Shown here: piece by piece, positions 1-64,000 of the stretch | How the letters are laid out: each line of letters starts with the position of its first letter | How positions within the stretch are numbered: the first letter of the stretch is position 1 | NCBI GenBank assembly: GCA_017440045.1 | Contig: JAFSIA010000011.1 | Span: 96-64,095, forward strand | Direction: 5' to 3' | Source: Lachnospiraceae bacterium | Lineage (GTDB): Bacteria; Bacillota; Clostridia; Lachnospirales; Lachnospiraceae | Length of the DNA: 64,000 nt | The notes under the pieces: generated by a model | Databases searched by the model: none | The model's input: the letters and a program-made list of their open reading frames with translations, nothing else | Told to the model about the DNA's origin: nothing | Made by a program: the position numbers and the translations under genes

Positions 1-611
<611 letters not shown>

Positions 612-632
612 TTAATTTTCTACAAATACCTG

Positions 633-1490
633 CTAAATAGCATTGGCACCTGCGATAATTTCTGTTAACTCCTGTGTAATAGAAGACTGTCTAGCTCTAT
701 TATACTTTAGTGACAAGTCTGCAATCATCTCTTCAGCATTGCTTGTTGCCGAATCCATAGCTGCCATTCTTGCACCATTCTCACTAGCTACTGCCTCTAC
801 CAAGCCACCAAATATAAGACTGCTGACATACTTAGGAATAACCATCTCTAAAACCTCTTCCTCGGAAGGTTCAAAGTTCATAGGAATACGCTTTTCCTCT
901 TCTGTAAGCTCATACTCTTCTACCGATACCGGCAAAAGCTTCTTAAGTGTTGGTATATGGCTGACAGTATTTTTAAAGAATGTATATGCTAGATAAATCT
1001 CACCAATCTCACCATTTGCATAAGACTCTAATAGTTCTCTTGAAATGTCCATAGCGTCTGCATAGATTGGCTCTTCTACACAATCCGAATAATCCTTTTC
1101 AATACGATAGCCCTTTCTTGAAAGACCTTCTACACCCTTTCTTCCTACTGCGTATATAACAGTATTTTCCGGTGTAAAATCAGGATTATTTGCTATCAGC
1201 TTTACTATATTTGAATTGTATCCGCCTGCAAGACCTCGGTTTGATGTGATAACAACCACTGCCTTCTTTTTGTCAGAATCACCCTGCAAAAATCTGTGGT
1301 TGATATTTCCTGAACGAGCCAATATAGAAGCTACTGTAGAATACATTCCATCAAAATATGGCTTTGTACTCTCTGCTCTACCTCTTGCTTTCTGAAGCTT
1401 AACTGTAGATACCAGCTTCATGGCCTTGGTAATCTGGCCTGTGCTCTGAACACTTGCCTGGCGCCTTTTTATGTCTCTCATTGAAGCCAT
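633..1490 (-). CDS. atpG: F1 ATP synthase gamma subunit
   Basis: 285-aa ORF between the alpha and beta subunit genes. The N-terminus (MRDIKRRQASVQSTGQITKAMKLV) and C-terminus (ITQELTEIIAGANAI) are gamma-like. Confidence 0.93.
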   Translation of the reverse strand: MASMRDIKRRQASVQSTGQITKAMKLVSTVKLQKARGRAESTKPYFDGMYSTVASILARSGNINHRFLQGDSDKKKAVVVITSNRGLAGGYNSNIVKLIANNPDFTPENTVIYAVGRKGVEGLSRKGYRIEKDYSDCVEEPIYADAMDISRELLESYANGEIGEIYLAYTFFKNTVSHIPTLKKLLPVSVEEYELTEEEKRIPMNFEPSEEEVLEMVIPKYVSSLIFGGLVEAVASENGARMAAMDSATSNAEEMIADLSLKYNRARQSSITQELTEIIAGANAI

Positions 1491-1493
1491 ATA

Positions 1494-3002
<1,509 letters not shown>

Positions 3003-3010
3003 TCACCTTC

Positions 3011-3565
3011 TTACATTGATGTTAGGCGAACCTCATACAGCTCTTTTGCCATAGATTCAATCTTAGACTTAATACTGCTGTCCACCACTCTGTCGCCAAT
3101 ACGAATAATCATTCCACCGATAATATCTTTATCTACGCTGTAATTCATCTCAAAGCTGTCATAATTCGTTGTGGCTGTCAGTTTATCTACAACTGACTTC
3201 TTTTCTGTGTCTGAAAGTGTCACTGCTGTTGTAACATAAGCAACACCTATTTTTTTATATTCTTTTACTCTGTCTATAAAATACGAGAGTATATCTGTGA
3301 GCTCTGCCTGTCTGTCCTTCTTCACAATTAAAACAAGAAAACCTGTGATATCATCACTTACACGTCCCTTAAAAACGTTTTCTATCACCGTAAGCTTCTC
3401 ATCCTTTGAAATCTTTGGATGTGTGAGAAGTTTTACCAACTCCTGATTTTCTTCTATAATTTGAAGAATACCCTGACACTCTGAGAAATAAGCATCTGTC
3501 TGTCCATTTTCCACAGCCAACTCAAACAGTGCATCGCCATAAGTCTTGTCTACTAGCTTAGCCAT
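3011..3565 (-). CDS. atpH: F1 ATP synthase delta (OSCP) subunit
   Basis: 184-aa ORF between the b and alpha subunit genes. It overlaps atpF by 13 nt. Confidence 0.85.
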   Translation of the reverse strand: MAKLVDKTYGDALFELAVENGQTDAYFSECQGILQIIEENQELVKLLTHPKISKDEKLTVIENVFKGRVSDDITGFLVLIVKKDRQAELTDILSYFIDRVKEYKKIGVAYVTTAVTLSDTEKKSVVDKLTATTNYDSFEMNYSVDKDIIGGMIIRIGDRVVDSSIKSKIESMAKELYEVRLTSM

Positions 3566-4119
3566 GTACTATCACCTATCTCTCCTAAAGTATCTTCTAT
3601 AAGCTTTGCCTGTGTGGCATCATCCATAGATACAGATACCATCTTGCCTGCCATAAGTGTTGCAACTCTGATAATCTCTTTTTTAACATCATCAGATGCC
3701 TTCTGCTTCTCCAGCTCAGCCTCTTTTCTAGCCTGCTCAATAATAGCTGACGCCTCTTCCTTTGCCTCACTTATAATTCTCTCTTCATTCTTTAAGGCCT
3801 TTTTTCTCGCTTCAGCAAGAATAGCTTCTCCTGCTTTTTCAGCGTCCTTAAGCTTTGCCTCATACTCTTCTTTTAAAGCATTTGCTTCCTCATTAGCTGC
3901 GGCTGTTTCCTCTCTCGTTGCAGTAATCATGTCCTGACGTTTCTTTAACATATTACGCACTGGATTGTAGAGAATATATGACAGTAAGATAAACAAAAGG
4001 AATATATTAATTGCAAGTACACCTGCATCAAATAACAATTGTGCATCTAATCCAAATATAAATCCTGTCTTTTCTTCTGCTGCCGCATCAAGGATAAAGC
4101 TTGTTAAATATGTCTCCAA
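3553..4119 (-). CDS. atpF: F0 ATP synthase b subunit
   Basis: 188 aa with one N-terminal TM helix followed by a long A/E/K-rich helix. Operon position fits. Confidence 0.85.
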   Translation of the reverse strand: METYLTSFILDAAAEEKTGFIFGLDAQLLFDAGVLAINIFLLFILLSYILYNPVRNMLKKRQDMITATREETAAANEEANALKEEYEAKLKDAEKAGEAILAEARKKALKNEERIISEAKEEASAIIEQARKEAELEKQKASDDVKKEIIRVATLMAGKMVSVSMDDATQAKLIEDTLGEIGDSTWLS

Positions 4120-4157
4120 GTCCTCGCCTCCTTTCAGGTTTCTTGTAATAAGAAATC

Positions 4158-5176
<1,019 letters not shown>

Positions 5177-5180
5177 ATTA

Positions 5181-5618
5181 TCACCGTCCTTTTTTTAATT
5201 TTTCTTTTACTTTATGAGTAATCGGCTGTGCGTACGCCGATAACTTCAAACTTAATAAACCAAAAAGCATTGAAAAAACGTTGCCTACCTCTACAAAAAG
5301 CATCACCACAAAAAGCACAAGCAATAATCCAATTCTAATAAGATAAGAAATCCTCGTATGCTTTAATGCTCCATGTTGCCCCATCTCCAAGGCCGTCTCT
5401 ACTGTCTTTGCCATATGAATAATCACCACAATTGAATATATTATTCCTACAATAAATCCAATAAAGATATCTGCGATTGTTCCATTAAAAAACTCTTCCA
5501 ATGGTACCTCTAGCAAATACAGTACTGTTAATAGCAGAATTCCTAATATTCCGTACAGTACGATGCCTATGACTATTTCTACCATAGTTGGATTAATTTT
5601 TCTGTTTCTTATAAGCAT
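5181..5618 (-). CDS. atpI: ATP synthase protein I-like small membrane protein
   Basis: 145-aa hydrophobic ORF immediately upstream of atpB. Assignment rests on position and topology only. Confidence 0.6.
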   Translation of the reverse strand: MLIRNRKINPTMVEIVIGIVLYGILGILLLTVLYLLEVPLEEFFNGTIADIFIGFIVGIIYSIVVIIHMAKTVETALEMGQHGALKHTRISYLIRIGLLLVLFVVMLFVEVGNVFSMLFGLLSLKLSAYAQPITHKVKEKLKKGR

Positions 5619-5883
5619 CTAAACGTTCTTCCCTTTTTGCGCTATCTGCCGCTTTCCTTTCTCTTTCATTTTCATCAAGGACCTTTGTGACGAGAATATA
5701 AGCATTGCGCCCACCTGCCGCTATGCCTAAGAATAAAAGAACAACAAGTGTGGATGTACCAAAATGATTATCAATAAGTACTCCTGCCACCACACACATA
5801 AACACCGGAACCATCACGCTTACTCCCAGCTGAGTTATGAGGCTTAAGCTTCTAAAAACTTCTTTTCTATAACCCATGTACAC
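5593..5883 (-). CDS. AtpZ/AtpR-like putative F0F1 ATPase accessory membrane protein
   Basis: 96 aa with two TM helices, and the first gene of the atp cluster. It overlaps the next ORF by 26 nt. Confidence 0.55.
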   Translation of the reverse strand: MYMGYRKEVFRSLSLITQLGVSVMVPVFMCVVAGVLIDNHFGTSTLVVLLFLGIAAGGRNAYILVTKVLDENERERKAADSAKREERLDAYKKQKN

Positions 5884-6015
5884 TTATCCTCTCTATTCTC
5901 GTATAAAATCAAAATCATAAAATAACTTTGATTAACCCAAACACGCCTTTATATACTATAGGCAGATAATAGAATAATTATAACACTTTTTTTCAGAATT
6001 GTCTACGCAATTAAC

Positions 6016-6501
6016 CTATACATTAAGCTCAATTATACGGCCAGTTGGATTGTAATATGTGTACTTCACTCCTGCCGCATCAAGCATCTTTTTTGACGCA
6101 ACAACACTGTCTGTATCCTTGTATTTATCGCAGGCGTACACCAGCTCTTTTATACCACATTGTATAATTGCCTTCGCACACTCATTACAAGGAAAGAGTG
6201 TAACATACATCTTGCACCCTTCCAGACTTCCGCCTCTGTAATTTAAAATTGCGTTCAACTCACTGTGTGTCGAATAAAAATATTTGTTATTAAGAGGTTC
6301 ACCCTCTCTATTCCAAGGGAAATCATCATCTGAGCATCCTATAGGAAATCCGTTGTAGCCCATTGAGAGAATCTTGTTTGTAGGGCTGACAATACACGCT
6401 CCCACCTGAGTACCCGGATCCTTGGAACGCATTGCAGAAAGCGCTGCAACTCCCATAAAATATTCATCCCAGCTAATGTAATCTTCTCTCTTGACGCTCA
6501 T
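6016..6501 (-). CDS. dCMP (deoxycytidylate) deaminase, ComEB-like
   Basis: 161 aa with the zinc deaminase motifs HSELNAI and PCNECAKAI. Confidence 0.85.
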   Translation of the reverse strand: MSVKREDYISWDEYFMGVAALSAMRSKDPGTQVGACIVSPTNKILSMGYNGFPIGCSDDDFPWNREGEPLNNKYFYSTHSELNAILNYRGGSLEGCKMYVTLFPCNECAKAIIQCGIKELVYACDKYKDTDSVVASKKMLDAAGVKYTYYNPTGRIIELNV

Positions 6502-6510
6502 AATTTCCTC

Positions 6511-6939
6511 CTATCGCTCAATTCCCTTAATACGACGAGCATGTCTCTCCTCGTTTGAGAATGGTGTATCTAAGAAAGTATCTATAATCTTAAGTGCAAG
6601 TCCCGGTCCTACAACTCTTCCTCCTAATGCTAAAATATTTGCATCATTGTGAAGTCTTGTAGCCTCTGCCATAAAGCAATCCGTACATAACGCCGCACGA
6701 ATACCCTCGTATCTGTTAGCTGCAATAGAGATACCTATACCTGTACCACAAATAAGAATTCCTCTCTCACACTCACCTGCAAGAATAGCCTCTGCCACCT
6801 TCTTTGCATATTCAGGATAATCTACTGACTTCTCGTCATAGCTGCCGTAATCCTTAAACTCAAGCCCTCTCTTATTTAAGTGTGCTATAACCTCCTGCTT
6901 TAATTCGTAACCGCCCTGGTCGCTACCTAATGCTATCAT
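6511..6939 (-). CDS. rpiB: ribose-5-phosphate isomerase B
   Basis: 142 aa of the RpiB/LacAB family (GILICGTGIGISIAANR, NILALGGRV). Confidence 0.9.
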   Translation of the reverse strand: MIALGSDQGGYELKQEVIAHLNKRGLEFKDYGSYDEKSVDYPEYAKKVAEAILAGECERGILICGTGIGISIAANRYEGIRAALCTDCFMAEATRLHNDANILALGGRVVGPGLALKIIDTFLDTPFSNEERHARRIKGIER

Positions 6940-6953
6940 ATAACATTCCTCCT

Positions 6954-7430
6954 TTAGTTTTGTATCTGCAAAATCTTCTCCGCCACCTCTGTTGCCAGCT
7001 GCTGGAGCTGATTAAAGCTCTCTCCATAGTCTGCCAGACTCTTTCCAAATGGCATTTCAATATCGCCTGTAAGTCCGACAAACTCTTTTAATGTATATAC
7101 ATTTATTGCATTGTCATATGTGTCATAAATCTTTTTCTTATCAGCCTCTGTCATAACAAGCACCAATGTCTCCACATGAAAATCCTGCTTCTCTATGGCT
7201 ATAGCTGTATATTTTTCTAAATCAAGCCCCTTACTTCTGCCTATGGCTACTGCTTTGCCATTTACAGGCTCAGGAAACATTACAACCCTGCCTCTTGCAC
7301 TGACACGAATATGCTTAAGCCCCGGTATATCTTCCATCTTTTTTCTCAAAACTTCTGCAGCCACAGGTGCTCTGTATGTACAATCTCTGCTACAAAAAAT
7401 AACTCGTGCATACTTCATACTACTCACCAT
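6954..7430 (-). CDS. low-molecular-weight phosphatase (YwlE-like) homolog with degenerate active site
   Basis: 158 aa in the same position as B. subtilis ywlE (between sua5/ywlC and rpiB/ywlF). The P-loop reads FCSRDCTYRAP instead of V-C-x-G-N-x-C-R-S-P. The DPFG acid loop reads MPFG. The start could be 7430 or 7418. Confidence 0.65.
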   Translation of the reverse strand: MVSSMKYARVIFCSRDCTYRAPVAAEVLRKKMEDIPGLKHIRVSARGRVVMFPEPVNGKAVAIGRSKGLDLEKYTAIAIEKQDFHVETLVLVMTEADKKKIYDTYDNAINVYTLKEFVGLTGDIEMPFGKSLADYGESFNQLQQLATEVAEKILQIQN

Positions 7431-8493
7431 CTACATCTACAATTCTGTAGCCTGCAGCCTTTATCAATCTGTTCATTATTGCCTGACCTAAATCATCATT
7501 ATAAAATGTCTCACTATATATTACATCTACATTCATCTGGTCGAAATCTCTGAGAATTCCATACAAACCTCTCGCAATAGACTCCTCATCTTTTCTTGAG
7601 CCGATGGATACAATTTTTCCTACCTTGTACATATCTTTAGTTTCATCTGTAGCAATTATTCCCACAGATTTTCCTAATTCTTTAGCTTCACTTGCCAAAA
7701 CATTTATCTTATCAATCACCTTTGAAAGCTGCCCTTCAAACATAGTAAGCTCAGCCTTTGGTGCGTAATGTCTGTACTTCATCCCCGGTGCCTTCGGAGC
7801 ATAATCTGTGCCTAACTCATCTGTTGACTTAGCTACAACCACCTTATCTAACGCCACCTCACCTATTACTTCACTAACCATAGCTCTTGTAATGTAGCCT
7901 GGTCTTAAAATCATAGGCACCTCTTGAGTCACGTCAATAATGGTAGACTCTATACCAATGCCCACCTGACCACCATCAAGTATCATATCAATTCTGCCGT
8001 TCATGTCTTCAATAACATGACTTGCCTCTGTAGGACTTGGTCTTCCTGATGTATTTGCGCTAGGTGCCGCTATAGGAGTTTTTGCTTCACGTATAAGTTC
8101 CAATGCCACCTTATGTGATGGAAACCTTACTGCAACCGTATTAAGGCCACCTGTTGTACCATATGGAACCTGCTCTTTTTTCTTAAATATAAGAGTCATC
8201 GGTCCCGGCCAAAACTTATCCATTAAAAGCTTGGCTGTCTGTGGAATTTCAGTAACTATATCATCTAACATACTTATATCGGATATATGCAGAATAAGGG
8301 GATTGTCAGATGGTCTGCCTTTTGCCTCATAAATTTTTGCTGCCGCCGCACCATCCATACCATCTGCGCCAAGACCATATACAGTCTCTGTAGGAAAAGC
8401 CACAAGGCCGCCGCGTCTGATGACGTCGCCAGCCTCTTTTATAACTTCCTTATCTATGTTTTCCACATCTAATTTCTTAATGACTGTATCCAT
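7420..8493 (-). CDS. tsaC: L-threonylcarbamoyladenylate synthase (Sua5/YwlC type, with C-terminal Sua5 domain)
   Basis: 357 aa with YrdC-like blocks (FPTETVYGLGADG, KGRPSDNPLILHI) plus a roughly 130-aa C-terminal extension. Confidence 0.9.
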   Translation of the reverse strand: MDTVIKKLDVENIDKEVIKEAGDVIRRGGLVAFPTETVYGLGADGMDGAAAAKIYEAKGRPSDNPLILHISDISMLDDIVTEIPQTAKLLMDKFWPGPMTLIFKKKEQVPYGTTGGLNTVAVRFPSHKVALELIREAKTPIAAPSANTSGRPSPTEASHVIEDMNGRIDMILDGGQVGIGIESTIIDVTQEVPMILRPGYITRAMVSEVIGEVALDKVVVAKSTDELGTDYAPKAPGMKYRHYAPKAELTMFEGQLSKVIDKINVLASEAKELGKSVGIIATDETKDMYKVGKIVSIGSRKDEESIARGLYGILRDFDQMNVDVIYSETFYNDDLGQAIMNRLIKAAGYRIVDVDGE

Positions 8494-8507
8494 AGCGCAC
8501 CTTGTTT

Positions 8508-11057
8508 TTAATCTGCAAAATTCTTTTCTGTCAATATCTTATATCCGTCCTCATCCTTTTTGCTTCCAAAAAGTTTTTTAAGACTAAACTTATTTGCATC
8601 CTTTATAGCTGCATCAATGAGCTGTTCTACGTGGTTTTTGTGTACTACTAATGTAATGGCACGTAGCTGGTCAATCTTTGCACTTAATGCCAATGTTCCC
8701 ATCTCGTCTATGACATAGCCACACTCTTTTGCATATTCCTTCGCAATATCAGCCCAATCCTTTATCTTATTTACTTTTATGTCTATAAGATTAGGGAACT
8801 GATTATAACCCTCAGGAACCTTTGAAAGGAATCCTTCTGCCAAAGATTTCTCATCCTCAAAGATAACAACTCTTGGCTTTCCTTCCTCCTTAAGCTTGTC
8901 TATAAACTCTGTAAATACATCAATATTTACATCTGAAACTCTCTCGATAAGCACGTCGCTTCCTGCCAAAACTTCAAGAAGTGAATCCATAGATTTGTCA
9001 TTTAAGTTAATTCCCTTAATCTTGGCAATCTTCTGGTCACGTCTTTGCATTATTTTATTAGCAAGCTTGATGACATCTATGGCAAGAGTAGTCTTTCCAC
9101 TCTTTACCTCACCTTTGACAAATATAAACTTAACAGGCTCTGCTCCGCCTTTTAAAACAGACTGCATTACCTTTAATATCTGCTTATCTAAGCCCTGAAC
9201 TCCTGTAAACTTAGCGATGAATGCCTTGATTTCTCTCTTGGCGATTTCGGACTGCTTCTTTCTAGGATCCTCGGTGACTACCGGCTGCACAACAGGTTCC
9301 TCCTCTTCTTCATCTTCTTCGCTATCGTCATCTATATCTTCGCTGCCTTCGTCTTCCTCGTCATCATCTTCGTACGACTGGTCAACCTCTTCCGGTTCTT
9401 CCATAAGGACTTCTTCAGCAGCTTCCTCTAACTCTTCTATAGCTTCCGACTCTTCAGATTCTTCTATTTCATTCTTTAAATCAAACATAACAGGTCCACT
9501 CTCCTGCTGATCAGATTCAGCATCTTCGCTGTGTTCCTCATTTGTAGCTATGTCTTCTTCATCCATTTCCTCTAATGCTTCTTCTATGGCTTCCTCTATC
9601 TCTTCATCTAAATCTTCCTCGATATCCTCTGCCATATCCTCCACATCATCAGATATTTCATTTTCCTCAATTTCTTCGTCTATTTCTTCATCAATATCTT
9701 CTATGATTTCCTCTGCCACAGCTGATGCGAGAGCAGATACTTCATCTTCTTCATCTTCTATATCTTCAAGCTCTTGGAAATCCTCATCTTCTATGTCAGG
9801 AACCTCCTCCTGTTCAGAGATTTCTTCCGAAACATCCACTGATATTTCCTCTGAGAGCTCCTCAGATTCAGCTACTTCCTCTGATTCAACCGTCTCCTCT
9901 AATCCAGCTACTTCCTCTGATTCAACTGTTTCCTCAGATTCAACACCTTCCTCTGCCTCTACAGCTTCTACGTTTTCTTCTGGTTCAGCTACCTCCTCAG
10001 GCACAACAGTTACTTCTGTCATATCTTCTGCAGGCTCACTTTTCGCCTGAATCTCGCCGGATTCAAACATAGCCAATACTTCCTCAAGACTCATCTGACC
10101 CTCTATCTGGTCATCTTCAGGCTGCTCTGCCTCCGCAGACTTTGGCAATGTTGGCTTGAAAATTTCTACTGTATTATCAAAAATGCTGCTTACACTCTTT
10201 GCAAGCTCCTTTTGAATATTCATAGTATCATAACTATTATTCTCAGAAAAATCTTTTACATGTATAGAATTTACATCTATATCCATCTCATGAACCTTAT
10301 CAAGTATTTCATTATCCTCTGGCTCGCGATTTTCTGGTTTTGCCTCTTCCTTCTCTGGAACCTGTTCTTCCTTTATCTCTACCTTTTCTGGCGCATCTTC
10401 CGAAACAGATGTAGCTGCCGGCACCTGTACAATACCTGCCTTCTTACTCTTTTGAGCCTCATATTTGAGCTTCTGGTTTTCTGATAATGGTACATAAAGC
10501 TGCTTAAGCTCCAATGCCTTTTCTACATACTTGCCATCTGCAAACCAAAGAATGATAGTGTCGCAAAGCTCCACGCACTTCTCGCTAAAATGCGCCTTGT
10601 GATAAAGCTTTGCAAGCTCATATGCCCATCTGTCATCCATATCTTCCTCGATAAATGTTTCCAATATCTTTATCTGGTTTTCGATGGACTCTCCCTTACC
10701 TTTTGCCATCTCATACTGAAGAATATACTTTCCGGCATCTCTAGGAGAATTATCTGTAAACTCCTCATAAAATTCCTGAGCCTCAGCCATGTCACCACGC
10801 TTCACAGACAATCTACACAAACGATAAGCAAGCTGTCTTCCCAGTCCTGTTTTTTCATACGCCAAAAGAAGGGCCTCTCTTGCCGCATCATACTTTCCAG
10901 CGATTTCATAAACATCTGCTGCCATAATAAGGAGCTGGTTTTCCCTAACCTTTCTCCATTCGATTCCGTCTGCTATCTTTACTGCAGTTGCAAAATCCTT
11001 CTTCTTCATCAGCTTTTTTATCTGTTCGATTTTAATATTGAATTCGTATTTATCCAT
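8508..11057 (-). CDS. 849-aa protein: N-terminal TPR-like helical repeats, ~385-residue poly-acidic (E/D) tract, C-terminal P-loop NTPase (AAA-like)
   Basis: The N-terminus has a TPR-like helix-pair pattern. Roughly residues 215-600 are dominated by E/D. The C-terminus has Walker A GEVKSGKTT and Walker B-like VVIFEDE. Confidence 0.8.
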   Translation of the reverse strand: MDKYEFNIKIEQIKKLMKKKDFATAVKIADGIEWRKVRENQLLIMAADVYEIAGKYDAAREALLLAYEKTGLGRQLAYRLCRLSVKRGDMAEAQEFYEEFTDNSPRDAGKYILQYEMAKGKGESIENQIKILETFIEEDMDDRWAYELAKLYHKAHFSEKCVELCDTIILWFADGKYVEKALELKQLYVPLSENQKLKYEAQKSKKAGIVQVPAATSVSEDAPEKVEIKEEQVPEKEEAKPENREPEDNEILDKVHEMDIDVNSIHVKDFSENNSYDTMNIQKELAKSVSSIFDNTVEIFKPTLPKSAEAEQPEDDQIEGQMSLEEVLAMFESGEIQAKSEPAEDMTEVTVVPEEVAEPEENVEAVEAEEGVESEETVESEEVAGLEETVESEEVAESEELSEEISVDVSEEISEQEEVPDIEDEDFQELEDIEDEEDEVSALASAVAEEIIEDIDEEIDEEIEENEISDDVEDMAEDIEEDLDEEIEEAIEEALEEMDEEDIATNEEHSEDAESDQQESGPVMFDLKNEIEESEESEAIEELEEAAEEVLMEEPEEVDQSYEDDDEEDEGSEDIDDDSEEDEEEEEPVVQPVVTEDPRKKQSEIAKREIKAFIAKFTGVQGLDKQILKVMQSVLKGGAEPVKFIFVKGEVKSGKTTLAIDVIKLANKIMQRRDQKIAKIKGINLNDKSMDSLLEVLAGSDVLIERVSDVNIDVFTEFIDKLKEEGKPRVVIFEDEKSLAEGFLSKVPEGYNQFPNLIDIKVNKIKDWADIAKEYAKECGYVIDEMGTLALSAKIDQLRAITLVVHKNHVEQLIDAAIKDANKFSLKKLFGSKKDEDGYKILTEKNFAD
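9863..9950. repeat. 36-nt period in-frame tandem repeat inside the acidic tract
   Basis: agctacttcctctgattcaac occurs at 9870-9890 and again at 9906-9926, with related flanks. It encodes EETVESEEVA(G/E)(L/S) units. Confidence 0.8.
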
Positions 11058-11151
11058 TTCAAAACCCTCTCATTTGTTTGGAACATTCACTGCACATAAC
11101 CTTTTTAACTATATCACAATAACAGCCTTTTGTCACCTAGCTTGCCACATT

Positions 11152-13821
11152 TTACATATCACCAAAAAGACTCGCCTGCTCAAATTCAAGTTTAGCATAA
11201 TCCATCTTTTCATTGTCAACGTGACTGCTGTAATCGACCACAACCGTCTGCTGACGACCATCTATAAGCTTTTGACCTAATATATAGTTCACATCAAATC
11301 TGCCTGTTATGGCCGGCGTCACACCTCTTGCGGGAACCACAAGCTGTACATTATTTGTCTTAAGCAGTTTAAAAATTGGCTCCCAGATATAAATATCTTT
11401 TGCTGCACCAAACGGATTATCGATAAAGATGACCTTTCTAAGTCCTGTGTCCTTATCTCTTGAATTGATTGATGCAATATAATTGATAATGGCAATAAGG
11501 AACTGTATATAAATACCCTGAGACTGACCGGTACTTCCTACTGCCTCCTCATATCTTAAATATCTGCTCTGCTCCTTTATACGCTCGCGTTTATAAAGGT
11601 TAAGCTTTATACCATTCATATCTGTAACAATAACAGAGAAAAGCTTCTTCCAAGACAATCTGCTCTTTATATATTTAATTCTCTCTGCTTCATTCTTCAT
11701 GTCGTCAGCCATCTTTGTTGTCTCATCAATATATTGAGACATCTTGAATTTGTACTGGTCCTCTTTAACGTATGGCACATTTAAATTGATAATGGAAATA
11801 ACTTCGTCATCCATAGTTATCTTTGACTGCTTTGGTAGTCTGTCCAGCTCATTTTTAATGTTTACACATGTCTGTATACACTGATTTTCAAAGTTATCCT
11901 TTATCTTTTCCATATCATCAATGCTCTTACCAACTCTGTCCTTTTCAAGCTCTAAGCATCTGCAAATTTCCTTTAACGACGCCATAAGTTCATCTGTTTC
12001 TCTCACATTAAGAGGCATTGACACACTTCTCTTCATCTCATCTGACAAGCCCTCTGCACCAAGCTTTCTCAATATATCAGAAAGCATTCCTCTCTCCTGC
12101 TCGAACTCTGATTTCTTATCAGATAAATCCTTTGTATACTTATCAAACTTCTCAAGTACTGTGCCTATAGTTTCCTCGAAATCCGCCTCTGCCATCGCGT
12201 ACTGGCTGTAATCCTCCTGCTTTGAGGCATATATGCCCGCTCTATCCATAACCTTTGCAACATCCTTCTTAAGGACATCATACTTACCTGCATTTTTCTG
12301 CGTAGCTAAAAGGGCTTCTCTAACCTTTTCCAACTCTCTTCCCACAGCATCTACCTGCAATTTCTTATCTTCGATAAAGGAAGCAAAATCGCCATTTTCC
12401 ACTGCAACCGGCGTATACTGGCCATATTTTTCTTCCATAGCCGCCTTGCCGTGAGCTATGGCACCCTCAAGTCTATCCTTGCGGCTTCTAAGCTTTGCAA
12501 TCTTTGCCACATAGGAGTCAAGCTTTGCCTTGGCATTCTCAATATTTTCCTTAAGTTCTAAAAGCTCTTCCTTCGATATCTCTCTGCCTGTAAGTGCCTC
12601 ATACTTAGCCTTTACATCCTCCACAAATAAGCCCTTGTAGTCTATAGCCTGCAATGACTTCTCCATAGCAATATCATAGTTTTCAACGAGCTTCTGTTTA
12701 TCAGAAATATCTGCGCTGTCACTTTCTAATGCGCCAATAAGACCTTTTACCCTTGATTCTAATTCCACATCAGACATGGCTGATACAGCATAATTGCCCT
12801 CTTTATAATATTTTCTATATGCACTAAGCTTGTTGTCACATAATTCCTTCTGCTTTTTAAGACCCTCTATATGTCTCTTTCTCTCCTTGGACTGGTTAAC
12901 CTCAGCCTCATATCTCGCCTTGGCATCATCAATTTCCTTTTCGAGCTTCTTTACCTTAACTGAAGCCATAGATAACTTTGAAGATACCTTCGACGCCTGT
13001 TCTATAAGCTCCCTAATAGATTCAAGCTCCTTTAACTCTCTCTCTCCATCTATAATACTACCCTCAAGAATAGTACTGCTTGAAGCAAAATCAGCTAAAG
13101 TCTTATCTATATCAGAAAGGTCTGCTTGCTTTTCAGACAGCTTTACTTCCAGCTCCTTTATAGCATTTCTAAGATAATCATAGTGTTCATTTGCCTCTTC
13201 AATCTGTGAAAGATACACAGCTTCATACTCTTTGGCAAAGTCATAATCATCCTGCAACAGTTTAACCTTCTCTGAAATACGCTCAAGCTTAAATGACAAA
13301 TCTTCTATCTGGCTGACAGTTTTTGTTATCTCTTTTTCAATCAACTTCTCATCTGTGAAAAGCTTACTGTCACCCATAACAAACATCATATTCATATTGT
13401 CCATAATATGGCCTGTGCCCTCAATAGCCTTAATGGATATAACCGGCACAGCATAGTCACCAAGCTCCAACTCACTTAATCTGTCATCAGAAATAATAGT
13501 CTGATAATCTCTTAATACAACAATACTATATGGAAGCACAGGGATTCTGTGAAGAATATCCTCTCGCTCTGAGGCACTTCTCCCTTTGAGATAATCAGCA
13601 CCATACATAACAGCATCGCCATGGTATCTTTCCATATATTCCATAACTTTGCCTGCTTCCTTTGCAACACCTACCGGACATCCAGTCTTTAGCTGCTCTA
13701 CGTACACACGCTTATATCCCAAGCTATCATTATATGACTGCTCCTCAAGCATAGCATCTTTGCTTCTAAGCTTAATGCTTTCGATAAGTGACTTAAGGCT
13801 ACTTTCCCCATAGATTTCCAT
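11152..13821 (-). CDS. MukB/JetC-like SMC-family ATPase, C-terminal segment (coiled coil + C-terminal head)
   Basis: 889-aa ORF with a long E/K/L-rich heptad-like sequence. The C-terminal head has the signature-like GSTGQSQG and Walker B VIFIDNPFG (11407-11433). The ATG at 13819-13821 lies one codon after an in-frame TAG. Confidence 0.75.
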   Translation of the reverse strand: MEIYGESSLKSLIESIKLRSKDAMLEEQSYNDSLGYKRVYVEQLKTGCPVGVAKEAGKVMEYMERYHGDAVMYGADYLKGRSASEREDILHRIPVLPYSIVVLRDYQTIISDDRLSELELGDYAVPVISIKAIEGTGHIMDNMNMMFVMGDSKLFTDEKLIEKEITKTVSQIEDLSFKLERISEKVKLLQDDYDFAKEYEAVYLSQIEEANEHYDYLRNAIKELEVKLSEKQADLSDIDKTLADFASSSTILEGSIIDGERELKELESIRELIEQASKVSSKLSMASVKVKKLEKEIDDAKARYEAEVNQSKERKRHIEGLKKQKELCDNKLSAYRKYYKEGNYAVSAMSDVELESRVKGLIGALESDSADISDKQKLVENYDIAMEKSLQAIDYKGLFVEDVKAKYEALTGREISKEELLELKENIENAKAKLDSYVAKIAKLRSRKDRLEGAIAHGKAAMEEKYGQYTPVAVENGDFASFIEDKKLQVDAVGRELEKVREALLATQKNAGKYDVLKKDVAKVMDRAGIYASKQEDYSQYAMAEADFEETIGTVLEKFDKYTKDLSDKKSEFEQERGMLSDILRKLGAEGLSDEMKRSVSMPLNVRETDELMASLKEICRCLELEKDRVGKSIDDMEKIKDNFENQCIQTCVNIKNELDRLPKQSKITMDDEVISIINLNVPYVKEDQYKFKMSQYIDETTKMADDMKNEAERIKYIKSRLSWKKLFSVIVTDMNGIKLNLYKRERIKEQSRYLRYEEAVGSTGQSQGIYIQFLIAIINYIASINSRDKDTGLRKVIFIDNPFGAAKDIYIWEPIFKLLKTNNVQLVVPARGVTPAITGRFDVNYILGQKLIDGRQQTVVVDYSSHVDNEKMDYAKLEFEQASLFGDM

Positions 13822-13824
13822 AAG

Positions 13825-14067
13825 CTACTTAGCCTTAGACTCCACCTCTGAAAGTCTTGTCTTTGTATCAATATTATCGCTTAGAGCCTTATTCAGTCTG
13901 TCCATCTCCACATTCATATCGTGAATTGCATATTCAAGCTCATGCTTTTTCTCTAATGAAGCATTTACACTATCCCTATTTTTCACAAGAAGTGTCTTAG
14001 CCTCATTTAGCTTAGCTTTACCTCTCTCTATTTCACCGCGGACATCTGATACCATATAAAGGTCCAA
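13825..14067 (-). CDS. 80-codon coiled-coil fragment lying in the same frame between the two halves of the SMC-like gene
   Basis: It is in the same reading frame as 14113..15594 and 11152..13821 and is bounded by in-frame TAG codons at 14113-14115 and 13825-13827. The ORF-track start is a TTG. Independent translation is doubtful. Confidence 0.35.
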   Translation of the reverse strand: MDLYMVSDVRGEIERGKAKLNEAKTLLVKNRDSVNASLEKKHELEYAIHDMNVEMDRLNKALSDNIDTKTRLSEVESKAK

Positions 14068-14112
14068 ACTTCCCTTTCTCTCAGCTATCTCCCTATTAAG
14101 GTCTGCCTCCTG

Positions 14113-15594
14113 CTACCTCAGGTCATTTACAAGATATTCATTTACAGCCTTCTCACCCTGGCTATTTCTTATGCTTTCAGACAGCTCATCCAATAGCTGT
14201 GACTCCATAGCAAGAATTCGCTCTTCCTTTGTTATCTCGTTATCAATAAATTGCTGCTGCTTGCATATTCTCTCCCACACCTGGCCTACTGCCTCTGTTA
14301 CCTGGGTAAGAAGCTCTCCCTTATCCTTTAGACATGAATCGATAAGCTCTCTCATCTCATCACGCTGACTCTTGTAATAAACATAATCAGCGTAATCATT
14401 GATACTCTCCTTTAATGTAAGCTCCTCATTAGCTTCCTTTAAATCGATAGACGCTAAGCCCTGCTCACTTATAAGTTCCTCAATGTCCTTTGAAAGGTCC
14501 ATAGCTTCAGCTTCATTTCCACTGATTTTCGCACTATCAATAAGACTCTCAATCTGGTTTTTCTCATCGTTGAGTGCCTGTTCCTTATCCTTTAAAACAA
14601 TTGCTTCCTGCTCATCCTTAAGGCTCATATATTCCAGAGCATAGAAGCATTTTAAAATGCTCTCGTTTATATCTTCCCTGCCGAAATAAAGCTGCTTAAT
14701 AGACTGAACTCTTGATGCAAAGCCATCAATAACTTCAATCTGTCTGTCAAAGCTCTGTATATCTTCCTTCTTTTTAGCAAGCTCCAATAGCTTGTCCTTA
14801 ATATCAAGAAGTGTCTTTGCCATATAATCAGATTCGCCTTCGCTATCAGTCTGATTGACAAAGGATTTTTGTATAATTTCCTCTATGAGCAAATCCTCTA
14901 CAACCTTTCTGGTTGTCTTGTAATTTGTCTCAAAATATGTTCTAACGTGACCCTCAGTTTTATTGATACCTCGGATTATTTCCCATTCGCTCTCATAGAG
15001 ACCGTAATTCGCAATAAATCTCTGATAGTCACCCTTTCTCTCAAAAATCTTAATCTCAAGACTTAAATCCTTCTTCTCCAACTCTCGAAGATACGCCTTT
15101 AAGCCATTGTAAGTAATCCTCTCCTTGCCGTTTGAAAGGGGAAGATTTTTAATATCATTATCATTAAACTCTCGATAAAAAATTACATAGTTAAAATACT
15201 CTATTGCTGCGTTTTCCTTAACAGGGCCTGCCGCCATCTCCTGACCGTCGTCAGCTGCCGCATCATCCTTGGCTTTTCTTGCACAAAAGCCTGTAAGCAT
15301 ATACTTGTAGTTATTCTTTACATGGGCATCACTGAGTCTCCACTCAATAAGTGAGTGGATAGTCTTACTGCCATCTGATGTTCTAAAAAGCTTCTCTATT
15401 GGCTGCTTCTCATCTAATGTACAATTTGGTATAAGATTCTGCAAAAGAAGAAGCATAAGCACACTTTTTCCTCCACCATTTGCCAAATCATAAATGGTGT
15501 TTTTGCAGGAAAAACGCATAAGAAAATCGTCATAATACTGTGTGCCGAAGTTGTATTTTACATTATTTACACGAATTCTGTTAATGTGTGGCAT
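14113..15594 (-). CDS. MukB/JetC-like SMC-family ATPase, N-terminal segment (N-terminal head + coiled coil)
   Basis: 493-aa ORF beginning MPHINRIRVNNVKYNFG, with Walker A DLANGGGKSV (about 15463-15480) followed by coiled-coil-like sequence. The start overlaps the upstream ORF by 14 nt. Confidence 0.75.
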   Translation of the reverse strand: MPHINRIRVNNVKYNFGTQYYDDFLMRFSCKNTIYDLANGGGKSVLMLLLLQNLIPNCTLDEKQPIEKLFRTSDGSKTIHSLIEWRLSDAHVKNNYKYMLTGFCARKAKDDAAADDGQEMAAGPVKENAAIEYFNYVIFYREFNDNDIKNLPLSNGKERITYNGLKAYLRELEKKDLSLEIKIFERKGDYQRFIANYGLYESEWEIIRGINKTEGHVRTYFETNYKTTRKVVEDLLIEEIIQKSFVNQTDSEGESDYMAKTLLDIKDKLLELAKKKEDIQSFDRQIEVIDGFASRVQSIKQLYFGREDINESILKCFYALEYMSLKDEQEAIVLKDKEQALNDEKNQIESLIDSAKISGNEAEAMDLSKDIEELISEQGLASIDLKEANEELTLKESINDYADYVYYKSQRDEMRELIDSCLKDKGELLTQVTEAVGQVWERICKQQQFIDNEITKEERILAMESQLLDELSESIRNSQGEKAVNEYLVNDLR

Positions 15595-16297
15595 CGTCTT
15601 TTTCTCCTCTTAAAATCTCGTACAAACGTCCCTTGTAGCTCTCAAAATAATTTTCTATAAGTGCCTTGAATTTATCCTTTGGATAGTATCTGCCCTCCGA
15701 CTCAAGCATAAGTCCCTCTGCTGTCAAAAAGTTAAAAACGAGCTTTACAAAACCGGCCTTTGAACCTCTTGATGCTCTGATGGAAATATCTTCTCCGGAT
15801 ACAACCGGCATATCCTCCCAGACCAATGCCAGCTCTTTAAAGCTTCCTGCCTCTACCTCATCTACCGCAAGCACCGACAGATTGCTTATGATTCCTGAAA
15901 GTGTAGAATCAACACTGGCTATTATATCCTCCTGCTTTACATACTCCACGTATGTATAATTTGCCGAATCGTTATAAAACATTGTGATAATGTTGTATAT
16001 GATAAAATAACACAAATAGAGCTCTCTATTGAGCTTTACACCAATGGCTTTTTTAAGCTCTTCATTGGTATAACCAAAGGTTTTGTTATTCTCTCCCGGA
16101 CTTATGTACAAGCCATAATTATGTTCGAATATGTTGATATTTAATTTCTTTAAAATAGTTTCCACCATATCATAGACTTCGCTGTTGTTCTGATACTCCT
16201 GATATAAGCTGGCATTCTCGCCATTTCTGTCAACTGCTCTGCCTGTTATAAGCTCAGAAACTATATCTAATGCTCTCTCAAGATTTCTGTTTGTCAT
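15581..16297 (-). CDS. 238-aa protein in the MukE/JetB (KITE) position of the triad
   Basis: Size and gene order match (about 500 aa, then about 240 aa, then SMC-like), and it is translationally coupled to the ATPase gene. I recognise no motif directly. Confidence 0.5.
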   Translation of the reverse strand: MTNRNLERALDIVSELITGRAVDRNGENASLYQEYQNNSEVYDMVETILKKLNINIFEHNYGLYISPGENNKTFGYTNEELKKAIGVKLNRELYLCYFIIYNIITMFYNDSANYTYVEYVKQEDIIASVDSTLSGIISNLSVLAVDEVEAGSFKELALVWEDMPVVSGEDISIRASRGSKAGFVKLVFNFLTAEGLMLESEGRYYPKDKFKALIENYFESYKGRLYEILRGEKDDATH

Positions 16298-16309
16298 AAG
16301 CTCTCCTTC

Positions 16310-17833
16310 TTACGCTACCCTCTGGAAATATATATTTGAAATCTCAAATATTCCCTCCAGACTCACCTTGTCATCATCATCGAATGTTAAGCTAAATGCC
16401 AATTCCGACATACCCTTTGCAGCCTCCTTTAGCTCAGCCTCAAAGAATGTATCTGTGTCCTTAGCCACCTCATCTATATCGTAACTCTTCTTTTGGCACA
16501 TATGTACCAACATAGAATAGTAATCTCCATTTTTATATACACCTTCAAAAATAGTTGATAAATGCTCGTTGAAGCTTCTTAAATCAAAGCCCTCTCCAAC
16601 CTGGCATCCACTTAGCTTATCAAGCAATATTTTTATAAGTGTAACGTAGTTGCTGCTGATACGCTGCTCCTCTACCTCGTCCTCGTAGATATAGGTTACA
16701 GCCGTTGCATTTTCCTTTACCTTTTCACCCTTCTCATCACTGGCAGGCTTTGCCATGAGCAGCCTGTCAATTGAAGTGAGTGAAAATTGCTTTTTTGTAT
16801 TCAAATTAAGAATAGGGATAATCATTGATTCAAGCATCTGACTATCACCCTTATTCATCATAGTTCTAAGTGCATCCTTGAAATTAAAGCTTCTTCTAAG
16901 CTTTGAGAACTTGGCTCCCGATATAATTTCATCAGCCTTTATCTGCAAGTCCGTACACGCCGCCAATAACTCCGAATGCTTTGTTATAGCCTTTTTAAGC
17001 TCTGCCTCCAAATAGAAAATCTCAGATGATGTATCAGTATTTTCTGCATCCCTGTCACCTAATGATTCAACTCGCTTTGCTGCCTCTCGCACAAGCTCCA
17101 TATTTCTCACAAAGAGCTTTTGCTCATCCTCGAACCAACGCATTCCTGTATTTACAAATTCCTCGTATGCTCTGGCACCCTCAAATACATCATAGCTTAA
17201 GATATTTAGTACCTCATTTTTTCTGGCTTTAAGTCTGCCAACCTCACTGTTGATTCGCTTTATGACCTCGATACCACCTCTGAAATTGCTGGCTGCAATC
17301 ATTTTAGACAAGAGAACCTGTGCCACACTGATAGAGCTCTCATCCTTTATTTCCTTTGTATCAAGATAAAACTCTATAGCATCAGACGTAATATAATAAC
17401 AGATAACATCATCCTTTATTCTACTGTCTATAAGCTTCATTCGAACTGTTTTCTGTTTTTTATCTGCCGGGTCAAAATATGAGTAAGAAAAAGGTCTACC
17501 ATCATTTTTAATCTTATCAAAAATATATGCAGAAAGCTCTGCTTCCTCCTCACTATCAATGGCAAGCATAAAATCTCTTCTATAGATATCATGGACAAAG
17601 CTCTTGTATTCCTCGTAGGTTACATCCTTCTCGCGGAAGTTATTTTCTTCAATAAAAAAGCGCAATACTGCCATCAAAATATAACCCATATCCAGCTGCT
17701 CATAACGGCCTCCCGCAAACTGGGAGAATGCACCGTCTGTCAGCTTGAAGTATGGGTAATACTTCTTGATGTTCAGCATACGCTCACTATGGTCCTGTAT
17801 AATATCTCTCGTCAGAATATATTCTTCTGCCAT
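16310..17833 (-). CDS. 507-aa protein in the MukF/JetA (kleisin) position of the triad
   Basis: Size and gene order match. It starts 39 nt downstream of the recR stop and ends 12 nt before the next ORF. I recognise no motif directly. Confidence 0.5.
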   Translation of the reverse strand: MAEEYILTRDIIQDHSERMLNIKKYYPYFKLTDGAFSQFAGGRYEQLDMGYILMAVLRFFIEENNFREKDVTYEEYKSFVHDIYRRDFMLAIDSEEEAELSAYIFDKIKNDGRPFSYSYFDPADKKQKTVRMKLIDSRIKDDVICYYITSDAIEFYLDTKEIKDESSISVAQVLLSKMIAASNFRGGIEVIKRINSEVGRLKARKNEVLNILSYDVFEGARAYEEFVNTGMRWFEDEQKLFVRNMELVREAAKRVESLGDRDAENTDTSSEIFYLEAELKKAITKHSELLAACTDLQIKADEIISGAKFSKLRRSFNFKDALRTMMNKGDSQMLESMIIPILNLNTKKQFSLTSIDRLLMAKPASDEKGEKVKENATAVTYIYEDEVEEQRISSNYVTLIKILLDKLSGCQVGEGFDLRSFNEHLSTIFEGVYKNGDYYSMLVHMCQKKSYDIDEVAKDTDTFFEAELKEAAKGMSELAFSLTFDDDDKVSLEGIFEISNIYFQRVA

Positions 17834-17872
17834 CTGATAACTTGCCCCTTTGTACTAAATTCCTGCAGACAC

Positions 17873-18469
17873 CTACAGCTCCGTTCTGCCCTCCAAGGCA
17901 CGAAGAAGTGTAATCTCGTCAATGTATTCCAGGTCACCTCCAACCGGAACACCGCTGGCTATTCGACTCACCTTTATACCTGTAGGTTTAACCAGCTTAG
18001 ATATATAAACTGCTGTAGCCTCGCCCTCAACACTTGAGTTTGTCGCCACAATAATCTCATCTACATCACCGCGAAGTCTCTCCATAAGCTCCTTTAAACG
18101 AATATCATTTGGACCTATGCCAAGCATTGGTGATATTGCCCCATGAAGCACATGGTAAACTCCATCAAACTTACCTGTTCTCTCATATGCCGCCATGTCT
18201 CTTGTCTGTTCAACAACCATAATAACCTTATGGTTTCTCTTAGTGCTCTCACAAATAGGACAATATTCCCTGTCTGTAAGGGTACAGCAGGACTTACAAT
18301 ACTTTACATTCTTCCTTGCTGTGACAATGGCAGATGCCAGGCTTTCTGCCTGTTCCTTAGGCATATTTATAACATGAAATGCAAGTCTTCCCGCAGACTT
18401 GGCGCCAATACCGGGAAGCTTTGCAAACTCTTCAATCAATTTTGATATATGACTGCTATAGTAATCCAT
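17873..18469 (-). CDS. recR: recombination protein RecR
   Basis: 198 aa with helix-hairpin-helix [14 protein letters not shown], a C4 zinc finger ([16 protein letters not shown]) and a Toprim region. Confidence 0.95.
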
Positions 18470-18819
18470 TAGAAAGGAAATCCTCCTCCGAGACCGCCTG
18501 TAATCTTAGCCATCTGCGCCTGTGAAACCTTCTCCATCTCACGTAAAGCTTCATTTGTAGCCGCTACGATTAAATCCTGAAGCATCTCTACATCATCTGG
18601 GTCTAAAACCTCTGGGTCAATCTCTACAGACTTAACTTCCTTCTTACCTGTTACAGTTACCTTAACAGCACCGCCACCTGCAGCTGCTGTTATCTCCTTC
18701 TCTTCAAGCTCCTTTGTAGTCTCCTCCATCTGCTTCTGCATCTTCTGAGCCTGCTTCATTAAATTGTTCATATTTCCTGGCATACCCATGCCACCTGGAA
18801 ATCCACCTCTTCTAGCCAT
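18469..18819 (-). CDS. ybaB: nucleoid-associated protein YbaB/EbfC
   Basis: 116 aa ([18 protein letters not shown]...). Sits in the classic dnaX-ybaB-recR arrangement. Confidence 0.92.
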
Positions 18820-18854
18820 GTTTCTCTTTCCTTTCTTTTTTTAATTTGTTTTTA

Positions 18855-18923
18855 CGCGTTAGCTGTATGCTCCGTTTCTTCGAAACTCCCGCATACAGAT
18901 AATTCATAACTTCGAGCTAACGC
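18855..18923 (-). repeat. structured intergenic element, copy 1 (between dnaX stop and ybaB start)
   Basis: Nested inverted repeats: gcgttagc/gctaacgc, tgtatgc/gcataca and gtttc-ttc-gaaac. The core gtatgctccgtttcttcgaaactcccgcatac (18865-18896) recurs at 37566-37597 and, in degenerate form, at 39701-39731. Confidence 0.7.
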
Positions 18924-20491
18924 TAAAAATCTTCCTCTTCAATATTATCAATATTAATCTTTTTTCTTATTTCTACAAAATGGTCCTCGAAATGCTGTCC
19001 ACTTTCAAGTAACTTTACATCAAGCTTCACTGACTTTCCGATTACATCCGAAATAGCGTTTTCAATATCAGCTACTGTATCCGGTCTACTTATGGCGCCA
19101 AAGTTAACTCCCTCAGTAAAGACTATGGATAATCTGTTATCACCTGTAGCTGTCAGCTTTCCTTCTGAAATGCTGGCCCTGACTAATGGTCCAAGCTTCA
19201 TAACAACCTTATCCCAATTGTTAACAGCCTGCTGTATCTCTTCCGTAACTGCTGGTTCCAGCACCTTTCTAACAGGTCTCTCCGGTTCTCTGGCTGCTCC
19301 ATTAGTTGCTGCCTCAGGCATCATCTTTACCGGAACACCATCCTTAACCTTTTTTTCAAGGTCACTTATTCTGTTAACAAGAGAGCCTAAATCGTTTTCC
19401 ATTGCCGGTTTTGTAAGCTTTATGAATGCCACTTCCACAAGAACTCTCTTCCCTGTAGCATATCTGATTTGGTTTCCAAGCTCCGACATAACCCTTATAT
19501 ATCTCATAAGAGTTTCCAGCTCTACCATTTTTGCTTCTTCCTTCAATGCCGCCAATCTCTCAGCGGACATATCCAGCATTTCCTCTGCTGTATCTGAGCT
19601 TTTCACCAGCATAAGATTCCTTAAATACCATGTAAAATCTGTGACAAACTGCGCCAAATCTCTGCCTAGCAATATAATCTCATCAAGCTTATTTACACAG
19701 CCCAAGGTATCTCCGTCAATTATCAGTCTTAGCATCTGACTAAACACTTCCGTGTCGACTGCTCCCAAAACCTCCAGCACATTTTCATAGGTCAGCTTCT
19801 GGCCCATATAAAATGATATACATTGGTCCAGAAGACTCAAGGCATCTCTCATAGCTCCATCTGCCACTTTTGCTATATACTTAAGAGCCTTTTCCTCCAC
19901 CTCTATAGATTCTCTCTCCGTCAGTTCTTTCAATCTGTCAGTTATAGTTTCTACTGTGATTCTCTTAAAATCATATCTCTGACATCTGGAGAGTATTGTA
20001 ACAGGTATCTTATGCGCCTCTGTTGTGGCTAAGATGAACATAACATATGATGGCGGCTCCTCCAATGTCTTTAACAGGGCATTAAATGCTCCAATAGACA
20101 GCATATGAACCTCGTCGATTATATACACGCGGTACTTGCCCTCTGTAGGCGAATACTGCACCTCATCTCTAATCTCACGAATATTATCTACACCATTGTT
20201 TGATGCAGCATCAATCTCCACCACATTCATGGATGCTCCCGCACTAATAGCCTTGCACATAGCACACTGATTACATGGTCCACCATCTACAGGACTTTCG
20301 CAGTTTACTGCCTTCGCCAATATCTTGGCGATTGTTGTTTTTCCTGTACCTCTGGTTCCACAAAACAGATACGCATGTCCAATTCTCTCTGCCTTAATCT
20401 GGTTTTTCAAGGTCGTAACAATATGATCCTGACCCTTAACTTCACCAAATTCACCAGGCCTAAATTTTCTGTAAAGTGCTGTATAAGACAT
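18923..20491 (-). CDS. dnaX: DNA polymerase III subunit gamma/tau
   Basis: 522 aa with Walker A GTRGTGKTT, the zinc module CESPVDGGPCNQCAMC and an SRC motif (TILSRCQRYDF). Confidence 0.95.
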   Translation of the reverse strand: MSYTALYRKFRPGEFGEVKGQDHIVTTLKNQIKAERIGHAYLFCGTRGTGKTTIAKILAKAVNCESPVDGGPCNQCAMCKAISAGASMNVVEIDAASNNGVDNIREIRDEVQYSPTEGKYRVYIIDEVHMLSIGAFNALLKTLEEPPSYVMFILATTEAHKIPVTILSRCQRYDFKRITVETITDRLKELTERESIEVEEKALKYIAKVADGAMRDALSLLDQCISFYMGQKLTYENVLEVLGAVDTEVFSQMLRLIIDGDTLGCVNKLDEIILLGRDLAQFVTDFTWYLRNLMLVKSSDTAEEMLDMSAERLAALKEEAKMVELETLMRYIRVMSELGNQIRYATGKRVLVEVAFIKLTKPAMENDLGSLVNRISDLEKKVKDGVPVKMMPEAATNGAAREPERPVRKVLEPAVTEEIQQAVNNWDKVVMKLGPLVRASISEGKLTATGDNRLSIVFTEGVNFGAISRPDTVADIENAISDVIGKSVKLDVKLLESGQHFEDHFVEIRKKINIDNIEEEDF

Positions 20492-20597
20492 CCTAACGCC
20501 ATTCCTTTCTCAACCTGTGTGCAAAGCACACACCACTCTATATTATACACCAAAGCCGCCTCATACTCAAGGAACATTTTTCGCGCTTCTCATAGAT

Positions 20598-20643
20598 AAG
20601 TAAAGCGCCTATAAGTTATATATAACCTATAGGCGCTTTACTT
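20598..20643. terminator. 16-bp perfect-stem hairpin downstream of the 168-aa gene
   Basis: aagtaaagcgcctata (20598-20613) pairs with tataggcgctttactt (20628-20643). The flanking T-runs are weak. Confidence 0.5.
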
Positions 20644-20650
20644 ATTTTAT

Positions 20651-21157
20651 CTACTTTCTAACATGATACCAATCATCATCTGCCCTCTTTACATCTACAT
20701 CATAATCCTCTTTCTTTATTCCCGAAACATCCTCAGGTTTCCCATCTGGAGAATATGTAAGCGAACTATAAAGTCCATCCATTACAAAAGATATTCTATT
20801 ACCTGTAATTCTAATATAGTAAAGATGTTTTTCAGGAAAAGCATTATTACATACTGTTTCTAAAGCGTCTTCGACTTCATTTGAACACTCCAATATATGT
20901 TGTGTATCACAATCTTCAAAATAATGCAGATTATTTTCCTTATCATACCCCACCCATAATCCTTTATTCTCTTCGTTTGGATACATTTCTGCTATATAAT
21001 CTTTTACTATATTAAATTCTTTTGCATATTCTTCATATTTTGCCGCCACATTCCAGTGAAAAATATCATACATATACCACACAGAATATATGACTATAGA
21101 ACACAATATAAATAATATAATTATATGTGGTTGCATTATCTTTTTTAAAATTTTCAT
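20651..21157 (-). CDS. hypothetical membrane-anchored protein (168 aa)
   Basis: N-terminal TM helix (HIIILFILCSIVIYSVWYMY). A GGGGGGAGAA Shine-Dalgarno-like sequence precedes the ATG. I recognise no domain. Confidence 0.6.
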   Translation of the reverse strand: MKILKKIMQPHIIILFILCSIVIYSVWYMYDIFHWNVAAKYEEYAKEFNIVKDYIAEMYPNEENKGLWVGYDKENNLHYFEDCDTQHILECSNEVEDALETVCNNAFPEKHLYYIRITGNRISFVMDGLYSSLTYSPDGKPEDVSGIKKEDYDVDVKRADDDWYHVRK

Positions 21158-21314
21158 CTTTTCTCCCCCCTAATATGTTTCTATTGATAAGATTTTTACT
21201 TTTTCAAGTAAATTCCCTATCAACTACGCTTTCCCCTGATTAAATATATCCATTTAATCATTTTATATATAATATTCACATCACTTGTAAATACAATATA
21301 TCATCCTTATACGC

Positions 21315-21344
21315 AAAAAAGTTGCAATGAATACTCACTGCAAC
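21315..21344 (-). terminator. orphan Rho-independent terminator-like hairpin (minus strand) in the 450-nt pfkA upstream region
   Basis: On the minus strand: gttgcagtgagtattcattgcaac followed by tttttt. No annotated minus-strand gene ends here. Confidence 0.45.
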
Positions 21345-21553
21345 CGAACTATCATAGTAACTTCATAAAGAAGAACCTTAGACTCCAAGTTTTGCGCCAT
21401 TACATTTCTGTAATTATGCCCGTTTATTTCACAAACAAATTAATTCATTTACATTTTACCTTATATTCTTAAATATGTCAATTTTCATTGTCCCTTATTG
21501 GTTATCCATAGTGAACACACATACCGAATTGTCTGCCACGTGCAAAATGTTCC

Positions 21554-21582
21554 TTGAATAGTAAGTGCTGCTTTGGTATAAT
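21554..21582 (+). promoter_or_regulatory. sigma-A type promoter of pfkA
   Basis: TTGAAT (21554-21559), a 17-nt spacer, then an extended -10 TGgTATAAT (TATAAT at 21577-21582). Confidence 0.6.
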
Positions 21583-21627
21583 ATGTCTAACAGTTTTTGT
21601 GAATAATTGAAAAGTGAGGTAAATGAA

Positions 21628-22698
21628 ATGAGAGTAGGAATTCTTACTAGTGGTGGCGACTGCCAGAGCTTAAATGCCACAATGAGAGGTGTTGCTAAGA
21701 CTCTTTACAACAAGGTAAAGAATGTTGAAATTATTGGTTTCATCGAGGGCTACAAGGGTCTTATGTATGAGAATTATAAGGTTATGAGTCCGGCAGATTT
21801 TTCCGGAATACTTACAGAGGGTGGAACTATCATAGGAACATCAAGACAGCCTTTTAAGCTTATGAGAACACCGGATGCAGATGGAAATGACAAGGTCGAA
21901 CTGATGAAAAAGACATACAAGAAATTAAAGCTTGAATGTCTCGTAGTACTTGGTGGTAACGGTTCACAGAAAACAGCCAATCTCTTACGAGAAGAGGGTT
22001 TAAATGTGGTATCGCTTCCAAAGACTATTGATAATGATTTATATGGTACAAGCATGACATTTGGTTTCCAGAGTGCTGTAAATATTGCCTCTGATGCCAT
22101 TGACTGTATCCATACAACAGCAGCCAGCCATGGACGTGTATTTATCGTTGAAGTAATGGGTCACAAGGTAGGATGGCTCACATTACACGCAGGTATTGCT
22201 TCAGGTGCTGATATTATCCTTATCCCAGAGATACCATACGATATTGATAAGGTTGTCGCTGCCATAAAGAAGAGAACAAAAGAAGGAAAGAGATTCTCAA
22301 TCTTAGCAGTTGCTGAAGGAGCGATTTCAAAAGAGGATGCAAAGCTTAGCAAAAAGGAATATAAAGCCAAGTTAGCTGCTTCTCCTTATCCTTCTGTTTC
22401 ATACGAAATCGGAAAGCGCATCGAGGAAAAGACTGGTCAGGAAATCAGAGTGACAATCCCAGGACATACACAGAGAGGTGGAAGTCCGTGTCCATACGAT
22501 AGAGTTCTCTCTTCAAGATTTGGTGCTGCTGCCGCTCAGATGATTATTGAAAAGGATTACGGAAAAATGGTTGGTATGAAGCATGATGAAATCATACGTA
22601 TTCCACTTGAGGAAGTAGCCGGAAAGCTTAAGATGGTTGATCCAAATAATTCAATTATAGCGGAAGCTAAAGCTCTCGGAATCAGTTTCGGTGACTAA
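21628..22698 (+). CDS. pfkA: 6-phosphofructokinase (PfkA family)
   Basis: The ATG at 21628 follows AAGTGAGGT. Motifs are MRVGILTSGGDCQSLNA, PKTIDND and PGHTQRGGSP. The GGDGS motif reads GGNGS. Confidence 0.9.
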   Translation: MRVGILTSGGDCQSLNATMRGVAKTLYNKVKNVEIIGFIEGYKGLMYENYKVMSPADFSGILTEGGTIIGTSRQPFKLMRTPDADGNDKVELMKKTYKKLKLECLVVLGGNGSQKTANLLREEGLNVVSLPKTIDNDLYGTSMTFGFQSAVNIASDAIDCIHTTAASHGRVFIVEVMGHKVGWLTLHAGIASGADIILIPEIPYDIDKVVAAIKKRTKEGKRFSILAVAEGAISKEDAKLSKKEYKAKLAASPYPSVSYEIGKRIEEKTGQEIRVTIPGHTQRGGSPCPYDRVLSSRFGAAAAQMIIEKDYGKMVGMKHDEIIRIPLEEVAGKLKMVDPNNSIIAEAKALGISFGD

Positions 22699-22733
22699 GA
22701 AAACACCTACAAATTTAATGATTAGAGTAAACA

Positions 22734-22770
22734 AAGATGCCAGGATTTGAGTCCTGGCATCTTCTTTATA
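22734..22770. terminator. bidirectional terminator between convergent pfkA and the adhesin gene
   Basis: aagatgccagga (22734-22745) pairs with tcctggcatctt (22752-22763), with T-rich or A-rich flanks. Confidence 0.75.
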
Positions 22771-22780
22771 TTCATTTTAA

Positions 22781-25700
22781 TTATTCATTTACCTGCATCT
22801 TCTTTATGTAAGCTGATACTAAAGCTGCAACTGCTGCTAAAAGTAAAATTGTTACATATGTTGATACGTTTGAGCTGTCTCCTGAATCTGTGCCTGATGC
22901 AAATGGAATATCCATCTCTACATCTTCCTCTTCTTCTGGCTGTGCATCCGTCTCTGGCTCTGCGTCTGTTTCTGGCTCTACTGGAGCAAATGGAACGTCA
23001 ATTTCTACATCCTCTTCTGGCTCTTCATCTGTCTCTGGCTGAGATGGAACGATTGGCTCTGATGGTGCAAGTGGAATCTCTGGAATGATTTCCTCTTCCT
23101 CGATAACGATTTCTGCTGTCTTACCAACGATTGTTACGTCTGCTGTTACCTTAGAAACATCTCCTGACTCTACTCTCCATCCTGAGAATGAGAAGCCTCC
23201 TGCTGGGTTGTATACTACGTCATCCACATTTACTACTGTACCATAAGGAACTACAGATGATGTATACTCTACACCGTCAACAAAATATGTTACTGTGTAT
23301 GTTAACTGATTATATACTACATTGATTACTACGTCCTCACATGGCATTGTTCCTGAAACTACTGCCTGTGCGTCATCATTTAACTCATAGCCTTCCATTA
23401 CTGGCGACTCATAAATATATCCTTCAAATGCATCTACAACTGTCTCTACTGAATCTACAAGTGCATTTCCTTCACTATCAACATAATTGATTGTAAGGTT
23501 GTACTGCTGTACTGTTAATGTTCCCTCTAATGTAATATCTGTTGTTACATTTGATACATCTCCCTCGCCTGCTACTGCAAATCCAGAGAAATCATAGCCT
23601 GCAGGTACTTCATACTCGTACGCACTAGCTGCGCTGCCGTATGGGATACCTGTCTCAACATTTACTACTTCACCATCTACTGCATATGTTACTGTAAATG
23701 TCTTAACTTCTGTAGCTCCAACGATTACTACATCTGATGTTACATTGTCCATATCTCCGTATGCTACTGTCCACTCTACAAAATTATCAGAATCCTTGAG
23801 GTCATCTGCCTCTGGAGCACCGATTAATTCTAATGCTGAACCATACTCTACTACCTGTGTCTCACCATACTGCTCATCATATAAGTAGTATGTTACATTA
23901 AATACCTTTGTTGAAATCTGTCCGCTTACTACAATATCAGATGTTACTGTTACTACATTGCTTGCACTTCTTGCCATAAGAGACCATCCTGAGAACTCTA
24001 CTGACTGGTCAAGCTCCATATAATCGTTAATATCTACGCTGTTGATATCAAACTCTGTTCCGTATGGAACTTCAATTGTATCTACTGTTGATGCGTTACC
24101 ATCTTTATCATATACAACGTATGTAATATCAAAATACTGTAAATCATACTCAACTGTTACTGTTACATTGCCATATGGCATTGTGCCTGCTACTACATTT
24201 GCAGAACCTTCTGCTAAGTCATATCCCTCGATTACTGGTGACTCTACGCTGTACTCTGTTGTTGCTGCAACCTGCTCTGTCACTGTCTTTGCAATTGTCT
24301 CGCCTGTAGCTGCATCTACATAATTTACTGTTAATGTATACTTCTGGTTAGCGATGATACCATCTACATGCCATCCATCACTCTCTGACTTAATTACATA
24401 CCACTTAATTGTCTCGCCATCCTTAAGCTGGATTCCGAAATCTTCTGCTGAAGGTGCATCTACTAATCTCTCTGCAACTAATGCATCATTGTTTGCCACC
24501 TTCTCAAACTTGCTGATTGTACCAGCTACACCCTTTGAATAATTAGCAGAAGGGTAGCTTGCAAGCTCGCTTGGCTGCTCTAAATCTCTGTTAAGTACAT
24601 AGTACATAACCTTAACCTGATTTGCCTTGTATGAAGCTGTAAATGTCATATCCTCTGTAACACTTACTAAATCATCTGTTGTGTAATCACCGTCTGCTAC
24701 CCACTTATCAAATGAGTACTTTGTCCAAGATGCAGCTGTTGCACCTGTCTCATCTTCAATCTTTAAGTCAGCCTTCTTTGGAGCAGCTTCCTCATCAGCC
24801 TGAGCACCATACTCATAAACCTTCTCTGAAATTACTGTTCCATCTTCTGCCTTAAATGTTACTGTAAATGTCTTAACCTGTGTTGTTGCTTCGATAACAA
24901 CATCTGATGTTATCTCGTTTGCATTACCCTCTGTTACTGACCAGTTCTTAGCGAACTCCTTATTCTCTGGAAGAGTATATCCATCATACTCTACTGCTAC
25001 TGATGAACCGTACTCAACAAATTTTTCCTCGTATACAGTTACGCCATCTACCTTATATGTTACTGTAAATGTCTTAACCTCTGTGCTACCATTGATTGTC
25101 ATATCAGACTTAACTGTCACTGACTCTTCGTCCCAGCCTAAAAATGTCTTATTTACATCTGGTGTGTACTCAACCTTTGACAAATCAATTACTGTTCCAT
25201 AGTCAACTGTCTCTGTCTTAACTGTCTCTCCATCTACTTTATATGTTACTGTAAATGTCTTTGTAGAAGTTGTTGCTGTGATTACCACATCCTTGTCTAC
25301 TGACTGAAGATTTGCATCTATTGTCTCTACTGTCCAACCTGAGAACTCCTTGCTCTCATCTTCTACTGCATATATATATGAATCAAAATCAGAGATATCT
25401 GTTCCGGCTTTAACTGTCTTTGTACAAACAGTGTTGCCATCTACCTTATATGTAATTGTGTATTCTGGAATAGCTGAATATACAGCAACGAACTCAAGTC
25501 CGCCTTCCACCATTGCTACCTTATCCCCTGCCTGATAAAGCTTGTCTGAATCATCACCTACAAGATCCCATCCATCGAATGTAAATCCTTCCTTTGCTGG
25601 AGCTTCCTTAACTGTTACGCCAGCCTCTACCTCGTATGAATACTCGTCTGTAACCTTTGTGTAATCCTCATCTACACTGTACTTTACATTAAGGAAAAGC

Positions 25701-26344
25701 TCTGCGATTTCCTCATATGTAAGCTTTATATCAATACCTGTGTTATCATCACAGTTATTTTTCGCACACCACTTATAGAAGCTGTATCCTGAATTCTTGT
25801 AGTTTGGTACATCATATATATCAAACTCAACTTCCTTCTCGTCAACTCCGTTTGTAAGAGTTGCCTTTACATGGAATACTGTATCTGTTGTAAACTTGTA
25901 ATTGTGGCTAGATATATATTCCCAACCATTTTTCTGGCTCTTAGTTCTGCCTGTATAATTTACAGAATTTTCAACAGCTGTCTTAGTTGTTGTTGTTCCA
26001 TAATTTGTTGTACCATAATCTTTACCGAAAATGAAAAAGCCATGCCATCCATCGCATTCATTATCATCACATTCATTGCAATGCTCACCATCACAATCGT
26101 CATCACCACAGTGATTACATACTGTAACTTCCATGTATGTCTTATATGTAACTACTGGCTTCTTCTCAAGATAATAGCCACCATTTTCATCTGCATTCTC
26201 TGTCTCAATAGCAATGTCCATATGAGTATATGTTTCATTATTATTGTTGTTATAATTTGGTCTTGCAAATGCTGTTGTCATTGTGCTAAGAACTGTAACC
26301 ATTGCAATAAATACTGCAAGAGTTCTCTTTAACTTTCCTTTCAT
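22781..26344 (-). CDS. 1187-aa cell-surface adhesin-like protein: signal peptide, Cys/His/Asp-rich insert, ~8-9 B-repeat (Listeria-Bacteroides repeat-like) modules, two MucBP-like modules, acidic Pro-rich spacer, C-terminal TM anchor
   Basis: The ATG at 26344 follows AAGGAGGAT. The signal peptide is MKGKLKRTLAVFIAMVTVLSTMTTAFA. KTFTVTYKVDG-type modules recur. MucBP-like units are YTLTVNYVD...ESPVIEGYDL and YNLTINYVD...ESPVMEGYEL. The C-terminus is YVTILLLAAVAALVSAYIKKMQ. Confidence 0.85.
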   Translation of the reverse strand: MKGKLKRTLAVFIAMVTVLSTMTTAFARPNYNNNNNETYTHMDIAIETENADENGGYYLEKKPVVTYKTYMEVTVCNHCGDDDCDGEHCNECDDNECDGWHGFFIFGKDYGTTNYGTTTTKTAVENSVNYTGRTKSQKNGWEYISSHNYKFTTDTVFHVKATLTNGVDEKEVEFDIYDVPNYKNSGYSFYKWCAKNNCDDNTGIDIKLTYEEIAELFLNVKYSVDEDYTKVTDEYSYEVEAGVTVKEAPAKEGFTFDGWDLVGDDSDKLYQAGDKVAMVEGGLEFVAVYSAIPEYTITYKVDGNTVCTKTVKAGTDISDFDSYIYAVEDESKEFSGWTVETIDANLQSVDKDVVITATTSTKTFTVTYKVDGETVKTETVDYGTVIDLSKVEYTPDVNKTFLGWDEESVTVKSDMTINGSTEVKTFTVTYKVDGVTVYEEKFVEYGSSVAVEYDGYTLPENKEFAKNWSVTEGNANEITSDVVIEATTQVKTFTVTFKAEDGTVISEKVYEYGAQADEEAAPKKADLKIEDETGATAASWTKYSFDKWVADGDYTTDDLVSVTEDMTFTASYKANQVKVMYYVLNRDLEQPSELASYPSANYSKGVAGTISKFEKVANNDALVAERLVDAPSAEDFGIQLKDGETIKWYVIKSESDGWHVDGIIANQKYTLTVNYVDAATGETIAKTVTEQVAATTEYSVESPVIEGYDLAEGSANVVAGTMPYGNVTVTVEYDLQYFDITYVVYDKDGNASTVDTIEVPYGTEFDINSVDINDYMELDQSVEFSGWSLMARSASNVVTVTSDIVVSGQISTKVFNVTYYLYDEQYGETQVVEYGSALELIGAPEADDLKDSDNFVEWTVAYGDMDNVTSDVVIVGATEVKTFTVTYAVDGEVVNVETGIPYGSAASAYEYEVPAGYDFSGFAVAGEGDVSNVTTDITLEGTLTVQQYNLTINYVDSEGNALVDSVETVVDAFEGYIYESPVMEGYELNDDAQAVVSGTMPCEDVVINVVYNQLTYTVTYFVDGVEYTSSVVPYGTVVNVDDVVYNPAGGFSFSGWRVESGDVSKVTADVTIVGKTAEIVIEEEEIIPEIPLAPSEPIVPSQPETDEEPEEDVEIDVPFAPVEPETDAEPETDAQPEEEEDVEMDIPFASGTDSGDSSNVSTYVTILLLAAVAALVSAYIKKMQVNE

Positions 26345-26584
26345 TGTGTAATCCTCCTTGTCTCTGACATCTCTGAAATATTTTATCTGATTTACATCCT
26401 TATCATACAAAATAACTTCAATACCACCCACCCCACTTTAGGGGTATTTTTCCAAACCCCTTTCCCCCCTCCTTTTTCAAATTAGGGGGGAGACTTTCGT
26501 ATTTCTGATAACAAAAAGTACATCTCTAAACACCAGATTTTCCGGCATTTAAAGATGTACTTTAAAAAATGTATTATTTTTTTT

Positions 26585-26849
26585 ACCACGCATCTACCGT
26601 TGTGCACTGCTCACAGACGTTACTAATGCAGTTAACTCAGCCCCGGTAACCTTACGGCACATGAAAGGTCTCTCTTAGTGCTGCTCCATTCCTGACCTGA
26701 CACGGTTCGAAAGTTTCCATTGCGCAAGACCAAGGCTTCAACGCCTCTTACAAAAGGCAGCTCTACAAGCAAATGCCCGAAGGTAGATATCACCCCTGCT
26801 AAAGCGGATTGCAGGTACAGGACACCGCTAACTTCCCAGCTGCGTGGAG
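26585..26849 (-). ncRNA. ffs: signal recognition particle RNA (long, Bacillus-type scRNA)
   Basis: The minus strand contains the domain IV sequence GUCAGGUCAGGAAUGGAGCAGCACUAAG. The 5' CCACGCA pairs with the 3' UGCGUGG. It has a consensus promoter and lies next to tadA, as in B. subtilis. Confidence 0.9.
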
Positions 26850-26854
26850 ATTTC

Positions 26855-26883
26855 ATTATATATGAATAACTCGTTTATGTCAA
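26855..26883 (-). promoter_or_regulatory. consensus sigma-A promoter of the SRP RNA
   Basis: On the minus strand: TTGACA (26878-26883), a 17-nt spacer, then TATAAT (26855-26860). Confidence 0.8.
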
Positions 26884-26932
26884 CCTCACTTCTATAGTTC
26901 TTACAGCATTCTTCCGACTTTTTTCTCCTTTT

Positions 26933-27424
26933 TTATGACTCTTCCTTATTTTCTACTTTAAGCTGCTTTTTCCTTTCACGCATTTCTTTAAAGTAGTTTG
27001 TCAGCATACTGGCACATTTGTCATGTAGTACATCTGTTTCAAACTCTACCTGATGGTTGAATTGAGGCACATTGAGCAAATTCAATATAGACCCCGCACA
27101 GCCAGCCTTTGGATTCATACATCCAGAATACACTTTTTTTATTCTGGATTGTACTATGGCTCCTGCGCACATTTGACATGGCTCTAATGTAACATACATC
27201 TCGCAGTTATCTAATCTCCAGTCTCCCAGCTTCTTAGACGCTTTTTTTATGGCATTTAACTCGGCGTGAGAGAGAGTATTTTTATCTGTCACCCTTCTAT
27301 TGTAGCCTCGTCCTATTATTTTATCTTCGTAAACTATGACACAGCCAATTGGCACTTCGCCTAGCTGATATGCCTTCTTTGCCTGCTTTATTGCCTCTGC
27401 CATATATTTTTCTTCTCTAGTCAT
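26933..27424 (-). CDS. tadA: tRNA-specific adenosine deaminase
   Basis: 163 aa with HAELNAI and PCQMCAGAI motifs. Confidence 0.92.
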   Translation of the reverse strand: MTREEKYMAEAIKQAKKAYQLGEVPIGCVIVYEDKIIGRGYNRRVTDKNTLSHAELNAIKKASKKLGDWRLDNCEMYVTLEPCQMCAGAIVQSRIKKVYSGCMNPKAGCAGSILNLLNVPQFNHQVEFETDVLHDKCASMLTNYFKEMRERKKQLKVENKEES

Positions 27425-27450
27425 CCTACCTCCAAGGTGGTATCATCTGA

Positions 27451-28005
27451 TTACTCTTCATAAGGATTAAGCAAGCCATATAATCTGTGACTTGTCCAGA
27501 CTCCATTAACCTTTATATTTTTTTCAAGATACCCTTCCATTGTAAATCCCACAGCCTCCAAAAGCTGTATTGATGAAAAATTATCTTCCATAACATAAGC
27601 CATAAGTCGATGCAGCTTAAGCTGCCCAAATACTTCCTCTATGACAGCTCTCAATGCTTCCCTGGCATATCCTTTATGCCAATAATCCTCATCAAACTTG
27701 TAGCCGATGGTGCCACAACAATACGGCTCCCCAGTAATACTTCCACAGGATACTGTCCCTATAATCACATCAGGATTATCCTTTAGAAAAACATAATACC
27801 TTACATATCTGTCACTGAGAGTTGCTGCATATTCCTGAGACAATGTACTCTTCTGATAAAGCTCCGTATAATATAAAGGAACCTTCTCCATCTCATATTT
27901 TTCAAAAATATCTTTTCCCTTTTCAAGGAAGTTTAATACAGGGCGCCAGTGACTTTCGTCAAGCGCCCTTAATATTAACCTATCCGTTTCAATCAATGTC
28001 TTCAT
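27451..28005 (-). CDS. GNAT family N-acetyltransferase (RimJ/RimL-like)
   Basis: 184 aa beginning TDRLILR, with the acetyl-CoA binding region W.KGYAREAL. Confidence 0.75.
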   Translation of the reverse strand: MKTLIETDRLILRALDESHWRPVLNFLEKGKDIFEKYEMEKVPLYYTELYQKSTLSQEYAATLSDRYVRYYVFLKDNPDVIIGTVSCGSITGEPYCCGTIGYKFDEDYWHKGYAREALRAVIEEVFGQLKLHRLMAYVMEDNFSSIQLLEAVGFTMEGYLEKNIKVNGVWTSHRLYGLLNPYEE

Positions 28006-28025
28006 AGCTTTTAACTATATTCTTT

Positions 28026-29126
28026 CTAACTGTTATATTTCTTTAAATATTCTTCAATTGTGCCCTGATCAATCTTTATACGCTTATCCATAGTCTTCAT
28101 AATATCTCTAATCTGAAGAGTTTTTATAAGTGTATCACTTGAGAAATCATAAAGCTGATTGTCATTGAAGCAAAGAATCATAGGCCTTAAAACATTCTGC
28201 TCATTAGCCTTTACCACAAGACCGGTATGTCCATTGCTAAACTCAACACATACACCCGGATGTAGAATCTTCATGCTGTCAATAAGCGCTGCCACTATCT
28301 CTTCATCAAATCTATCAGTATTTGCTAAAAGGTCTCTTATGGCAACTATATCTGAACAAGGCTCCTTACCTATCTTCATAGATGTCAAATCATCATAGTA
28401 CTCTGCAACCTGCAATATCCTTGCACACTGCTTAAAACGCTTATCATCCGCAGTTATACTCTCATCTGTCTGAAGATTGTATTTTTGCTGAAGCATCTGC
28501 TTAATATTTGCATTATAAAAATCCATCTCCTGAAGCTGACGCTCACCCTTCATCTCACTCATATAAATCTGCATTTTATCATCATCAGAAAGCTCTGTCT
28601 TCTCAACAATATTTTGAGGTATGTAAAGCTTTCCTATATCATGGATAAGTGCAGCATACACCATATCTTTCATGTCATCTACACTTATGCGAAGTCTCGC
28701 TCCCATAAGAGCTGCCAATACAGCCACATTAATGCAGTGCTTATAAACATAATCATCACAGCTTCTTAGATTCTGTACGAAATTCACTTTATTGGAACGC
28801 TTCGCATATCTCTTTATGAGTGATTTAATAAGATCCATCATATTGATTGGCTTCTTGCCTGCCATAAGCGCTTCCATATCTTCTTTAAGACCAAAGACAC
28901 TCATAGTCTGAAATCTCTCGAACTCAATATCGTCCTCTGTCATCGGTGGAAGAGGCTCCGCCGGTTCAAGAATATATATACCTATAAGCTTAAAGTTTTT
29001 AATACTGTTTATACCCTGTTTTGTAAGCTTTGTATCTCTATCGTAAAGCATTACTCCATTTTTGTTATATATTGGCTTTGCCAACCTCATTCCCTTTGTT
29101 AATTCATTAACTCTTATAAATCGCAT
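28026..29126 (-). CDS. HD-domain protein (HD-GYP-like, GYP motif not evident)
   Basis: 366 aa with H...HDIGK and a VAEYYDDLTS block. There is no receiver domain. Confidence 0.7.
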   Translation of the reverse strand: MRFIRVNELTKGMRLAKPIYNKNGVMLYDRDTKLTKQGINSIKNFKLIGIYILEPAEPLPPMTEDDIEFERFQTMSVFGLKEDMEALMAGKKPINMMDLIKSLIKRYAKRSNKVNFVQNLRSCDDYVYKHCINVAVLAALMGARLRISVDDMKDMVYAALIHDIGKLYIPQNIVEKTELSDDDKMQIYMSEMKGERQLQEMDFYNANIKQMLQQKYNLQTDESITADDKRFKQCARILQVAEYYDDLTSMKIGKEPCSDIVAIRDLLANTDRFDEEIVAALIDSMKILHPGVCVEFSNGHTGLVVKANEQNVLRPMILCFNDNQLYDFSSDTLIKTLQIRDIMKTMDKRIKIDQGTIEEYLKKYNS

Positions 29127-29224
29127 TTTACCACCATCCCTTTTTCACAGACAAAACATACTATATGCATATTCTAACATATATCTTTTTTTATTAAAAG
29201 TGGAAAAATGCCATTTTTATCATA

Positions 29225-30049
29225 TTATAAATATAAATAATAATAATTTCTTATATCCTTCTTCCCAGAATCCCCTCCTGATGTTTTATTTACAAATCCG
29301 CACCGCTTGGCATACGCCTCCTCCTGCTCTCTTCCGCTTCCCGGAACTGCCAGCACAAAACCTTTTTCTTCCCTATATAAAAGAATATGTTTATGAACAT
29401 AATAACCTTCCATTAAAAATGGATTGCTGGTAAGTCTCCAGCAATGTCTTGGAAGCATCAACATATCCTGTGGTCTTAGCTTCACAACCGCCCGCTCCTT
29501 TCCTTCTATAAGGAATCTGACTTTGCAAAGTCTGCTAAATGCTCGTTCTATCATAGGATTCTGCACTTTTTTCTCTGTTTCCCTTTCAACCTTTACCTCT
29601 ATCTTAACCTGTTCTGTTTCCCTCGATGATTCTGGCTCTATACCCACATCTTCTATTATATTTTCCGGTATATTCATATCCTCTTTTGTAACTGTAAACT
29701 GATTTGGGGTATCACCCCAGAATACAACATAGGTATTTGAACCGCACTCTATAAACAGTCCGTCACCATGCCCCACCAGAACCTTTGTATTCATCTGACC
29801 ATCACAAATGGTTCCCTCTCCGATTTCCTTTTCCATATTGATAGCAATGCAGCCCGATTGCTTTTTATCAGGTATCTTAAATTCATATATTTTATATTTA
29901 CCTGTTACTTTGCTGGTATCTTTAAAGCATATATTTACCATACATTCATCGGTGCACATCATCACACGGCAAAAACCGCTATTTGCACATTTTGTATATA
30001 CTCCATCACTTTCCTTATATCTGTATATGTACGCAATTATTCTCTGCAA
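29225..30049 (-). CDS. hypothetical protein (274 aa; TTG start uncertain)
   Basis: Long ORF with no domain I recognise. The TTG at 30047-30049 lies 7 nt after a GGAGG that is part of the upstream terminator stem. Confidence 0.5.
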   Translation of the reverse strand: MQRIIAYIYRYKESDGVYTKCANSGFCRVMMCTDECMVNICFKDTSKVTGKYKIYEFKIPDKKQSGCIAINMEKEIGEGTICDGQMNTKVLVGHGDGLFIECGSNTYVVFWGDTPNQFTVTKEDMNIPENIIEDVGIEPESSRETEQVKIEVKVERETEKKVQNPMIERAFSRLCKVRFLIEGKERAVVKLRPQDMLMLPRHCWRLTSNPFLMEGYYVHKHILLYREEKGFVLAVPGSGREQEEAYAKRCGFVNKTSGGDSGKKDIRNYYYLYL

Positions 30050-30090
30050 AAAAAGACCTCCACATATATTTTTTAAAATATATGTGAAGG
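30048..30090 (-). terminator. Rho-independent terminator after the DUF3737-like gene
   Basis: On the minus strand: ccttcacatatatttt / aaaatatatgtggagg, followed by tcttttttt. Confidence 0.75.
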
Positions 30091-30113
30091 TTTGTTTCTT
30101 TATTATAAGAAAA

Positions 30114-30935
30114 TTATCTTATTACTACCTCTCCATTTGTCTCCATTACAGCGTCCTCGAAAATCACTTCTCCCACAGAATCTGCCACTATCTTTCCGGA
30201 CTTTGGATTCTTTACAGATATAATGTGACCCTTTACGTCAGCTTCCACATCAGAGTACTCAAATGACAAATCAGTGCCTTCCATTGTACAGTTGATTAAC
30301 TTTAAATCCTTGCAATAACAAAGTGGCTGCGTACCTATAATCTTACAATCAATAAGTGTCAACCCTTCCGAGAACCATGCAAGATACTCACCTTTAACAA
30401 CAGAATTTCTAACTGTGACATTTTTGCTATGCCAAAAGGCATCCTTTGTGTCTAAAACTGAGTCTGTTATCTCCACATTCTCCATATACTGGAATGAGTA
30501 CTTTCCCTTCATATGAAGCTTATCTATCTTTACGTTCTTAGATTCAAAAAGAAAGTAAACTGACTCCATATCTGAATCTGTGATATTAATATTGTTGCAT
30601 CTCCAGCCAAACTCGTCAGAAACAACCTTACAGTTATGTATGTCCACATTTTCACATTCTCTGAGACATTTAATGCCATTAATCGTAGAACTCTCTATCT
30701 CCCCATCAAACGCATACCAGATTGGTGCCCTGGTGCCTTCATCCATAGTAGAGTTCTGTATCTTGTATCCTCTTACATGCCAAAATGGGTATCTAAGTGA
30801 AAAACTGCTGTCTGAGACTACTATATTCCTTGCCTCCTTAAGCACTGACTCTCCATCAGCCGGACCTGCAAATGTACAATTCTTTACTTCTGTATTCTTT
30901 AGGTTATATAATGAGCGCTCTTCATCAAAAACCAT
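30114..30935 (-). CDS. DUF3737-like beta-helix repeat protein
   Basis: It has a repetitive pattern (NV.I.D/N...) typical of parallel beta-helix proteins and a DUF3737-like N-terminus (GESVLKEARNI..., YPFWH). I chose the start at the internal Met to avoid overlap with rsmA. Confidence 0.6.
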   Translation of the reverse strand: MVFDEERSLYNLKNTEVKNCTFAGPADGESVLKEARNIVVSDSSFSLRYPFWHVRGYKIQNSTMDEGTRAPIWYAFDGEIESSTINGIKCLRECENVDIHNCKVVSDEFGWRCNNINITDSDMESVYFLFESKNVKIDKLHMKGKYSFQYMENVEITDSVLDTKDAFWHSKNVTVRNSVVKGEYLAWFSEGLTLIDCKIIGTQPLCYCKDLKLINCTMEGTDLSFEYSDVEADVKGHIISVKNPKSGKIVADSVGEVIFEDAVMETNGEVVIR

Positions 30936-30969
30936 ATTTTCAATAATATCCAAAATCTCTTCCTCCGTG

Positions 30970-31830
30970 TTAAGCAAGATAATTAGCAAGCTCGGCAAAC
31001 TGCTCTAAGCTTAATGCCTCACCTCTTATAGTCTGGCTAAGTCCCATTGTATCAAGAGCATTAACTACCTGCTCCTTACTCAAACTAAGCTCTGGCGAAT
31101 TGTTGATGCTGTTTTGCAATGTCTTTCTTCGCTGATTAAATGCCGCGCGAATCAGCTTAAACATAAGCTTCTCATCCTTAACCTGCACAGGCACCTGTTT
31201 ATGTCGTGTCAATTTAATTACGGCAGAGCCTACATTAGGTCTAGGCATAAAACAGTTTGGCGGTACATTTGCTATGATTTCCGGCTTGGCATAATATTGA
31301 ACTGCCAGCGACAATGCACCGTAATCCTTTGTTCCCGGTCCCACCTGCATACGGTCTGCCACTTCCTTTTGTACCATAATTGTAATGCTTTCAATAGGTA
31401 CCTGACTCTCAAAAAGCCCCATAATAATAGGAGTTGTAATGTAATAGGGAAGATTGGCAACCACCTTTATAGGTTTTCCTCCATTTTCCTCATCCACCAG
31501 TTTATTTATATCAAGCTTCAAAATGTCTTCGTTTATGACACGTACATTGTCGTAATCCTTCAACGTATCATTTTCCAATATCGGAATAAGATTTTTGTCA
31601 ATTTCAACAGCGATGACCTTGCCTGCTGACTCACAAAGATACTGAGTCATAGTTCCGATTCCCGGACCTACTTCCAGCACCATATCGTCCTTTGTAATGC
31701 CTGCTGCACTTATAATCTTATCCAGCACATGTGTATCTATAAGGAAATTCTGGCCGAACTTCTTTTGAAACATAAAATTATATTTCTGCAAAATCTCTAT
31801 AGTATTTTTTGGTATTCCTAATGTCGCCAT
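30970..31830 (-). CDS. rsmA: 16S rRNA (adenine1518/1519-N6)-dimethyltransferase
   Basis: The ATG at 31830 follows GAGGAGGATG. Motifs are KKFGQNFL and VLEVGPGIGTMT. Confidence 0.92.
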   Translation of the reverse strand: MATLGIPKNTIEILQKYNFMFQKKFGQNFLIDTHVLDKIISAAGITKDDMVLEVGPGIGTMTQYLCESAGKVIAVEIDKNLIPILENDTLKDYDNVRVINEDILKLDINKLVDEENGGKPIKVVANLPYYITTPIIMGLFESQVPIESITIMVQKEVADRMQVGPGTKDYGALSLAVQYYAKPEIIANVPPNCFMPRPNVGSAVIKLTRHKQVPVQVKDEKLMFKLIRAAFNQRRKTLQNSINNSPELSLSKEQVVNALDTMGLSQTIRGEALSLEQFAELANYLA

Positions 31831-31995
31831 ACATCCTCCTCGATTCCGACTGTCATTTAGATAATATATCACGGTTGGAACAGATATGTAAAGGTTATTT
31901 ACTTTTACTCTCTTGTGAAAAATAATATTAGATGATAGAATAATAGGTATATTTATTGTGATTTTTTTTAAAATTCTTTATAAAAATATTTTTTC

Positions 31996-32040
31996 TTAAA
32001 ACCCAACACAAATCTTATGTGTTATTTAAGTAGAAGCACA
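31996..32040 (+). promoter_or_regulatory. promoter-like conserved motif, copy 1 (upstream of the sigma-fusion gene)
   Basis: ttaaaacccaacacaaatcttatgtgttatttaagtagaagcaca. It is 39/45 identical to 34152-34196 and ends 52 nt before the ATG. Confidence 0.6.
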
Positions 32041-32092
32041 AATTTTCTTAGTTAACGAATTATAACACTTTATACGTTGGGAGGAGACACTT

Positions 32093-34132
32093 ATGATAAC
32101 AGAAAATCTTATTAAAAAAGCTCAGACTGGTGATAAGGAAGCTTTTGCTGAAATTTATAATGATACTATTAAAACTGCCTATTATGTGGCAAAACGAATA
32201 CTGTTAGATGATGATGCAACAGAGGATGTGTTGCAGGAATCATACATAGCCGTATTTAAGAATCTTGGAGATTATAAAACAGGCAATTTTCAGGGTTGGG
32301 TAGACACTATTGTTGCAAATAGAGCTAAAAATTATTTACGCAAGAAAAACCCAATCTTCTTTTCCGAAATGGAGACTGAGGACAATCCTGTCGTTGAATT
32401 TGAAGAGGAAAAAATCGAGTTTAAGCCCGATGAAAAAATAGATTATGATGAAACTAAAAGACTTGTTTTAGATATAGTAGATGGGCTACCTGCAGACCAG
32501 CGTCTGTCTATTATATTATTCTACTATGAAGAGAAAAGTGTTAAAGAGATATCTGAAATATGCCAATGCTCTGAAAATACTATCAAGAGCCGACTGAATT
32601 ACGCCAGAAAGAAAATAAAGGAAGATGTTTTGGCATTAGAGAAGAAGGGCACAAAGCTTTACAGTATTCCTGCCATTCCTTTCCTTGTTTGGATGCTTTC
32701 AGAGGAGGCCAAGGCATGTGCTGTTCCTGAAGGTGCGGCTGCTATTTTAGCCGGCGTGGAGGGCGTTACAGGCAGTGTATCAGCCACAGCCGCTACTGAG
32801 GTAGGAAAAGAGGCGGCAAAAGAAGTTGCTAAAGCTGTTGCAGAGGAAGCTGCAAAGGAAACAGCCAAAGCCACTGTAGGTGCTGCCATAAAAACAGCTG
32901 CCGTTAAAGCTGGTATGACTGTTGGAACAAAGATAGCCATCGCGGCAACAGCGGCAACACTTGCCGTAGGTGGAACTGTAGCCGGTGTCGTGCTGACACA
33001 GGATGGTAGCGGTAATGAAGTTGTAGCTGATGCTCCAACTCATGAACATAATTACACAAGTGCCGTGACAAAAGAGCCAACCTGCGAGGAAGACGGACAA
33101 GGTGAGATTACCTATACATGTGAATGCGGAGATACATATATAGAAAAAACTGATAGAATCGACCATTGCACAGATGATATTGAAATAATCAGAGAAGCTA
33201 CCTGCAGTCAGACAGGTATTAAAACTTATTCTTGTATATTTTGCGGCCGTGAATTCGAGAGAGAAGAATTGCCGAAGCTACCTCATACAGAAAGTGATTG
33301 GATTGTAGTTACAGAGGTGACTGGCACCACAGACGGATTGCAACACATGGTTTGTACTGTATGCGGCGAGGAAACTGCCAGTGAAGTGATTTCCTCTGAA
33401 ACTTATGTGGTGGCAAGTGGTACTTTAGCAGAAGGAAGGATTCAGTGGGAGATAGTTGGAACAACACTTTATGTAAATGGAACAGGCGCAATTCCTGATT
33501 TTGAACAAGGCGGTCCATGGTATACCAACTTTGGAGACAGGTTTCCAGATATGAAGCCTGTAGCTTGGCAAATGTATTACAAAGATGTTGATGAAATCAT
33601 ACTTAGCGAAGGAATAACAGCTATTGGAAAAAATAACTTTTTTGGTTTTTCCAAAGTAACAAGCATGACATTTCCGAGCACTCTTACTAAAATAGGAATG
33701 CATGGTATGAATGCAATGGGACTTACTTCTCTTGAGATTCCAAAGCAAATAACAGAGATTGGCTTAGGTGCTTTTCAGAACCTTACTAACTTAACCTATG
33801 TTTTCATTCCTTCAAATATTAAAACCATTCCAGAATGCGGTTTTTGTGGTTGTTATAATTTATCAAAGATAGAAATTGAATATGGGGTTGAAAAAATAAG
33901 CGCAGATGCATTTTCTATTCTTGCTTACTATGATTTAGATGGTGTAAGACATGGTGGAAGCCCAGGCTTTGAAATTTACGTTCCAGAAAGTGTTACTAAG
34001 ATAGGTGACTTTGCATTTGCCACAGGCGATTCCTATGGTCCTATAACAGTTTACGGAAAGGCCGGCTCTTATGTAGAACAGTGGGTAGAAAATGAAAATA
34101 CCCAACCAGAAGTAACTTTTGTTGCCCAGTAA
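32093..34132 (+). CDS. sigma-70 family (ECF-like, regions 2 and 4) domain fused to membrane segments and an extracytoplasmic Cys-rich + leucine-rich-repeat (BspA-like) domain
   Basis: 679 aa. The N-terminus has the sigma-like blocks DDATEDVLQESYIAVFKNL, GWVDTIVANRAKNYLRKK and ISEICQCSENTIKSRLNYARKKI. Hydrophobic segments follow at about residues 190-205 and 280-300. Then come CxxC modules and LRR-like repeats (I...F..C..L..I.IP). Confidence 0.8.
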   Translation: MITENLIKKAQTGDKEAFAEIYNDTIKTAYYVAKRILLDDDATEDVLQESYIAVFKNLGDYKTGNFQGWVDTIVANRAKNYLRKKNPIFFSEMETEDNPVVEFEEEKIEFKPDEKIDYDETKRLVLDIVDGLPADQRLSIILFYYEEKSVKEISEICQCSENTIKSRLNYARKKIKEDVLALEKKGTKLYSIPAIPFLVWMLSEEAKACAVPEGAAAILAGVEGVTGSVSATAATEVGKEAAKEVAKAVAEEAAKETAKATVGAAIKTAAVKAGMTVGTKIAIAATAATLAVGGTVAGVVLTQDGSGNEVVADAPTHEHNYTSAVTKEPTCEEDGQGEITYTCECGDTYIEKTDRIDHCTDDIEIIREATCSQTGIKTYSCIFCGREFEREELPKLPHTESDWIVVTEVTGTTDGLQHMVCTVCGEETASEVISSETYVVASGTLAEGRIQWEIVGTTLYVNGTGAIPDFEQGGPWYTNFGDRFPDMKPVAWQMYYKDVDEIILSEGITAIGKNNFFGFSKVTSMTFPSTLTKIGMHGMNAMGLTSLEIPKQITEIGLGAFQNLTNLTYVFIPSNIKTIPECGFCGCYNLSKIEIEYGVEKISADAFSILAYYDLDGVRHGGSPGFEIYVPESVTKIGDFAFATGDSYGPITVYGKAGSYVEQWVENENTQPEVTFVAQ

Positions 34133-34151
34133 ATATATAAAATTTTTTATA

Positions 34152-34196
34152 TTAAAACCTAACACTAATCTAATGTGTTATTTAAGTAAAGGTACA
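34152..34196 (+). promoter_or_regulatory. promoter-like conserved motif, copy 2 (upstream of the transglutaminase-like lipoprotein gene)
   Basis: ttaaaacctaacactaatctaatgtgttatttaagtaaaggtaca. It ends 69 nt before the ATG at 34266. Confidence 0.6.
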
Positions 34197-34265
34197 GTTT
34201 CAAATAATATAAATTCGCTTTTTTACAAATCAAGCGAACAATTTCATCGAAAAGGAAGTGTCAGT

Positions 34266-36668
34266 ATGAAAAAACGTTTTTACACTCTTCTGGTTATAGC
34301 AGCATTCTCACTTGTATCAGCTACAGGCTGCTCTAATTCTCCAGAAGAAACAAAATCCGAAGTTTCTACTACAAAAGAAGCTTTGACAGAAAGTGACTCT
34401 TCACATAAGGAAGAAGCCACATCACAGAATACATCCTTAAATGAGGAAAATACCACATCTTACCAGGATACAACCACAGAAAATCTCACATCTTCTGAGG
34501 ATACCTCTTCTACAGAAGATGAAACAACCAGCTCTACCACTGAGAAAGAGACAACTACTTCCTCTAATAACAAGGGCAATGGTAGCAGCAACTCTAATAA
34601 TAACAGCTCTAATAATAGCAACACTAATAATAACAATTCTAATAACAACAGCTCTAACAATAACGGCTCTAATAATAATGGTAATGTCGTTGCTGATAAA
34701 AACAGCGATAAAATCGCCGAGTCATATGGTGGCAGTGCTACATCAGAGGCAAAAAAGCTGGCACAGGCTGTTATTGACAAAATCATCACAAAAAATATGA
34801 GTGATTTTGAAAAAGCAAAGGCAATTCATGACTATATGGTTGTAAATATTGATTACGATTATGACAACTACCTTGCAAACACAATTCCAAACGCCAGCTA
34901 CAATGTCATTGGCGCATTAAAAAATAAATATGCCGTTTGTGCAGGATACGCAAAAACCTTTGACCTTTTATGTGAGCTTGCCGGCCTTGAATGTACATAT
35001 GTAACCGGTACTGCCGGCGGACCTCATGCCTGGAACCAGGTTAAAATAGACGGAAAATGGTACAACGTAGATGTAACTTGGGATGACCCTGTTTCTACAG
35101 ATAAGGCATTTGATGACCACAAATATAACCGTTACAGCTATTTCCTCATCTCAGATGAACTTATGTACAAAGACCACACAGCAAAGAGCTCTGTACAAAC
35201 CTGTTCTTCATCATTACATACAAAAGCTTATGAAGTGGGTGCTCCATGGCTTAGTGACATATCTCCAAGAGTAACAGACGAAGCTTCTCTCTCAGCTGCG
35301 GTAAAGAAAGCTATCGATGCAAACTCCTCACAAATAAGCATTTCGTGGGATACAAATTGGATTAGCATATCAGACATGAGCAAAAAAATAAAAGGAATGA
35401 TGCTGGAATTTGTGACGCATAATTATGGTATAGAAAAGTATTCTTATGTTAGAATTCCAAACACAACTATATGTAGCTGTACATTTTATACGAATCTGTC
35501 AAATGGTAAATATACACCTGTCAAAAAGCTCTGTACAAAAGAGGACATTAAAAACCTCATAAAGACTATAAAAGACGCCGACTATGACCAGACTAATTAT
35601 CCAATGGCTAGCGAGCTTGTCAATGATGACATTTTTTATGAGATTGCTGTATGGGCCTATGATAGTCTTGATGTGACTGTACATATAAGCGAAAGCTCCA
35701 TAGAAGTAAATAGCACCACAAAATATGTTCATGTGTTTGTAGGTGAAAACAATTATCACGGTTCTCATTACAACAATGAAGCCTACTGTATTAAGTCTGT
35801 GGCTGATATAGAAGGTTTATTAAAAGAGCTCCATACAACACCTTATAGCTTCCGTGTTATATATAGATACGGAGACGAATTAGGCAGACTATCAGCCGAT
35901 GAAGCTGAAAACTATGTTAAAAACAATTTAGCTCCGGCTTGGGCAAGTAAATACTGTTATGAAAATTATAAGGTCTCATTTGATGACTTTGTATGTGTTA
36001 TGTCTATAACCTTCTATAACCCTTGTCACAGCAGCTCAGGAGAAAAATGGCAGTATTCAAAGGAACCAACCTGTATAGAAAGTGGTACCTCAATACTAAA
36101 GTGCGGTAAATGCAAGAATATAATAAATAGTCACGAAGTAGACCCAACTGGTGTACACGACACTTACTGGGTATACGAAAACGAAGCCACAAGACATCTT
36201 GCTTGTAAAAACTGCACTTATACCGGTCCTTCCTTACACAACTACGGAGATGTCTGGGGATATTATGACAATAATGCCGCTTCAGAATTATTTACAGCTG
36301 CAAATAAAAATCGCGAAAATGCAGTCCATTATAATATTGATGATTTTGGAAATTTAATCAGTATTGAGACTCCACCACAGCTCATATATGACAGTTCTCT
36401 GTCGGCAGAATTAAACAATGTAGTTTTACAGGCTGCAGGGGCGCTATTAAATGGCAGTGGTTGGAACTTTGACTACAACATAGCTATAGTTTCAGGCACT
36501 TCCACTGTTGATATGGCATGCTCTGCTTTGACAACAGCATCATCTCATCACCGTGAGCTTTTTAACAATAAGTATCTTACTAAAGCCGGTGTGTGCTGTT
36601 TCTATTTTGATAAAGACGGAACAGGACTTAAGCTTACACCAATTTGGTGCATATATTACGCAGAATAA
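34266..36668 (+). CDS. lipoprotein with S/T/N low-complexity linker, transglutaminase-like cysteine protease core and a C-terminal Cys-rich module
   Basis: The lipobox is LVSATGC. The poly-Asn/Ser tract is at 34561-34686. The Cys-His-Asp core is YAVCAGYAKTF...GPHAWNQV...NVDVTWDD. The ORF-track 5' extension is rejected. Confidence 0.85.
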   Translation: MKKRFYTLLVIAAFSLVSATGCSNSPEETKSEVSTTKEALTESDSSHKEEATSQNTSLNEENTTSYQDTTTENLTSSEDTSSTEDETTSSTTEKETTTSSNNKGNGSSNSNNNSSNNSNTNNNNSNNNSSNNNGSNNNGNVVADKNSDKIAESYGGSATSEAKKLAQAVIDKIITKNMSDFEKAKAIHDYMVVNIDYDYDNYLANTIPNASYNVIGALKNKYAVCAGYAKTFDLLCELAGLECTYVTGTAGGPHAWNQVKIDGKWYNVDVTWDDPVSTDKAFDDHKYNRYSYFLISDELMYKDHTAKSSVQTCSSSLHTKAYEVGAPWLSDISPRVTDEASLSAAVKKAIDANSSQISISWDTNWISISDMSKKIKGMMLEFVTHNYGIEKYSYVRIPNTTICSCTFYTNLSNGKYTPVKKLCTKEDIKNLIKTIKDADYDQTNYPMASELVNDDIFYEIAVWAYDSLDVTVHISESSIEVNSTTKYVHVFVGENNYHGSHYNNEAYCIKSVADIEGLLKELHTTPYSFRVIYRYGDELGRLSADEAENYVKNNLAPAWASKYCYENYKVSFDDFVCVMSITFYNPCHSSSGEKWQYSKEPTCIESGTSILKCGKCKNIINSHEVDPTGVHDTYWVYENEATRHLACKNCTYTGPSLHNYGDVWGYYDNNAASELFTAANKNRENAVHYNIDDFGNLISIETPPQLIYDSSLSAELNNVVLQAAGALLNGSGWNFDYNIAIVSGTSTVDMACSALTTASSHHRELFNNKYLTKAGVCCFYFDKDGTGLKLTPIWCIYYAE

Positions 36669-36691
36669 ATCTTTATGCTAATTATTAAAGA

Positions 36692-36738
36692 ATATCCGCT
36701 ATCATCAGTTTTTCTGATAATAGCGGATATCTCTTTTT
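36692..36738 (+). terminator. Rho-independent terminator after the lipoprotein gene
   Basis: atatccgctatcatcag / ctgataatagcggatat, followed by ctcttttt. Confidence 0.8.
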
Positions 36739-36760
36739 ATAGTTTATGATTATACAGTGC

Positions 36761-37534
36761 TTATACATTTATTCCATACACTCTAAGTGCATTGTCCCTT
36801 GTTATTCTTACGACTTCTTCTTTTGTGATATTTTTTATATTGGCAATCTCTTCTGCCACCATATGAAGGTAGTCTGATTGATTTCTCTTTCCTCTATATG
36901 GCTCTGGTGCAAGATACGGACAGTCAGTCTCAAGAACAATTCTATCTAACGGTGCATACTCCACTACTTCCTTTAGCTTCTTTCCATTTTTAAAGGTTAT
37001 AACTCCACCTACACCAATATGAAATCCCATATTCAAGTACTCTTTCGCCATCTCAGTTCCATAAGAAAAACAATGAATGATTCCACCTAAATCTTTTGCT
37101 CCTTCGGCCTTCATTATGTCTAACGTGTCTGCTGCTGCATCTCTTGAATGAATATTTACAGGTTTTCCTATCTCTTTAGCGAAATCGAGCTGCTCGGCAA
37201 ACCATTTCTTTTGAATTTCTCTGTCCGGCTCGTCCCAATAGTAATCAAGACCTATTTCACCTATAGCCACACATTTTTTGTGTGCTGCTACTTTTTTAAT
37301 CTCCTCAAATACACCTGGCTCTTCCAAGTCTAAGGTGTCACTAGGATGAATTCCTGCCATAGTATAGACAAAATCATATTTTTCTGCCAATGCCAAAGAA
37401 TCAAAACAACCTTTAACGGTAGCAGAGGCATTGACTATTATGTCAATGCCCTTTGCTTTCATCCCTGTAAGAAGTTCTTCCCTATCGTCATCAAAACGCT
37501 CATCATCATAATGTGCATGTGTATCGATTATCAT
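36761..37534 (-). CDS. tatD: TatD family metal-dependent hydrolase/DNase
   Basis: 257 aa beginning IIDTHAHYD, with other conserved blocks including GEIGLDY and LETDCPYLAP. Confidence 0.9.
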   Translation of the reverse strand: MIIDTHAHYDDERFDDDREELLTGMKAKGIDIIVNASATVKGCFDSLALAEKYDFVYTMAGIHPSDTLDLEEPGVFEEIKKVAAHKKCVAIGEIGLDYYWDEPDREIQKKWFAEQLDFAKEIGKPVNIHSRDAAADTLDIMKAEGAKDLGGIIHCFSYGTEMAKEYLNMGFHIGVGGVITFKNGKKLKEVVEYAPLDRIVLETDCPYLAPEPYRGKRNQSDYLHMVAEEIANIKNITKEEVVRITRDNALRVYGINV

Positions 37535-37563
37535 AACTGTCTTCCCTCTTTATATATGCTAAA

Positions 37564-37625
37564 GTGGATGCTACGTTTCTTCGAAACTCTCGCATCCACC
37601 TCATTCGTAATTCCGAGCTATCGCT
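37564..37625 (-). repeat. structured intergenic element, copy 2 (5' of tatD)
   Basis: gtggatgctacgtttcttcgaaactctcgcatccac plus the tail ctcattcgtaattccgagctatcgc. It aligns along roughly 65 nt with copy 1. Confidence 0.7.
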
Positions 37626-37656
37626 CTACATTACTCATGCGGTTCACTCGTCAAAT

Positions 37657-37692
37657 ATCAGTAATTTCTTATGCAAGCATAAAATTACTGAT
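37657..37692 (-). terminator. long near-perfect palindrome directly after the metG stop (terminator-like)
   Basis: atcagtaatttcttatgc / gcataaaattactgat. The following T-run is weak. Confidence 0.5.
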
Positions 37693-37707
37693 ACATGACT
37701 CGTTTCT

Positions 37708-39657
37708 TTAGCAAATCTCACTTCCTGCAATTATATCCTTGTCAACTGTCAGTACTGATAAGTTGCCTTCATCATCAGATGCTGCGAGAATCATTCCCTC
37801 TGATAATACACCACAAAGCTTAACCGGCTTAAGGTTTGTGATAACTGCTACCTTCTTGCCAACCATATCTTCTGGCTTATAGTAAGCTGCAATACCTGAT
37901 ACTATCTGACGAACTTCATTTCCAATTCTAATCTGTGAGCAGAGAAGCTTTTTAGCCTTTGGAACCGGCTCACATTTGATAACCTCACCTACGCGAAGCT
38001 GAACCTTATCAAAATCATCTATAGATATCTCTGCCTTTGGCTCTACCTCTGGATACTTAACCTCTGGCTCAGCATTCTTCTTCTGAAGCTCCTCTACCTT
38101 AGCCATAACCTCAGCACTATCAAGTCTCATAAAGAGAATTTCCGGCTTATCTGTCACCTTATTTCCTGATGGGTAAAGGCCAAATGTAGCTAAATCCTCC
38201 AATGTTCTAGGGGAAGCATTAAGCTGTGTAAGTATCTTTCCTGTTGTCTCTGGCATAAATGACTCAAGAAGAGTTGCTCCGATGCAAATTGCTTCAACCA
38301 GATTGTAGAGAACTGTCTTAAGTCTATCACTCTCGGCCTCATCCTTTGCCAGAGCCCAAGGCATTGTCTCATCAATATACTTATTACATCTCTTAAACAA
38401 TGTAAATACCTCTGTAATGGCATCGGCAACACGAAGCTTATCCATCTTTGCGCTTACCTTCTCCACTGCCTCAAGAGCACATTTCTTAAGGTCATCATCA
38501 AATCCGCCTTCACCGTGTACATTAGTATTTGTCACTACGCCATCGAAGTATTTATTCGACATAGATATTGTTCTGTTCACAAGATTTCCAAGTGTATTGG
38601 CAAGCTCCGAATTAAGTCTCTCTACTAAAAGCTCCCATGTGATGACACCATCATTTTCAAATGGCATCTCGTGAAGAACAAAGTAGCGAACTGCATCTAC
38701 ACCAAAGAAATCTACAAGGTCATCTGCATAAATAACATTTCCCTTAGACTTACTCATCTTGCCATCACCCTGAAGTAACCAAGGATGTCCAAATACCTGC
38801 TTTGGCAATGGAATATCAAGTGCCATAAGCATAATTGGCCAATAAATAGTATGGAATCTTAAGATATCCTTACCGATAAGGTGTAAATCTGCCGGCCAAT
38901 ATTTGTTGTATTTCTCGTCATGATTGCCATCTACATCAAAACCTAAACCTGTAATATAGTTTGAAAGGGCTTCAATCCATACATATATAACGTGCTTATC
39001 ATCAAAATCTACAGGAATTCCCCATTTAAATGATGTTCTAGATACACACAGGTCCTGAAGACCAGCCTTGATGAAATTGTTCATCATCTCGTTCTTTCTT
39101 GACTCTGGCTGGATAAACTCTGGATTTTCCTCAATATGCTTTACCAGTCTGTCTGTATAATTGCTAAGCTTAAGGAAGTATGCCTCCTCCTTTGCAGGCT
39201 GACACTGGCGTCCACAGTCAGGACACTTGCCATCTACAAGCTGTGATGATGTGAAAAATGACTCACAAGGAGTACAGTACATTCCCTCATAAAATCCCTT
39301 GTAAATATCGCCTTTATCATAAAGCTTCTTAAATATTTTCTGAACCTGCTTCTCATGGTCCTTATCAGTTGTTCTGATAAACTTATCATATGATGTGTTC
39401 ATAAGATCCCAGATTCCCTTTATCTCTCCTGCAACACCATCAACAAACTCCTGTGGAGTGATGCCTGCTGCCTCAGCCTTAAGCTCAATCTTCTGACCAT
39501 GCTCATCTGTTCCTGTCTGGAAAAATACATCATAGCCCTGCTGTCTCTTAAATCTTGCAATACTGTCTGCAAGTACTGCCTCGTATGTGTTTCCAATATG
39601 AGGCTTACCTGAAGTGTAAGCTATGGCTGTTGTAATGTAATATGGTTTCTTGCTCAT
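37708..39657 (-). CDS. metG: methionyl-tRNA synthetase with C-terminal tRNA-binding (EMAP/Trbp111-like) domain
   Basis: 649 aa with a HIGN (HIGH) motif, KMSKS and the zinc knuckle CPDCGRQC. Confidence 0.96.
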   Translation of the reverse strand: MSKKPYYITTAIAYTSGKPHIGNTYEAVLADSIARFKRQQGYDVFFQTGTDEHGQKIELKAEAAGITPQEFVDGVAGEIKGIWDLMNTSYDKFIRTTDKDHEKQVQKIFKKLYDKGDIYKGFYEGMYCTPCESFFTSSQLVDGKCPDCGRQCQPAKEEAYFLKLSNYTDRLVKHIEENPEFIQPESRKNEMMNNFIKAGLQDLCVSRTSFKWGIPVDFDDKHVIYVWIEALSNYITGLGFDVDGNHDEKYNKYWPADLHLIGKDILRFHTIYWPIMLMALDIPLPKQVFGHPWLLQGDGKMSKSKGNVIYADDLVDFFGVDAVRYFVLHEMPFENDGVITWELLVERLNSELANTLGNLVNRTISMSNKYFDGVVTNTNVHGEGGFDDDLKKCALEAVEKVSAKMDKLRVADAITEVFTLFKRCNKYIDETMPWALAKDEAESDRLKTVLYNLVEAICIGATLLESFMPETTGKILTQLNASPRTLEDLATFGLYPSGNKVTDKPEILFMRLDSAEVMAKVEELQKKNAEPEVKYPEVEPKAEISIDDFDKVQLRVGEVIKCEPVPKAKKLLCSQIRIGNEVRQIVSGIAAYYKPEDMVGKKVAVITNLKPVKLCGVLSEGMILAASDDEGNLSVLTVDKDIIAGSEIC

Positions 39658-39700
39658 TATAAATCATTCCTTTCTCGTTTTTCGCTTATCCCTTGTGATT

Positions 39701-39731
39701 CGGCCGCTTCGCTTCTTCAAAGCTCTCGCTG
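39701..39731 (-). repeat. structured intergenic element, degenerate copy 3 (between the T-box terminator and the metG start)
   Basis: cggccgcttcgcttcttcaaagctctcgctg shares the core GCTnCGyTTCTTCrAArCTCyCGC with copies 1 and 2. Confidence 0.5.
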
Positions 39732-39732
39732 T

Positions 39733-40012
39733 TAAAAAAATTCCCGCCTTTATTGCCTACAGGCATATAAAGACGGGAGCTAATCTCACGTGGTACCACT
39801 TTACTTCACAGGTAACTCACATTACCTGCCTTAGCGACTGCCATCACAGTCTTACCATATAACGGTGGTAAATCGTCGTAGCCTAATCCATCGGACTCGG
39901 TACGCAGCTCCAAGGCCATCTTCATTCCACTCTCTACGTCTCCTTCTCAGCTACCGGAGTTCTCTGTGCATATACTTTGGAACTACTCTTCTCTTCATAG
40001 CATTTTCATATA
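39733..40012 (-). promoter_or_regulatory. T-box riboswitch leader of metG (Met specifier)
   Basis: The minus strand has AGAGA...GGUAGCUGAGA Stem I elements and GGAAUGAAGAUGG (AUG codons in the specifier region). The T-box sequence is AAGUGGUACCACGUGAG. The terminator is CCCGUCUUUAU...AUAAAGGCGGG followed by a U-run (39733-39778). Confidence 0.85.
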
Positions 40013-40019
40013 TATTGGT

Positions 40020-40048
40020 AGTTTATTAATATTAAATTGTTTTGTCAA
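40020..40048 (-). promoter_or_regulatory. sigma-A type promoter for the metG T-box leader
   Basis: On the minus strand: TTGACA (40043-40048), a 17-nt spacer, then TAAACT (40020-40025). Confidence 0.55.
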
Positions 40049-40090
40049 GGGTTAATTGTAAACTATTTTACTATACAAAGCAGATACTTA

Positions 40091-40747
40091 TTACAGCTGT
40101 ATTAATCCATCTTCTATTTTTATTATTTCTTCGCATCTTGCAGCGACATTCATATCATGAGTAATTAAGATGACTGTTTTTCCTGATTTATGTACAGCTT
40201 TAAAGCAATCAATGATATCAGCCCCTGTTTTCTGGTCAAGAGCACCTGTAGGTTCATCTGCAAGAAGAAGTGGCGTGTCTGCAGCCAATGCTCTCGCTAT
40301 AGCACATCTCTGTTGCTGCCCTCCCGAGAGCTGTGTAGGATATTTCTTTGCCATATCTGCAATTCCCATCTGCTCCAAACAATCCATAACTATCTTTTTC
40401 TTGTTCTTAACTTTTCTTATGAGAAGTGGCATTTCCACATTCTCATAAACTGAATATCTATTCATAAGCGCAAAATTCTGAAATACAAAGCTTATGTTTT
40501 TCTTCCTAAATTTCTGAAGCTTCTCACTATTATAATCTGAGATAAGTTCATCATAAAAATAATATTTGCCCTCCGTCGGTGTATCCATACCTCCGATTAT
40601 ATTAAGAAGTGTCGATTTTCCCGAACCCGACGTACCAATAATACCCGTAAAAGATCCTTCTCTAATGTGTAAATCCACTCCTCTTAATGCATGAGTGCAA
40701 TTTTTATTATTAACATAATCCTTTTTTATATCTTCTAATCTAATCAT
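40091..40747 (-). CDS. ABC transporter ATP-binding protein (MacB/LolD/FtsE type)
   Basis: 218 aa with Walker A GTSGSGKST, signature LSGGQQQR and Walker B LLLADEPT. Confidence 0.92.
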   Translation of the reverse strand: MIRLEDIKKDYVNNKNCTHALRGVDLHIREGSFTGIIGTSGSGKSTLLNIIGGMDTPTEGKYYFYDELISDYNSEKLQKFRKKNISFVFQNFALMNRYSVYENVEMPLLIRKVKNKKKIVMDCLEQMGIADMAKKYPTQLSGGQQQRCAIARALAADTPLLLADEPTGALDQKTGADIIDCFKAVHKSGKTVILITHDMNVAARCEEIIKIEDGLIQL

Positions 40748-40763
40748 TTTTTCCCTCTCGCTA

Positions 40764-42020
40764 CTAATTACGCTTTCCCATAAGTTCCACAGGTGTATAT
40801 CTCTTTAACATAATTATTGATACTATAGTGGTTAAAAAAATCACCACTAATAATATAACTACTGCTATAGGAAGTGCCACCAAGCACGGCACCTCTGCCA
40901 AAATAGGAGCTGGCGCTTCCTTCATAAAACTCTTTTCAATCCACACAATAACAGGTGCCGCTATTACCAAACCCATCAGTGCCATTATAATATTTTTAAT
41001 CATAATCATAATACTTATATCTTTTGTGCCAAATCCCATTGAGCACATAATTCCATAAGTATTTAATTCAAACAACATAGATACAATCTGCATTGCAATA
41101 AGCATAAGTAATACGGCTGGCACTATAATTACAAAAACTTCTGCAAGGTATGACAATATCTGAACATTCTCCATACAAGATGTCTCATATAATTCTGTAA
41201 GTGTTGTATATCTCACAGTTACACCATATTTATCAGCCACCTCTAAGCAGACTTCTACAGCTTCGTCTATACTATATTCATCGCTGGCACTTATCCATAA
41301 TTCATTGGTAAAATACTGTAAATTATCCACACAGAATATTCCATATGTGCAATCGATTGTATAATCTATGCTTGTACTATTCATTTCAATCGATAAATTA
41401 GGTGATACCCATCTTTGTCCTTCCTCTAATATACCTGCTACTGTGTATACAAAAGAATAGCCTGCACCCTCCATTATATATTCAGTTCCTATCGGTATAG
41501 ATTCATATGCTGACCCAAGGTATATATATCTATGTATATTTTCGCCTGATTCCCTAGAAAACTCTAATTCCTCTGGTTCGATTCCTTTTGATAATTCCAT
41601 ATTACAAAGATTTAAGCTTCTTGCGTCAATTGTCATGACCGTAAACTCATCTCCATTAGTGATAAATATTCCCTCATCATTTTCACCTTGAATATTTAAT
41701 AGCTCATCTGAGAATCTGAATAAATATGTTGACATACAACCCAATGATGCAATTTCTTTTCTTGTGCTAGCATCCTCCCAAAAACAAGTTCCCGCATCTT
41801 CTATTTCATGTTCTGTTTCATCATCCACGTATAATACTCCTGTTTTTTCAAAACCTTGGGCAAGTAGCTCATCACACGAATCATAAGCATATCCTTGTAG
41901 CTCATATGCTAATACTGTGCAGACCAGTGTGATAATACTAACCGCTATAATTATCACAGAAATTAAAAATCTTTTAAATTGTGAAAATATATTATCTATT
42001 GCCAATCGTAAATGTAACAC
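40764..42020 (-). CDS. FtsX-family ABC permease (1 TM + large ectodomain + 3 TM), paralog B
   Basis: 418 aa with MacB-type topology: an N-terminal TM, a roughly 260-aa extracytoplasmic segment and a C-terminal 3-TM bundle. Confidence 0.8.
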   Translation of the reverse strand: MLHLRLAIDNIFSQFKRFLISVIIIAVSIITLVCTVLAYELQGYAYDSCDELLAQGFEKTGVLYVDDETEHEIEDAGTCFWEDASTRKEIASLGCMSTYLFRFSDELLNIQGENDEGIFITNGDEFTVMTIDARSLNLCNMELSKGIEPEELEFSRESGENIHRYIYLGSAYESIPIGTEYIMEGAGYSFVYTVAGILEEGQRWVSPNLSIEMNSTSIDYTIDCTYGIFCVDNLQYFTNELWISASDEYSIDEAVEVCLEVADKYGVTVRYTTLTELYETSCMENVQILSYLAEVFVIIVPAVLLMLIAMQIVSMLFELNTYGIMCSMGFGTKDISIMIMIKNIIMALMGLVIAAPVIVWIEKSFMKEAPAPILAEVPCLVALPIAVVILLVVIFLTTIVSIIMLKRYTPVELMGKRN

Positions 42021-42036
42021 TATTCTCTCCTCTTAC

Positions 42037-43152
42037 TTATTTTTCCTCATTTATCATAATGGCAGAAAATTTCTTCATCTTAGTTACCAAATAAAACGCA
42101 TTTATTAAAACAATGGTTACAATACCTACAAAAATTATTGATATTCGCAGCCAAAACATTTCACCAAGCAAAACTGTTTTATTAAGCGCACAGCCATAGA
42201 CAAACTGTATCAATAAGGACACAATAAAAGCTGGTATAATCAATCTAAATATATCAATAAATAGTAGTTTAAATATTTGCCATCTGTTATATCCGTACGC
42301 AATCCTTATTGCAAACTCTTTCCTTCTATTTAAGAGCCATAAATACGACACGCTAAAGCAGGTTATAATCGAAAACGCCAATGCAACACCTAATAATATC
42401 TCATTAAGCATCTTATACCACTGATTCATATCTCCGCTTACTTTTTTGTCATTTCCTATAACATCAACATTAACGCCATATGTACTAACCTTATTTCTAA
42501 ACTCATCCATAACAGTTGCATCATACATATTACTTTCAAAATATATCTGACCTGATATAAAATCGTATGTAAACCATGTTTGTTTTATCTGACTGTCAAT
42601 GCTATCCCATAATATATATATAGATTGGTCTATTCCAGACGACATCTTATTTTCTAAAATTCCTATTACACTATATTTTTCATTATCAAAGTATATATAG
42701 CTTTTTCCTTCCTGTTTAATAACATACTCCTCGAGGCTTTCTCCAATAATGACTGCGTTGCTATATTTTAAATCCTTATGATAACTGCCTTCTTTAAATT
42801 CAAATGAAAGCTCTTCATTATTTTCCATAAGCACATATGCAAATTTTCCATCACTCTGATTATCTATATGCACTGATTTTGTAAGGTAAACATTTCCCTT
42901 ATCAAAATTATCCAGATAATTAATAAGAGATAAAGATATTTCGTCATTTAAAGTTTCTGAGATAACCATTCGTGATGCATATTTATATGAGTTTACAGTT
43001 TTATCTTCAACAGATATACTTGTTACCAAATTGGCTATATTCAACAAAATTATACACGAAATAACTAATCCTAACACAAATAACAAATCTGATGCAGGGT
43101 TTCGAAAAATTTTTTTAATTCTTTCCATGGAATATTTGGTTCCCTTCTCCAA
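42037..43152 (-). CDS. FtsX-family ABC permease, paralog A
   Basis: 371 aa with the same topology. The sequence is clearly different from the neighbouring permease. Confidence 0.8.
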   Translation of the reverse strand: MEKGTKYSMERIKKIFRNPASDLLFVLGLVISCIILLNIANLVTSISVEDKTVNSYKYASRMVISETLNDEISLSLINYLDNFDKGNVYLTKSVHIDNQSDGKFAYVLMENNEELSFEFKEGSYHKDLKYSNAVIIGESLEEYVIKQEGKSYIYFDNEKYSVIGILENKMSSGIDQSIYILWDSIDSQIKQTWFTYDFISGQIYFESNMYDATVMDEFRNKVSTYGVNVDVIGNDKKVSGDMNQWYKMLNEILLGVALAFSIITCFSVSYLWLLNRRKEFAIRIAYGYNRWQIFKLLFIDIFRLIIPAFIVSLLIQFVYGCALNKTVLLGEMFWLRISIIFVGIVTIVLINAFYLVTKMKKFSAIMINEEK

Positions 43153-43207
43153 TATTCTTTTATTTTACATTATGTATAATATTAGGTCAAACCCTGCCAG
43201 ATATATT

Positions 43208-45718
43208 TTAATGTGTCCCCGAAATCTCGTAATCATAGTAGCTATCCTCTGGCTGACCAAGTTTTAAAACCATACCATATGGTATCTTGCTACTACCTCC
43301 CTCCTTAAGCCACATATTGCAATATCCCTTCTTTCCATTATCCTCATTTATGTAGCTTACATATGAAGCACCATTTTTGTATCTGGTAAATTCCGCTGCC
43401 ACAACCAGCCTTCCATCTTCTATGAAAAGCTCCTTTGTATCTCCACTTTTTATAGCATCTTTTATGTCTTCCTCTGACGTTCCTATTGGCACGGCAATAT
43501 ATTCACCGGGCAACTGAAACTCCTTTGTCCATAATCCAACATTCCCACTGACAACACAAAACTGCCTATTCCAAATATCATTATCTATTAATTTTTCTAA
43601 TATTTCTCCACTTAACTGGTCTCTTTTTACCACTTTATACACATCTACAGGGGTTAATGCACCATTTACCCCTTCCACATAGTAATCATACTCTACCATA
43701 AGATAATCACTATCACCTAAGTCACCAACAGTAGTAATCGATATCTCCACGCAATTTACCTGTGTTTTGTTATCTTCACTTTCCTCTATGACAAGTGGCA
43801 AATCAGGTGCCTTACTGCTTTTATCAACGGTAGTAACCGTAAGATTATGAATCTTTCCTACCAGTCTTACATTTATCTCACTATAAGCACCATATTTATC
43901 TAACGAAGTATTTGCACACCATTGCACCTGATTGTCCCCTATATCAATAGGATTATTATATGCCAGTGTTCTTGCCTTAATTGAATATGTGCCCTCTGTA
44001 TTATCTTCGCATACTGTAAATTTTTCATAAAATGATTTGAGATTTATCCATGTTCCTGCCTTATATCTTACTCCATTATAAATCACATCAAAGGGAAGGT
44101 TCACTTGTCTTTTATCCACATATTTACTGTAATTGTTCAGCTTATATCCACTAATATCTCTATGATTTCCAAAATCGCTAAAAGAAATGGCAAACATCTC
44201 CCCCAATACTATATCTCCACTCTGAGGGGTAACCATCTGGTTTAAGCTTTTATCTGTATTAATAGTTATATTGCACACAACCGGTGTATGAACTGTTATG
44301 TCAGGCAGCTTGCTCATATTATAGCTAACTCTTGTGCCATCATCACCTAAATAATAAAGTGTTCCATCTACCTGATAATCACTTCCATTCATCATTTCCT
44401 TCGGTATGGAAATATTATCTACATTAACATTTATCATATTAGGTGAAATATATTTCTTTGGACTTTCACCATACATTTCTCCCTGTTTATCCGACAATAT
44501 TTCTGTTCCGTTTATAACTACCCTGTCACTTATGGTTGTCACACTACCTAATGCTTTTTGTGCCTCATAGCTGTAGCTTGTGTCCGGTATTGCCGGCTTA
44601 AAGTATGTATCACTTGTAAGCACCTCCACTGGCGTAGTGGATATTGGCAGTATTTCTATATCAATCACGTGGTTTTTCACACTGCCATAGCTGACAGTAC
44701 CACTTGTAATTTTACCAACATCGGGCTTCGCCCCGACATTAACATTTTTGCTTCCACCTATAACCTGCCCTGCTATTGCAATCTCCTCCAATGGCATAAT
44801 ATCTAAAGATACATACCTATAGTATGATATGCCTTTTGACACATAATAATATTTGTAGATAGTTCGCTCTTCCTCTCTGGCCTTTCCATAATAATCTGTC
44901 CACTTAAGAATGTACTTTACCGGAACTGCCACAGCCACAGTAACCTGTCCATCAACCTTTTCCAAATTCAATTTATATATAGCATCATCTGCCTGTCCTT
45001 TTAATTTTAAACTCTCTCCAGATGGTATTCCCGAAGACAATTCAAATTTGTCCGAAGACAGATTAAACCCATTATAATGCGAGCTCGTTATGGACACAGG
45101 TGTTACCATACACTCTCTGTATGATGTAGTCTGAGGCTTAATGATAATAGGGAACCTCACCTCTATTCCAAAATGAATCTTTATACTCTCCTTTGATGCC
45201 CACGACCTGGCTTCCGATATTCCCTCATAAGTAAAATATACCTCACCCGTATAAGAACCACCTGGATACAATGTTCCCAGTGGAATTCCTTTATTTTGAA
45301 CTGTCATCACACTGTCTATATACACAGTATCACCGTAATTTGTAAGTATGTTATACCACTCCGTAGAAACGGATTTTACAGCACTAAGAATCTCTTCCTT
45401 ATCAGATTTGAAATAGCTGTAAACATATCTGCTGTCGTTTGGGTCCGTTTCGTCCGGCTTGTAGCTAGTCTTTGTCACCACCACATACTGCTGCCCAGGA
45501 ATGTCTATGGGCATATCATATCTTTTGATAATCCATCCTATGGTCTTATAGCTTACACTACCACTAGCCTTTTTCTCTCTTGCAGTCATATACAGACTGC
45601 CTTCTTCATCAAAATACAATTCACCTGCTTTGGTCACAATGGGGTCTGCACACAGGAATAAAATAAGAGTTGCTACTCCTGTCAGAAAGAACTTCCACCA
45701 AGAAAAAATTTGCTTCAT
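43208..45718 (-). CDS. 836-aa secreted protein of unknown function (first gene of the ABC operon)
   Basis: The ATG at 45718 follows GGAAAGGAG. The signal peptide is MKQIFSWWKFFLTGVATLILFLCADPIVTKA. The remainder is rich in beta-strand-like sequence. I recognise no domain. Confidence 0.7.
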   Translation of the reverse strand: MKQIFSWWKFFLTGVATLILFLCADPIVTKAGELYFDEEGSLYMTAREKKASGSVSYKTIGWIIKRYDMPIDIPGQQYVVVTKTSYKPDETDPNDSRYVYSYFKSDKEEILSAVKSVSTEWYNILTNYGDTVYIDSVMTVQNKGIPLGTLYPGGSYTGEVYFTYEGISEARSWASKESIKIHFGIEVRFPIIIKPQTTSYRECMVTPVSITSSHYNGFNLSSDKFELSSGIPSGESLKLKGQADDAIYKLNLEKVDGQVTVAVAVPVKYILKWTDYYGKAREEERTIYKYYYVSKGISYYRYVSLDIMPLEEIAIAGQVIGGSKNVNVGAKPDVGKITSGTVSYGSVKNHVIDIEILPISTTPVEVLTSDTYFKPAIPDTSYSYEAQKALGSVTTISDRVVINGTEILSDKQGEMYGESPKKYISPNMINVNVDNISIPKEMMNGSDYQVDGTLYYLGDDGTRVSYNMSKLPDITVHTPVVCNITINTDKSLNQMVTPQSGDIVLGEMFAISFSDFGNHRDISGYKLNNYSKYVDKRQVNLPFDVIYNGVRYKAGTWINLKSFYEKFTVCEDNTEGTYSIKARTLAYNNPIDIGDNQVQWCANTSLDKYGAYSEINVRLVGKIHNLTVTTVDKSSKAPDLPLVIEESEDNKTQVNCVEISITTVGDLGDSDYLMVEYDYYVEGVNGALTPVDVYKVVKRDQLSGEILEKLIDNDIWNRQFCVVSGNVGLWTKEFQLPGEYIAVPIGTSEEDIKDAIKSGDTKELFIEDGRLVVAAEFTRYKNGASYVSYINEDNGKKGYCNMWLKEGGSSKIPYGMVLKLGQPEDSYYDYEISGTH

Positions 45719-45877
45719 ATTGCTCCTTTCCCTCTCCATGAAAAGGCAGCTGATATTCGCATTAATTCAATAAAAAAATCATATCATAAAATGAGAATAT
45801 TGTAAACCAACCGCTATATATGATAAAATGATGGATATTAAATAATTTGCATTATATTTTTGAAAGAGGGAGATAAA

Positions 45878-47776
45878 ATGAGAAAAAAAATAATCCAGTT
45901 TACAGCTTTAACCTTATCAGCTGTTCTTCTCTTTACAGGCTGTCACAATGCAAGATTTGACCGCTTTTTAAAAGATGAAACCACTACTGGTACTGAAGAA
46001 AATACTTCCAAAGGTGAAGAGGAAACTACTGACAGCAACGAGCCTATACCTGATGGTCCCGGTTCCTCACAAAATACAAAAAATCCAAAGGATAAAGAGT
46101 TTACAGCAGAGCAAATTGAAGTTCAGGAATCATTTAATAAATTTTTAGATGATGAATATAAGGAGTCTCAGGCATACAGCCTTGTGTCTACTCATTTTGA
46201 TTTACAAAATCCTGAGAATTTTGGCATTACAGAATATGAGTCTATTTGGGGTGATTACACTATAGATGATTATCTAAATTCTTATGATGAAGACAAAGCT
46301 CTCCTTGATACTCTTTTGACATATGATTACAGCGCTCTTACTTATGAGCAGCAGTTAACATATGACACTATGAAGGAATATCTTGAAAACTGCCTGCCAC
46401 TAGATGAATACTTTTACTTTAGTGAATATTTTTCACCAGCTTCCGGCGTACAGTTTGAGCTGCCTCTTATTTTATCTGAATACTCACTAGACGACGAACA
46501 GGATATCAAGGATTACCTGACTGTTTTGGAAAACTGTGATGAATATGTATTAGGTCTTTTAGATATTGAAGAATGGCGCGCAGAGAAGGGCTACGCTTTA
46601 GCCGATGAGGCTATTGATGAGGTTGTAACTCAGTGTAATGATATTCTCTCTGCATCAGAGCCTGCATTTATGTCAGTTATTTTTAAGGTGATAGATGAAT
46701 GTGAGTTTGTCACAGCCGAGGAGAAGGAAAGCTATAAATCGCAGATAAGACAGCTTGCTACAGATAACTTCATTCCGGCATACCAGAGCATCATATCAGG
46801 ACTTACAGCGCTTAAAGGCTCTAAGACAACAGAAGGAGGTCTTTCTGAATATGAGGGTGGCGAGGAATACTATGAAGCTTTAGTGAGACTTTATACAGGC
46901 TCAGATAAAACTATAGACGAGCTTATAGAAGTGATTGAGGACGATTTATACGACAATATAGTAGCCTTTTCAACTATCCTCACTAAAGACCCTGATATAT
47001 ATGATAAGCTGGATGGCGACCTTAACTACACATACACAGAGCCAGATGAAATACTTACAAATCTTATGAGTATGCTCACTAAAGATTTCCCAGCTCCTGT
47101 GTGCACAACATACAATTTAAAATATGTGGCAGAGTCAATGCAGAGCTCCTCAAACCCTGCATTTTACCTGATTCCACAATATGACAATTATGAGAGAAAT
47201 ATTATATATGTAAATCCTAACGAGAAGTATGCTCATATGGATTTATTCCCACTACTTGCTCATGAAGGAATGCCTGGTCATATGTATCAGAACAATTACT
47301 TCCTAAGCTTGAACCCACACCCAATGCGTACACTTATGAGCTTTGGCGGATATGCTGAGGGCTGGGCACAGTATGTAGAGTACTATTCATACGATTGGTC
47401 CGGACTTGAGCCATTATTAGCTGAAGCTATCAGGTCAAACGACAGATTTGGTTTTGCTCTTTATTCAAGAGTGGATATCGGCGTAAATTATGAGGGTTGG
47501 AATGTTGATGATATCGAGGACTTCCTCTCTCAGTATACAACTGCAGGTCGTGAGCTTGCTGAGGATCTATACGAGATGTTTATCTACGACCCTGCCACAT
47601 ACCTTCAGTATTACATTGGCAATTTAGAGATATTGGAGCTTAGGGCAAAAGCCGAGGACCAGCTGGGTAAAGACTTTAATATAAAAGATTTCCACGAATT
47701 TTTCTTAACAGTTGGACCTACCTACTATGATATAATCTACGACAGAATGCTTATGTGGATTGACGAAGAATACTAG
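45878..47776 (+). CDS. DUF885-family lipoprotein (metallopeptidase-like HExxH)
   Basis: The ATG at 45878 follows AGAGGGAG. The lipobox is LLFTGC. It also has LAHEGMPGHMYQ and a YAEGWAQY block. Confidence 0.75.
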   Translation: MRKKIIQFTALTLSAVLLFTGCHNARFDRFLKDETTTGTEENTSKGEEETTDSNEPIPDGPGSSQNTKNPKDKEFTAEQIEVQESFNKFLDDEYKESQAYSLVSTHFDLQNPENFGITEYESIWGDYTIDDYLNSYDEDKALLDTLLTYDYSALTYEQQLTYDTMKEYLENCLPLDEYFYFSEYFSPASGVQFELPLILSEYSLDDEQDIKDYLTVLENCDEYVLGLLDIEEWRAEKGYALADEAIDEVVTQCNDILSASEPAFMSVIFKVIDECEFVTAEEKESYKSQIRQLATDNFIPAYQSIISGLTALKGSKTTEGGLSEYEGGEEYYEALVRLYTGSDKTIDELIEVIEDDLYDNIVAFSTILTKDPDIYDKLDGDLNYTYTEPDEILTNLMSMLTKDFPAPVCTTYNLKYVAESMQSSSNPAFYLIPQYDNYERNIIYVNPNEKYAHMDLFPLLAHEGMPGHMYQNNYFLSLNPHPMRTLMSFGGYAEGWAQYVEYYSYDWSGLEPLLAEAIRSNDRFGFALYSRVDIGVNYEGWNVDDIEDFLSQYTTAGRELAEDLYEMFIYDPATYLQYYIGNLEILELRAKAEDQLGKDFNIKDFHEFFLTVGPTYYDIIYDRMLMWIDEEY

Positions 47777-47794
47777 AAACTTTTAATTAAAATG

Positions 47795-47834
47795 AGCATA
47801 TACTACACTAAAAACATTTGGTGTAGTATATGCT
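47795..47834 (+). terminator. 14-bp perfect hairpin after the DUF885 gene whose 3' arm contains the spmA-like start codon
   Basis: agcatatactacac (47795-47808) pairs with gtgtagtatatgct (47821-47834). The ATG of the next ORF is at 47830-47832. Confidence 0.6.
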
Positions 47835-48402
47835 TAATTATTTATGGGCAGGTATGATTCTTATAGGTATTGTCTATGGTGCCTTCACCGGAAATCTGTC
47901 AGCCATCGGAAATGGTGCACTGGAATCTGCCAATGATGCTGTATCCTTAGCCATCACCATGCTGGGTGTCATAAGCATGTGGACTGGTCTTATGGAAATC
48001 GCCAAGGAATGTGGAATAATCTCCAGCGCATCCAGATTTATGTCCCCACTTATCAGGTTTTTATTTCCCGACGTTCCTAAAGACAGCAAGGCGTCAGAAT
48101 ACATAACGACAAACTTTATCGCCAATATTTTTGGCTTGGGATGGGCTGCCACCCCTGCTGGTCTAAAAGCTATGGAGGAATTGTCCAAACTAAATAAATC
48201 AGATGCTGCCAGCAATGCAATGTGCACTTTTTTAGTAATTAATATTTCATCCTTACAGCTTATCCCGGTTAACATGATTGCTTACCGCACGGAATATGGC
48301 AGTGCAAACCCATCAGCAATTCTATTTCCGGCACTCATTGCCACATCTGTGGGTACTATTGTTGCTATATTATACTGCAAAATAAAAAATCGTTTTTCTT
48401 GA
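47830..48402 (+). CDS. nucleoside-recognition-domain membrane protein (SpmA-like)
   Basis: 190 aa beginning MLNYLWAGMILIGIVYG, with other hydrophobic blocks including GLGWAATPAGLKAM. No spmB-like partner follows. Confidence 0.7.
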   Translation: MLNYLWAGMILIGIVYGAFTGNLSAIGNGALESANDAVSLAITMLGVISMWTGLMEIAKECGIISSASRFMSPLIRFLFPDVPKDSKASEYITTNFIANIFGLGWAATPAGLKAMEELSKLNKSDAASNAMCTFLVINISSLQLIPVNMIAYRTEYGSANPSAILFPALIATSVGTIVAILYCKIKNRFS

Positions 48403-48457
48403 TATTTTGCCGATTATATTGTATCATCAAAAGTAACTAGAGCCATAGGAGGCATAA

Positions 48458-48910
48458 ATGAATTCTAACGATAATGTTTACAATACATTTAATGAAATTT
48501 TGGTAAAGCTTTTCACAGATATTATGCGTATTGAAGAGAAAGCTATTATTACTGACGACTTTAAGGACATCAGTAACAATGATATGCATATTATCGAAGC
48601 TATCGGTATATCTCAGCCAAAAAATATGTCCTCTGTTGCAAAAGCTCTATCAGTCACTGTTGGTACCCTCACTATTGCCATCAACAACTTGGTAAAAAAG
48701 GGATATGTCAACCGTGAACGAAGCGAATCAGACAGACGTGTTGTGTTTATTTCTCTGTCCGACAAGGGACGTGCTGCTTATGCACATCACGCTGCATTCC
48801 ACGATGAAATGATAAAAGCCACCATTAATGGTCTAAACCAGGATGAGGTTCAGGTTCTCGTTAAATCCTTAAGCAACCTGGTAGACTTCTTTAAACAATG
48901 GCGGCAATAA
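48458..48910 (+). CDS. MarR family transcriptional regulator
   Basis: 150 aa with a winged-helix region (ALSVTVGTLTIAINNLVKKGYVNRERSESDRRVVFISLSDKG). Confidence 0.85.
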   Translation: MNSNDNVYNTFNEILVKLFTDIMRIEEKAIITDDFKDISNNDMHIIEAIGISQPKNMSSVAKALSVTVGTLTIAINNLVKKGYVNRERSESDRRVVFISLSDKGRAAYAHHAAFHDEMIKATINGLNQDEVQVLVKSLSNLVDFFKQWRQ

Positions 48911-48930
48911 ACATACAAGGAGGTTTCCCT

Positions 48931-49083
48931 ATGGATAAGAATCTTATTAACATCGATGAGTTGACAAGTGCTCTCTCAGAACTTGGTGACGTAAAATATT
49001 CAGACGAAATGATGACCGAAGAGATGAAGGCATCACAGCGTCGCTGTGAACAATATATTGAAAAGCATATGGAAGACAAGTAG
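48931..49083 (+). CDS. small hypothetical protein (50 aa)
   Basis: The ATG at 48931 follows AGGAGG, and a terminator follows the ORF. No homology recognised. Confidence 0.4.
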   Translation: MDKNLINIDELTSALSELGDVKYSDEMMTEEMKASQRRCEQYIEKHMEDK

Positions 49084-49107
49084 GGCATTGCCCCACTTGT
49101 CTTTTTC
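49074..49107 (+). terminator. Rho-independent terminator
   Basis: agacaagtagggc / gccccacttgtct, followed by ttttt. Confidence 0.7.
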
Positions 49108-49115
49108 TTTGCTCT

Positions 49116-49958
49116 TTATTTATCTAACAAGGCATCATATATTTCTCTCTTTGATACGCCTCTATCCTTTGCAACTACTTTCATAGCTTCTTTTTTATCC
49201 ATACCTTTTGAGAGATATAATTCCATGTGCTCATCTATAGTCATTTCCATAAAAGACTGAATACTCTCGTCCTTTAATTCCTTAAAAGTTTTTCCTGCGA
49301 TAACTAAAACATGCTCACCCTTTGGCTCTGTCTCTTCATATTTTTCTATTAATGCAGACAGTGTGGATTTATCTGCATTTTCATGAACCTTTGTAAGCTC
49401 TTTACAAAGTGTTATACTTCTGTCTCCCAACACCTCATAAAGCTCCTTTAATGTCTTTAAAAGATGATGTGGTGCCTCGTAGATTATGATTGTCCTAGTC
49501 TCATCTTTAAGCTCCTCTAATACAAGACTTCTCTCCTTTTTATCTGCCGGCAAAAAAGCCTCAAATGCAAAACGTCTCGTAGGCTGTCCTGACATTGTAA
49601 GAGCTGTAATACATGCGGCAGGGCCAGGTACTGAAGACACCTCTATTCCTGCTTCGAAGCACTGTCTCACCAGCTCCTCACCAGGGTCGGAAATTCCCGG
49701 TGTGCCTGCATCTGTTATAAGGGCTATATTTTTCCCTGAAAGCATTTCATCTACCAGATACTTTGCCTTATCAACCTTGTTGTACTCATGATAGCTGGTC
49801 ATTGGTGTCTTTATATCAAAATGATTCAGTAGTTTAATGCTGTGTCTTGTGTCCTCTGCACCAATCAAATCTACCTCGTTTAATATTCTAAGTACTCTAT
49901 ATGTAATATCCTCCAAATTCCCTATAGGTGTTGCACATAAATATAATTTTCCGGCCAT
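49116..49958 (-). CDS. rsmI: 16S rRNA (cytidine1402-2'-O)-methyltransferase
   Basis: 280 aa beginning LYLCATPIGNLEDIT, with a tetrapyrrole-methylase-like fold pattern including DAGTPGISDPG. Confidence 0.9.
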   Translation of the reverse strand: MAGKLYLCATPIGNLEDITYRVLRILNEVDLIGAEDTRHSIKLLNHFDIKTPMTSYHEYNKVDKAKYLVDEMLSGKNIALITDAGTPGISDPGEELVRQCFEAGIEVSSVPGPAACITALTMSGQPTRRFAFEAFLPADKKERSLVLEELKDETRTIIIYEAPHHLLKTLKELYEVLGDRSITLCKELTKVHENADKSTLSALIEKYEETEPKGEHVLVIAGKTFKELKDESIQSFMEMTIDEHMELYLSKGMDKKEAMKVVAKDRGVSKREIYDALLDK

Positions 49959-50028
49959 CTTATTCTCCTTCCTAAGTTAACCAATTATAGTCTCCATAAT
50001 TACCACAAAAGGGCCGCTTCTCGCAGCC

Positions 50029-50787
50029 CTAATCATTTCCATAGAGCTCAATAAGCTCCTTAGTATAAACATTTATATCCTCATAAACTACCAGTGGCTC
50101 CTCTATTTTTACCATAGATTTTCCACCCTTTAAAGCCTCTATCAAAACCATATTAGCTTCCTTGTCCTTGTATGGATGTACAAATCTTATGCGTTTTGGC
50201 TCAAGCTTATACTTTGTCATCATCTGTATAATTTCTACAAGTCTGTGAGGTCTGTGAACCATATACATTCTGCCATTTTGCTTAAGTACTGCTGCTCCCT
50301 CTCTCACCACATCCTCCAAATTGCACAACACCTCATGCCTTGCAATTGCTTTTGGCATATGAGGATTCTTTATACCATGAAGGTCATTCATATATGGTGG
50401 GTTTACCGTGACCACATTAAAGACACCTTTTCCAAATATATTTGAGGCTTCCTTTATGTCACCATCCACTATATTTATCTTCTCTGAAAGATTATTTAAT
50501 ATGACGCTCCTTCTTGCCATATTGGCGCTATCCGGCTGTATCTCAAGAGCTGTGAAATGCTCCCCGTCAGTCTTTGCCTCCATAAGGATAGGGATAATAC
50601 CTGTGCCTGTTCCTAAGTCAAGTACCTTCTCACCTTCTTTTGCTGTAGCAAAGCTGCTAAGCAGTACTGCATCCATACCAAAGCAAAACTTCTCCGGGTT
50701 CTGGATGATTTTGTAGCCGTTTCTCTGTAAGTCGTCTATTCTCTCACCTGGCTCTAAATTAGTCATCAAATTTTGACTTTCCTTCAT
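50029..50787 (-). CDS. tRNA (adenine-N6)-methyltransferase, YabB/TrmN6-like (start 50787 or 50766)
   Basis: SAM motif VLDLGTGTGIIP and catalytic NPPY (VTVNPPYM). It sits in the yabB position next to rsmI. Confidence 0.8.
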   Translation of the reverse strand: MKESQNLMTNLEPGERIDDLQRNGYKIIQNPEKFCFGMDAVLLSSFATAKEGEKVLDLGTGTGIIPILMEAKTDGEHFTALEIQPDSANMARRSVILNNLSEKINIVDGDIKEASNIFGKGVFNVVTVNPPYMNDLHGIKNPHMPKAIARHEVLCNLEDVVREGAAVLKQNGRMYMVHRPHRLVEIIQMMTKYKLEPKRIRFVHPYKDKEANMVLIEALKGGKSMVKIEEPLVVYEDINVYTKELIELYGND

Positions 50788-51664
50788 TTCTCTCCAACGC
50801 CTCAAGAGCTCTAAGCTCCTCATCATTTACGTTAAACTTCTCACGTCTCTTCTTTGGCTTAAACTTAAGCTCGTCCACCTTGTACTCTCTTATTTCCTTC
50901 TCGTCACCGATTTCAACTATTACCTTCACAAGCTGGCGGAGAACATTTACACTGTTAACCTCTCCTCTTAAGCCATCAATAGTATTTACGAAATCACCAA
51001 CATCTGGAAGTCTTGAGTTTAGGTACTCATATGTCTCTTCCTCATTCTTTAAACAGCACATAAGTCTGCCACAGACACCGGAAATCTTTATGGGATTCAA
51101 TGAGAGATTCTGCTCCTTCGCCATCTTTATAGACACTGGGGCAAACTCTGAAAGATATGTGCTACAGCAAAGTGGTCTGCCACAAATGCTGATACCTCCC
51201 AAAACCTTAGTCTCATCTCTGACACCTATCTGTCTAAGCTCGATACGAATCTTAAATACTGCTGCCAAATCCTTTACTAGCTCTCTAAAGTCTATACGGC
51301 CATCTGCTGTAAAGTAGAAAAGTACCTTATTATTATCAAATGTATACTCTGTATCAATGAGCTTCATATCTAGACCGTGCTTTTTAATCTTCTCCATGCA
51401 TATATCAAATGCCTTCTTTTCCTTATCACGGTTCTCCATATCCACCTTGTCATCCTCAGGTGTAGCTACCCTTATAACTGGCTTAAGCGGTTGAACAACC
51501 TTATCATCCTCAACCTCTCTAACGCCTAAAACAACATTACCATATTCGACACCTCTTGCTGTCTCTACGATAACATGCTGACCTGCTTCTATATCAAGTC
51601 CAATTGGATCAAAGTAATATATTTTTCCTGTTCGTCTAAATCTGACTCCTATAACCTTTATCAT
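50759..51664 (-). CDS. yaaT: PSP1-domain protein (YaaT/RicT-like)
   Basis: 301 aa with conserved Cys clusters (CGRPLCC, CGRLMCC). It is located downstream of holB. Confidence 0.88.
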   Translation of the reverse strand: MIKVIGVRFRRTGKIYYFDPIGLDIEAGQHVIVETARGVEYGNVVLGVREVEDDKVVQPLKPVIRVATPEDDKVDMENRDKEKKAFDICMEKIKKHGLDMKLIDTEYTFDNNKVLFYFTADGRIDFRELVKDLAAVFKIRIELRQIGVRDETKVLGGISICGRPLCCSTYLSEFAPVSIKMAKEQNLSLNPIKISGVCGRLMCCLKNEEETYEYLNSRLPDVGDFVNTIDGLRGEVNSVNVLRQLVKVIVEIGDEKEIREYKVDELKFKPKKRREKFNVNDEELRALEALERNEGKSKFDD

Positions 51665-51742
51665 AATATCTCCATTCCTTCACCTAACGTGAACTACTAT
51701 ATAATAACATAAAAGACATACATATTTCCACAAAAAAATGTA

Positions 51743-52738
51743 TTATTGGAATATTGCTCTTATATTTATAAAAAGCAGCTCCAGGGCAATGTCAAAATTT
51801 ACATTAGATTTAAGTCTGCCCTTTAATTCCTCAATGCCTGAAAACACCTGCTCTAAGCCCTCATACTCCACTGCCTTTGCCTGCTTTTCGATAATTCCCC
51901 TCTCATCACTAAACACAATTTGAGAAGCCTCGCCTGATGCCTTATATAAAAGCACGTCTCTAAACCATGTAATCACAAGATTTAAATAGCTATCCATATC
52001 ATTTTTGTAGGCAGATAACTCCTTCACCGCCTGATTTATGTCGGATGCACTCATTCTCTCGATGTTTTTTAATGTCCTCGCCACATCATCCTTCATCTGT
52101 ATAAAATCGTCTGACAACGCTATATTCATAGCCCTTCCAAGATTTCCTCCGGCAAATCTCACAGACAGACCAGCCTGATAATCGGGCATCCCCTTCTTTG
52201 ATGTGAGATATTCTTTAATCTGCTCATCATTTAGTGGTCGAAGATTGAGACTTACACATCTCGACAGAATTGTCTGCAAAAGCATCTCCCTATTTGCTGT
52301 TAGAATTAACACCATACCATATGACGGTGGCTCCTCTATGGTCTTTAGAAGAGTATTTTGTGCAGCCGGAGTCATTTTTTCAGCCTCATCTATTATATAT
52401 ATTTTATATCTTCCAGAATATGGCTTTATGGCCATATCGTTTACCAGCTGTTCCCTGATTTCATCTACAGATATGCTTGTTGGCTTCTCATGAGTTATCC
52501 ACTTGATATCCGGATGATTTCTGCCAGCTGCCTGCTTGCAGCTTCTACATTCCATACATGGCTCATCTGCACCTGTTTCACACTGAAGAGCTGTTGAGAA
52601 TACATCGGCAATAAGCTTCTTACCCATACCGGCTTCACCGTTCAAAATATAAGCATGAGATACAGTTCCCATGCTTGTGGCTTTTCTCATATGCGAGATA
52701 ATATTTTTTTGCCCAATTATATCCTTAAAACCTGCCAT
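51743..52738 (-). CDS. holB: DNA polymerase III delta' subunit
   Basis: 331 aa with HAYILNGEAGMGK, the zinc module CMECRSCKQ and LSRC. Confidence 0.9.
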   Translation of the reverse strand: MAGFKDIIGQKNIISHMRKATSMGTVSHAYILNGEAGMGKKLIADVFSTALQCETGADEPCMECRSCKQAAGRNHPDIKWITHEKPTSISVDEIREQLVNDMAIKPYSGRYKIYIIDEAEKMTPAAQNTLLKTIEEPPSYGMVLILTANREMLLQTILSRCVSLNLRPLNDEQIKEYLTSKKGMPDYQAGLSVRFAGGNLGRAMNIALSDDFIQMKDDVARTLKNIERMSASDINQAVKELSAYKNDMDSYLNLVITWFRDVLLYKASGEASQIVFSDERGIIEKQAKAVEYEGLEQVFSGIEELKGRLKSNVNFDIALELLFINIRAIFQ

Positions 52739-52746
52739 ATATCCTC

Positions 52747-53196
52747 CTAAGTCAATATATCTAAAATCAATCCCTCTATCTCTCCAACCTTCATAAGGAT
52801 TGCAAGATTATCCTTCTCTTCCTTTAAAAGCTCCTCTGCCAGCTCATCTAAATTTTCGTCAATAAGTCTTATGATACCATATACTCTGTGACGACCTCTT
52901 CTATCTAAAAAATTTTCTCTTGAGAACTTATGGCTTCTAAAGACTACTTCATTCAAAAAGGACTTAATAAGCTCCCTGTATCTTCTCATATCCCTCACAT
53001 CTGTGCGCTTAGATATCTTTTTTCCCTGCTCGGAAATCTCATTTACAAGGGCACTTACCTTCGCCTGTATATCAGCCTCCTGTATATTACTAATAAGAGT
53101 AAACTTAAATGCTCCGTCTGTCTCCTTTGTATACTTTGGCGCTTCCACACGATTGGCATTTAAAAGCTCTGATATTCGCATATCCATATTGTCCAT
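52747..53196 (-). CDS. YaaR/DUF327 family protein
   Basis: 149 aa in the conserved position upstream of holB. Confidence 0.7.
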   Translation of the reverse strand: MDNMDMRISELLNANRVEAPKYTKETDGAFKFTLISNIQEADIQAKVSALVNEISEQGKKISKRTDVRDMRRYRELIKSFLNEVVFRSHKFSRENFLDRRGRHRVYGIIRLIDENLDELAEELLKEEKDNLAILMKVGEIEGLILDILT

Positions 53197-53246
53197 AAGC
53201 TCACCTCTTTTCTTCTTTTCATTTCACATATTAGCATTGACTGTAT

Positions 53247-53834
53247 TTATTTGGCTAATATTCTTTCCCGTACCTCTAATATACAAGTACCAAAATCTTC
53301 ATTTACTATCTGATAATCAATCTGGCATCTCTCTATATTCTCTTTAGAGAAATCCTTCTCATCAGCTAAAAATCTTCTGCAAAGCTCCGCATACTTAGGC
53401 TTATCCTGAGACTTCTCCCTATCCAATGCCCTCTGCAATCTGACGCCATCATCTACAGTTATATAAAGGGGCACCAGATATTCTTTTCCAAAGTAATTTC
53501 TTACCTTCTCATAGGACTCTAAGGTACCAATTAGAAGATACCTGTCATCGCCCTTTAAATCTATCTGACCATCATCCACAGTAAAGTAACTCCACACTCC
53601 GTGGACAGTATCATAGCTTCTTCTCTCTATTACCTTGCCCTGCTTCTCCAGCTCCCTCATTCTGTTCTCATCAACAAAATGATACTCCACGCCTTCAGTC
53701 TCTCCCTCTCTCATAGGTCTTGTGGTATAACCTACGATAGTTTTAAGGCTTAGCTCTTCATCCTCTATAAGCTTTTTAAATATGGTATCCTTCCCCGAGG
53801 AGCTTTTGCCCATCAGGTAATATATTTTTCCCAT
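53247..53834 (-). CDS. guanylate kinase-like protein (occupies the tmk position of the B. subtilis-type cluster)
   Basis: 195 aa with P-loop GKSSSGKDT and YTTRPMREGETEGVEYHFV. Confidence 0.75.
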   Translation of the reverse strand: MGKIYYLMGKSSSGKDTIFKKLIEDEELSLKTIVGYTTRPMREGETEGVEYHFVDENRMRELEKQGKVIERRSYDTVHGVWSYFTVDDGQIDLKGDDRYLLIGTLESYEKVRNYFGKEYLVPLYITVDDGVRLQRALDREKSQDKPKYAELCRRFLADEKDFSKENIERCQIDYQIVNEDFGTCILEVRERILAK

Positions 53835-55332
53835 AACTAAATTCCTTCCAGTTTTCTTTTATAACCATTATCTCATTTAATGTATCGTCCATCTGGCCAC
53901 ATACGTCAAGACCATCTGCCTTACACTTCAAAAGATAATCAATAGTTGCTCTGTCTAACATCTCACCAGGCACCACCACTGGCACTCCAGGCGGATAAAG
54001 ATAAATGTACTCAGCTGAAATTCTACCACTGCTTATGGCAAAGTCGCAAACTTCTGTCTCTGTATCTAATGCTTCATACACTTCCATACATACAACTGCC
54101 TCTTTAACCTTGTGTGCCTTATCAACGCTGTCTGTAGGGTCATTTTCAGCCACATCCTCCTTTAAGGCTTTTATCTGGCCATAACCCTCCCTTATACGAA
54201 TATCTCTGTCAATCTCCGTCAATGCTTCTATGAGTCTGTCGAAGCCTTCTTCTGTATCATTTAACGACGTCATAGCTATAACATAATCGCTGGCTGCCAT
54301 CTCCATCTGAAGCTTGTATTTTTTCAGAAGTTCCTCGTGCAAATCGTGACCGGTGTACGTAATGCTGCCAACTGTTATAACCAGCTTTCCTAAATCAAGG
54401 TCATAGGCTGCACCCTTGCCTAATATTTTTTTATCGAGAAGCTTTAAGTGAGTAAGCTTCTCTGCCTTCTCCCTAAACTTAACAAGATTCTCCTCATATT
54501 TTATAAATCCCAACGGACCCTTTTCCCTGACATCTCTTATGCAGCTATCTATACTAGCCATCAGGACATATGATGGGCTGCTTGACTGGTAAATGGAAAG
54601 ATATCTCTCCACCAGGTTTAAATCTATCATATCGCCACATACATGTAGCAGTGCAGTCTGTGTCATAGATGGCAATGTTTTATGAACACTTTGTATAACA
54701 ATATCCGCACCCTGCTCTATGGCAGACTTTGGAAAATATTCGCTCATACTAAAATGAGCTCCGTGAGCCTCATCCACTATCAATGGAATATTGTATTTAT
54801 GAGTAACACTTGCTATCGCTTTAACATATGACACTACGCCCTCATATGTTGGCGAAGTGATAACAACTGCCTTTATCTTAGGATTTGCAACTATCATATC
54901 CTCCACATCCTTTGGATGTATGCCGCCTAATATACTCAAATCCGGCAGCTTTCTAGGATACACGTACTTTGCCTTAAGCTTTCTTAGATAAACGGCATTA
55001 TACACTGCCTTATGGCAGTTTCTTGCCATAAGAATAGTTCCCCCCTGGGGAACCACAGCTGATATTGCCGAAAGTATACCACATGTACTTCCATTGACAA
55101 GATAATATGTCCTCCTTGTCCCATAGAACTCAGTTGCCATATCCATAGACTCTTTAAGCACACCTCTTGGTCTATGGAGGTTATCAAAACCATCTATCTC
55201 TGTAATATCATAGCTATAGGGGCTATCCGACAGCTGTGAGTTTCTCTTGTGCCCCGGCATATGAAATGGGTACACCTCACCCTGACCATACGTATTCAGT
55301 TTATTATATAAACTGTCTTGATGGTTACTCAT
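53776..55332 (-). CDS. Orn/Lys/Arg decarboxylase family protein (YaaO-like, PLP-dependent)
   Basis: The ATG at 55332 is preferred. It has FHMPGHKR and an SVHKTLPS (PLP Lys) block. It overlaps the next gene by 59 nt. Confidence 0.85.
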   Translation of the reverse strand: MSNHQDSLYNKLNTYGQGEVYPFHMPGHKRNSQLSDSPYSYDITEIDGFDNLHRPRGVLKESMDMATEFYGTRRTYYLVNGSTCGILSAISAVVPQGGTILMARNCHKAVYNAVYLRKLKAKYVYPRKLPDLSILGGIHPKDVEDMIVANPKIKAVVITSPTYEGVVSYVKAIASVTHKYNIPLIVDEAHGAHFSMSEYFPKSAIEQGADIVIQSVHKTLPSMTQTALLHVCGDMIDLNLVERYLSIYQSSSPSYVLMASIDSCIRDVREKGPLGFIKYEENLVKFREKAEKLTHLKLLDKKILGKGAAYDLDLGKLVITVGSITYTGHDLHEELLKKYKLQMEMAASDYVIAMTSLNDTEEGFDRLIEALTEIDRDIRIREGYGQIKALKEDVAENDPTDSVDKAHKVKEAVVCMEVYEALDTETEVCDFAISSGRISAEYIYLYPPGVPVVVPGEMLDRATIDYLLKCKADGLDVCGQMDDTLNEIMVIKENWKEFSYGKNILPDGQKLLGEGYHI

Positions 55333-55747
55333 TTGACTCCTCTTCTGCCTCTTCCACAACACTGATTTCCGGTGGTGTGTATGTTGTCTTCACAAAGAAT
55401 TTCTCAAGTCTGTCCAAAAGCTCCTCAGGCTTGTATGGCTTAACAATATAATCAACCATTCCAACTGCCATGCATCTCTCTACAATGTCCTTAGACGACA
55501 TTGCAGTGAAAAACATAACAGGAATCTCCTTTATGTCTTCCATCTCTCTAATCTGCTGCACAGTCTCTACACCGTCCATATCCGGCATATCAACGTCCAT
55601 CAAAACAATGTCTATCGGCTTTCTTTTAAGTATCTCAAGCGCAAGCTCCCCGCTGTTTGACAAATACACATCATACTTATCATTCAACACGAATTTTGCC
55701 ATTTTAAGAATTGCTTTTGTATCATCAACCACAAGTACTTTTTTCAT
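55325..55747 (-). CDS. stand-alone response regulator receiver domain (CheY-like)
   Basis: 140 aa with VLVVDD, VLMDVDMPDMDG and a conserved Lys (VKP). Confidence 0.85.
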   Translation of the reverse strand: MKKVLVVDDTKAILKMAKFVLNDKYDVYLSNSGELALEILKRKPIDIVLMDVDMPDMDGVETVQQIREMEDIKEIPVMFFTAMSSKDIVERCMAVGMVDYIVKPYKPEELLDRLEKFFVKTTYTPPEISVVEEAEEESNE

Positions 55748-55808
55748 TATATCAAGTCCTCCTGTTTGTACTTTCTACATTTTACTCCTACTCTTTATGG
55801 TATCACAA

Positions 55809-55835
55809 ATAAGGACAGTTTACAACTGTCCTTAT
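55809..55835 (-). terminator. hairpin after the DUF234 ATPase gene
   Basis: ataaggacag / ctgtccttat, a 10-bp stem with a 7-nt loop. The T-run is weak. Confidence 0.45.
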
Positions 55836-55868
55836 CCCCTACTTCAACTGGCAATGTTGATATTTACT

Positions 55869-57260
55869 CTATACTTTAAATAAATCATCTATAGTCAAAA
55901 GCACTGCTCCTTCTTGTGCAGCTCTTCTCTGTACAGGTGCAGTAAAGCCACCTTTACTGATAAACATCAGATACTTTTTCATATCCTCTGGAAATGCCCT
56001 TGTTGCCGTCACAAGGTCATCATATTCTTCCATCTGCATTGGCTTATTTGTAAATTTACATTCGCAGAACAATCCTTCGGTCTTTTTCTTATTCATTGCC
56101 AATATATCCACATCATCCTGCGCTCTTATAGCTGGATTATTTCCCCACCATTTTCCAATATAAAATGGTATAAATGGCAATTTTCTTTCCTTTGCCTGCC
56201 TTATTAAAAATTGCTTGCAGATTTCTTCAAAAGTAAGTCCCATATAATCTGAAATGTCTTCCATAACCTCTTTTGCTGCGTCTTTTGTTCCAAGCAATTC
56301 ATAATAATTCTTATTTGAAAATACATAGCGATACCAAAACCTATAAAAGTTGTCTGTCAGTACATATATAGCTTTTTTGCTCTCCTCTGGCTCACCGCAA
56401 GGAATACGCTTCTCAACAAGTCTTATAGACATAAGAGTTAAAAGATATTTGCTACATTTACCTTTATCCTCATGGATACAGTCAGCTATTTCTGTGACCC
56501 TATTATAACCTCGAGCAATAGCCTCCAATATACTGTTATACACGCTTGGCTCACGAAGCTCCATTTTCAAAAGCATCATAGGTTCATCGTTTAGAAATGC
56601 CCCATTTCTAAGAATCTCAGCCTCTATATTCTCCTGTATTGGAGCCTTTGATGAGAAAGCATTAAGATAACGGGGAATTCCTCCAAGTATTCCATAGGTA
56701 ATCAGCTTATCTTCCACAGAGTAATTCTCGAAAAATTTGGCACTATCAATATAATCAAATGGCAATATCTCCATTGATGATGTTGTACGACCATACAATG
56801 GACTCTCATATCCCATAATATCATTAATCATAAAGCTAACGCTGGAGCCGCATAATATTAAAAATATATTTAAATCCTTCCAATGATGATCTATCTCATG
56901 CTGAAATATGCTCTTTATAGATGGATTTGGACCAGCCATAAATGGAAACTCATCAATAATTAAAATCGTTTTCTCTTTCTTTGATTTGTTTGTCACATAT
57001 GATAGTGCATCCTCCCATGACTGAAATGGTGCAATATAGTGACCTTCATAGTGCTGCTGTAATGTTTTAGAAAAATCAATAAGATTTAAGCTGTCATTTT
57101 TTTCCTGTGCAGAATAAAATATAACATTATGTCTGCTTGAAAACTCCTGCAAAATAGTAGTTTTACCTACTCTTCGTCTTCCGTACATTACTAAAAATTC
57201 AAAGCGCTCACTATTATTCAATTTTTCAAGCTGCTCTAATTCCTTCTCTCTACCAATCAT
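55869..57260 (-). CDS. ATP-binding protein (archaeal-type ATPase + DUF234-like C-terminal domain)
   Basis: 463 aa with Walker A GRRRVGKTT and Walker B ILIIDEF. Confidence 0.75.
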   Translation of the reverse strand: MIGREKELEQLEKLNNSERFEFLVMYGRRRVGKTTILQEFSSRHNVIFYSAQEKNDSLNLIDFSKTLQQHYEGHYIAPFQSWEDALSYVTNKSKKEKTILIIDEFPFMAGPNPSIKSIFQHEIDHHWKDLNIFLILCGSSVSFMINDIMGYESPLYGRTTSSMEILPFDYIDSAKFFENYSVEDKLITYGILGGIPRYLNAFSSKAPIQENIEAEILRNGAFLNDEPMMLLKMELREPSVYNSILEAIARGYNRVTEIADCIHEDKGKCSKYLLTLMSIRLVEKRIPCGEPEESKKAIYVLTDNFYRFWYRYVFSNKNYYELLGTKDAAKEVMEDISDYMGLTFEEICKQFLIRQAKERKLPFIPFYIGKWWGNNPAIRAQDDVDILAMNKKKTEGLFCECKFTNKPMQMEEYDDLVTATRAFPEDMKKYLMFISKGGFTAPVQRRAAQEGAVLLTIDDLFKV

Positions 57261-57369
57261 TTACTCACCTACTTATAAATTCACTTTTTGTATACTTATA
57301 AGTAGTATACTCTTGTTTCAACTTTTTTACAACAATTTTTTAATTATACTTCATCTATTTAGAAGTAGC

Positions 57370-58800
57370 TTACAGCTTCCCCCTTAGCACCTCATTTACC
57401 TTCACTGGGTCGCCCTTGCCCTTCATCTTCTTCATGACCTGACCAACCAAGAATCCAAATGCTCTGTCCTTGCCGTTATGATAGTCATCTACTACACTGG
57501 TGTTTTCTGCTAGAACCTCGTCAACTGCCTTCTCGATAGCGCCTGTATCTGACACCATCATAAGTCCATTCTCCTCCATATATTTAAGGGGCTCTATATC
57601 TGACGTGAAGACCTCTGCGAAGACCTTCTGTGCATTGCCTTGGTTTATCTTGCCCTCGTCCATTGCTTTGATAATAGCCGCAAGATTTTTAGGTGAGAAT
57701 GTCAGCTGCTCTGGGTCCATAGCCTTTTCCTTTAATGTGCGAAGCACCTCTCCCATAAACCAATTGGCTGCCTTCTTAGGATTACCACAAAGCTTAGCTG
57801 TCTCCTCAAACATATCCGCCATATGTCTGTTTTGAGTAAGGATATTGGCATCATAATCTGACAAGCCGTACTGTGCCTTATATCTGGCACACTTTTCCGG
57901 TTGAAACTCTGGCTCACTTGCCTTTATCTCCTCTATCCACTGGTCAGATATAAGGATTGGCGGCAAATCCGGCTCTGGAAAATACCTGTAATCCTTGGCA
58001 TCCTCCTTTGAACGCATAGCAAATGATGTCAGCTTATTATCATCCCAGCGTCTTGTTTCCTGTATTACTTGCTCTCCGCTTTCAATGAGCTCTATCTGTC
58101 TTTTACACTCTCCCTCGATTGCATGCTGGATTGCCCTAAAAGAATTTAAATTCTTCATCTCCGTCCTTGTTCCAAGAGCTTGTGAGCCAACCTCTCTTAC
58201 GGACAAGTTTACATCTGCTCTCATAGAACCCTCTTGAAGCTTGCAGTCTGACACACCAAGATACTGGCATATCATTCTGATTTTTTCAAGGTAGGCTATT
58301 ACCTCATCTGCTGTCCTCATATCAGGCTCTGACACTATCTCTATAAGTGGCACACCACTTCTATTGTAGTCTACAAGGGAGCTCTCATCACTATCTTCAT
58401 GAATGAGCTTTCCTGCATCCTCTTCCATATGCATCTCATGTATTCTTATTGTCGTAGCTCCGTTTGAAGTCTCTATGTCAACACTTCCGTTTGTGCATAT
58501 TGGCATGTATAGCTGAGATATCTGATAGTTTTGAGGATTGTCCGGATAAAAATAATTCTTTCTGTCGAATCTACAATATCTGCTTATCTGACAGTTTGTT
58601 GCATTGCCTAATGCAATGGCATACTCTACCACCTTTTTATTCAATACTGGTAACGCTCCCGGCATACCTGTACACACAGGACAGGTATGTGAATTAACTG
58701 CTCCACCAAACCTTGTCGAGCATCCGCAGAATATCTTTGTCTTTGTGGCGAGCTCCACATGGACTTCTAAGCCAATAACTGTTTCGTACTGTTTAGCCAT
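57370..58800 (-). CDS. gatB: Asp/Glu-tRNA(Asn/Gln) amidotransferase subunit B
   Basis: The ATG at 58800 gives MAKQYETVIGLEVHVEL. It overlaps the gatA stop by 8 nt. Confidence 0.95.
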   Translation of the reverse strand: MAKQYETVIGLEVHVELATKTKIFCGCSTRFGGAVNSHTCPVCTGMPGALPVLNKKVVEYAIALGNATNCQISRYCRFDRKNYFYPDNPQNYQISQLYMPICTNGSVDIETSNGATTIRIHEMHMEEDAGKLIHEDSDESSLVDYNRSGVPLIEIVSEPDMRTADEVIAYLEKIRMICQYLGVSDCKLQEGSMRADVNLSVREVGSQALGTRTEMKNLNSFRAIQHAIEGECKRQIELIESGEQVIQETRRWDDNKLTSFAMRSKEDAKDYRYFPEPDLPPILISDQWIEEIKASEPEFQPEKCARYKAQYGLSDYDANILTQNRHMADMFEETAKLCGNPKKAANWFMGEVLRTLKEKAMDPEQLTFSPKNLAAIIKAMDEGKINQGNAQKVFAEVFTSDIEPLKYMEENGLMMVSDTGAIEKAVDEVLAENTSVVDDYHNGKDRAFGFLVGQVMKKMKGKGDPVKVNEVLRGKL

Positions 58801-60343
58801 TATATTCGCACCCGCCTTCCTGATTATTCTGTATTCCTGCATTACCATTGTTATCATACGCACAAGGGTAGTCTCCACGCATACACTCATAAGCTGCTGC
58901 CATACTTACAATCTTATTCTCATCAAATGAATCACCAATAAGCTGCATTCCTATAGGCAGCCCCTTACTGTCCATGCCACAAGGTACACTTATAGCCGGA
59001 AGACCACATAAATTTACTGCCACTGTGTATATATCGCTTAGATACATCTTAAGTGGGGTGCTTAAGCTTGCACCAAGCTTTGGCGCCGTAGTAGGTGCAA
59101 CCGGTCCCATGATTGCGTCATATTTCTTAAAGGCTTCATCGAATTCTTCTTTTATAAGACGCTTCACCTTAAGCGCCTTAAGATAATACGCATCATAATA
59201 GCCTGCACTTAAGACAAATGAACCTAAAAGAATTCGTCTCTTAACTTCCTCACCAAAGCCCTCTGTCCTACTTTTTTTATACATATCGTGCAAACCTTTT
59301 GCATCCTCGCTCCTATATCCATATTTTACACCGTCAAAGCGTTCAAGATTGGAGCTTGCCTCAGCACATGCGATGATATAATAAGCTGGGATAGCATAGT
59401 CCGTCATCTTTAAATTAAAATACTCTACAGTAGCTCCTGCCTCCTCCATAAGTGACGCTGCCTTAAGAATCGACGACTTCACTTCCTCATCTGTTCCCTC
59501 TGCAAGATACTCCATAGGTATACCGATGGTCTTACCTCTTAGATTTTTATCCACATACATTTGTCCATCTAAGGCTGCATCTCCACAATTTATGCTCTCT
59601 ACCTGTCTATTAATACTCGTGCTATCCATAGAATCATATCCGGCAATAATCTCATAAAGCGCTGCACAATCTGCCATATTTTTTCCCACTGGTCCAATCT
59701 GGTCTAAGGATGATGCGTATGCTATAAGACCTGACCTGGAAACTCTACCATACGTTGGCTTAAGTCCTGTAACACCGCAGAACGCTGCCGGCTGTCTAAT
59801 AGAACCACCTGTATCTGAGCCTAACGCCAAAGGGACTAGCCCTGCTGCCACAGCTGCACATGTTCCACCTGATGAACCACCTGGAACATGCTCATTATTC
59901 CATGGATTTTTTGTAGCACCAAATACTGATGTCTCTGTGGTACTTCCCATGCCAAACTCATCCATGTTGGTCTTGCCTATAATTATCATACCAGCTTCCT
60001 CAAGCCTTTTAACTACATATGCATCATAGGTAGGCAAAAAATTTTCAAGCATCCTTGAACCACATGTTGTCCTGATGCCCTTTGTGCATATATTATCCTT
60101 GATGGCAATAGGCACTCCAGCAAGGCTGCCATTATACTTTCCGCTAGAAATACCCTGCTGTACTTCATCTATCCTCTTATTCAATTTCTCATCATTAACA
60201 TCCATCAAAGTCAAGAAAGCATTTAACTTCTTATCCGTATTTTTAGCATGATTTATATATGCACTGACAGCTTCCCTCACTGTAAGCTGTCCACTCTTTA
60301 TATTTTGGGCAAGCTCTAGTGCCGTCATTTCTAATATCTCCAT
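58793..60343 (-). CDS. gatA: Glu-tRNA(Gln) amidotransferase subunit A
   Basis: It has the amidase signature (GGSSGG, GSDTGGSIRQPA). The ATG at 60343 lies 8 nt after GGAGG. Confidence 0.93.
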   Translation of the reverse strand: MEILEMTALELAQNIKSGQLTVREAVSAYINHAKNTDKKLNAFLTLMDVNDEKLNKRIDEVQQGISSGKYNGSLAGVPIAIKDNICTKGIRTTCGSRMLENFLPTYDAYVVKRLEEAGMIIIGKTNMDEFGMGSTTETSVFGATKNPWNNEHVPGGSSGGTCAAVAAGLVPLALGSDTGGSIRQPAAFCGVTGLKPTYGRVSRSGLIAYASSLDQIGPVGKNMADCAALYEIIAGYDSMDSTSINRQVESINCGDAALDGQMYVDKNLRGKTIGIPMEYLAEGTDEEVKSSILKAASLMEEAGATVEYFNLKMTDYAIPAYYIIACAEASSNLERFDGVKYGYRSEDAKGLHDMYKKSRTEGFGEEVKRRILLGSFVLSAGYYDAYYLKALKVKRLIKEEFDEAFKKYDAIMGPVAPTTAPKLGASLSTPLKMYLSDIYTVAVNLCGLPAISVPCGMDSKGLPIGMQLIGDSFDENKIVSMAAAYECMRGDYPCAYDNNGNAGIQNNQEGGCEYNG

Positions 60344-60401
60344 AAATCTTTCCTCCACATACCTGTATCTTTATACCACCTACCATGTTATAGCAGATTG
60401 C

Positions 60402-60713
60402 TTATACAGTTTTTGGCACTACAAACATATTATCTCTCTTTGCCGGAGCATTGCTTAATGTCAATTCTGCACTATGACTCTCCTTGAGACAATCCTCTCT
60501 AAAAACATTAGCATCCGGCATAATATGTACCAAGGGCTCAACCTCATCTGTTGAAAGCTCATTTAGCTTGTCAACATATGATAGGATTTTCTCCATTTCG
60601 TCCATTGCCTTCTTTCTCTCATCTGTAGAGAGCTCAAGCTTTGCCAGTATCTCTATATTATCCATAGTTTGATTATCTATTTTCTTATTAGAATCGATAC
60701 TTTTATCTGTCAT
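60402..60713 (-). CDS. gatC: Asp/Glu-tRNA amidotransferase subunit C
   Basis: The ATG at 60713 follows AAAGGAG. The C-terminus FVVPKTV is typical of GatC. Confidence 0.85.
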   Translation of the reverse strand: MTDKSIDSNKKIDNQTMDNIEILAKLELSTDERKKAMDEMEKILSYVDKLNELSTDEVEPLVHIMPDANVFREDCLKESHSAELTLSNAPAKRDNMFVVPKTV

Positions 60714-60805
60714 TTTTATTACTCCTTTTGCTGACTTTCCAATCACTTCATAGTTCTTCTATTTTATCATAAATGTGCCCGTCTGTTAACATAATAAATA
60801 GTAGT

Positions 60806-60851
60806 AAAAAACACCTCTATGCAGATGTTATATATTCTCTGCATAAAGGTG
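60806..60851 (-). terminator. Rho-independent terminator after the second sigma-fusion gene
   Basis: On the minus strand: cacctttatgcaga / tctgcatagaggtg, followed by tttttt. Confidence 0.75.
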
Positions 60852-60861
60852 CATTATATTT

Positions 60862-62874
60862 TTACTCTACAAATTCTGCTGCGTAGTCAATTACTGTGTA
60901 ATATCTCCACACAAATTCTTTGTAATCATTTATGTCTGCTATAGATGGATATACGATACTGTACTCCATAACGTCATTTTCTCTATACCAATCTGTCAGC
61001 ATAATATCACGATGCTCCAAGTCGTTAAGCACTGGGAATGTAAGCATTAACATTCCGTTTCTGTAATTGGAATCATTATTATTTGAATATGAAATCAACT
61101 GATAGTTAAACTCTTCTTCTATAAACTTATCTACAAAAGCCTTCTGACTATCTGTCAATGCTTCGTAGCTTCCATAATCAGCCTCATGCTCTGCTTTATA
61201 ATCTACACCTGATAATGAGCTTAAATAACTCTCTAATCCTGTGAAATCCTTTGCTGCAAGAAGTCTGTCAATTTCCACTACCATATCATTATCCTCTTTA
61301 AAGCCATTTCCCACATCTCCTGCAATCAATTCTGTTGCCTGAGTCAGATTCTTATATGCATATCTGGCTGGGTACAGCTCATCTAACTGATCCAGCTTGT
61401 CTAATTCAATGTCACCGATAATATGGTCAATACATACCTTAATATCTCCATTTTTATCAGGTAATTTAATCCAGAAATCAGGTGCCTTCATCATTGGCAT
61501 AACTGACATTGCTTTTTCTAAAAGAGCAATACCTTCCTCTGCAGTATTCACATCTGGATTTCTAGGAATTATCTCTCCGGCATTAAATGATGCAGGATAT
61601 ATCTTATCTAAAATAAATAAAATTGGCTTTGAATATTCCATATCTACATGAAGTGAAGTCTCTCCGTCCTGGATTTTATCCTCTAAGTCCTTTGCCAAAT
61701 CTGACAATGTTTCCTCGTTAATACAATATTTTACATCCTTGTACAACGTTTTTATAAAGTCAGATGTGCACTCGTACTGGCTTATCTCAACAAAATCCTC
61801 ATAGCAATCCTCTCCCTCGTAAGACATCTCTACAAGAGTCTCAACATCACCTGAAATAAGAGCCTTAAAGAACTGCTCTATCTGACCCATTACATCCTCT
61901 GCCATAGCTGTGTAATCCATCTCTACTGCAGGGTCATCTGTAGCTCCACTATTTTCTGTTGTTTCTTCCTGATTATCTGTCACATTTTCTGTTGTAATCT
62001 CTGAAGTCACCTCACTACCTGTTGTTGGCTTGATAGCATTCTCATTGTTATCATCTGATGATGTTACCAGTAATACTACTGCTGTTGTGACTCCTGCCAC
62101 TGCTACTATTGCTGCTGATACAGCTGCGATAATTTTTGCTTTTAATGTTGCAAACATAACTTTTCCTCCTGATTTTACCGCCTCTTCGGCGAAGATATTC
62201 TGGGCAATAGCTTCTGCTCCTGCATAAGCATTTGTATCGGGTAGTTTTATGGCGCCTGCCTCCATATGAAGCAGCTTCGCGAGAACTGGAACCAGTGCAA
62301 CTGAGTAAAGCTTATCTCCGCTCTTTTTCTCATATTTTAGAACGCCTTCTTTAATCTTTGCTCTGGCAAGACACAGTCTGGATGTAACAGTGCCCACGGG
62401 ACATTCCAAAAGCTCTGCAATCTCTGCCGCCGACATGTTTTGGTAATAAAATAATATTACTGCCTGATACAGAGTATCCGAAAGTTCCTCTCTCATAATG
62501 TCATAAAGGATTTTTCTCTTGGCATCATTTGTCACATAATCCTCCGGCAAAAGAAGCTCTCCCTCATCAGTTACCATCTCTGACAATGTTTCATCATCGA
62601 CTGGTATGGGTCTCTTCGCTTTAAGAAAATCCCTACATTTATTTGCGGTTATTTTTCCCAGCCAGTTTTCAAATCTGCTGGTATCCTTAAGAGTTGGCAG
62701 GCTCTTCATCACAACAATGTACACCTCTTGTGACACATCTGCCGCATCCTGCTCATTTTTTAAAAAAGCCAAACATGTAAAATATACCTGCCTGTATGTA
62801 TCCTTATAAATCTCTTCTAAGGCTGACTTATCTCCCAAACTGGCTTTCTTAACTAACTTTTCTAGCTTTTCCAC
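60862..62874 (-). CDS. second sigma-70 family domain fused to a TM segment and a ~400-aa extracytoplasmic domain of unknown function (GTG start)
   Basis: 670 aa. The N-terminus has DAADVSQEVYIVVMKSL, NWLGKITANKCRDFLKAK and AAEIAELLECPVGTVTSRLCLARAKI. It shares the post-sigma segment EKK.G.KLYS with the 679-aa protein. The TM is IIAAVSAAIVAVAGVTTAVVLLV. Confidence 0.75.
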   Translation of the reverse strand: MEKLEKLVKKASLGDKSALEEIYKDTYRQVYFTCLAFLKNEQDAADVSQEVYIVVMKSLPTLKDTSRFENWLGKITANKCRDFLKAKRPIPVDDETLSEMVTDEGELLLPEDYVTNDAKRKILYDIMREELSDTLYQAVILFYYQNMSAAEIAELLECPVGTVTSRLCLARAKIKEGVLKYEKKSGDKLYSVALVPVLAKLLHMEAGAIKLPDTNAYAGAEAIAQNIFAEEAVKSGGKVMFATLKAKIIAAVSAAIVAVAGVTTAVVLLVTSSDDNNENAIKPTTGSEVTSEITTENVTDNQEETTENSGATDDPAVEMDYTAMAEDVMGQIEQFFKALISGDVETLVEMSYEGEDCYEDFVEISQYECTSDFIKTLYKDVKYCINEETLSDLAKDLEDKIQDGETSLHVDMEYSKPILFILDKIYPASFNAGEIIPRNPDVNTAEEGIALLEKAMSVMPMMKAPDFWIKLPDKNGDIKVCIDHIIGDIELDKLDQLDELYPARYAYKNLTQATELIAGDVGNGFKEDNDMVVEIDRLLAAKDFTGLESYLSSLSGVDYKAEHEADYGSYEALTDSQKAFVDKFIEEEFNYQLISYSNNNDSNYRNGMLMLTFPVLNDLEHRDIMLTDWYRENDVMEYSIVYPSIADINDYKEFVWRYYTVIDYAAEFVE

Positions 62875-63079
62875 CTTTACATATTCCTTTCTACTATGCT
62901 CTACTTTTCTTATGCAATTTGCCCTACATAATATAAGACGATTCTAATTTCCATTTTGCTGAATAAAATTTAAAATTTTTTGAAAAAATTTTTTCCGATG
63001 GTCATTATATCTCAAAAATAGATATTTTTCTACAGAATGTATCTCTGTTATGAAAGCCAATTAACCCTTTTTTACATTG

Positions 63080-63120
63080 AAAAAACGCCCTTATACAGAT
63101 TTTTTCTGTACAAAAGCGTC
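63080..63120 (-). terminator. Rho-independent terminator after the isomerase-like gene
   Basis: On the minus strand: gacgcttttgtacaga / tctgtataagggcgt, followed by tttttt. Confidence 0.65.
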
Positions 63121-63155
63121 TTTTCCATACATTATTATCAATAATATTTTATTTC

Positions 63156-64000
63156 CTAACCATATGGATTTTCAGATACATACCTCATTGCCTTTGGCTG
63201 ATTATAATTAATCTCATCATATTCTACGCCAATAAGCTTAAATACCTCATACAACTCTTTTCCAAAATGTCCAAATGCTACAGCACCGTGGTGAGGATAA
63301 TTCTTCTCAATGAGAACATGTCTATAAAATCTTCCCATTTCCTTTATGGCAAAAACACCAATACTTCCGAAGGATTTTGTAGCAACCGGAAGCACCTCGC
63401 CCTCAGCCACATAGGCTCTTAAAATATTATCCGCTGTAGACTGTAATCTGAAGAATGTAATATCTCCAGGTATGATATCTCCCTCCAAGGTTCCATTTGT
63501 AACCTCTTCCGGAAGACTTCTCGCCATAATCATCTGGTTTTTCATCTTGGCATCAACAAGCTTGCCTGAATATGTATTTCCACAGTGGAAGCCCATAAAT
63601 ACATCCCTTTGTGTGTAATCAAATTTATTATTGATAGCTTCCTCATACATATCCTTTGGAACTGAATTATTAATATCAAGCAATGTCACTGCATCTTCGC
63701 TGATACATGTTCCTATAAATTCGCTTAAAACTCCGTATATGTCTACCTCACATGATACTGGGATTCCTCTGCCTGTAAGACGACTATTCACATAGCATGG
63801 AACAAATCCAAACTGAGTCTGGAATGCCGGCCAGCATTTTCCTGCTATTGCCACATACTTTCTATAACCCTTATGATTCTCAATCCAATCAAGTAATGTA
63901 AGCTCGTATTGTGCCAGCTTTTCCAATATTTCCGGCTTATTATTGCCACTTCCAAGCTCCTTTTCCATATCTGCTACCACGTCCGGAATTCTAGAATCGC
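63156..64000 (-). CDS. L-fucose/L-arabinose isomerase family protein, C-terminal part (5' end beyond window)
   Basis: The ORF is open to the window edge. The family call rests on general resemblance only (CEVDIYG, GFHCGN blocks). Confidence 0.55.
   Translation of the reverse strand, partial: DSRIPDVVADMEKELGSGNNKPEILEKLAQYELTLLDWIENHKGYRKYVAIAGKCWPAFQTQFGFVPCYVNSRLTGRGIPVSCEVDIYGVLSEFIGTCISEDAVTLLDINNSVPKDMYEEAINNKFDYTQRDVFMGFHCGNTYSGKLVDAKMKNQMIMARSLPEEVTNGTLEGDIIPGDITFFRLQSTADNILRAYVAEGEVLPVATKSFGSIGVFAIKEMGRFYRHVLIEKNYPHHGAVAFGHFGKELYEVFKLIGVEYDEINYNQPKAMRYVSENPYG

Follow-up and report, generated by a model that had tools for sequence, protein, structure and literature searches.

What does a condensin-like gene triad do when it lies among replication and repair genes and lacks the nuclease gene of type III Wadjet systems? 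The question is raised by a 64,000-nt stretch of Lachnospiraceae bacterium assembly GCA_017440045.1 (contig JAFSIA010000011.1, positions 96 to 64,095, forward strand), referred to here as the window; the source bacterium is a gut Lachnospiraceae. The minus strand of the window carries, in this order, dnaX-ybaB-recR-jetA-jetB-jetC-P4:

18923..20491, minus strand: dnaX (DNA polymerase III tau/gamma), first in the conserved block; Pfam DNA_pol3_delta2 (2.6e-47), DNAX_ATPase_lid, DNA_pol3_gamma3
18469..18819, minus strand: ybaB/ebfC nucleoid-associated protein; Pfam YbaB_DNA_bd (2.2e-36)
17873..18469, minus strand: recR (HhH, zinc finger, Toprim); Pfam Toprim_4 (4.7e-23), RecR_HhH, RecR_ZnF, RecR_C
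16310..17833, minus strand: jetA3-like kleisin gene, 507 aa; PADLOC PDLC00560 JetA3 (2.4e-207, full length)
15581..16297, minus strand: jetB3-like gene, 238 aa, DUF6063, presumed KITE subunit; Pfam DUF6063 (2e-47), PADLOC JetB3 (6.5e-105)
11152..15594, minus strand: jetC3-like SMC-type ATPase frame, 1481 codons, two internal TAG codons; PADLOC JetC3
11108..11136, minus strand: sigma-70-like promoter match (GTGACA-17-TATAGT plus TG) in the jetC-P4 spacer, a consensus match only
8508..11057, minus strand: P4, TPR/acidic linker/AAA+ protein, 849 aa, conserved fourth gene, 94 nt past jetC

A preliminary description of the window had named dnaX, ybaB and recR, which the Pfam matches confirm, and had read three further frames of 507 aa, 238 aa and about 1480 codons; the first two stand, and the third, tacitly taken to be an intact gene, is broken by two nonsense codons peculiar to this sequence. 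The operonic spacing it gave agrees with ours (39 nt between recR and jetA, 12 nt between jetA and jetB, with jetC starting 14 nt inside jetB) and, as it also stated, no terminator-like hairpin was found in the intergenic gaps from dnaX to jetC. Such minus-strand hairpin matches as occur are few and all fall within coding sequence, and the total was 12 against a shuffle expectation of 7.6 +/- 2.6.

The triad belongs to the type III Wadjet families

By profile match, JetA, JetB and JetC are members of the type III Wadjet families. The PADLOC models JetA3, JetB3 and JetC3 are matched at E-values of 1e-105 to 1e-275, the JetC3 profile (PDLC00581, 1473 positions) being aligned over positions 1-483 at 7.5e-222 and over 585-1470 at 9e-275. 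The suggestion of a Wadjet-like, condensin-type triad is thus borne out; the two small proteins do not form an undescribed family, as had been considered, since they are already JetA3 and JetB3/DUF6063 in PADLOC and Pfam. Homologs of JetA numbered 1155. A structure search against MukF had been proposed for the 507-aa protein, and the nine top PDB matches of its AF2 model (pLDDT 71.9, moderate) in Foldseek are indeed all MukF, with low TM-scores. When the JetB profile was compared with solved structures, no KITE protein was matched by sequence. The ATPase motifs singled out previously are all present and strongly conserved:

15460..15489, minus strand: JetC Walker A, DLANGGGKSV, aa 36-45; N39, G42, K43 and S44 invariant and the rest nearly so among 82 homologs
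11515..11538, minus strand: JetC signature-like GSTGQSQG, aa 1353-1360; identical in 81 of 82 homologs
11407..11433, minus strand: JetC Walker B-like VIFIDNPFG, aa 1388-1396, Asp-Asn rather than Asp-Glu; DNPF invariant in all 82 homologs

Among the 82 is the canonical C. perfringens JetC3; it has the same unusual DNPF core and is the sole homolog to deviate from GSTGQSQG. JetC is encoded by a single ORF of 1452-1573 aa in every relative with a complete gene except L044, which has a frameshift.

The type III Wadjet of C. perfringens pJFP838A (NZ_CP013615.1; B. thuringiensis supplies another representative) shares with the window the families JetA3, JetB3/DUF6063 and JetC3, the order and sizes of jetA-jetB-jetC, and the ATPase motifs, including the DNPF Walker B. 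The locus here differs in lacking jetD, with recR in its slot, in the added downstream TPR/acidic/AAA+ gene, in the interruption of jetC, and in being chromosomal, housekeeping, vertically inherited and under strong purifying selection, whereas type III Wadjet is patchy or plasmid-borne. MksBEF (Pseudomonas aeruginosa) and MukBEF are nuclease-free condensins proposed to have originated by JetD loss from Wadjet (PMC10586767); they likewise combine a kleisin, a small subunit and an SMC-like ATPase, and the predicted JetA structure resembles MukF. However, the proteins here are not members of MukF, MukE or MukB by sequence (the only trace is a JetC1 'MukB-like' match at E=0.013), they come from type III rather than from a type I-like Wadjet, they have P4 as a partner, and their chromosome role is putative. 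What is new is a probable nuclease-free type III derivative with P4; the Jet families themselves were already known.

recR fills the place of the missing nuclease gene

The absence of a JetD-type gene from the window, noted in the preliminary description, is upheld: the PADLOC JetD model matched none of six scanned cluster proteins, and tblastn with C. perfringens JetD3 and the L067 JetD as queries gave no match in the 64-kb window or at any of the other loci. Among about 120 related loci, each seen over +/-10 kb, jetD is absent with the one exception of L067, where it immediately precedes jetA; canonical type III, represented by C. perfringens pJFP838A, has the same gene order. Here, that slot directly 5' of jetA is filled by recR. 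Both JetD-bearing loci, the in-clade L067 and the canonical plasmid system, lack P4, and these two loci suggest that JetD and P4 may be mutually exclusive.

A fourth gene accompanies jetABC

Three regions can be distinguished in P4:

10440..11057, minus strand: N-terminal TPR solenoid, aa 1-206; AF2 pLDDT 92.8, 12 helices
9216..10439, minus strand: acidic low-complexity linker of variable length; about 40% Asp+Glu in close relatives, 18/36-nt tandem repeats
8508..9215, minus strand: C-terminal CbbX/SpoVK/EccA-type AAA+ module; profile against PDB, CbbX 3.9e-13 and EccA1 1.6e-7

PDB matches of the TPR model in Foldseek are consensus TPR, MamA, EMC2 and the OGT TPR, and a P4 homolog (L050) matches CbbX (2.4e-16) and SpoVK (5.6e-12) in NCBIfam. 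In the alignment, P4 retains Walker A (GEVKSGKT) and has Glu-Arg in place of the Walker B Asp-Glu (DVLIER). P4 shares an N-terminal TPR domain with EccA, but differs from EccA, CbbX and SpoVK in the 300-900-aa acidic linker between its domains, in having one AAA+ module without the Walker B catalytic Glu, and in the loss of Walker A in the Lachnospira group; it is paired in the genome with an SMC-like complex rather than with a type VII secretion system or Rubisco. In P4 no nuclease domain was detected; the N-terminal domain is all-helical TPR, and the protein has no match in PADLOC.

The protein had been described as unrelated to the triad. On the contrary, where a JetA-anchored locus includes enough sequence beyond jetC, P4 nearly always comes next, and it stays with jetABC even where recR and every other neighbour differ. 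Of 42 P4-anchored metagenome loci, about 33 have jetC immediately upstream, and jetABC-P4 is intact in at least six flanking contexts that are unrelated to one another. Because the block stays together in these contexts, P4 is probably a partner of jetABC, and a non-obligate one; [Clostridium] fimetarium has recR-jetABC without P4. The P4 family comprises 1538 clusters at E<=1e-30. One clade has a P4 with the canonical AAA+ Walker A GxPGxGKT, and its jetABC-P4 cassette occurs in varied non-housekeeping contexts. At loci L002 and L005, an AbiLi/AriA-like ATPase gene directly follows P4.

Inheritance and selection

The order dnaX-ybaB-recR-jetABC-P4 is kept across Lachnospiraceae, in more than 100 related genomes. 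Relatives are encoded in 309 species genomes, and in the best 80 of these recR is directly upstream of jetA in most and P4 follows jetC in nearly all; the recR-linked triad, for which a survey had been proposed, is thus kept in most Lachnospiraceae species genomes surveyed. JetA identity tracks DnaX identity (Spearman rho 0.87). Among unsaturated pairs dN/dS is 0.03-0.05 for JetA, 0.02-0.04 for JetB, 0.045-0.08 for JetC and 0.02-0.07 for P4, compared with 0.03-0.09 for DnaX. These comparisons of gene order and substitution show that the arrangement is vertically inherited across Lachnospiraceae and that purifying selection on it matches that on dnaX in strength. In some lineages jetABC is dispensable: eight P4-anchored loci have recR-P4 without the triad, and the jetC of the window is broken. 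The triad has probably been lost several times in the family.

A chromosomal role or defence

We lean, with modest confidence, towards regarding the locus as a vertically inherited, nuclease-free, domesticated derivative of type III Wadjet, probably chromosome-directed, with P4 as its fourth gene. That the Jet system probably acts on the chromosome we infer solely from its housekeeping context, the selection pattern and the loss of the nuclease. Once loaded on DNA, JetABC would extrude loops of the host chromosome or hold them; co-expression with dnaX and recR might tie this activity to replication or to RecFOR repair, and plasmids would be left uncut. P4 may be an adaptor or regulator: a partner peptide would be bound by the TPR domain, the AAA+ module without its catalytic glutamate would work as a switch or oligomeriser that depends on nucleotide, and the long acidic tail might occupy the DNA-binding surfaces of JetABC as a DNA mimic.

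The Jet proteins are, however, bona fide members of type III Wadjet, jetD is still present in L067, and the clade with GxPGxGKT and varied contexts resembles a mobile defence cassette. Together with the AbiLi/AriA-like neighbour of P4 and a single-strain loss of function, as in the window, which is typical of defence genes, these observations would fit continued anti-plasmid or anti-phage defence of the Wadjet kind. Its effector would be either a nuclease whose gene lies elsewhere in the genome or a non-cleaving P4, which might, for example, sequester or silence small circular DNA, by analogy with a proposal for Smc5/6. We consider such a defence role unlikely, since vertical inheritance within a replication/repair operon in most surveyed species genomes, with JetA tracking DnaX, and dN/dS as low as that of dnaX are unlike the patchy, fast evolution described for Wadjet (PMC10586767), and P4 has neither a nuclease domain nor a PADLOC counterpart.

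Two amber codons in jetC

The jetC frame is cut into 493 aa, 95 codons and 889 aa by two TAGs:

14113..14115, minus strand: in-frame TAG, jetC codon 494; GAG (Glu) in L001, a sense codon in 82 of 82 homologs
13825..13827, minus strand: in-frame TAG, jetC codon 590; AAG (Lys) in L001, Lys in 39 of 82 homologs and stop in none

L001 is an independent contig, 99.97% identical, with three differences in 9252 nt, two of which are the jetC TAGs; by this comparison, both nonsense codons are specific to the window sequence. In this strain, jetC has either been recently inactivated or been mis-sequenced. If the TAG bases are correct, full-length JetC is not produced in this strain and the system is switched off, which would be an early step in a loss of jetABC that has probably recurred in the family.

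The TAGs might instead be sequencing or assembly errors or introduced changes, with jetC intact in the living organism, a reading that is doubtful but has to be taken seriously. Two nonsense changes in one gene, among just three differences, are improbable under neutral drift (about 8e-4 for at least two of three random substitutions being nonsense in jetC), and after the first stop a second adds no benefit. Moreover, all four isolated differences from other contigs alter a protein, one being H8Q in the conserved GSDHGG motif of RpiB, and the gene collection contains neither of the truncated JetC products. Yet the TAGs are clean substitutions without indels, they are not contradicted by a second sample, in which no independent contig covers these sites, and the probable repeated loss of jetABC in the family makes inactivation plausible.

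Both interruptions are TAG and TGA stops are nearly absent from the window, as might be expected if amber readthrough (by a suppressor tRNA, pyrrolysine or recoding) gave full-length JetC, perhaps conditionally. We judge this very improbable: TAG terminates about 17 ordinary genes of the window, recR among them, the window has no tRNA genes, and GAG and AAG in L001, with sense codons in all 82 homologs, argue against conserved recoding.

Type III Wadjet genes behind recR

The block under study lies on the minus strand and contains the following features, of which dnaX, ybaB and recR were identified by ORF calls and Pfam and jetA and jetB by ORF calls.

18923–20491, minus strand: dnaX
18469–18819, minus strand: ybaB
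17873–18469, minus strand: recR
16310–17833, minus strand: jetA, 507-aa ORF
15581–16297, minus strand: jetB, 238-aa ORF
11152–15594, minus strand: jetC frame, 1481 codons, one reading frame interrupted by TAG
14113–14115, minus strand: in-frame TAG, jetC codon 494; GAG in L001, an independent contig 99.97% identical to the window (differing base 14115)
13825–13827, minus strand: in-frame TAG, jetC codon 590; AAG in L001 (differing base 13827)
11407–11433, minus strand: JetC Walker B-like hhhhDNPFG, with Asn at the usual position of the ABC/SMC catalytic Glu
8508–11057, minus strand: P4, the gene downstream of jetC

The spacings reported in a preliminary description (39 nt, 12 nt and a 14-nt overlap) are exact, the ATPase motifs it quoted are found in the JetC frame, and there are indeed zero terminator-like hairpins in the intergenic gaps of the dnaX–jetC block. 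Its third frame, put at about 1480 codons, has 1481 but is not open, two in-frame TAG codons having been overlooked. Immediately 5′ of dnaX is a 168-aa ORF (20651–21157, minus strand) with no Pfam or NCBIfam match, preceded by a c-di-GMP-I riboswitch (21336–21430, minus strand; 58.9 bits) with a terminator-like hairpin at 21345–21320.

The two small proteins had been suspected of belonging to an undescribed family, a suggestion that did not survive profile searches since PADLOC type III models match both. JetA matches PDLC00560 (JetA3) at 2.4e-207, with residues 1–506 aligned to profile positions 1–508 of 511, and JetB matches PDLC00571 (JetB3) at 6.5e-105 and Pfam PF19539 (DUF6063) at 2e-47. 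The two large pieces of JetC match PDLC00581 (JetC3) at 7.5e-222 and 9e-275, spanning positions 1–483 and 585–1470 of 1473 and including the N- and C-terminal head halves. On these matches all three proteins are members of type III Wadjet families. The identification comes from PADLOC and DUF6063 only, as JetA3 and JetC3 have no match in Pfam or NCBIfam. No Muk family member was found among the triad proteins in Pfam at E ≤ 0.1, and the only trace of MukB is the "MukB-like" PADLOC model for JetC1 (E = 0.013). Searching PDB sequences with JetA, JetB and JetC profiles returned nothing meaningful beyond coiled coils, and no match at all for JetA and JetB. When an AlphaFold2 model of JetA (pLDDT 71.9) was compared with the PDB by Foldseek, the nine best matches were all MukF, the MukBEF kleisin; the best E was 4.7e-4 and TM-scores were low, as one would expect of a flexible protein with several domains. 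The triad resembles MksBEF and MukBEF in being an operon of kleisin, small subunit and SMC-like ATPase without a nuclease gene, but differs in that its proteins have no sequence membership in the MukF, MukE, MukB or Mks families.

The Walker A, signature and DNPF motifs of JetC are all conserved among homologs. Its Walker B reads hhhhDNPFG rather than hhhhDE, and since the DNPF core is invariant in 83 of 83 sequences, the canonical type III protein included, this is a family trait and no defect of the window locus. Judging from this motif, the catalytic base of JetC3 must lie elsewhere, or its hydrolysis must be unusual.

No JetD nuclease gene in the window

In the canonical type III operon, as on the C. 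perfringens plasmid pJFP838A, the gene order is jetD-jetA-jetB(DUF6063)-jetC. Because jetD is there directly 5′ of jetA, recR in the window occupies exactly the canonical position of the nuclease gene. PADLOC detected no JetD among the scanned cluster proteins. Using as tblastn queries C. perfringens JetD3 and the JetD of L067, the one related locus in the clade that has the gene (Pfam JetD_C, 5.5e-11), we found no JetD in the 64 kb of the window, and among about 120 related loci only L067 itself and the plasmid control gave a match. The earlier claim that the window lacks this Toprim nuclease gene is thus borne out, both by PADLOC on the cluster proteins and by tblastn on 64 kb. We favor descent from Wadjet with loss of the nuclease; the main rival reading keeps the module as a defence system, with an effector that is either unseen or non-nucleolytic.

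Conserved synteny and purifying selection

In a scan using one genome per species, relatives of JetA were found in 309 genomes. The best 80 of these are almost entirely Lachnospiraceae (Roseburia, Lachnospira, Butyrivibrio, Eubacterium spp., Bovifimicola, Diplocloster and [Clostridium] fimetarium), and in most of the best 80 of 309 dnaX...recR lies directly 5′ of jetA, which answers in the affirmative an earlier query as to whether the recR-linked triad is conserved. The recR linkage has been lost in one clade (loci L008/9, L043, L050/64/75, L051, L054 and L083). Wherever the jetC gene is complete it forms one uninterrupted ORF of 1452–1573 aa, except in L044, which has a frameshift. Identity of JetA to the window protein follows that of DnaX closely (Spearman 0.87, 72 loci). 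Purifying selection is strong: in pairs with unsaturated synonymous sites, dN/dS is 0.03–0.05 for JetA, 0.02–0.04 for JetB and 0.045–0.08 for JetC, as compared with 0.03–0.09 for DnaX. By these measures jetABC is inherited vertically under housekeeping-level constraint. Wadjet is described as sporadic and fast-evolving (PMC10586767); in contrast, the window clade lacks the sporadic distribution by horizontal spread that one expects of a defence system, as its synteny, the correlation with DnaX (rho 0.87) and dN/dS of 0.02–0.08 attest.

A fourth protein linked to the triad

The 849-aa product of the gene following jetC, here called P4, had been set aside as unrelated to the triad, a label that no longer holds, as nearly every relative has P4 after jetC. 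Its N-terminal domain (P4N) is a TPR solenoid (AlphaFold2 pLDDT 92.8) whose Foldseek matches are generic TPR proteins, and neither model nor Foldseek gave a nuclease fold in P4N. Weak Pfam matches of the P4 N-terminus to VRR_NUC and PDDEXK_9 (E ~0.1) were rejected given the confident, all-helical TPR model. An acidic linker follows, very variable in length and about 40% Asp+Glu in close relatives; whole P4 proteins range from 668 to 1314 aa. In the window the linker (9577–9968) contains tandem repeats of 18/36 nt and 9–24 nt, and the database entries for P4 homologs are mostly fragments of ~200–370 aa, perhaps because the repeats of the linker interrupt assembly.

The C-terminal module is, by profile comparison, an AAA+ domain of the CbbX/SpoVK/EccA type: it matches CbbX 3zuh at 3.9e-13 (profile positions 33–211, core and lid) and EccA1 at 1.6e-7, and the P4 homolog of locus L050 matches NCBIfam cbbX_cfxQ at 2.4e-16. 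The Walker A motif (GxxxxGK[ST]), GEVKSGKT in the window, is retained in the group to which the window belongs, and roughly 40% of homologs, mainly those of the Lachnospira group, have lost it. Unlike CbbX/SpoVK/EccA proteins, P4 lacks the catalytic Glu of an hhhhDE Walker B; the window's DVLIER aligns with LFIDEA of CbbX, so that Asp-Glu has become Glu-x, and the catalytic position is variable. Given this change and the loss of Walker A in the Lachnospira group, the module probably works by binding or switching, not as a motor.

Linkage of P4 to the triad persists in the clade that has left recR, where flanks are mutually unrelated in at least six contexts and jetABC and P4 are still together. 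An initial query with the C-terminal domain of P4 retrieved just 10 close matches. In a P4-anchored metagenome scan, made with a 13-sequence P4N alignment since one of 43 sequences was too diverse, jetC lay directly 5′ in ~33 of 42 loci, and recR and P4 occurred without an intervening triad in eight. A rough NJ tree scatters these eight triad-free loci over at least three positions among clades that have the triad, which suggests that jetABC has been lost repeatedly in the family. Conversely, [Clostridium] fimetarium has recR-jetABC without P4, and both JetD-bearing loci also lack P4. With exceptions in both directions, P4 is a probable but not obligate partner of jetABC. At E ≤ 1e-30, the P4N family amounts to 1538 clusters in a set of 1.84 billion representatives; there is no P4 model in PADLOC or NCBIfam, and Pfam gives sub-threshold TPR and P-loop matches only.

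In locus L002 (19558–21206; JetA 80% identical), and also in L005, P4 is directly followed by two inserted genes, one for an AbiLi/AriA-like ATPase (PADLOC 5.4e-37) and one of 177 aa, which make up a small defence insert adjoining the module.

Two TAG codons in the window's jetC

Owing to the two in-frame TAG codons, the ORF finder splits jetC into 493, 80 and 889 aa and the window, in contrast to type III Wadjet, has no intact jetC reading frame. L001 (an ENA contig of 9252 nt) differs from the window at three bases, 14115, 13827 and 16475 (JetA M453I), and its jetC frame is intact to the contig end (882 codons). Both TAG columns hold sense codons in 82 of 82 homologs, and the chance of at least two of three random substitutions in jetC being nonsense is ~8e-4. 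Either jetC was recently inactivated in the window strain, which would fit the recurrent losses of jetABC in the family, or the TAG bases are erroneous and not in the organism. An exact-product look-up found no truncated JetC products on record elsewhere, and no second carrier of the TAG allele was found. The 64-kb window contains no tRNA genes, and TAG serves in it as an ordinary stop, for example in recR. A third, apparent in-frame TAG (6511–6513) was rejected as the normal rpiB stop, followed by a deaminase gene in the same frame.

Credible window genes end in TAA (~30), TAG (~17) or, once, TGA (47827–48402), the remaining TGA-terminated ORFs being antisense artefacts; related genomes do use TGA, for example as the jetC stop. 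Over 12.9 kb on the opposite flank of the locus, the near-identical metagenome contigs L093 and L094 show six base differences from the window. A 26-nt stretch of atpA (2624–2649) accounts for five of them, three synonymous and two at adjacent bases that jointly give D124N, in what looks like a small recombination patch. The sixth, at position 6916, replaces His8 of RpiB (6511–6939, minus strand) by Gln within the conserved GSDHGG motif and is another potentially damaging change specific to the window sequence.

A possible role and its significance

We propose that the module descends from a Wadjet III system whose nuclease was lost, a course parallel to that of MksBEF. JetABC would work on the host's own DNA, sharing expression with the clamp loader, YbaB and RecR, and P4 would serve as its adaptor or regulator. 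That the acidic tail of P4 mimics DNA is speculation, raised only by a structure entry whose title names MukEF in complex with phage gp5.9. Tentatively, and we think it rather unlikely in so complete a form, JetABC-III and P4 may constitute an unrecognised, nuclease-independent Lachnospiraceae SMC system, a second, lineage-specific "condensin" derived from a Wadjet III defence cassette, acting on the chromosome at replication forks or repair sites, with P4 as a dedicated loader/regulator whose acidic tail mimics DNA and whose pseudo-AAA+ module acts as a switch.

To our knowledge, the origin of MukBEF/MksBEF from defence systems has so far been inferred from one lineage. The transition from defence to condensin would become directly testable with another, independent case, and the candidate here is a type III JetABC without nuclease that has become fixed in a replication/repair operon, is selected as strongly as housekeeping genes and has a new conserved partner. 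The bacteria that carry it are abundant in the gut and can be cultured (Lachnospira multipara, L. pectinoschiza, Roseburia relatives and Bovifimicola). The protein families of the triad were already known; what is new is their arrangement without JetD, the site behind recR and the P4 partner and, for jetABC-III, vertical inheritance with strong constraint. In the searchable literature, including full text on DUF6063 and Lachnospiraceae Wadjet, we found no published description of the jetABC-P4 arrangement behind recR. A preprint calls Wadjet type III largely uncharacterised (bioRxiv 10.1101/2025.03.10.642339). For annotation, HMM matches to JetA3, JetB3 and JetC3 in Lachnospiraceae should not be taken as plasmid-cutting Wadjet, and P4, with more than 1500 clusters, is flagged as a large unannotated protein family.

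Other features of the window

A large SRP RNA (26586–26847, minus strand) lies ~6 kb 5′ of dnaX, and between the two are pfk and the gene for a 1216-aa Flg_new/MucBP surface protein (22781–26431), which was considered as Smc and rejected on that identification. A Clostridiales-1 sRNA (37557–37713, minus strand) directly follows metG (37708–39663). Two genes (32066–34132, plus strand; 60862–62943, minus strand) encode long proteins in which sigma-70 regions 2 and 4 form the N-terminal part and a large extension the C-terminal part; one of the extensions carries BspA-type LRRs.

Follow-up and report, generated by a model that had tools for sequence, protein, structure and literature searches.

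The classification of type III Wadjet systems as JetABCD reportedly goes back to Doron et al. in 2018. According to its authors, PADLOC calls a Wadjet system only when all four Jet genes are present and assigns sets of three Muk-like genes to the category "other" (PMC9252829). Nuclease-less SMC condensins of the Mks/Muk type have been proposed to be Wadjet derivatives that arose via loss of the nuclease (bioRxiv 10.1101/2025.03.10.642339). Strain-level loss of such systems is already known, given that a Wadjet locus with a frameshifted jetC pseudogene is shown as an example in the PADLOC paper (PMC9252829) and that Clostridium cellulovorans underwent a spontaneous jetABCD deletion and gained plasmid uptake (PMC12287153). 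These described losses are frameshifts or deletions, whereas the locus reported here carries two nonsense substitutions in a system without JetD.

We analyzed a 64-kb stretch of DNA (64,000 nucleotides, referred to as the window here) from a Lachnospiraceae bacterium. Its minus strand carries three consecutive genes in the canonical order jetA-jetB-jetC, which match the PADLOC profiles JetA3, JetB3, and JetC3 along their whole length with E values from 1e-105 to 1e-275. The jetA-like gene (16310..17833) encodes the kleisin subunit and is intact, with a full-length match to JetA3 (E = 2.4e-207). It is followed by an intact jetB-like gene for the KITE subunit (15581..16297; JetB3, E = 6.5e-105; Pfam DUF6063, E = 2e-47), which overlaps the start of the jetC-like gene by 14 nt. 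The jetC-like gene itself (11152..15594) corresponds to the SMC-like ATPase of ∼1470 amino acids that is also found in type III Wadjet. Judged by homology, the cluster is thus nearest to type III Wadjet, yet it lacks the JetD subunit (Toprim/CAP nuclease) that defines this type, both in the window, where no JetD model matched any of 44 proteins, and in the adjacent positions of related loci, such as L058, where none was found beside the cluster. It further differs from type III Wadjet in that an intact JetC ATPase is absent, owing to two premature TAG codons, and in that it sits in a conserved housekeeping neighborhood rather than in a defense island. The dnaX-ybaB-recR genes (17873..20491, minus strand, assigned with Pfam) lie directly upstream; among 70 related loci, recR immediately precedes jetA in 49. 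On its downstream side, the cluster is followed by sua5, rpiB, and the atp operon.

Directly downstream of jetC, and outside the interrupted frame, lies a gene for a protein of 849 amino acids (8508..11057, minus strand) with a TPR-like N terminus, a long acidic middle part, and a C-terminal GKT P-loop-like motif, for which no match was obtained in Pfam, PADLOC, or NCBIfam. A homolog occupies the same position next to jetC in 58 to 67 of 73 loci, including that of Frisingicoccus caecimuris with its different surroundings. The adjacency of recR to jetA and of jetC to this fourth gene leaves no room for jetD in these loci. With three genes for kleisin, KITE, and SMC subunits and none for a nuclease, the cluster resembles MksBEF/MukBEF, and its vertically conserved chromosomal position would fit a role on the host genome, but the fourth gene that accompanies it sets it apart. 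None of the cluster proteins matched a Muk or Mks family in Pfam or NCBIfam. For the JetC-like product, NCBIfam returned weak SMC/Rad50 coiled-coil similarity alone, and comparison at the sequence level with MukB, MksB, or solved SMC structures yielded coiled-coil noise only. The conservation of jetABC with a fourth gene and without a nuclease appears to fit the published proposal of a transition from Wadjet to condensin. Independently of the interrupted reading frame, the presence of this nuclease-less jetABC and its conserved fourth gene beside dnaX-ybaB-recR across Lachnospiraceae may deserve more attention than the stop codons.

The minus strand from 15594 to 11152 forms one frame of 1,481 codons, that is, 1,480 codons and a terminal TAA. 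According to the open reading frame list and the in-frame translation, this frame contains no frameshift and is interrupted by two internal stops, both TAG, at codon 494 (14113..14115) and codon 590 (13825..13827). Fragment 1 (14113..15594, codons 1 to 493 plus TAG) spans the ATPase head lobe of the N terminus, which bears the Walker A motif (GGGKS), and extends through most of the ascending coiled coil. Fragment 2 (13828..14112, codons 495 to 589) is the coiled coil between the stops, in which the TTG at position 14067 is the earliest in-frame start candidate, followed three codons further on by an ATG. Fragment 3 (11152..13824, codons 591 to 1480), whose listed open reading frame starts with the ATG of codon 592 at 13821, contains the probable hinge, the descending coiled coil, and the C-terminal head lobe. 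These results bear out what a first-pass annotation had read from the letters of the window, namely, three collinear open reading frames in the same frame of an SMC-like gene, separated by two TAG codons as the only interruptions. Its description of the second stop as followed by a close ATG also holds, with the context GAGGTGGAGTCTAAGGCTAAG TAG CTT ATG.

The assignment to an SMC-like family is substantiated by the PADLOC JetC3 profile (PDLC00581, 1,473 positions), which matches fragment 1 at positions 1 to 483 (E = 7.5e-222) and fragment 3 at positions 585 to 1470 (E = 9e-275). The gap between the two matches, in the coiled coil, is filled by the 95 codons of fragment 2. Judging from these alignments, the collinearity of the fragments with a single protein is no chance effect. 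A search with the read-through product gave 1,679 relatives, the best 120 of which are all ∼1450 to 1510 amino acids long and cover essentially the whole query, showing that the normal state of the jetC-like gene is a single protein of ∼1480 amino acids. Invariant columns of the family are concentrated in residues 1 to 292 and 1213 to 1473, corresponding to both lobes of the ATPase head. Between them, at about residues 595 to 703, lies a globular patch that is also conserved and probably represents the hinge region; both stops map to the ascending coiled coil immediately ahead of this patch.

To compare these positions across the family, we scanned one genome per species, which revealed a relative of the JetC query in 285 species, and kept 80 loci, labeled almost exclusively as Lachnospiraceae or close relatives. 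An internal stop in jetC was found in none of 81 related loci (the 80 species representatives and the conspecific contig L001). Four jetB alignments seemed to contain stops, which we dismissed because tblastn had extended these alignments beyond the natural stop codon. When 122 full-length homologs were aligned, columns 494 and 590 proved to be occupied by a sense residue in every sequence; column 494 is variable (K, E, A, D, N, and others), while column 590 is K or R in 103 of the 122. A premature stop relative to full-length homologs is the criterion by which NCBI PGAP calls a pseudogene, and in the jetC-like gene both stops fall on codons that are sense codons in the homologs, with collinear homology on either side. 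A conserved split architecture, with the same split and independent starts in many strains, which the first-pass annotation had named as the finding that would speak against gene decay, was rejected on the basis of the 81 unsplit loci.

The alignment of orthologs that the annotation had proposed as a check extended to conspecific alleles. The contigs L001, L083, and L084, which come from independent samples and share ∼99% DNA identity with the window, encode an intact protein of 1,480 amino acids, in which codon 494 is GAG (Glu) and codon 590 is AAG (Lys). At the protein level, this shows in three products of independent read-set assemblies, which are 99% identical to the product of the window and intact, with Glu494 and Lys590. 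Given these alleles, each stop corresponds to one transversion, G>T at 14115 for the first and A>T at 13827 for the second. The fragment proteins of 493 and 889 amino acids, in turn, were each found in one contig among ∼15 billion proteins, so that the lesions are recent and private to the strain by this measure as well. No further conspecific alleles came to light when JGI metagenome contigs were scanned for the sequence patterns of the two stop sites. Over the 7,821 nt shared with L001 (window 17678..9858), we counted 71 substitutions and no indels. Of those inside jetC, 36 are synonymous, 6 are nonsynonymous, and 2 are nonsense changes, indicating that purifying selection acted during nearly all of the divergence and that the inactivation of jetC is recent.

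A fifth sequence refines this picture. In a five-way alignment, the ENA contig L082 (from sample ERZ28653896) carries every window-specific variant across the part that it covers, from codon 527 onward, synonymous variants included, which makes it the closest relative of the window. There is no synonymous difference between the two over 2.86 kb. Codon 494 falls outside this contig, the first base of which lies 96 nt further downstream. At codon 590, L082 reads AAG despite its near-identity to the window, as do the other three conspecific contigs. Its jetC has a lesion of its own, a deletion of 4 nt that removes one unit of TGTTTGTT (window 13378..13381) and causes a frameshift at codons 738 to 739. 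This frameshift, together with the intact codon 590, suggests that disruptive jetC lesions are accumulating independently in the lineage.

We therefore consider it likely, with good confidence, that the three open reading frames are the remains of one jetC-like SMC ATPase gene that underwent recent, strain-private pseudogenization by two nonsense substitutions, as the annotation had listed first among its possible explanations. On the coding strand, two independent single-base transversions would have turned GAG into TAG at codon 494 and AAG into TAG at codon 590. Translation would then stop at codon 494 and leave a fragment made of the head lobe and part of the coil. Such a product would lack the C-terminal lobe with the Walker B and signature motifs, and the ATPase head could not form. 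With this lobe missing, the ATPase and the JetABC-like complex are expected to be inactive. Both TAG codons are presumably real in the cells rather than artifacts of the consensus, in which case no full-length JetC would be made and the complex would be nonfunctional.

The identity of the two stops raises the question of whether they are read as sense codons. Programmed or tolerated amber read-through, by a suppressor tRNA, pyrrolysine, or leaky termination, would yield JetC in full length and might serve a regulatory purpose. TAG is the codon at both stops, and each has C as the next base, a context in which termination is weak in bacteria. However, TAG is an ordinary stop in this DNA. It ends 17 of 55 long open reading frames in the window, essential genes among them, and atpG, recR, and dnaX end in it at their full Pfam domain length, as the annotation had noted. 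A global reassignment of TAG was accordingly rejected, and TAG in jetC is neither conserved in any ortholog nor accompanied by its depletion as a terminator. ARAGORN detected no tRNA gene, suppressor or otherwise, in the window, which covers 64 kb of the genome. Since close strains have ordinary Glu and Lys codons at these sites and all homologs have sense codons, there is nothing conserved to recode. The coincidence of two TAG codons is itself unremarkable. TAG accounts for 50 to 58% of the possible single-step nonsense mutations in jetC, the probability that both stops are TAG is ∼0.25 to 0.33, and that of two random codons lying at most 96 codons apart is ∼0.13, so that neither the shared codon nor the proximity of the stops is significant, and both were discarded as statistical oddities. 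Even at basal read-through, two successive stops would leave a negligible yield. Taken with an interruption that no relative shares, this leaves next to no probability for read-through, which the annotation had offered as a regulatory device.

A second way for the gene to remain useful would be as a naturally split ATPase made by termination and reinitiation, also among the explanations first suggested. Here, ribosomes would restart at the ATG that lies 3 nt past the second stop, and possibly at the TTG or ATG found 16 to 19 codons past the first, and the pieces carrying the N-terminal head lobe and the hinge with the C-terminal head lobe would reassemble via the antiparallel coiled coil. In bacterial translational coupling, close spacing of stop and start favors termination-reinitiation, and the arrangement TAG CTT ATG has such spacing. 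Fragment 3 has retained an open frame of 889 codons, for which the youth of the lesion is a sufficient explanation, and a two-stranded SMC arm could in principle tolerate a nick in one strand. But the protein would have to tolerate two breaks and the lack of residues 494 to 509, and none of the 81 loci is split. The signals that look like restart signals are older than the stops: the intact alleles have the same ATG at codon 592 and, upstream of it, the same GAGGTGGAG and AAGG motifs, and M592 is present in 31 of the 122 homologs. They are thus ordinary coding sequence, and we rejected the idea that restart signals evolved after the stop at codon 590. In addition, AAGG, at 11 nt from the ATG, is the sole SD-like element within range, whereas GAGGTGGAG is at least 18 nt away. 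The further frameshift in L082, the closest relative, is what would be expected of a dead gene. Some reinitiation at TAG CTT ATG is mechanistically possible, though we see no sign of selection for it, and a split JetC that is still partly functional seems to us highly improbable.

The same data bear on whether the stops exist in any cell. Base-calling errors could have produced them, or a metagenome consensus could have merged minority alleles or alleles of different strains, e.g., two different loss-of-function alleles that coexist in a single population. The fragment alleles are singletons in public collections, the near-identical L082 reads AAG at codon 590, and most relatives of the genome are metagenome-assembled genomes (MAGs), so that the source may be one too. 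Moreover, two nonsense changes are mildly unexpected in a gene that is otherwise strongly constrained. When the observed transition-to-transversion ratio was applied to the intact jetC allele, 3.2% of random substitutions gave a nonsense codon (5.5% with equal rates). The probability of at least two nonsense changes among five neutral changes is then roughly 0.01 to 0.03, and that of a second one given the first is ∼0.1 to 0.2. A second nonsense change among so few nonsynonymous changes is therefore mildly improbable under pure neutral decay, and chance, selection for a complete loss, and a mixed-strain consensus are all compatible with the double hit. A local context shared by the two mutated sites, GTAGC, was considered as a motif of systematic error, for which these two sites are the sole basis. 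Against an artifact, it can be said that the comparison with L001 is free of indels over 7.8 kb and that there is no other interrupted gene among ∼55 open reading frames. A six-frame scan of the 64-kb window revealed no further real gene that is divided by one in-frame stop, and the remaining same-frame junctions, e.g., jetA/jetB and rpiB/dCMP deaminase, are normal gene boundaries. With only 3 to 5.5% of substitutions being nonsense, it is very improbable that random errors would hit one gene twice and give a stop both times, and the independent frameshift in L082 points to a real trend of jetC disruption, unless it is an artifact as well. We thus regard an artifact of assembly or consensus as unlikely; sequencing or assembly errors had been the last of the explanations raised at the outset.

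Two near-identical genomes, those of the window and L082, carry three different disruptive lesions (TAG at codon 494, TAG at codon 590, and the 4-nt deletion). Three lesions without a single synonymous difference might mean that loss of the complex was selected for, e.g., to keep a plasmid. On this reading, which we hold to be decidedly improbable, a domesticated Wadjet-III-like module without a nuclease, otherwise part of the conserved core of Lachnospiraceae, would be undergoing recurrent and adaptive inactivation, or else the fragments would work as a split SMC protein via reinitiation at TAG CTT ATG. Recent pseudogenization by two nonsense substitutions, in comparison, makes the inactivation of jetC an ordinary phenomenon of a kind already known, rather than a device for recoding or for splitting the gene.

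For annotation, this means that the three open reading frames should be joined into a single entry, a jetC-like pseudogene (11152..15594, minus strand), rather than listed as three hypothetical proteins, and that TAG is not to be treated as recoded in this organism. For the biology of the family, the strain represents a natural knock-out of a JetABC-like complex that is intact in every related species examined. That the complex is broken here and intact in the relatives suggests that it is dispensable, at least in the habitat of this strain.

The jetC-like gene of L082, the closest relative of the window, carries an independent lesion, a 4-nt deletion that removes one TGTT unit of TGTTTGTT and thereby shifts the reading frame (positions 630-650 of ENA ERZ28653896 scaffold_27221, corresponding to window 13378-13381). 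The perfect tandem TGTTTGTT is limited to the lineage of the window and L082, where it results from a synonymous C>T substitution at position 13378 of the window. With regard to termination codons, the 55 long ORFs of the whole window end in TAA (36), TAG (17), or, unusually rarely, TGA (2), in contrast to the jetC orthologs of other Lachnospiraceae, 28 of 81 of which terminate with TGA.

The 94-nt gap that separates the stop codon of jetC from the next gene contains a promoter-like site (11108..11136, minus strand; GTGACA-17-TATAGT, with TG upstream), identified by consensus match only, suggesting that the genes downstream of jetC may escape polarity of its nonsense mutations. The gene following this gap (8508..11057, minus strand) encodes an 849-amino-acid protein with a TPR-like N terminus (matching consensus TPR structures, E 2e-06), an extremely acidic, E/D-rich middle of ∼350 amino acids, and a C-terminal region containing a P-loop-like GKT motif; no family match was found in Pfam, PADLOC, or NCBIfam. 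The acidic repeat region (9428..9955) shows 85-94% identity with indels among conspecific contigs, versus ∼99% elsewhere, indicating that this low-complexity segment either changes quickly in length and sequence or is hard to assemble. In 58-67 of 73 related loci, jetC is followed directly by a homolog of this gene, as it is in the Frisingicoccus caecimuris locus even though the recR context is missing there; the 849-amino-acid protein may thus represent a fourth subunit or partner in the jetABC-like module.

Within window 8508..20491 and its surroundings, the jetA3-jetB3-jetC3-like cluster is located between dnaX-ybaB-recR on one side and sua5, rpiB, and the atp operon on the other. Synteny of the cluster is kept in most Lachnospiraceae species representatives, recR being its immediate upstream neighbor in 49 of 70 loci, and the cluster lacks jetD both in the window and in 80 related loci (L002-L081). 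The cluster looks like a nuclease-less Wadjet-III/Mks-like SMC module, possibly a domesticated one, rather than a defense island.
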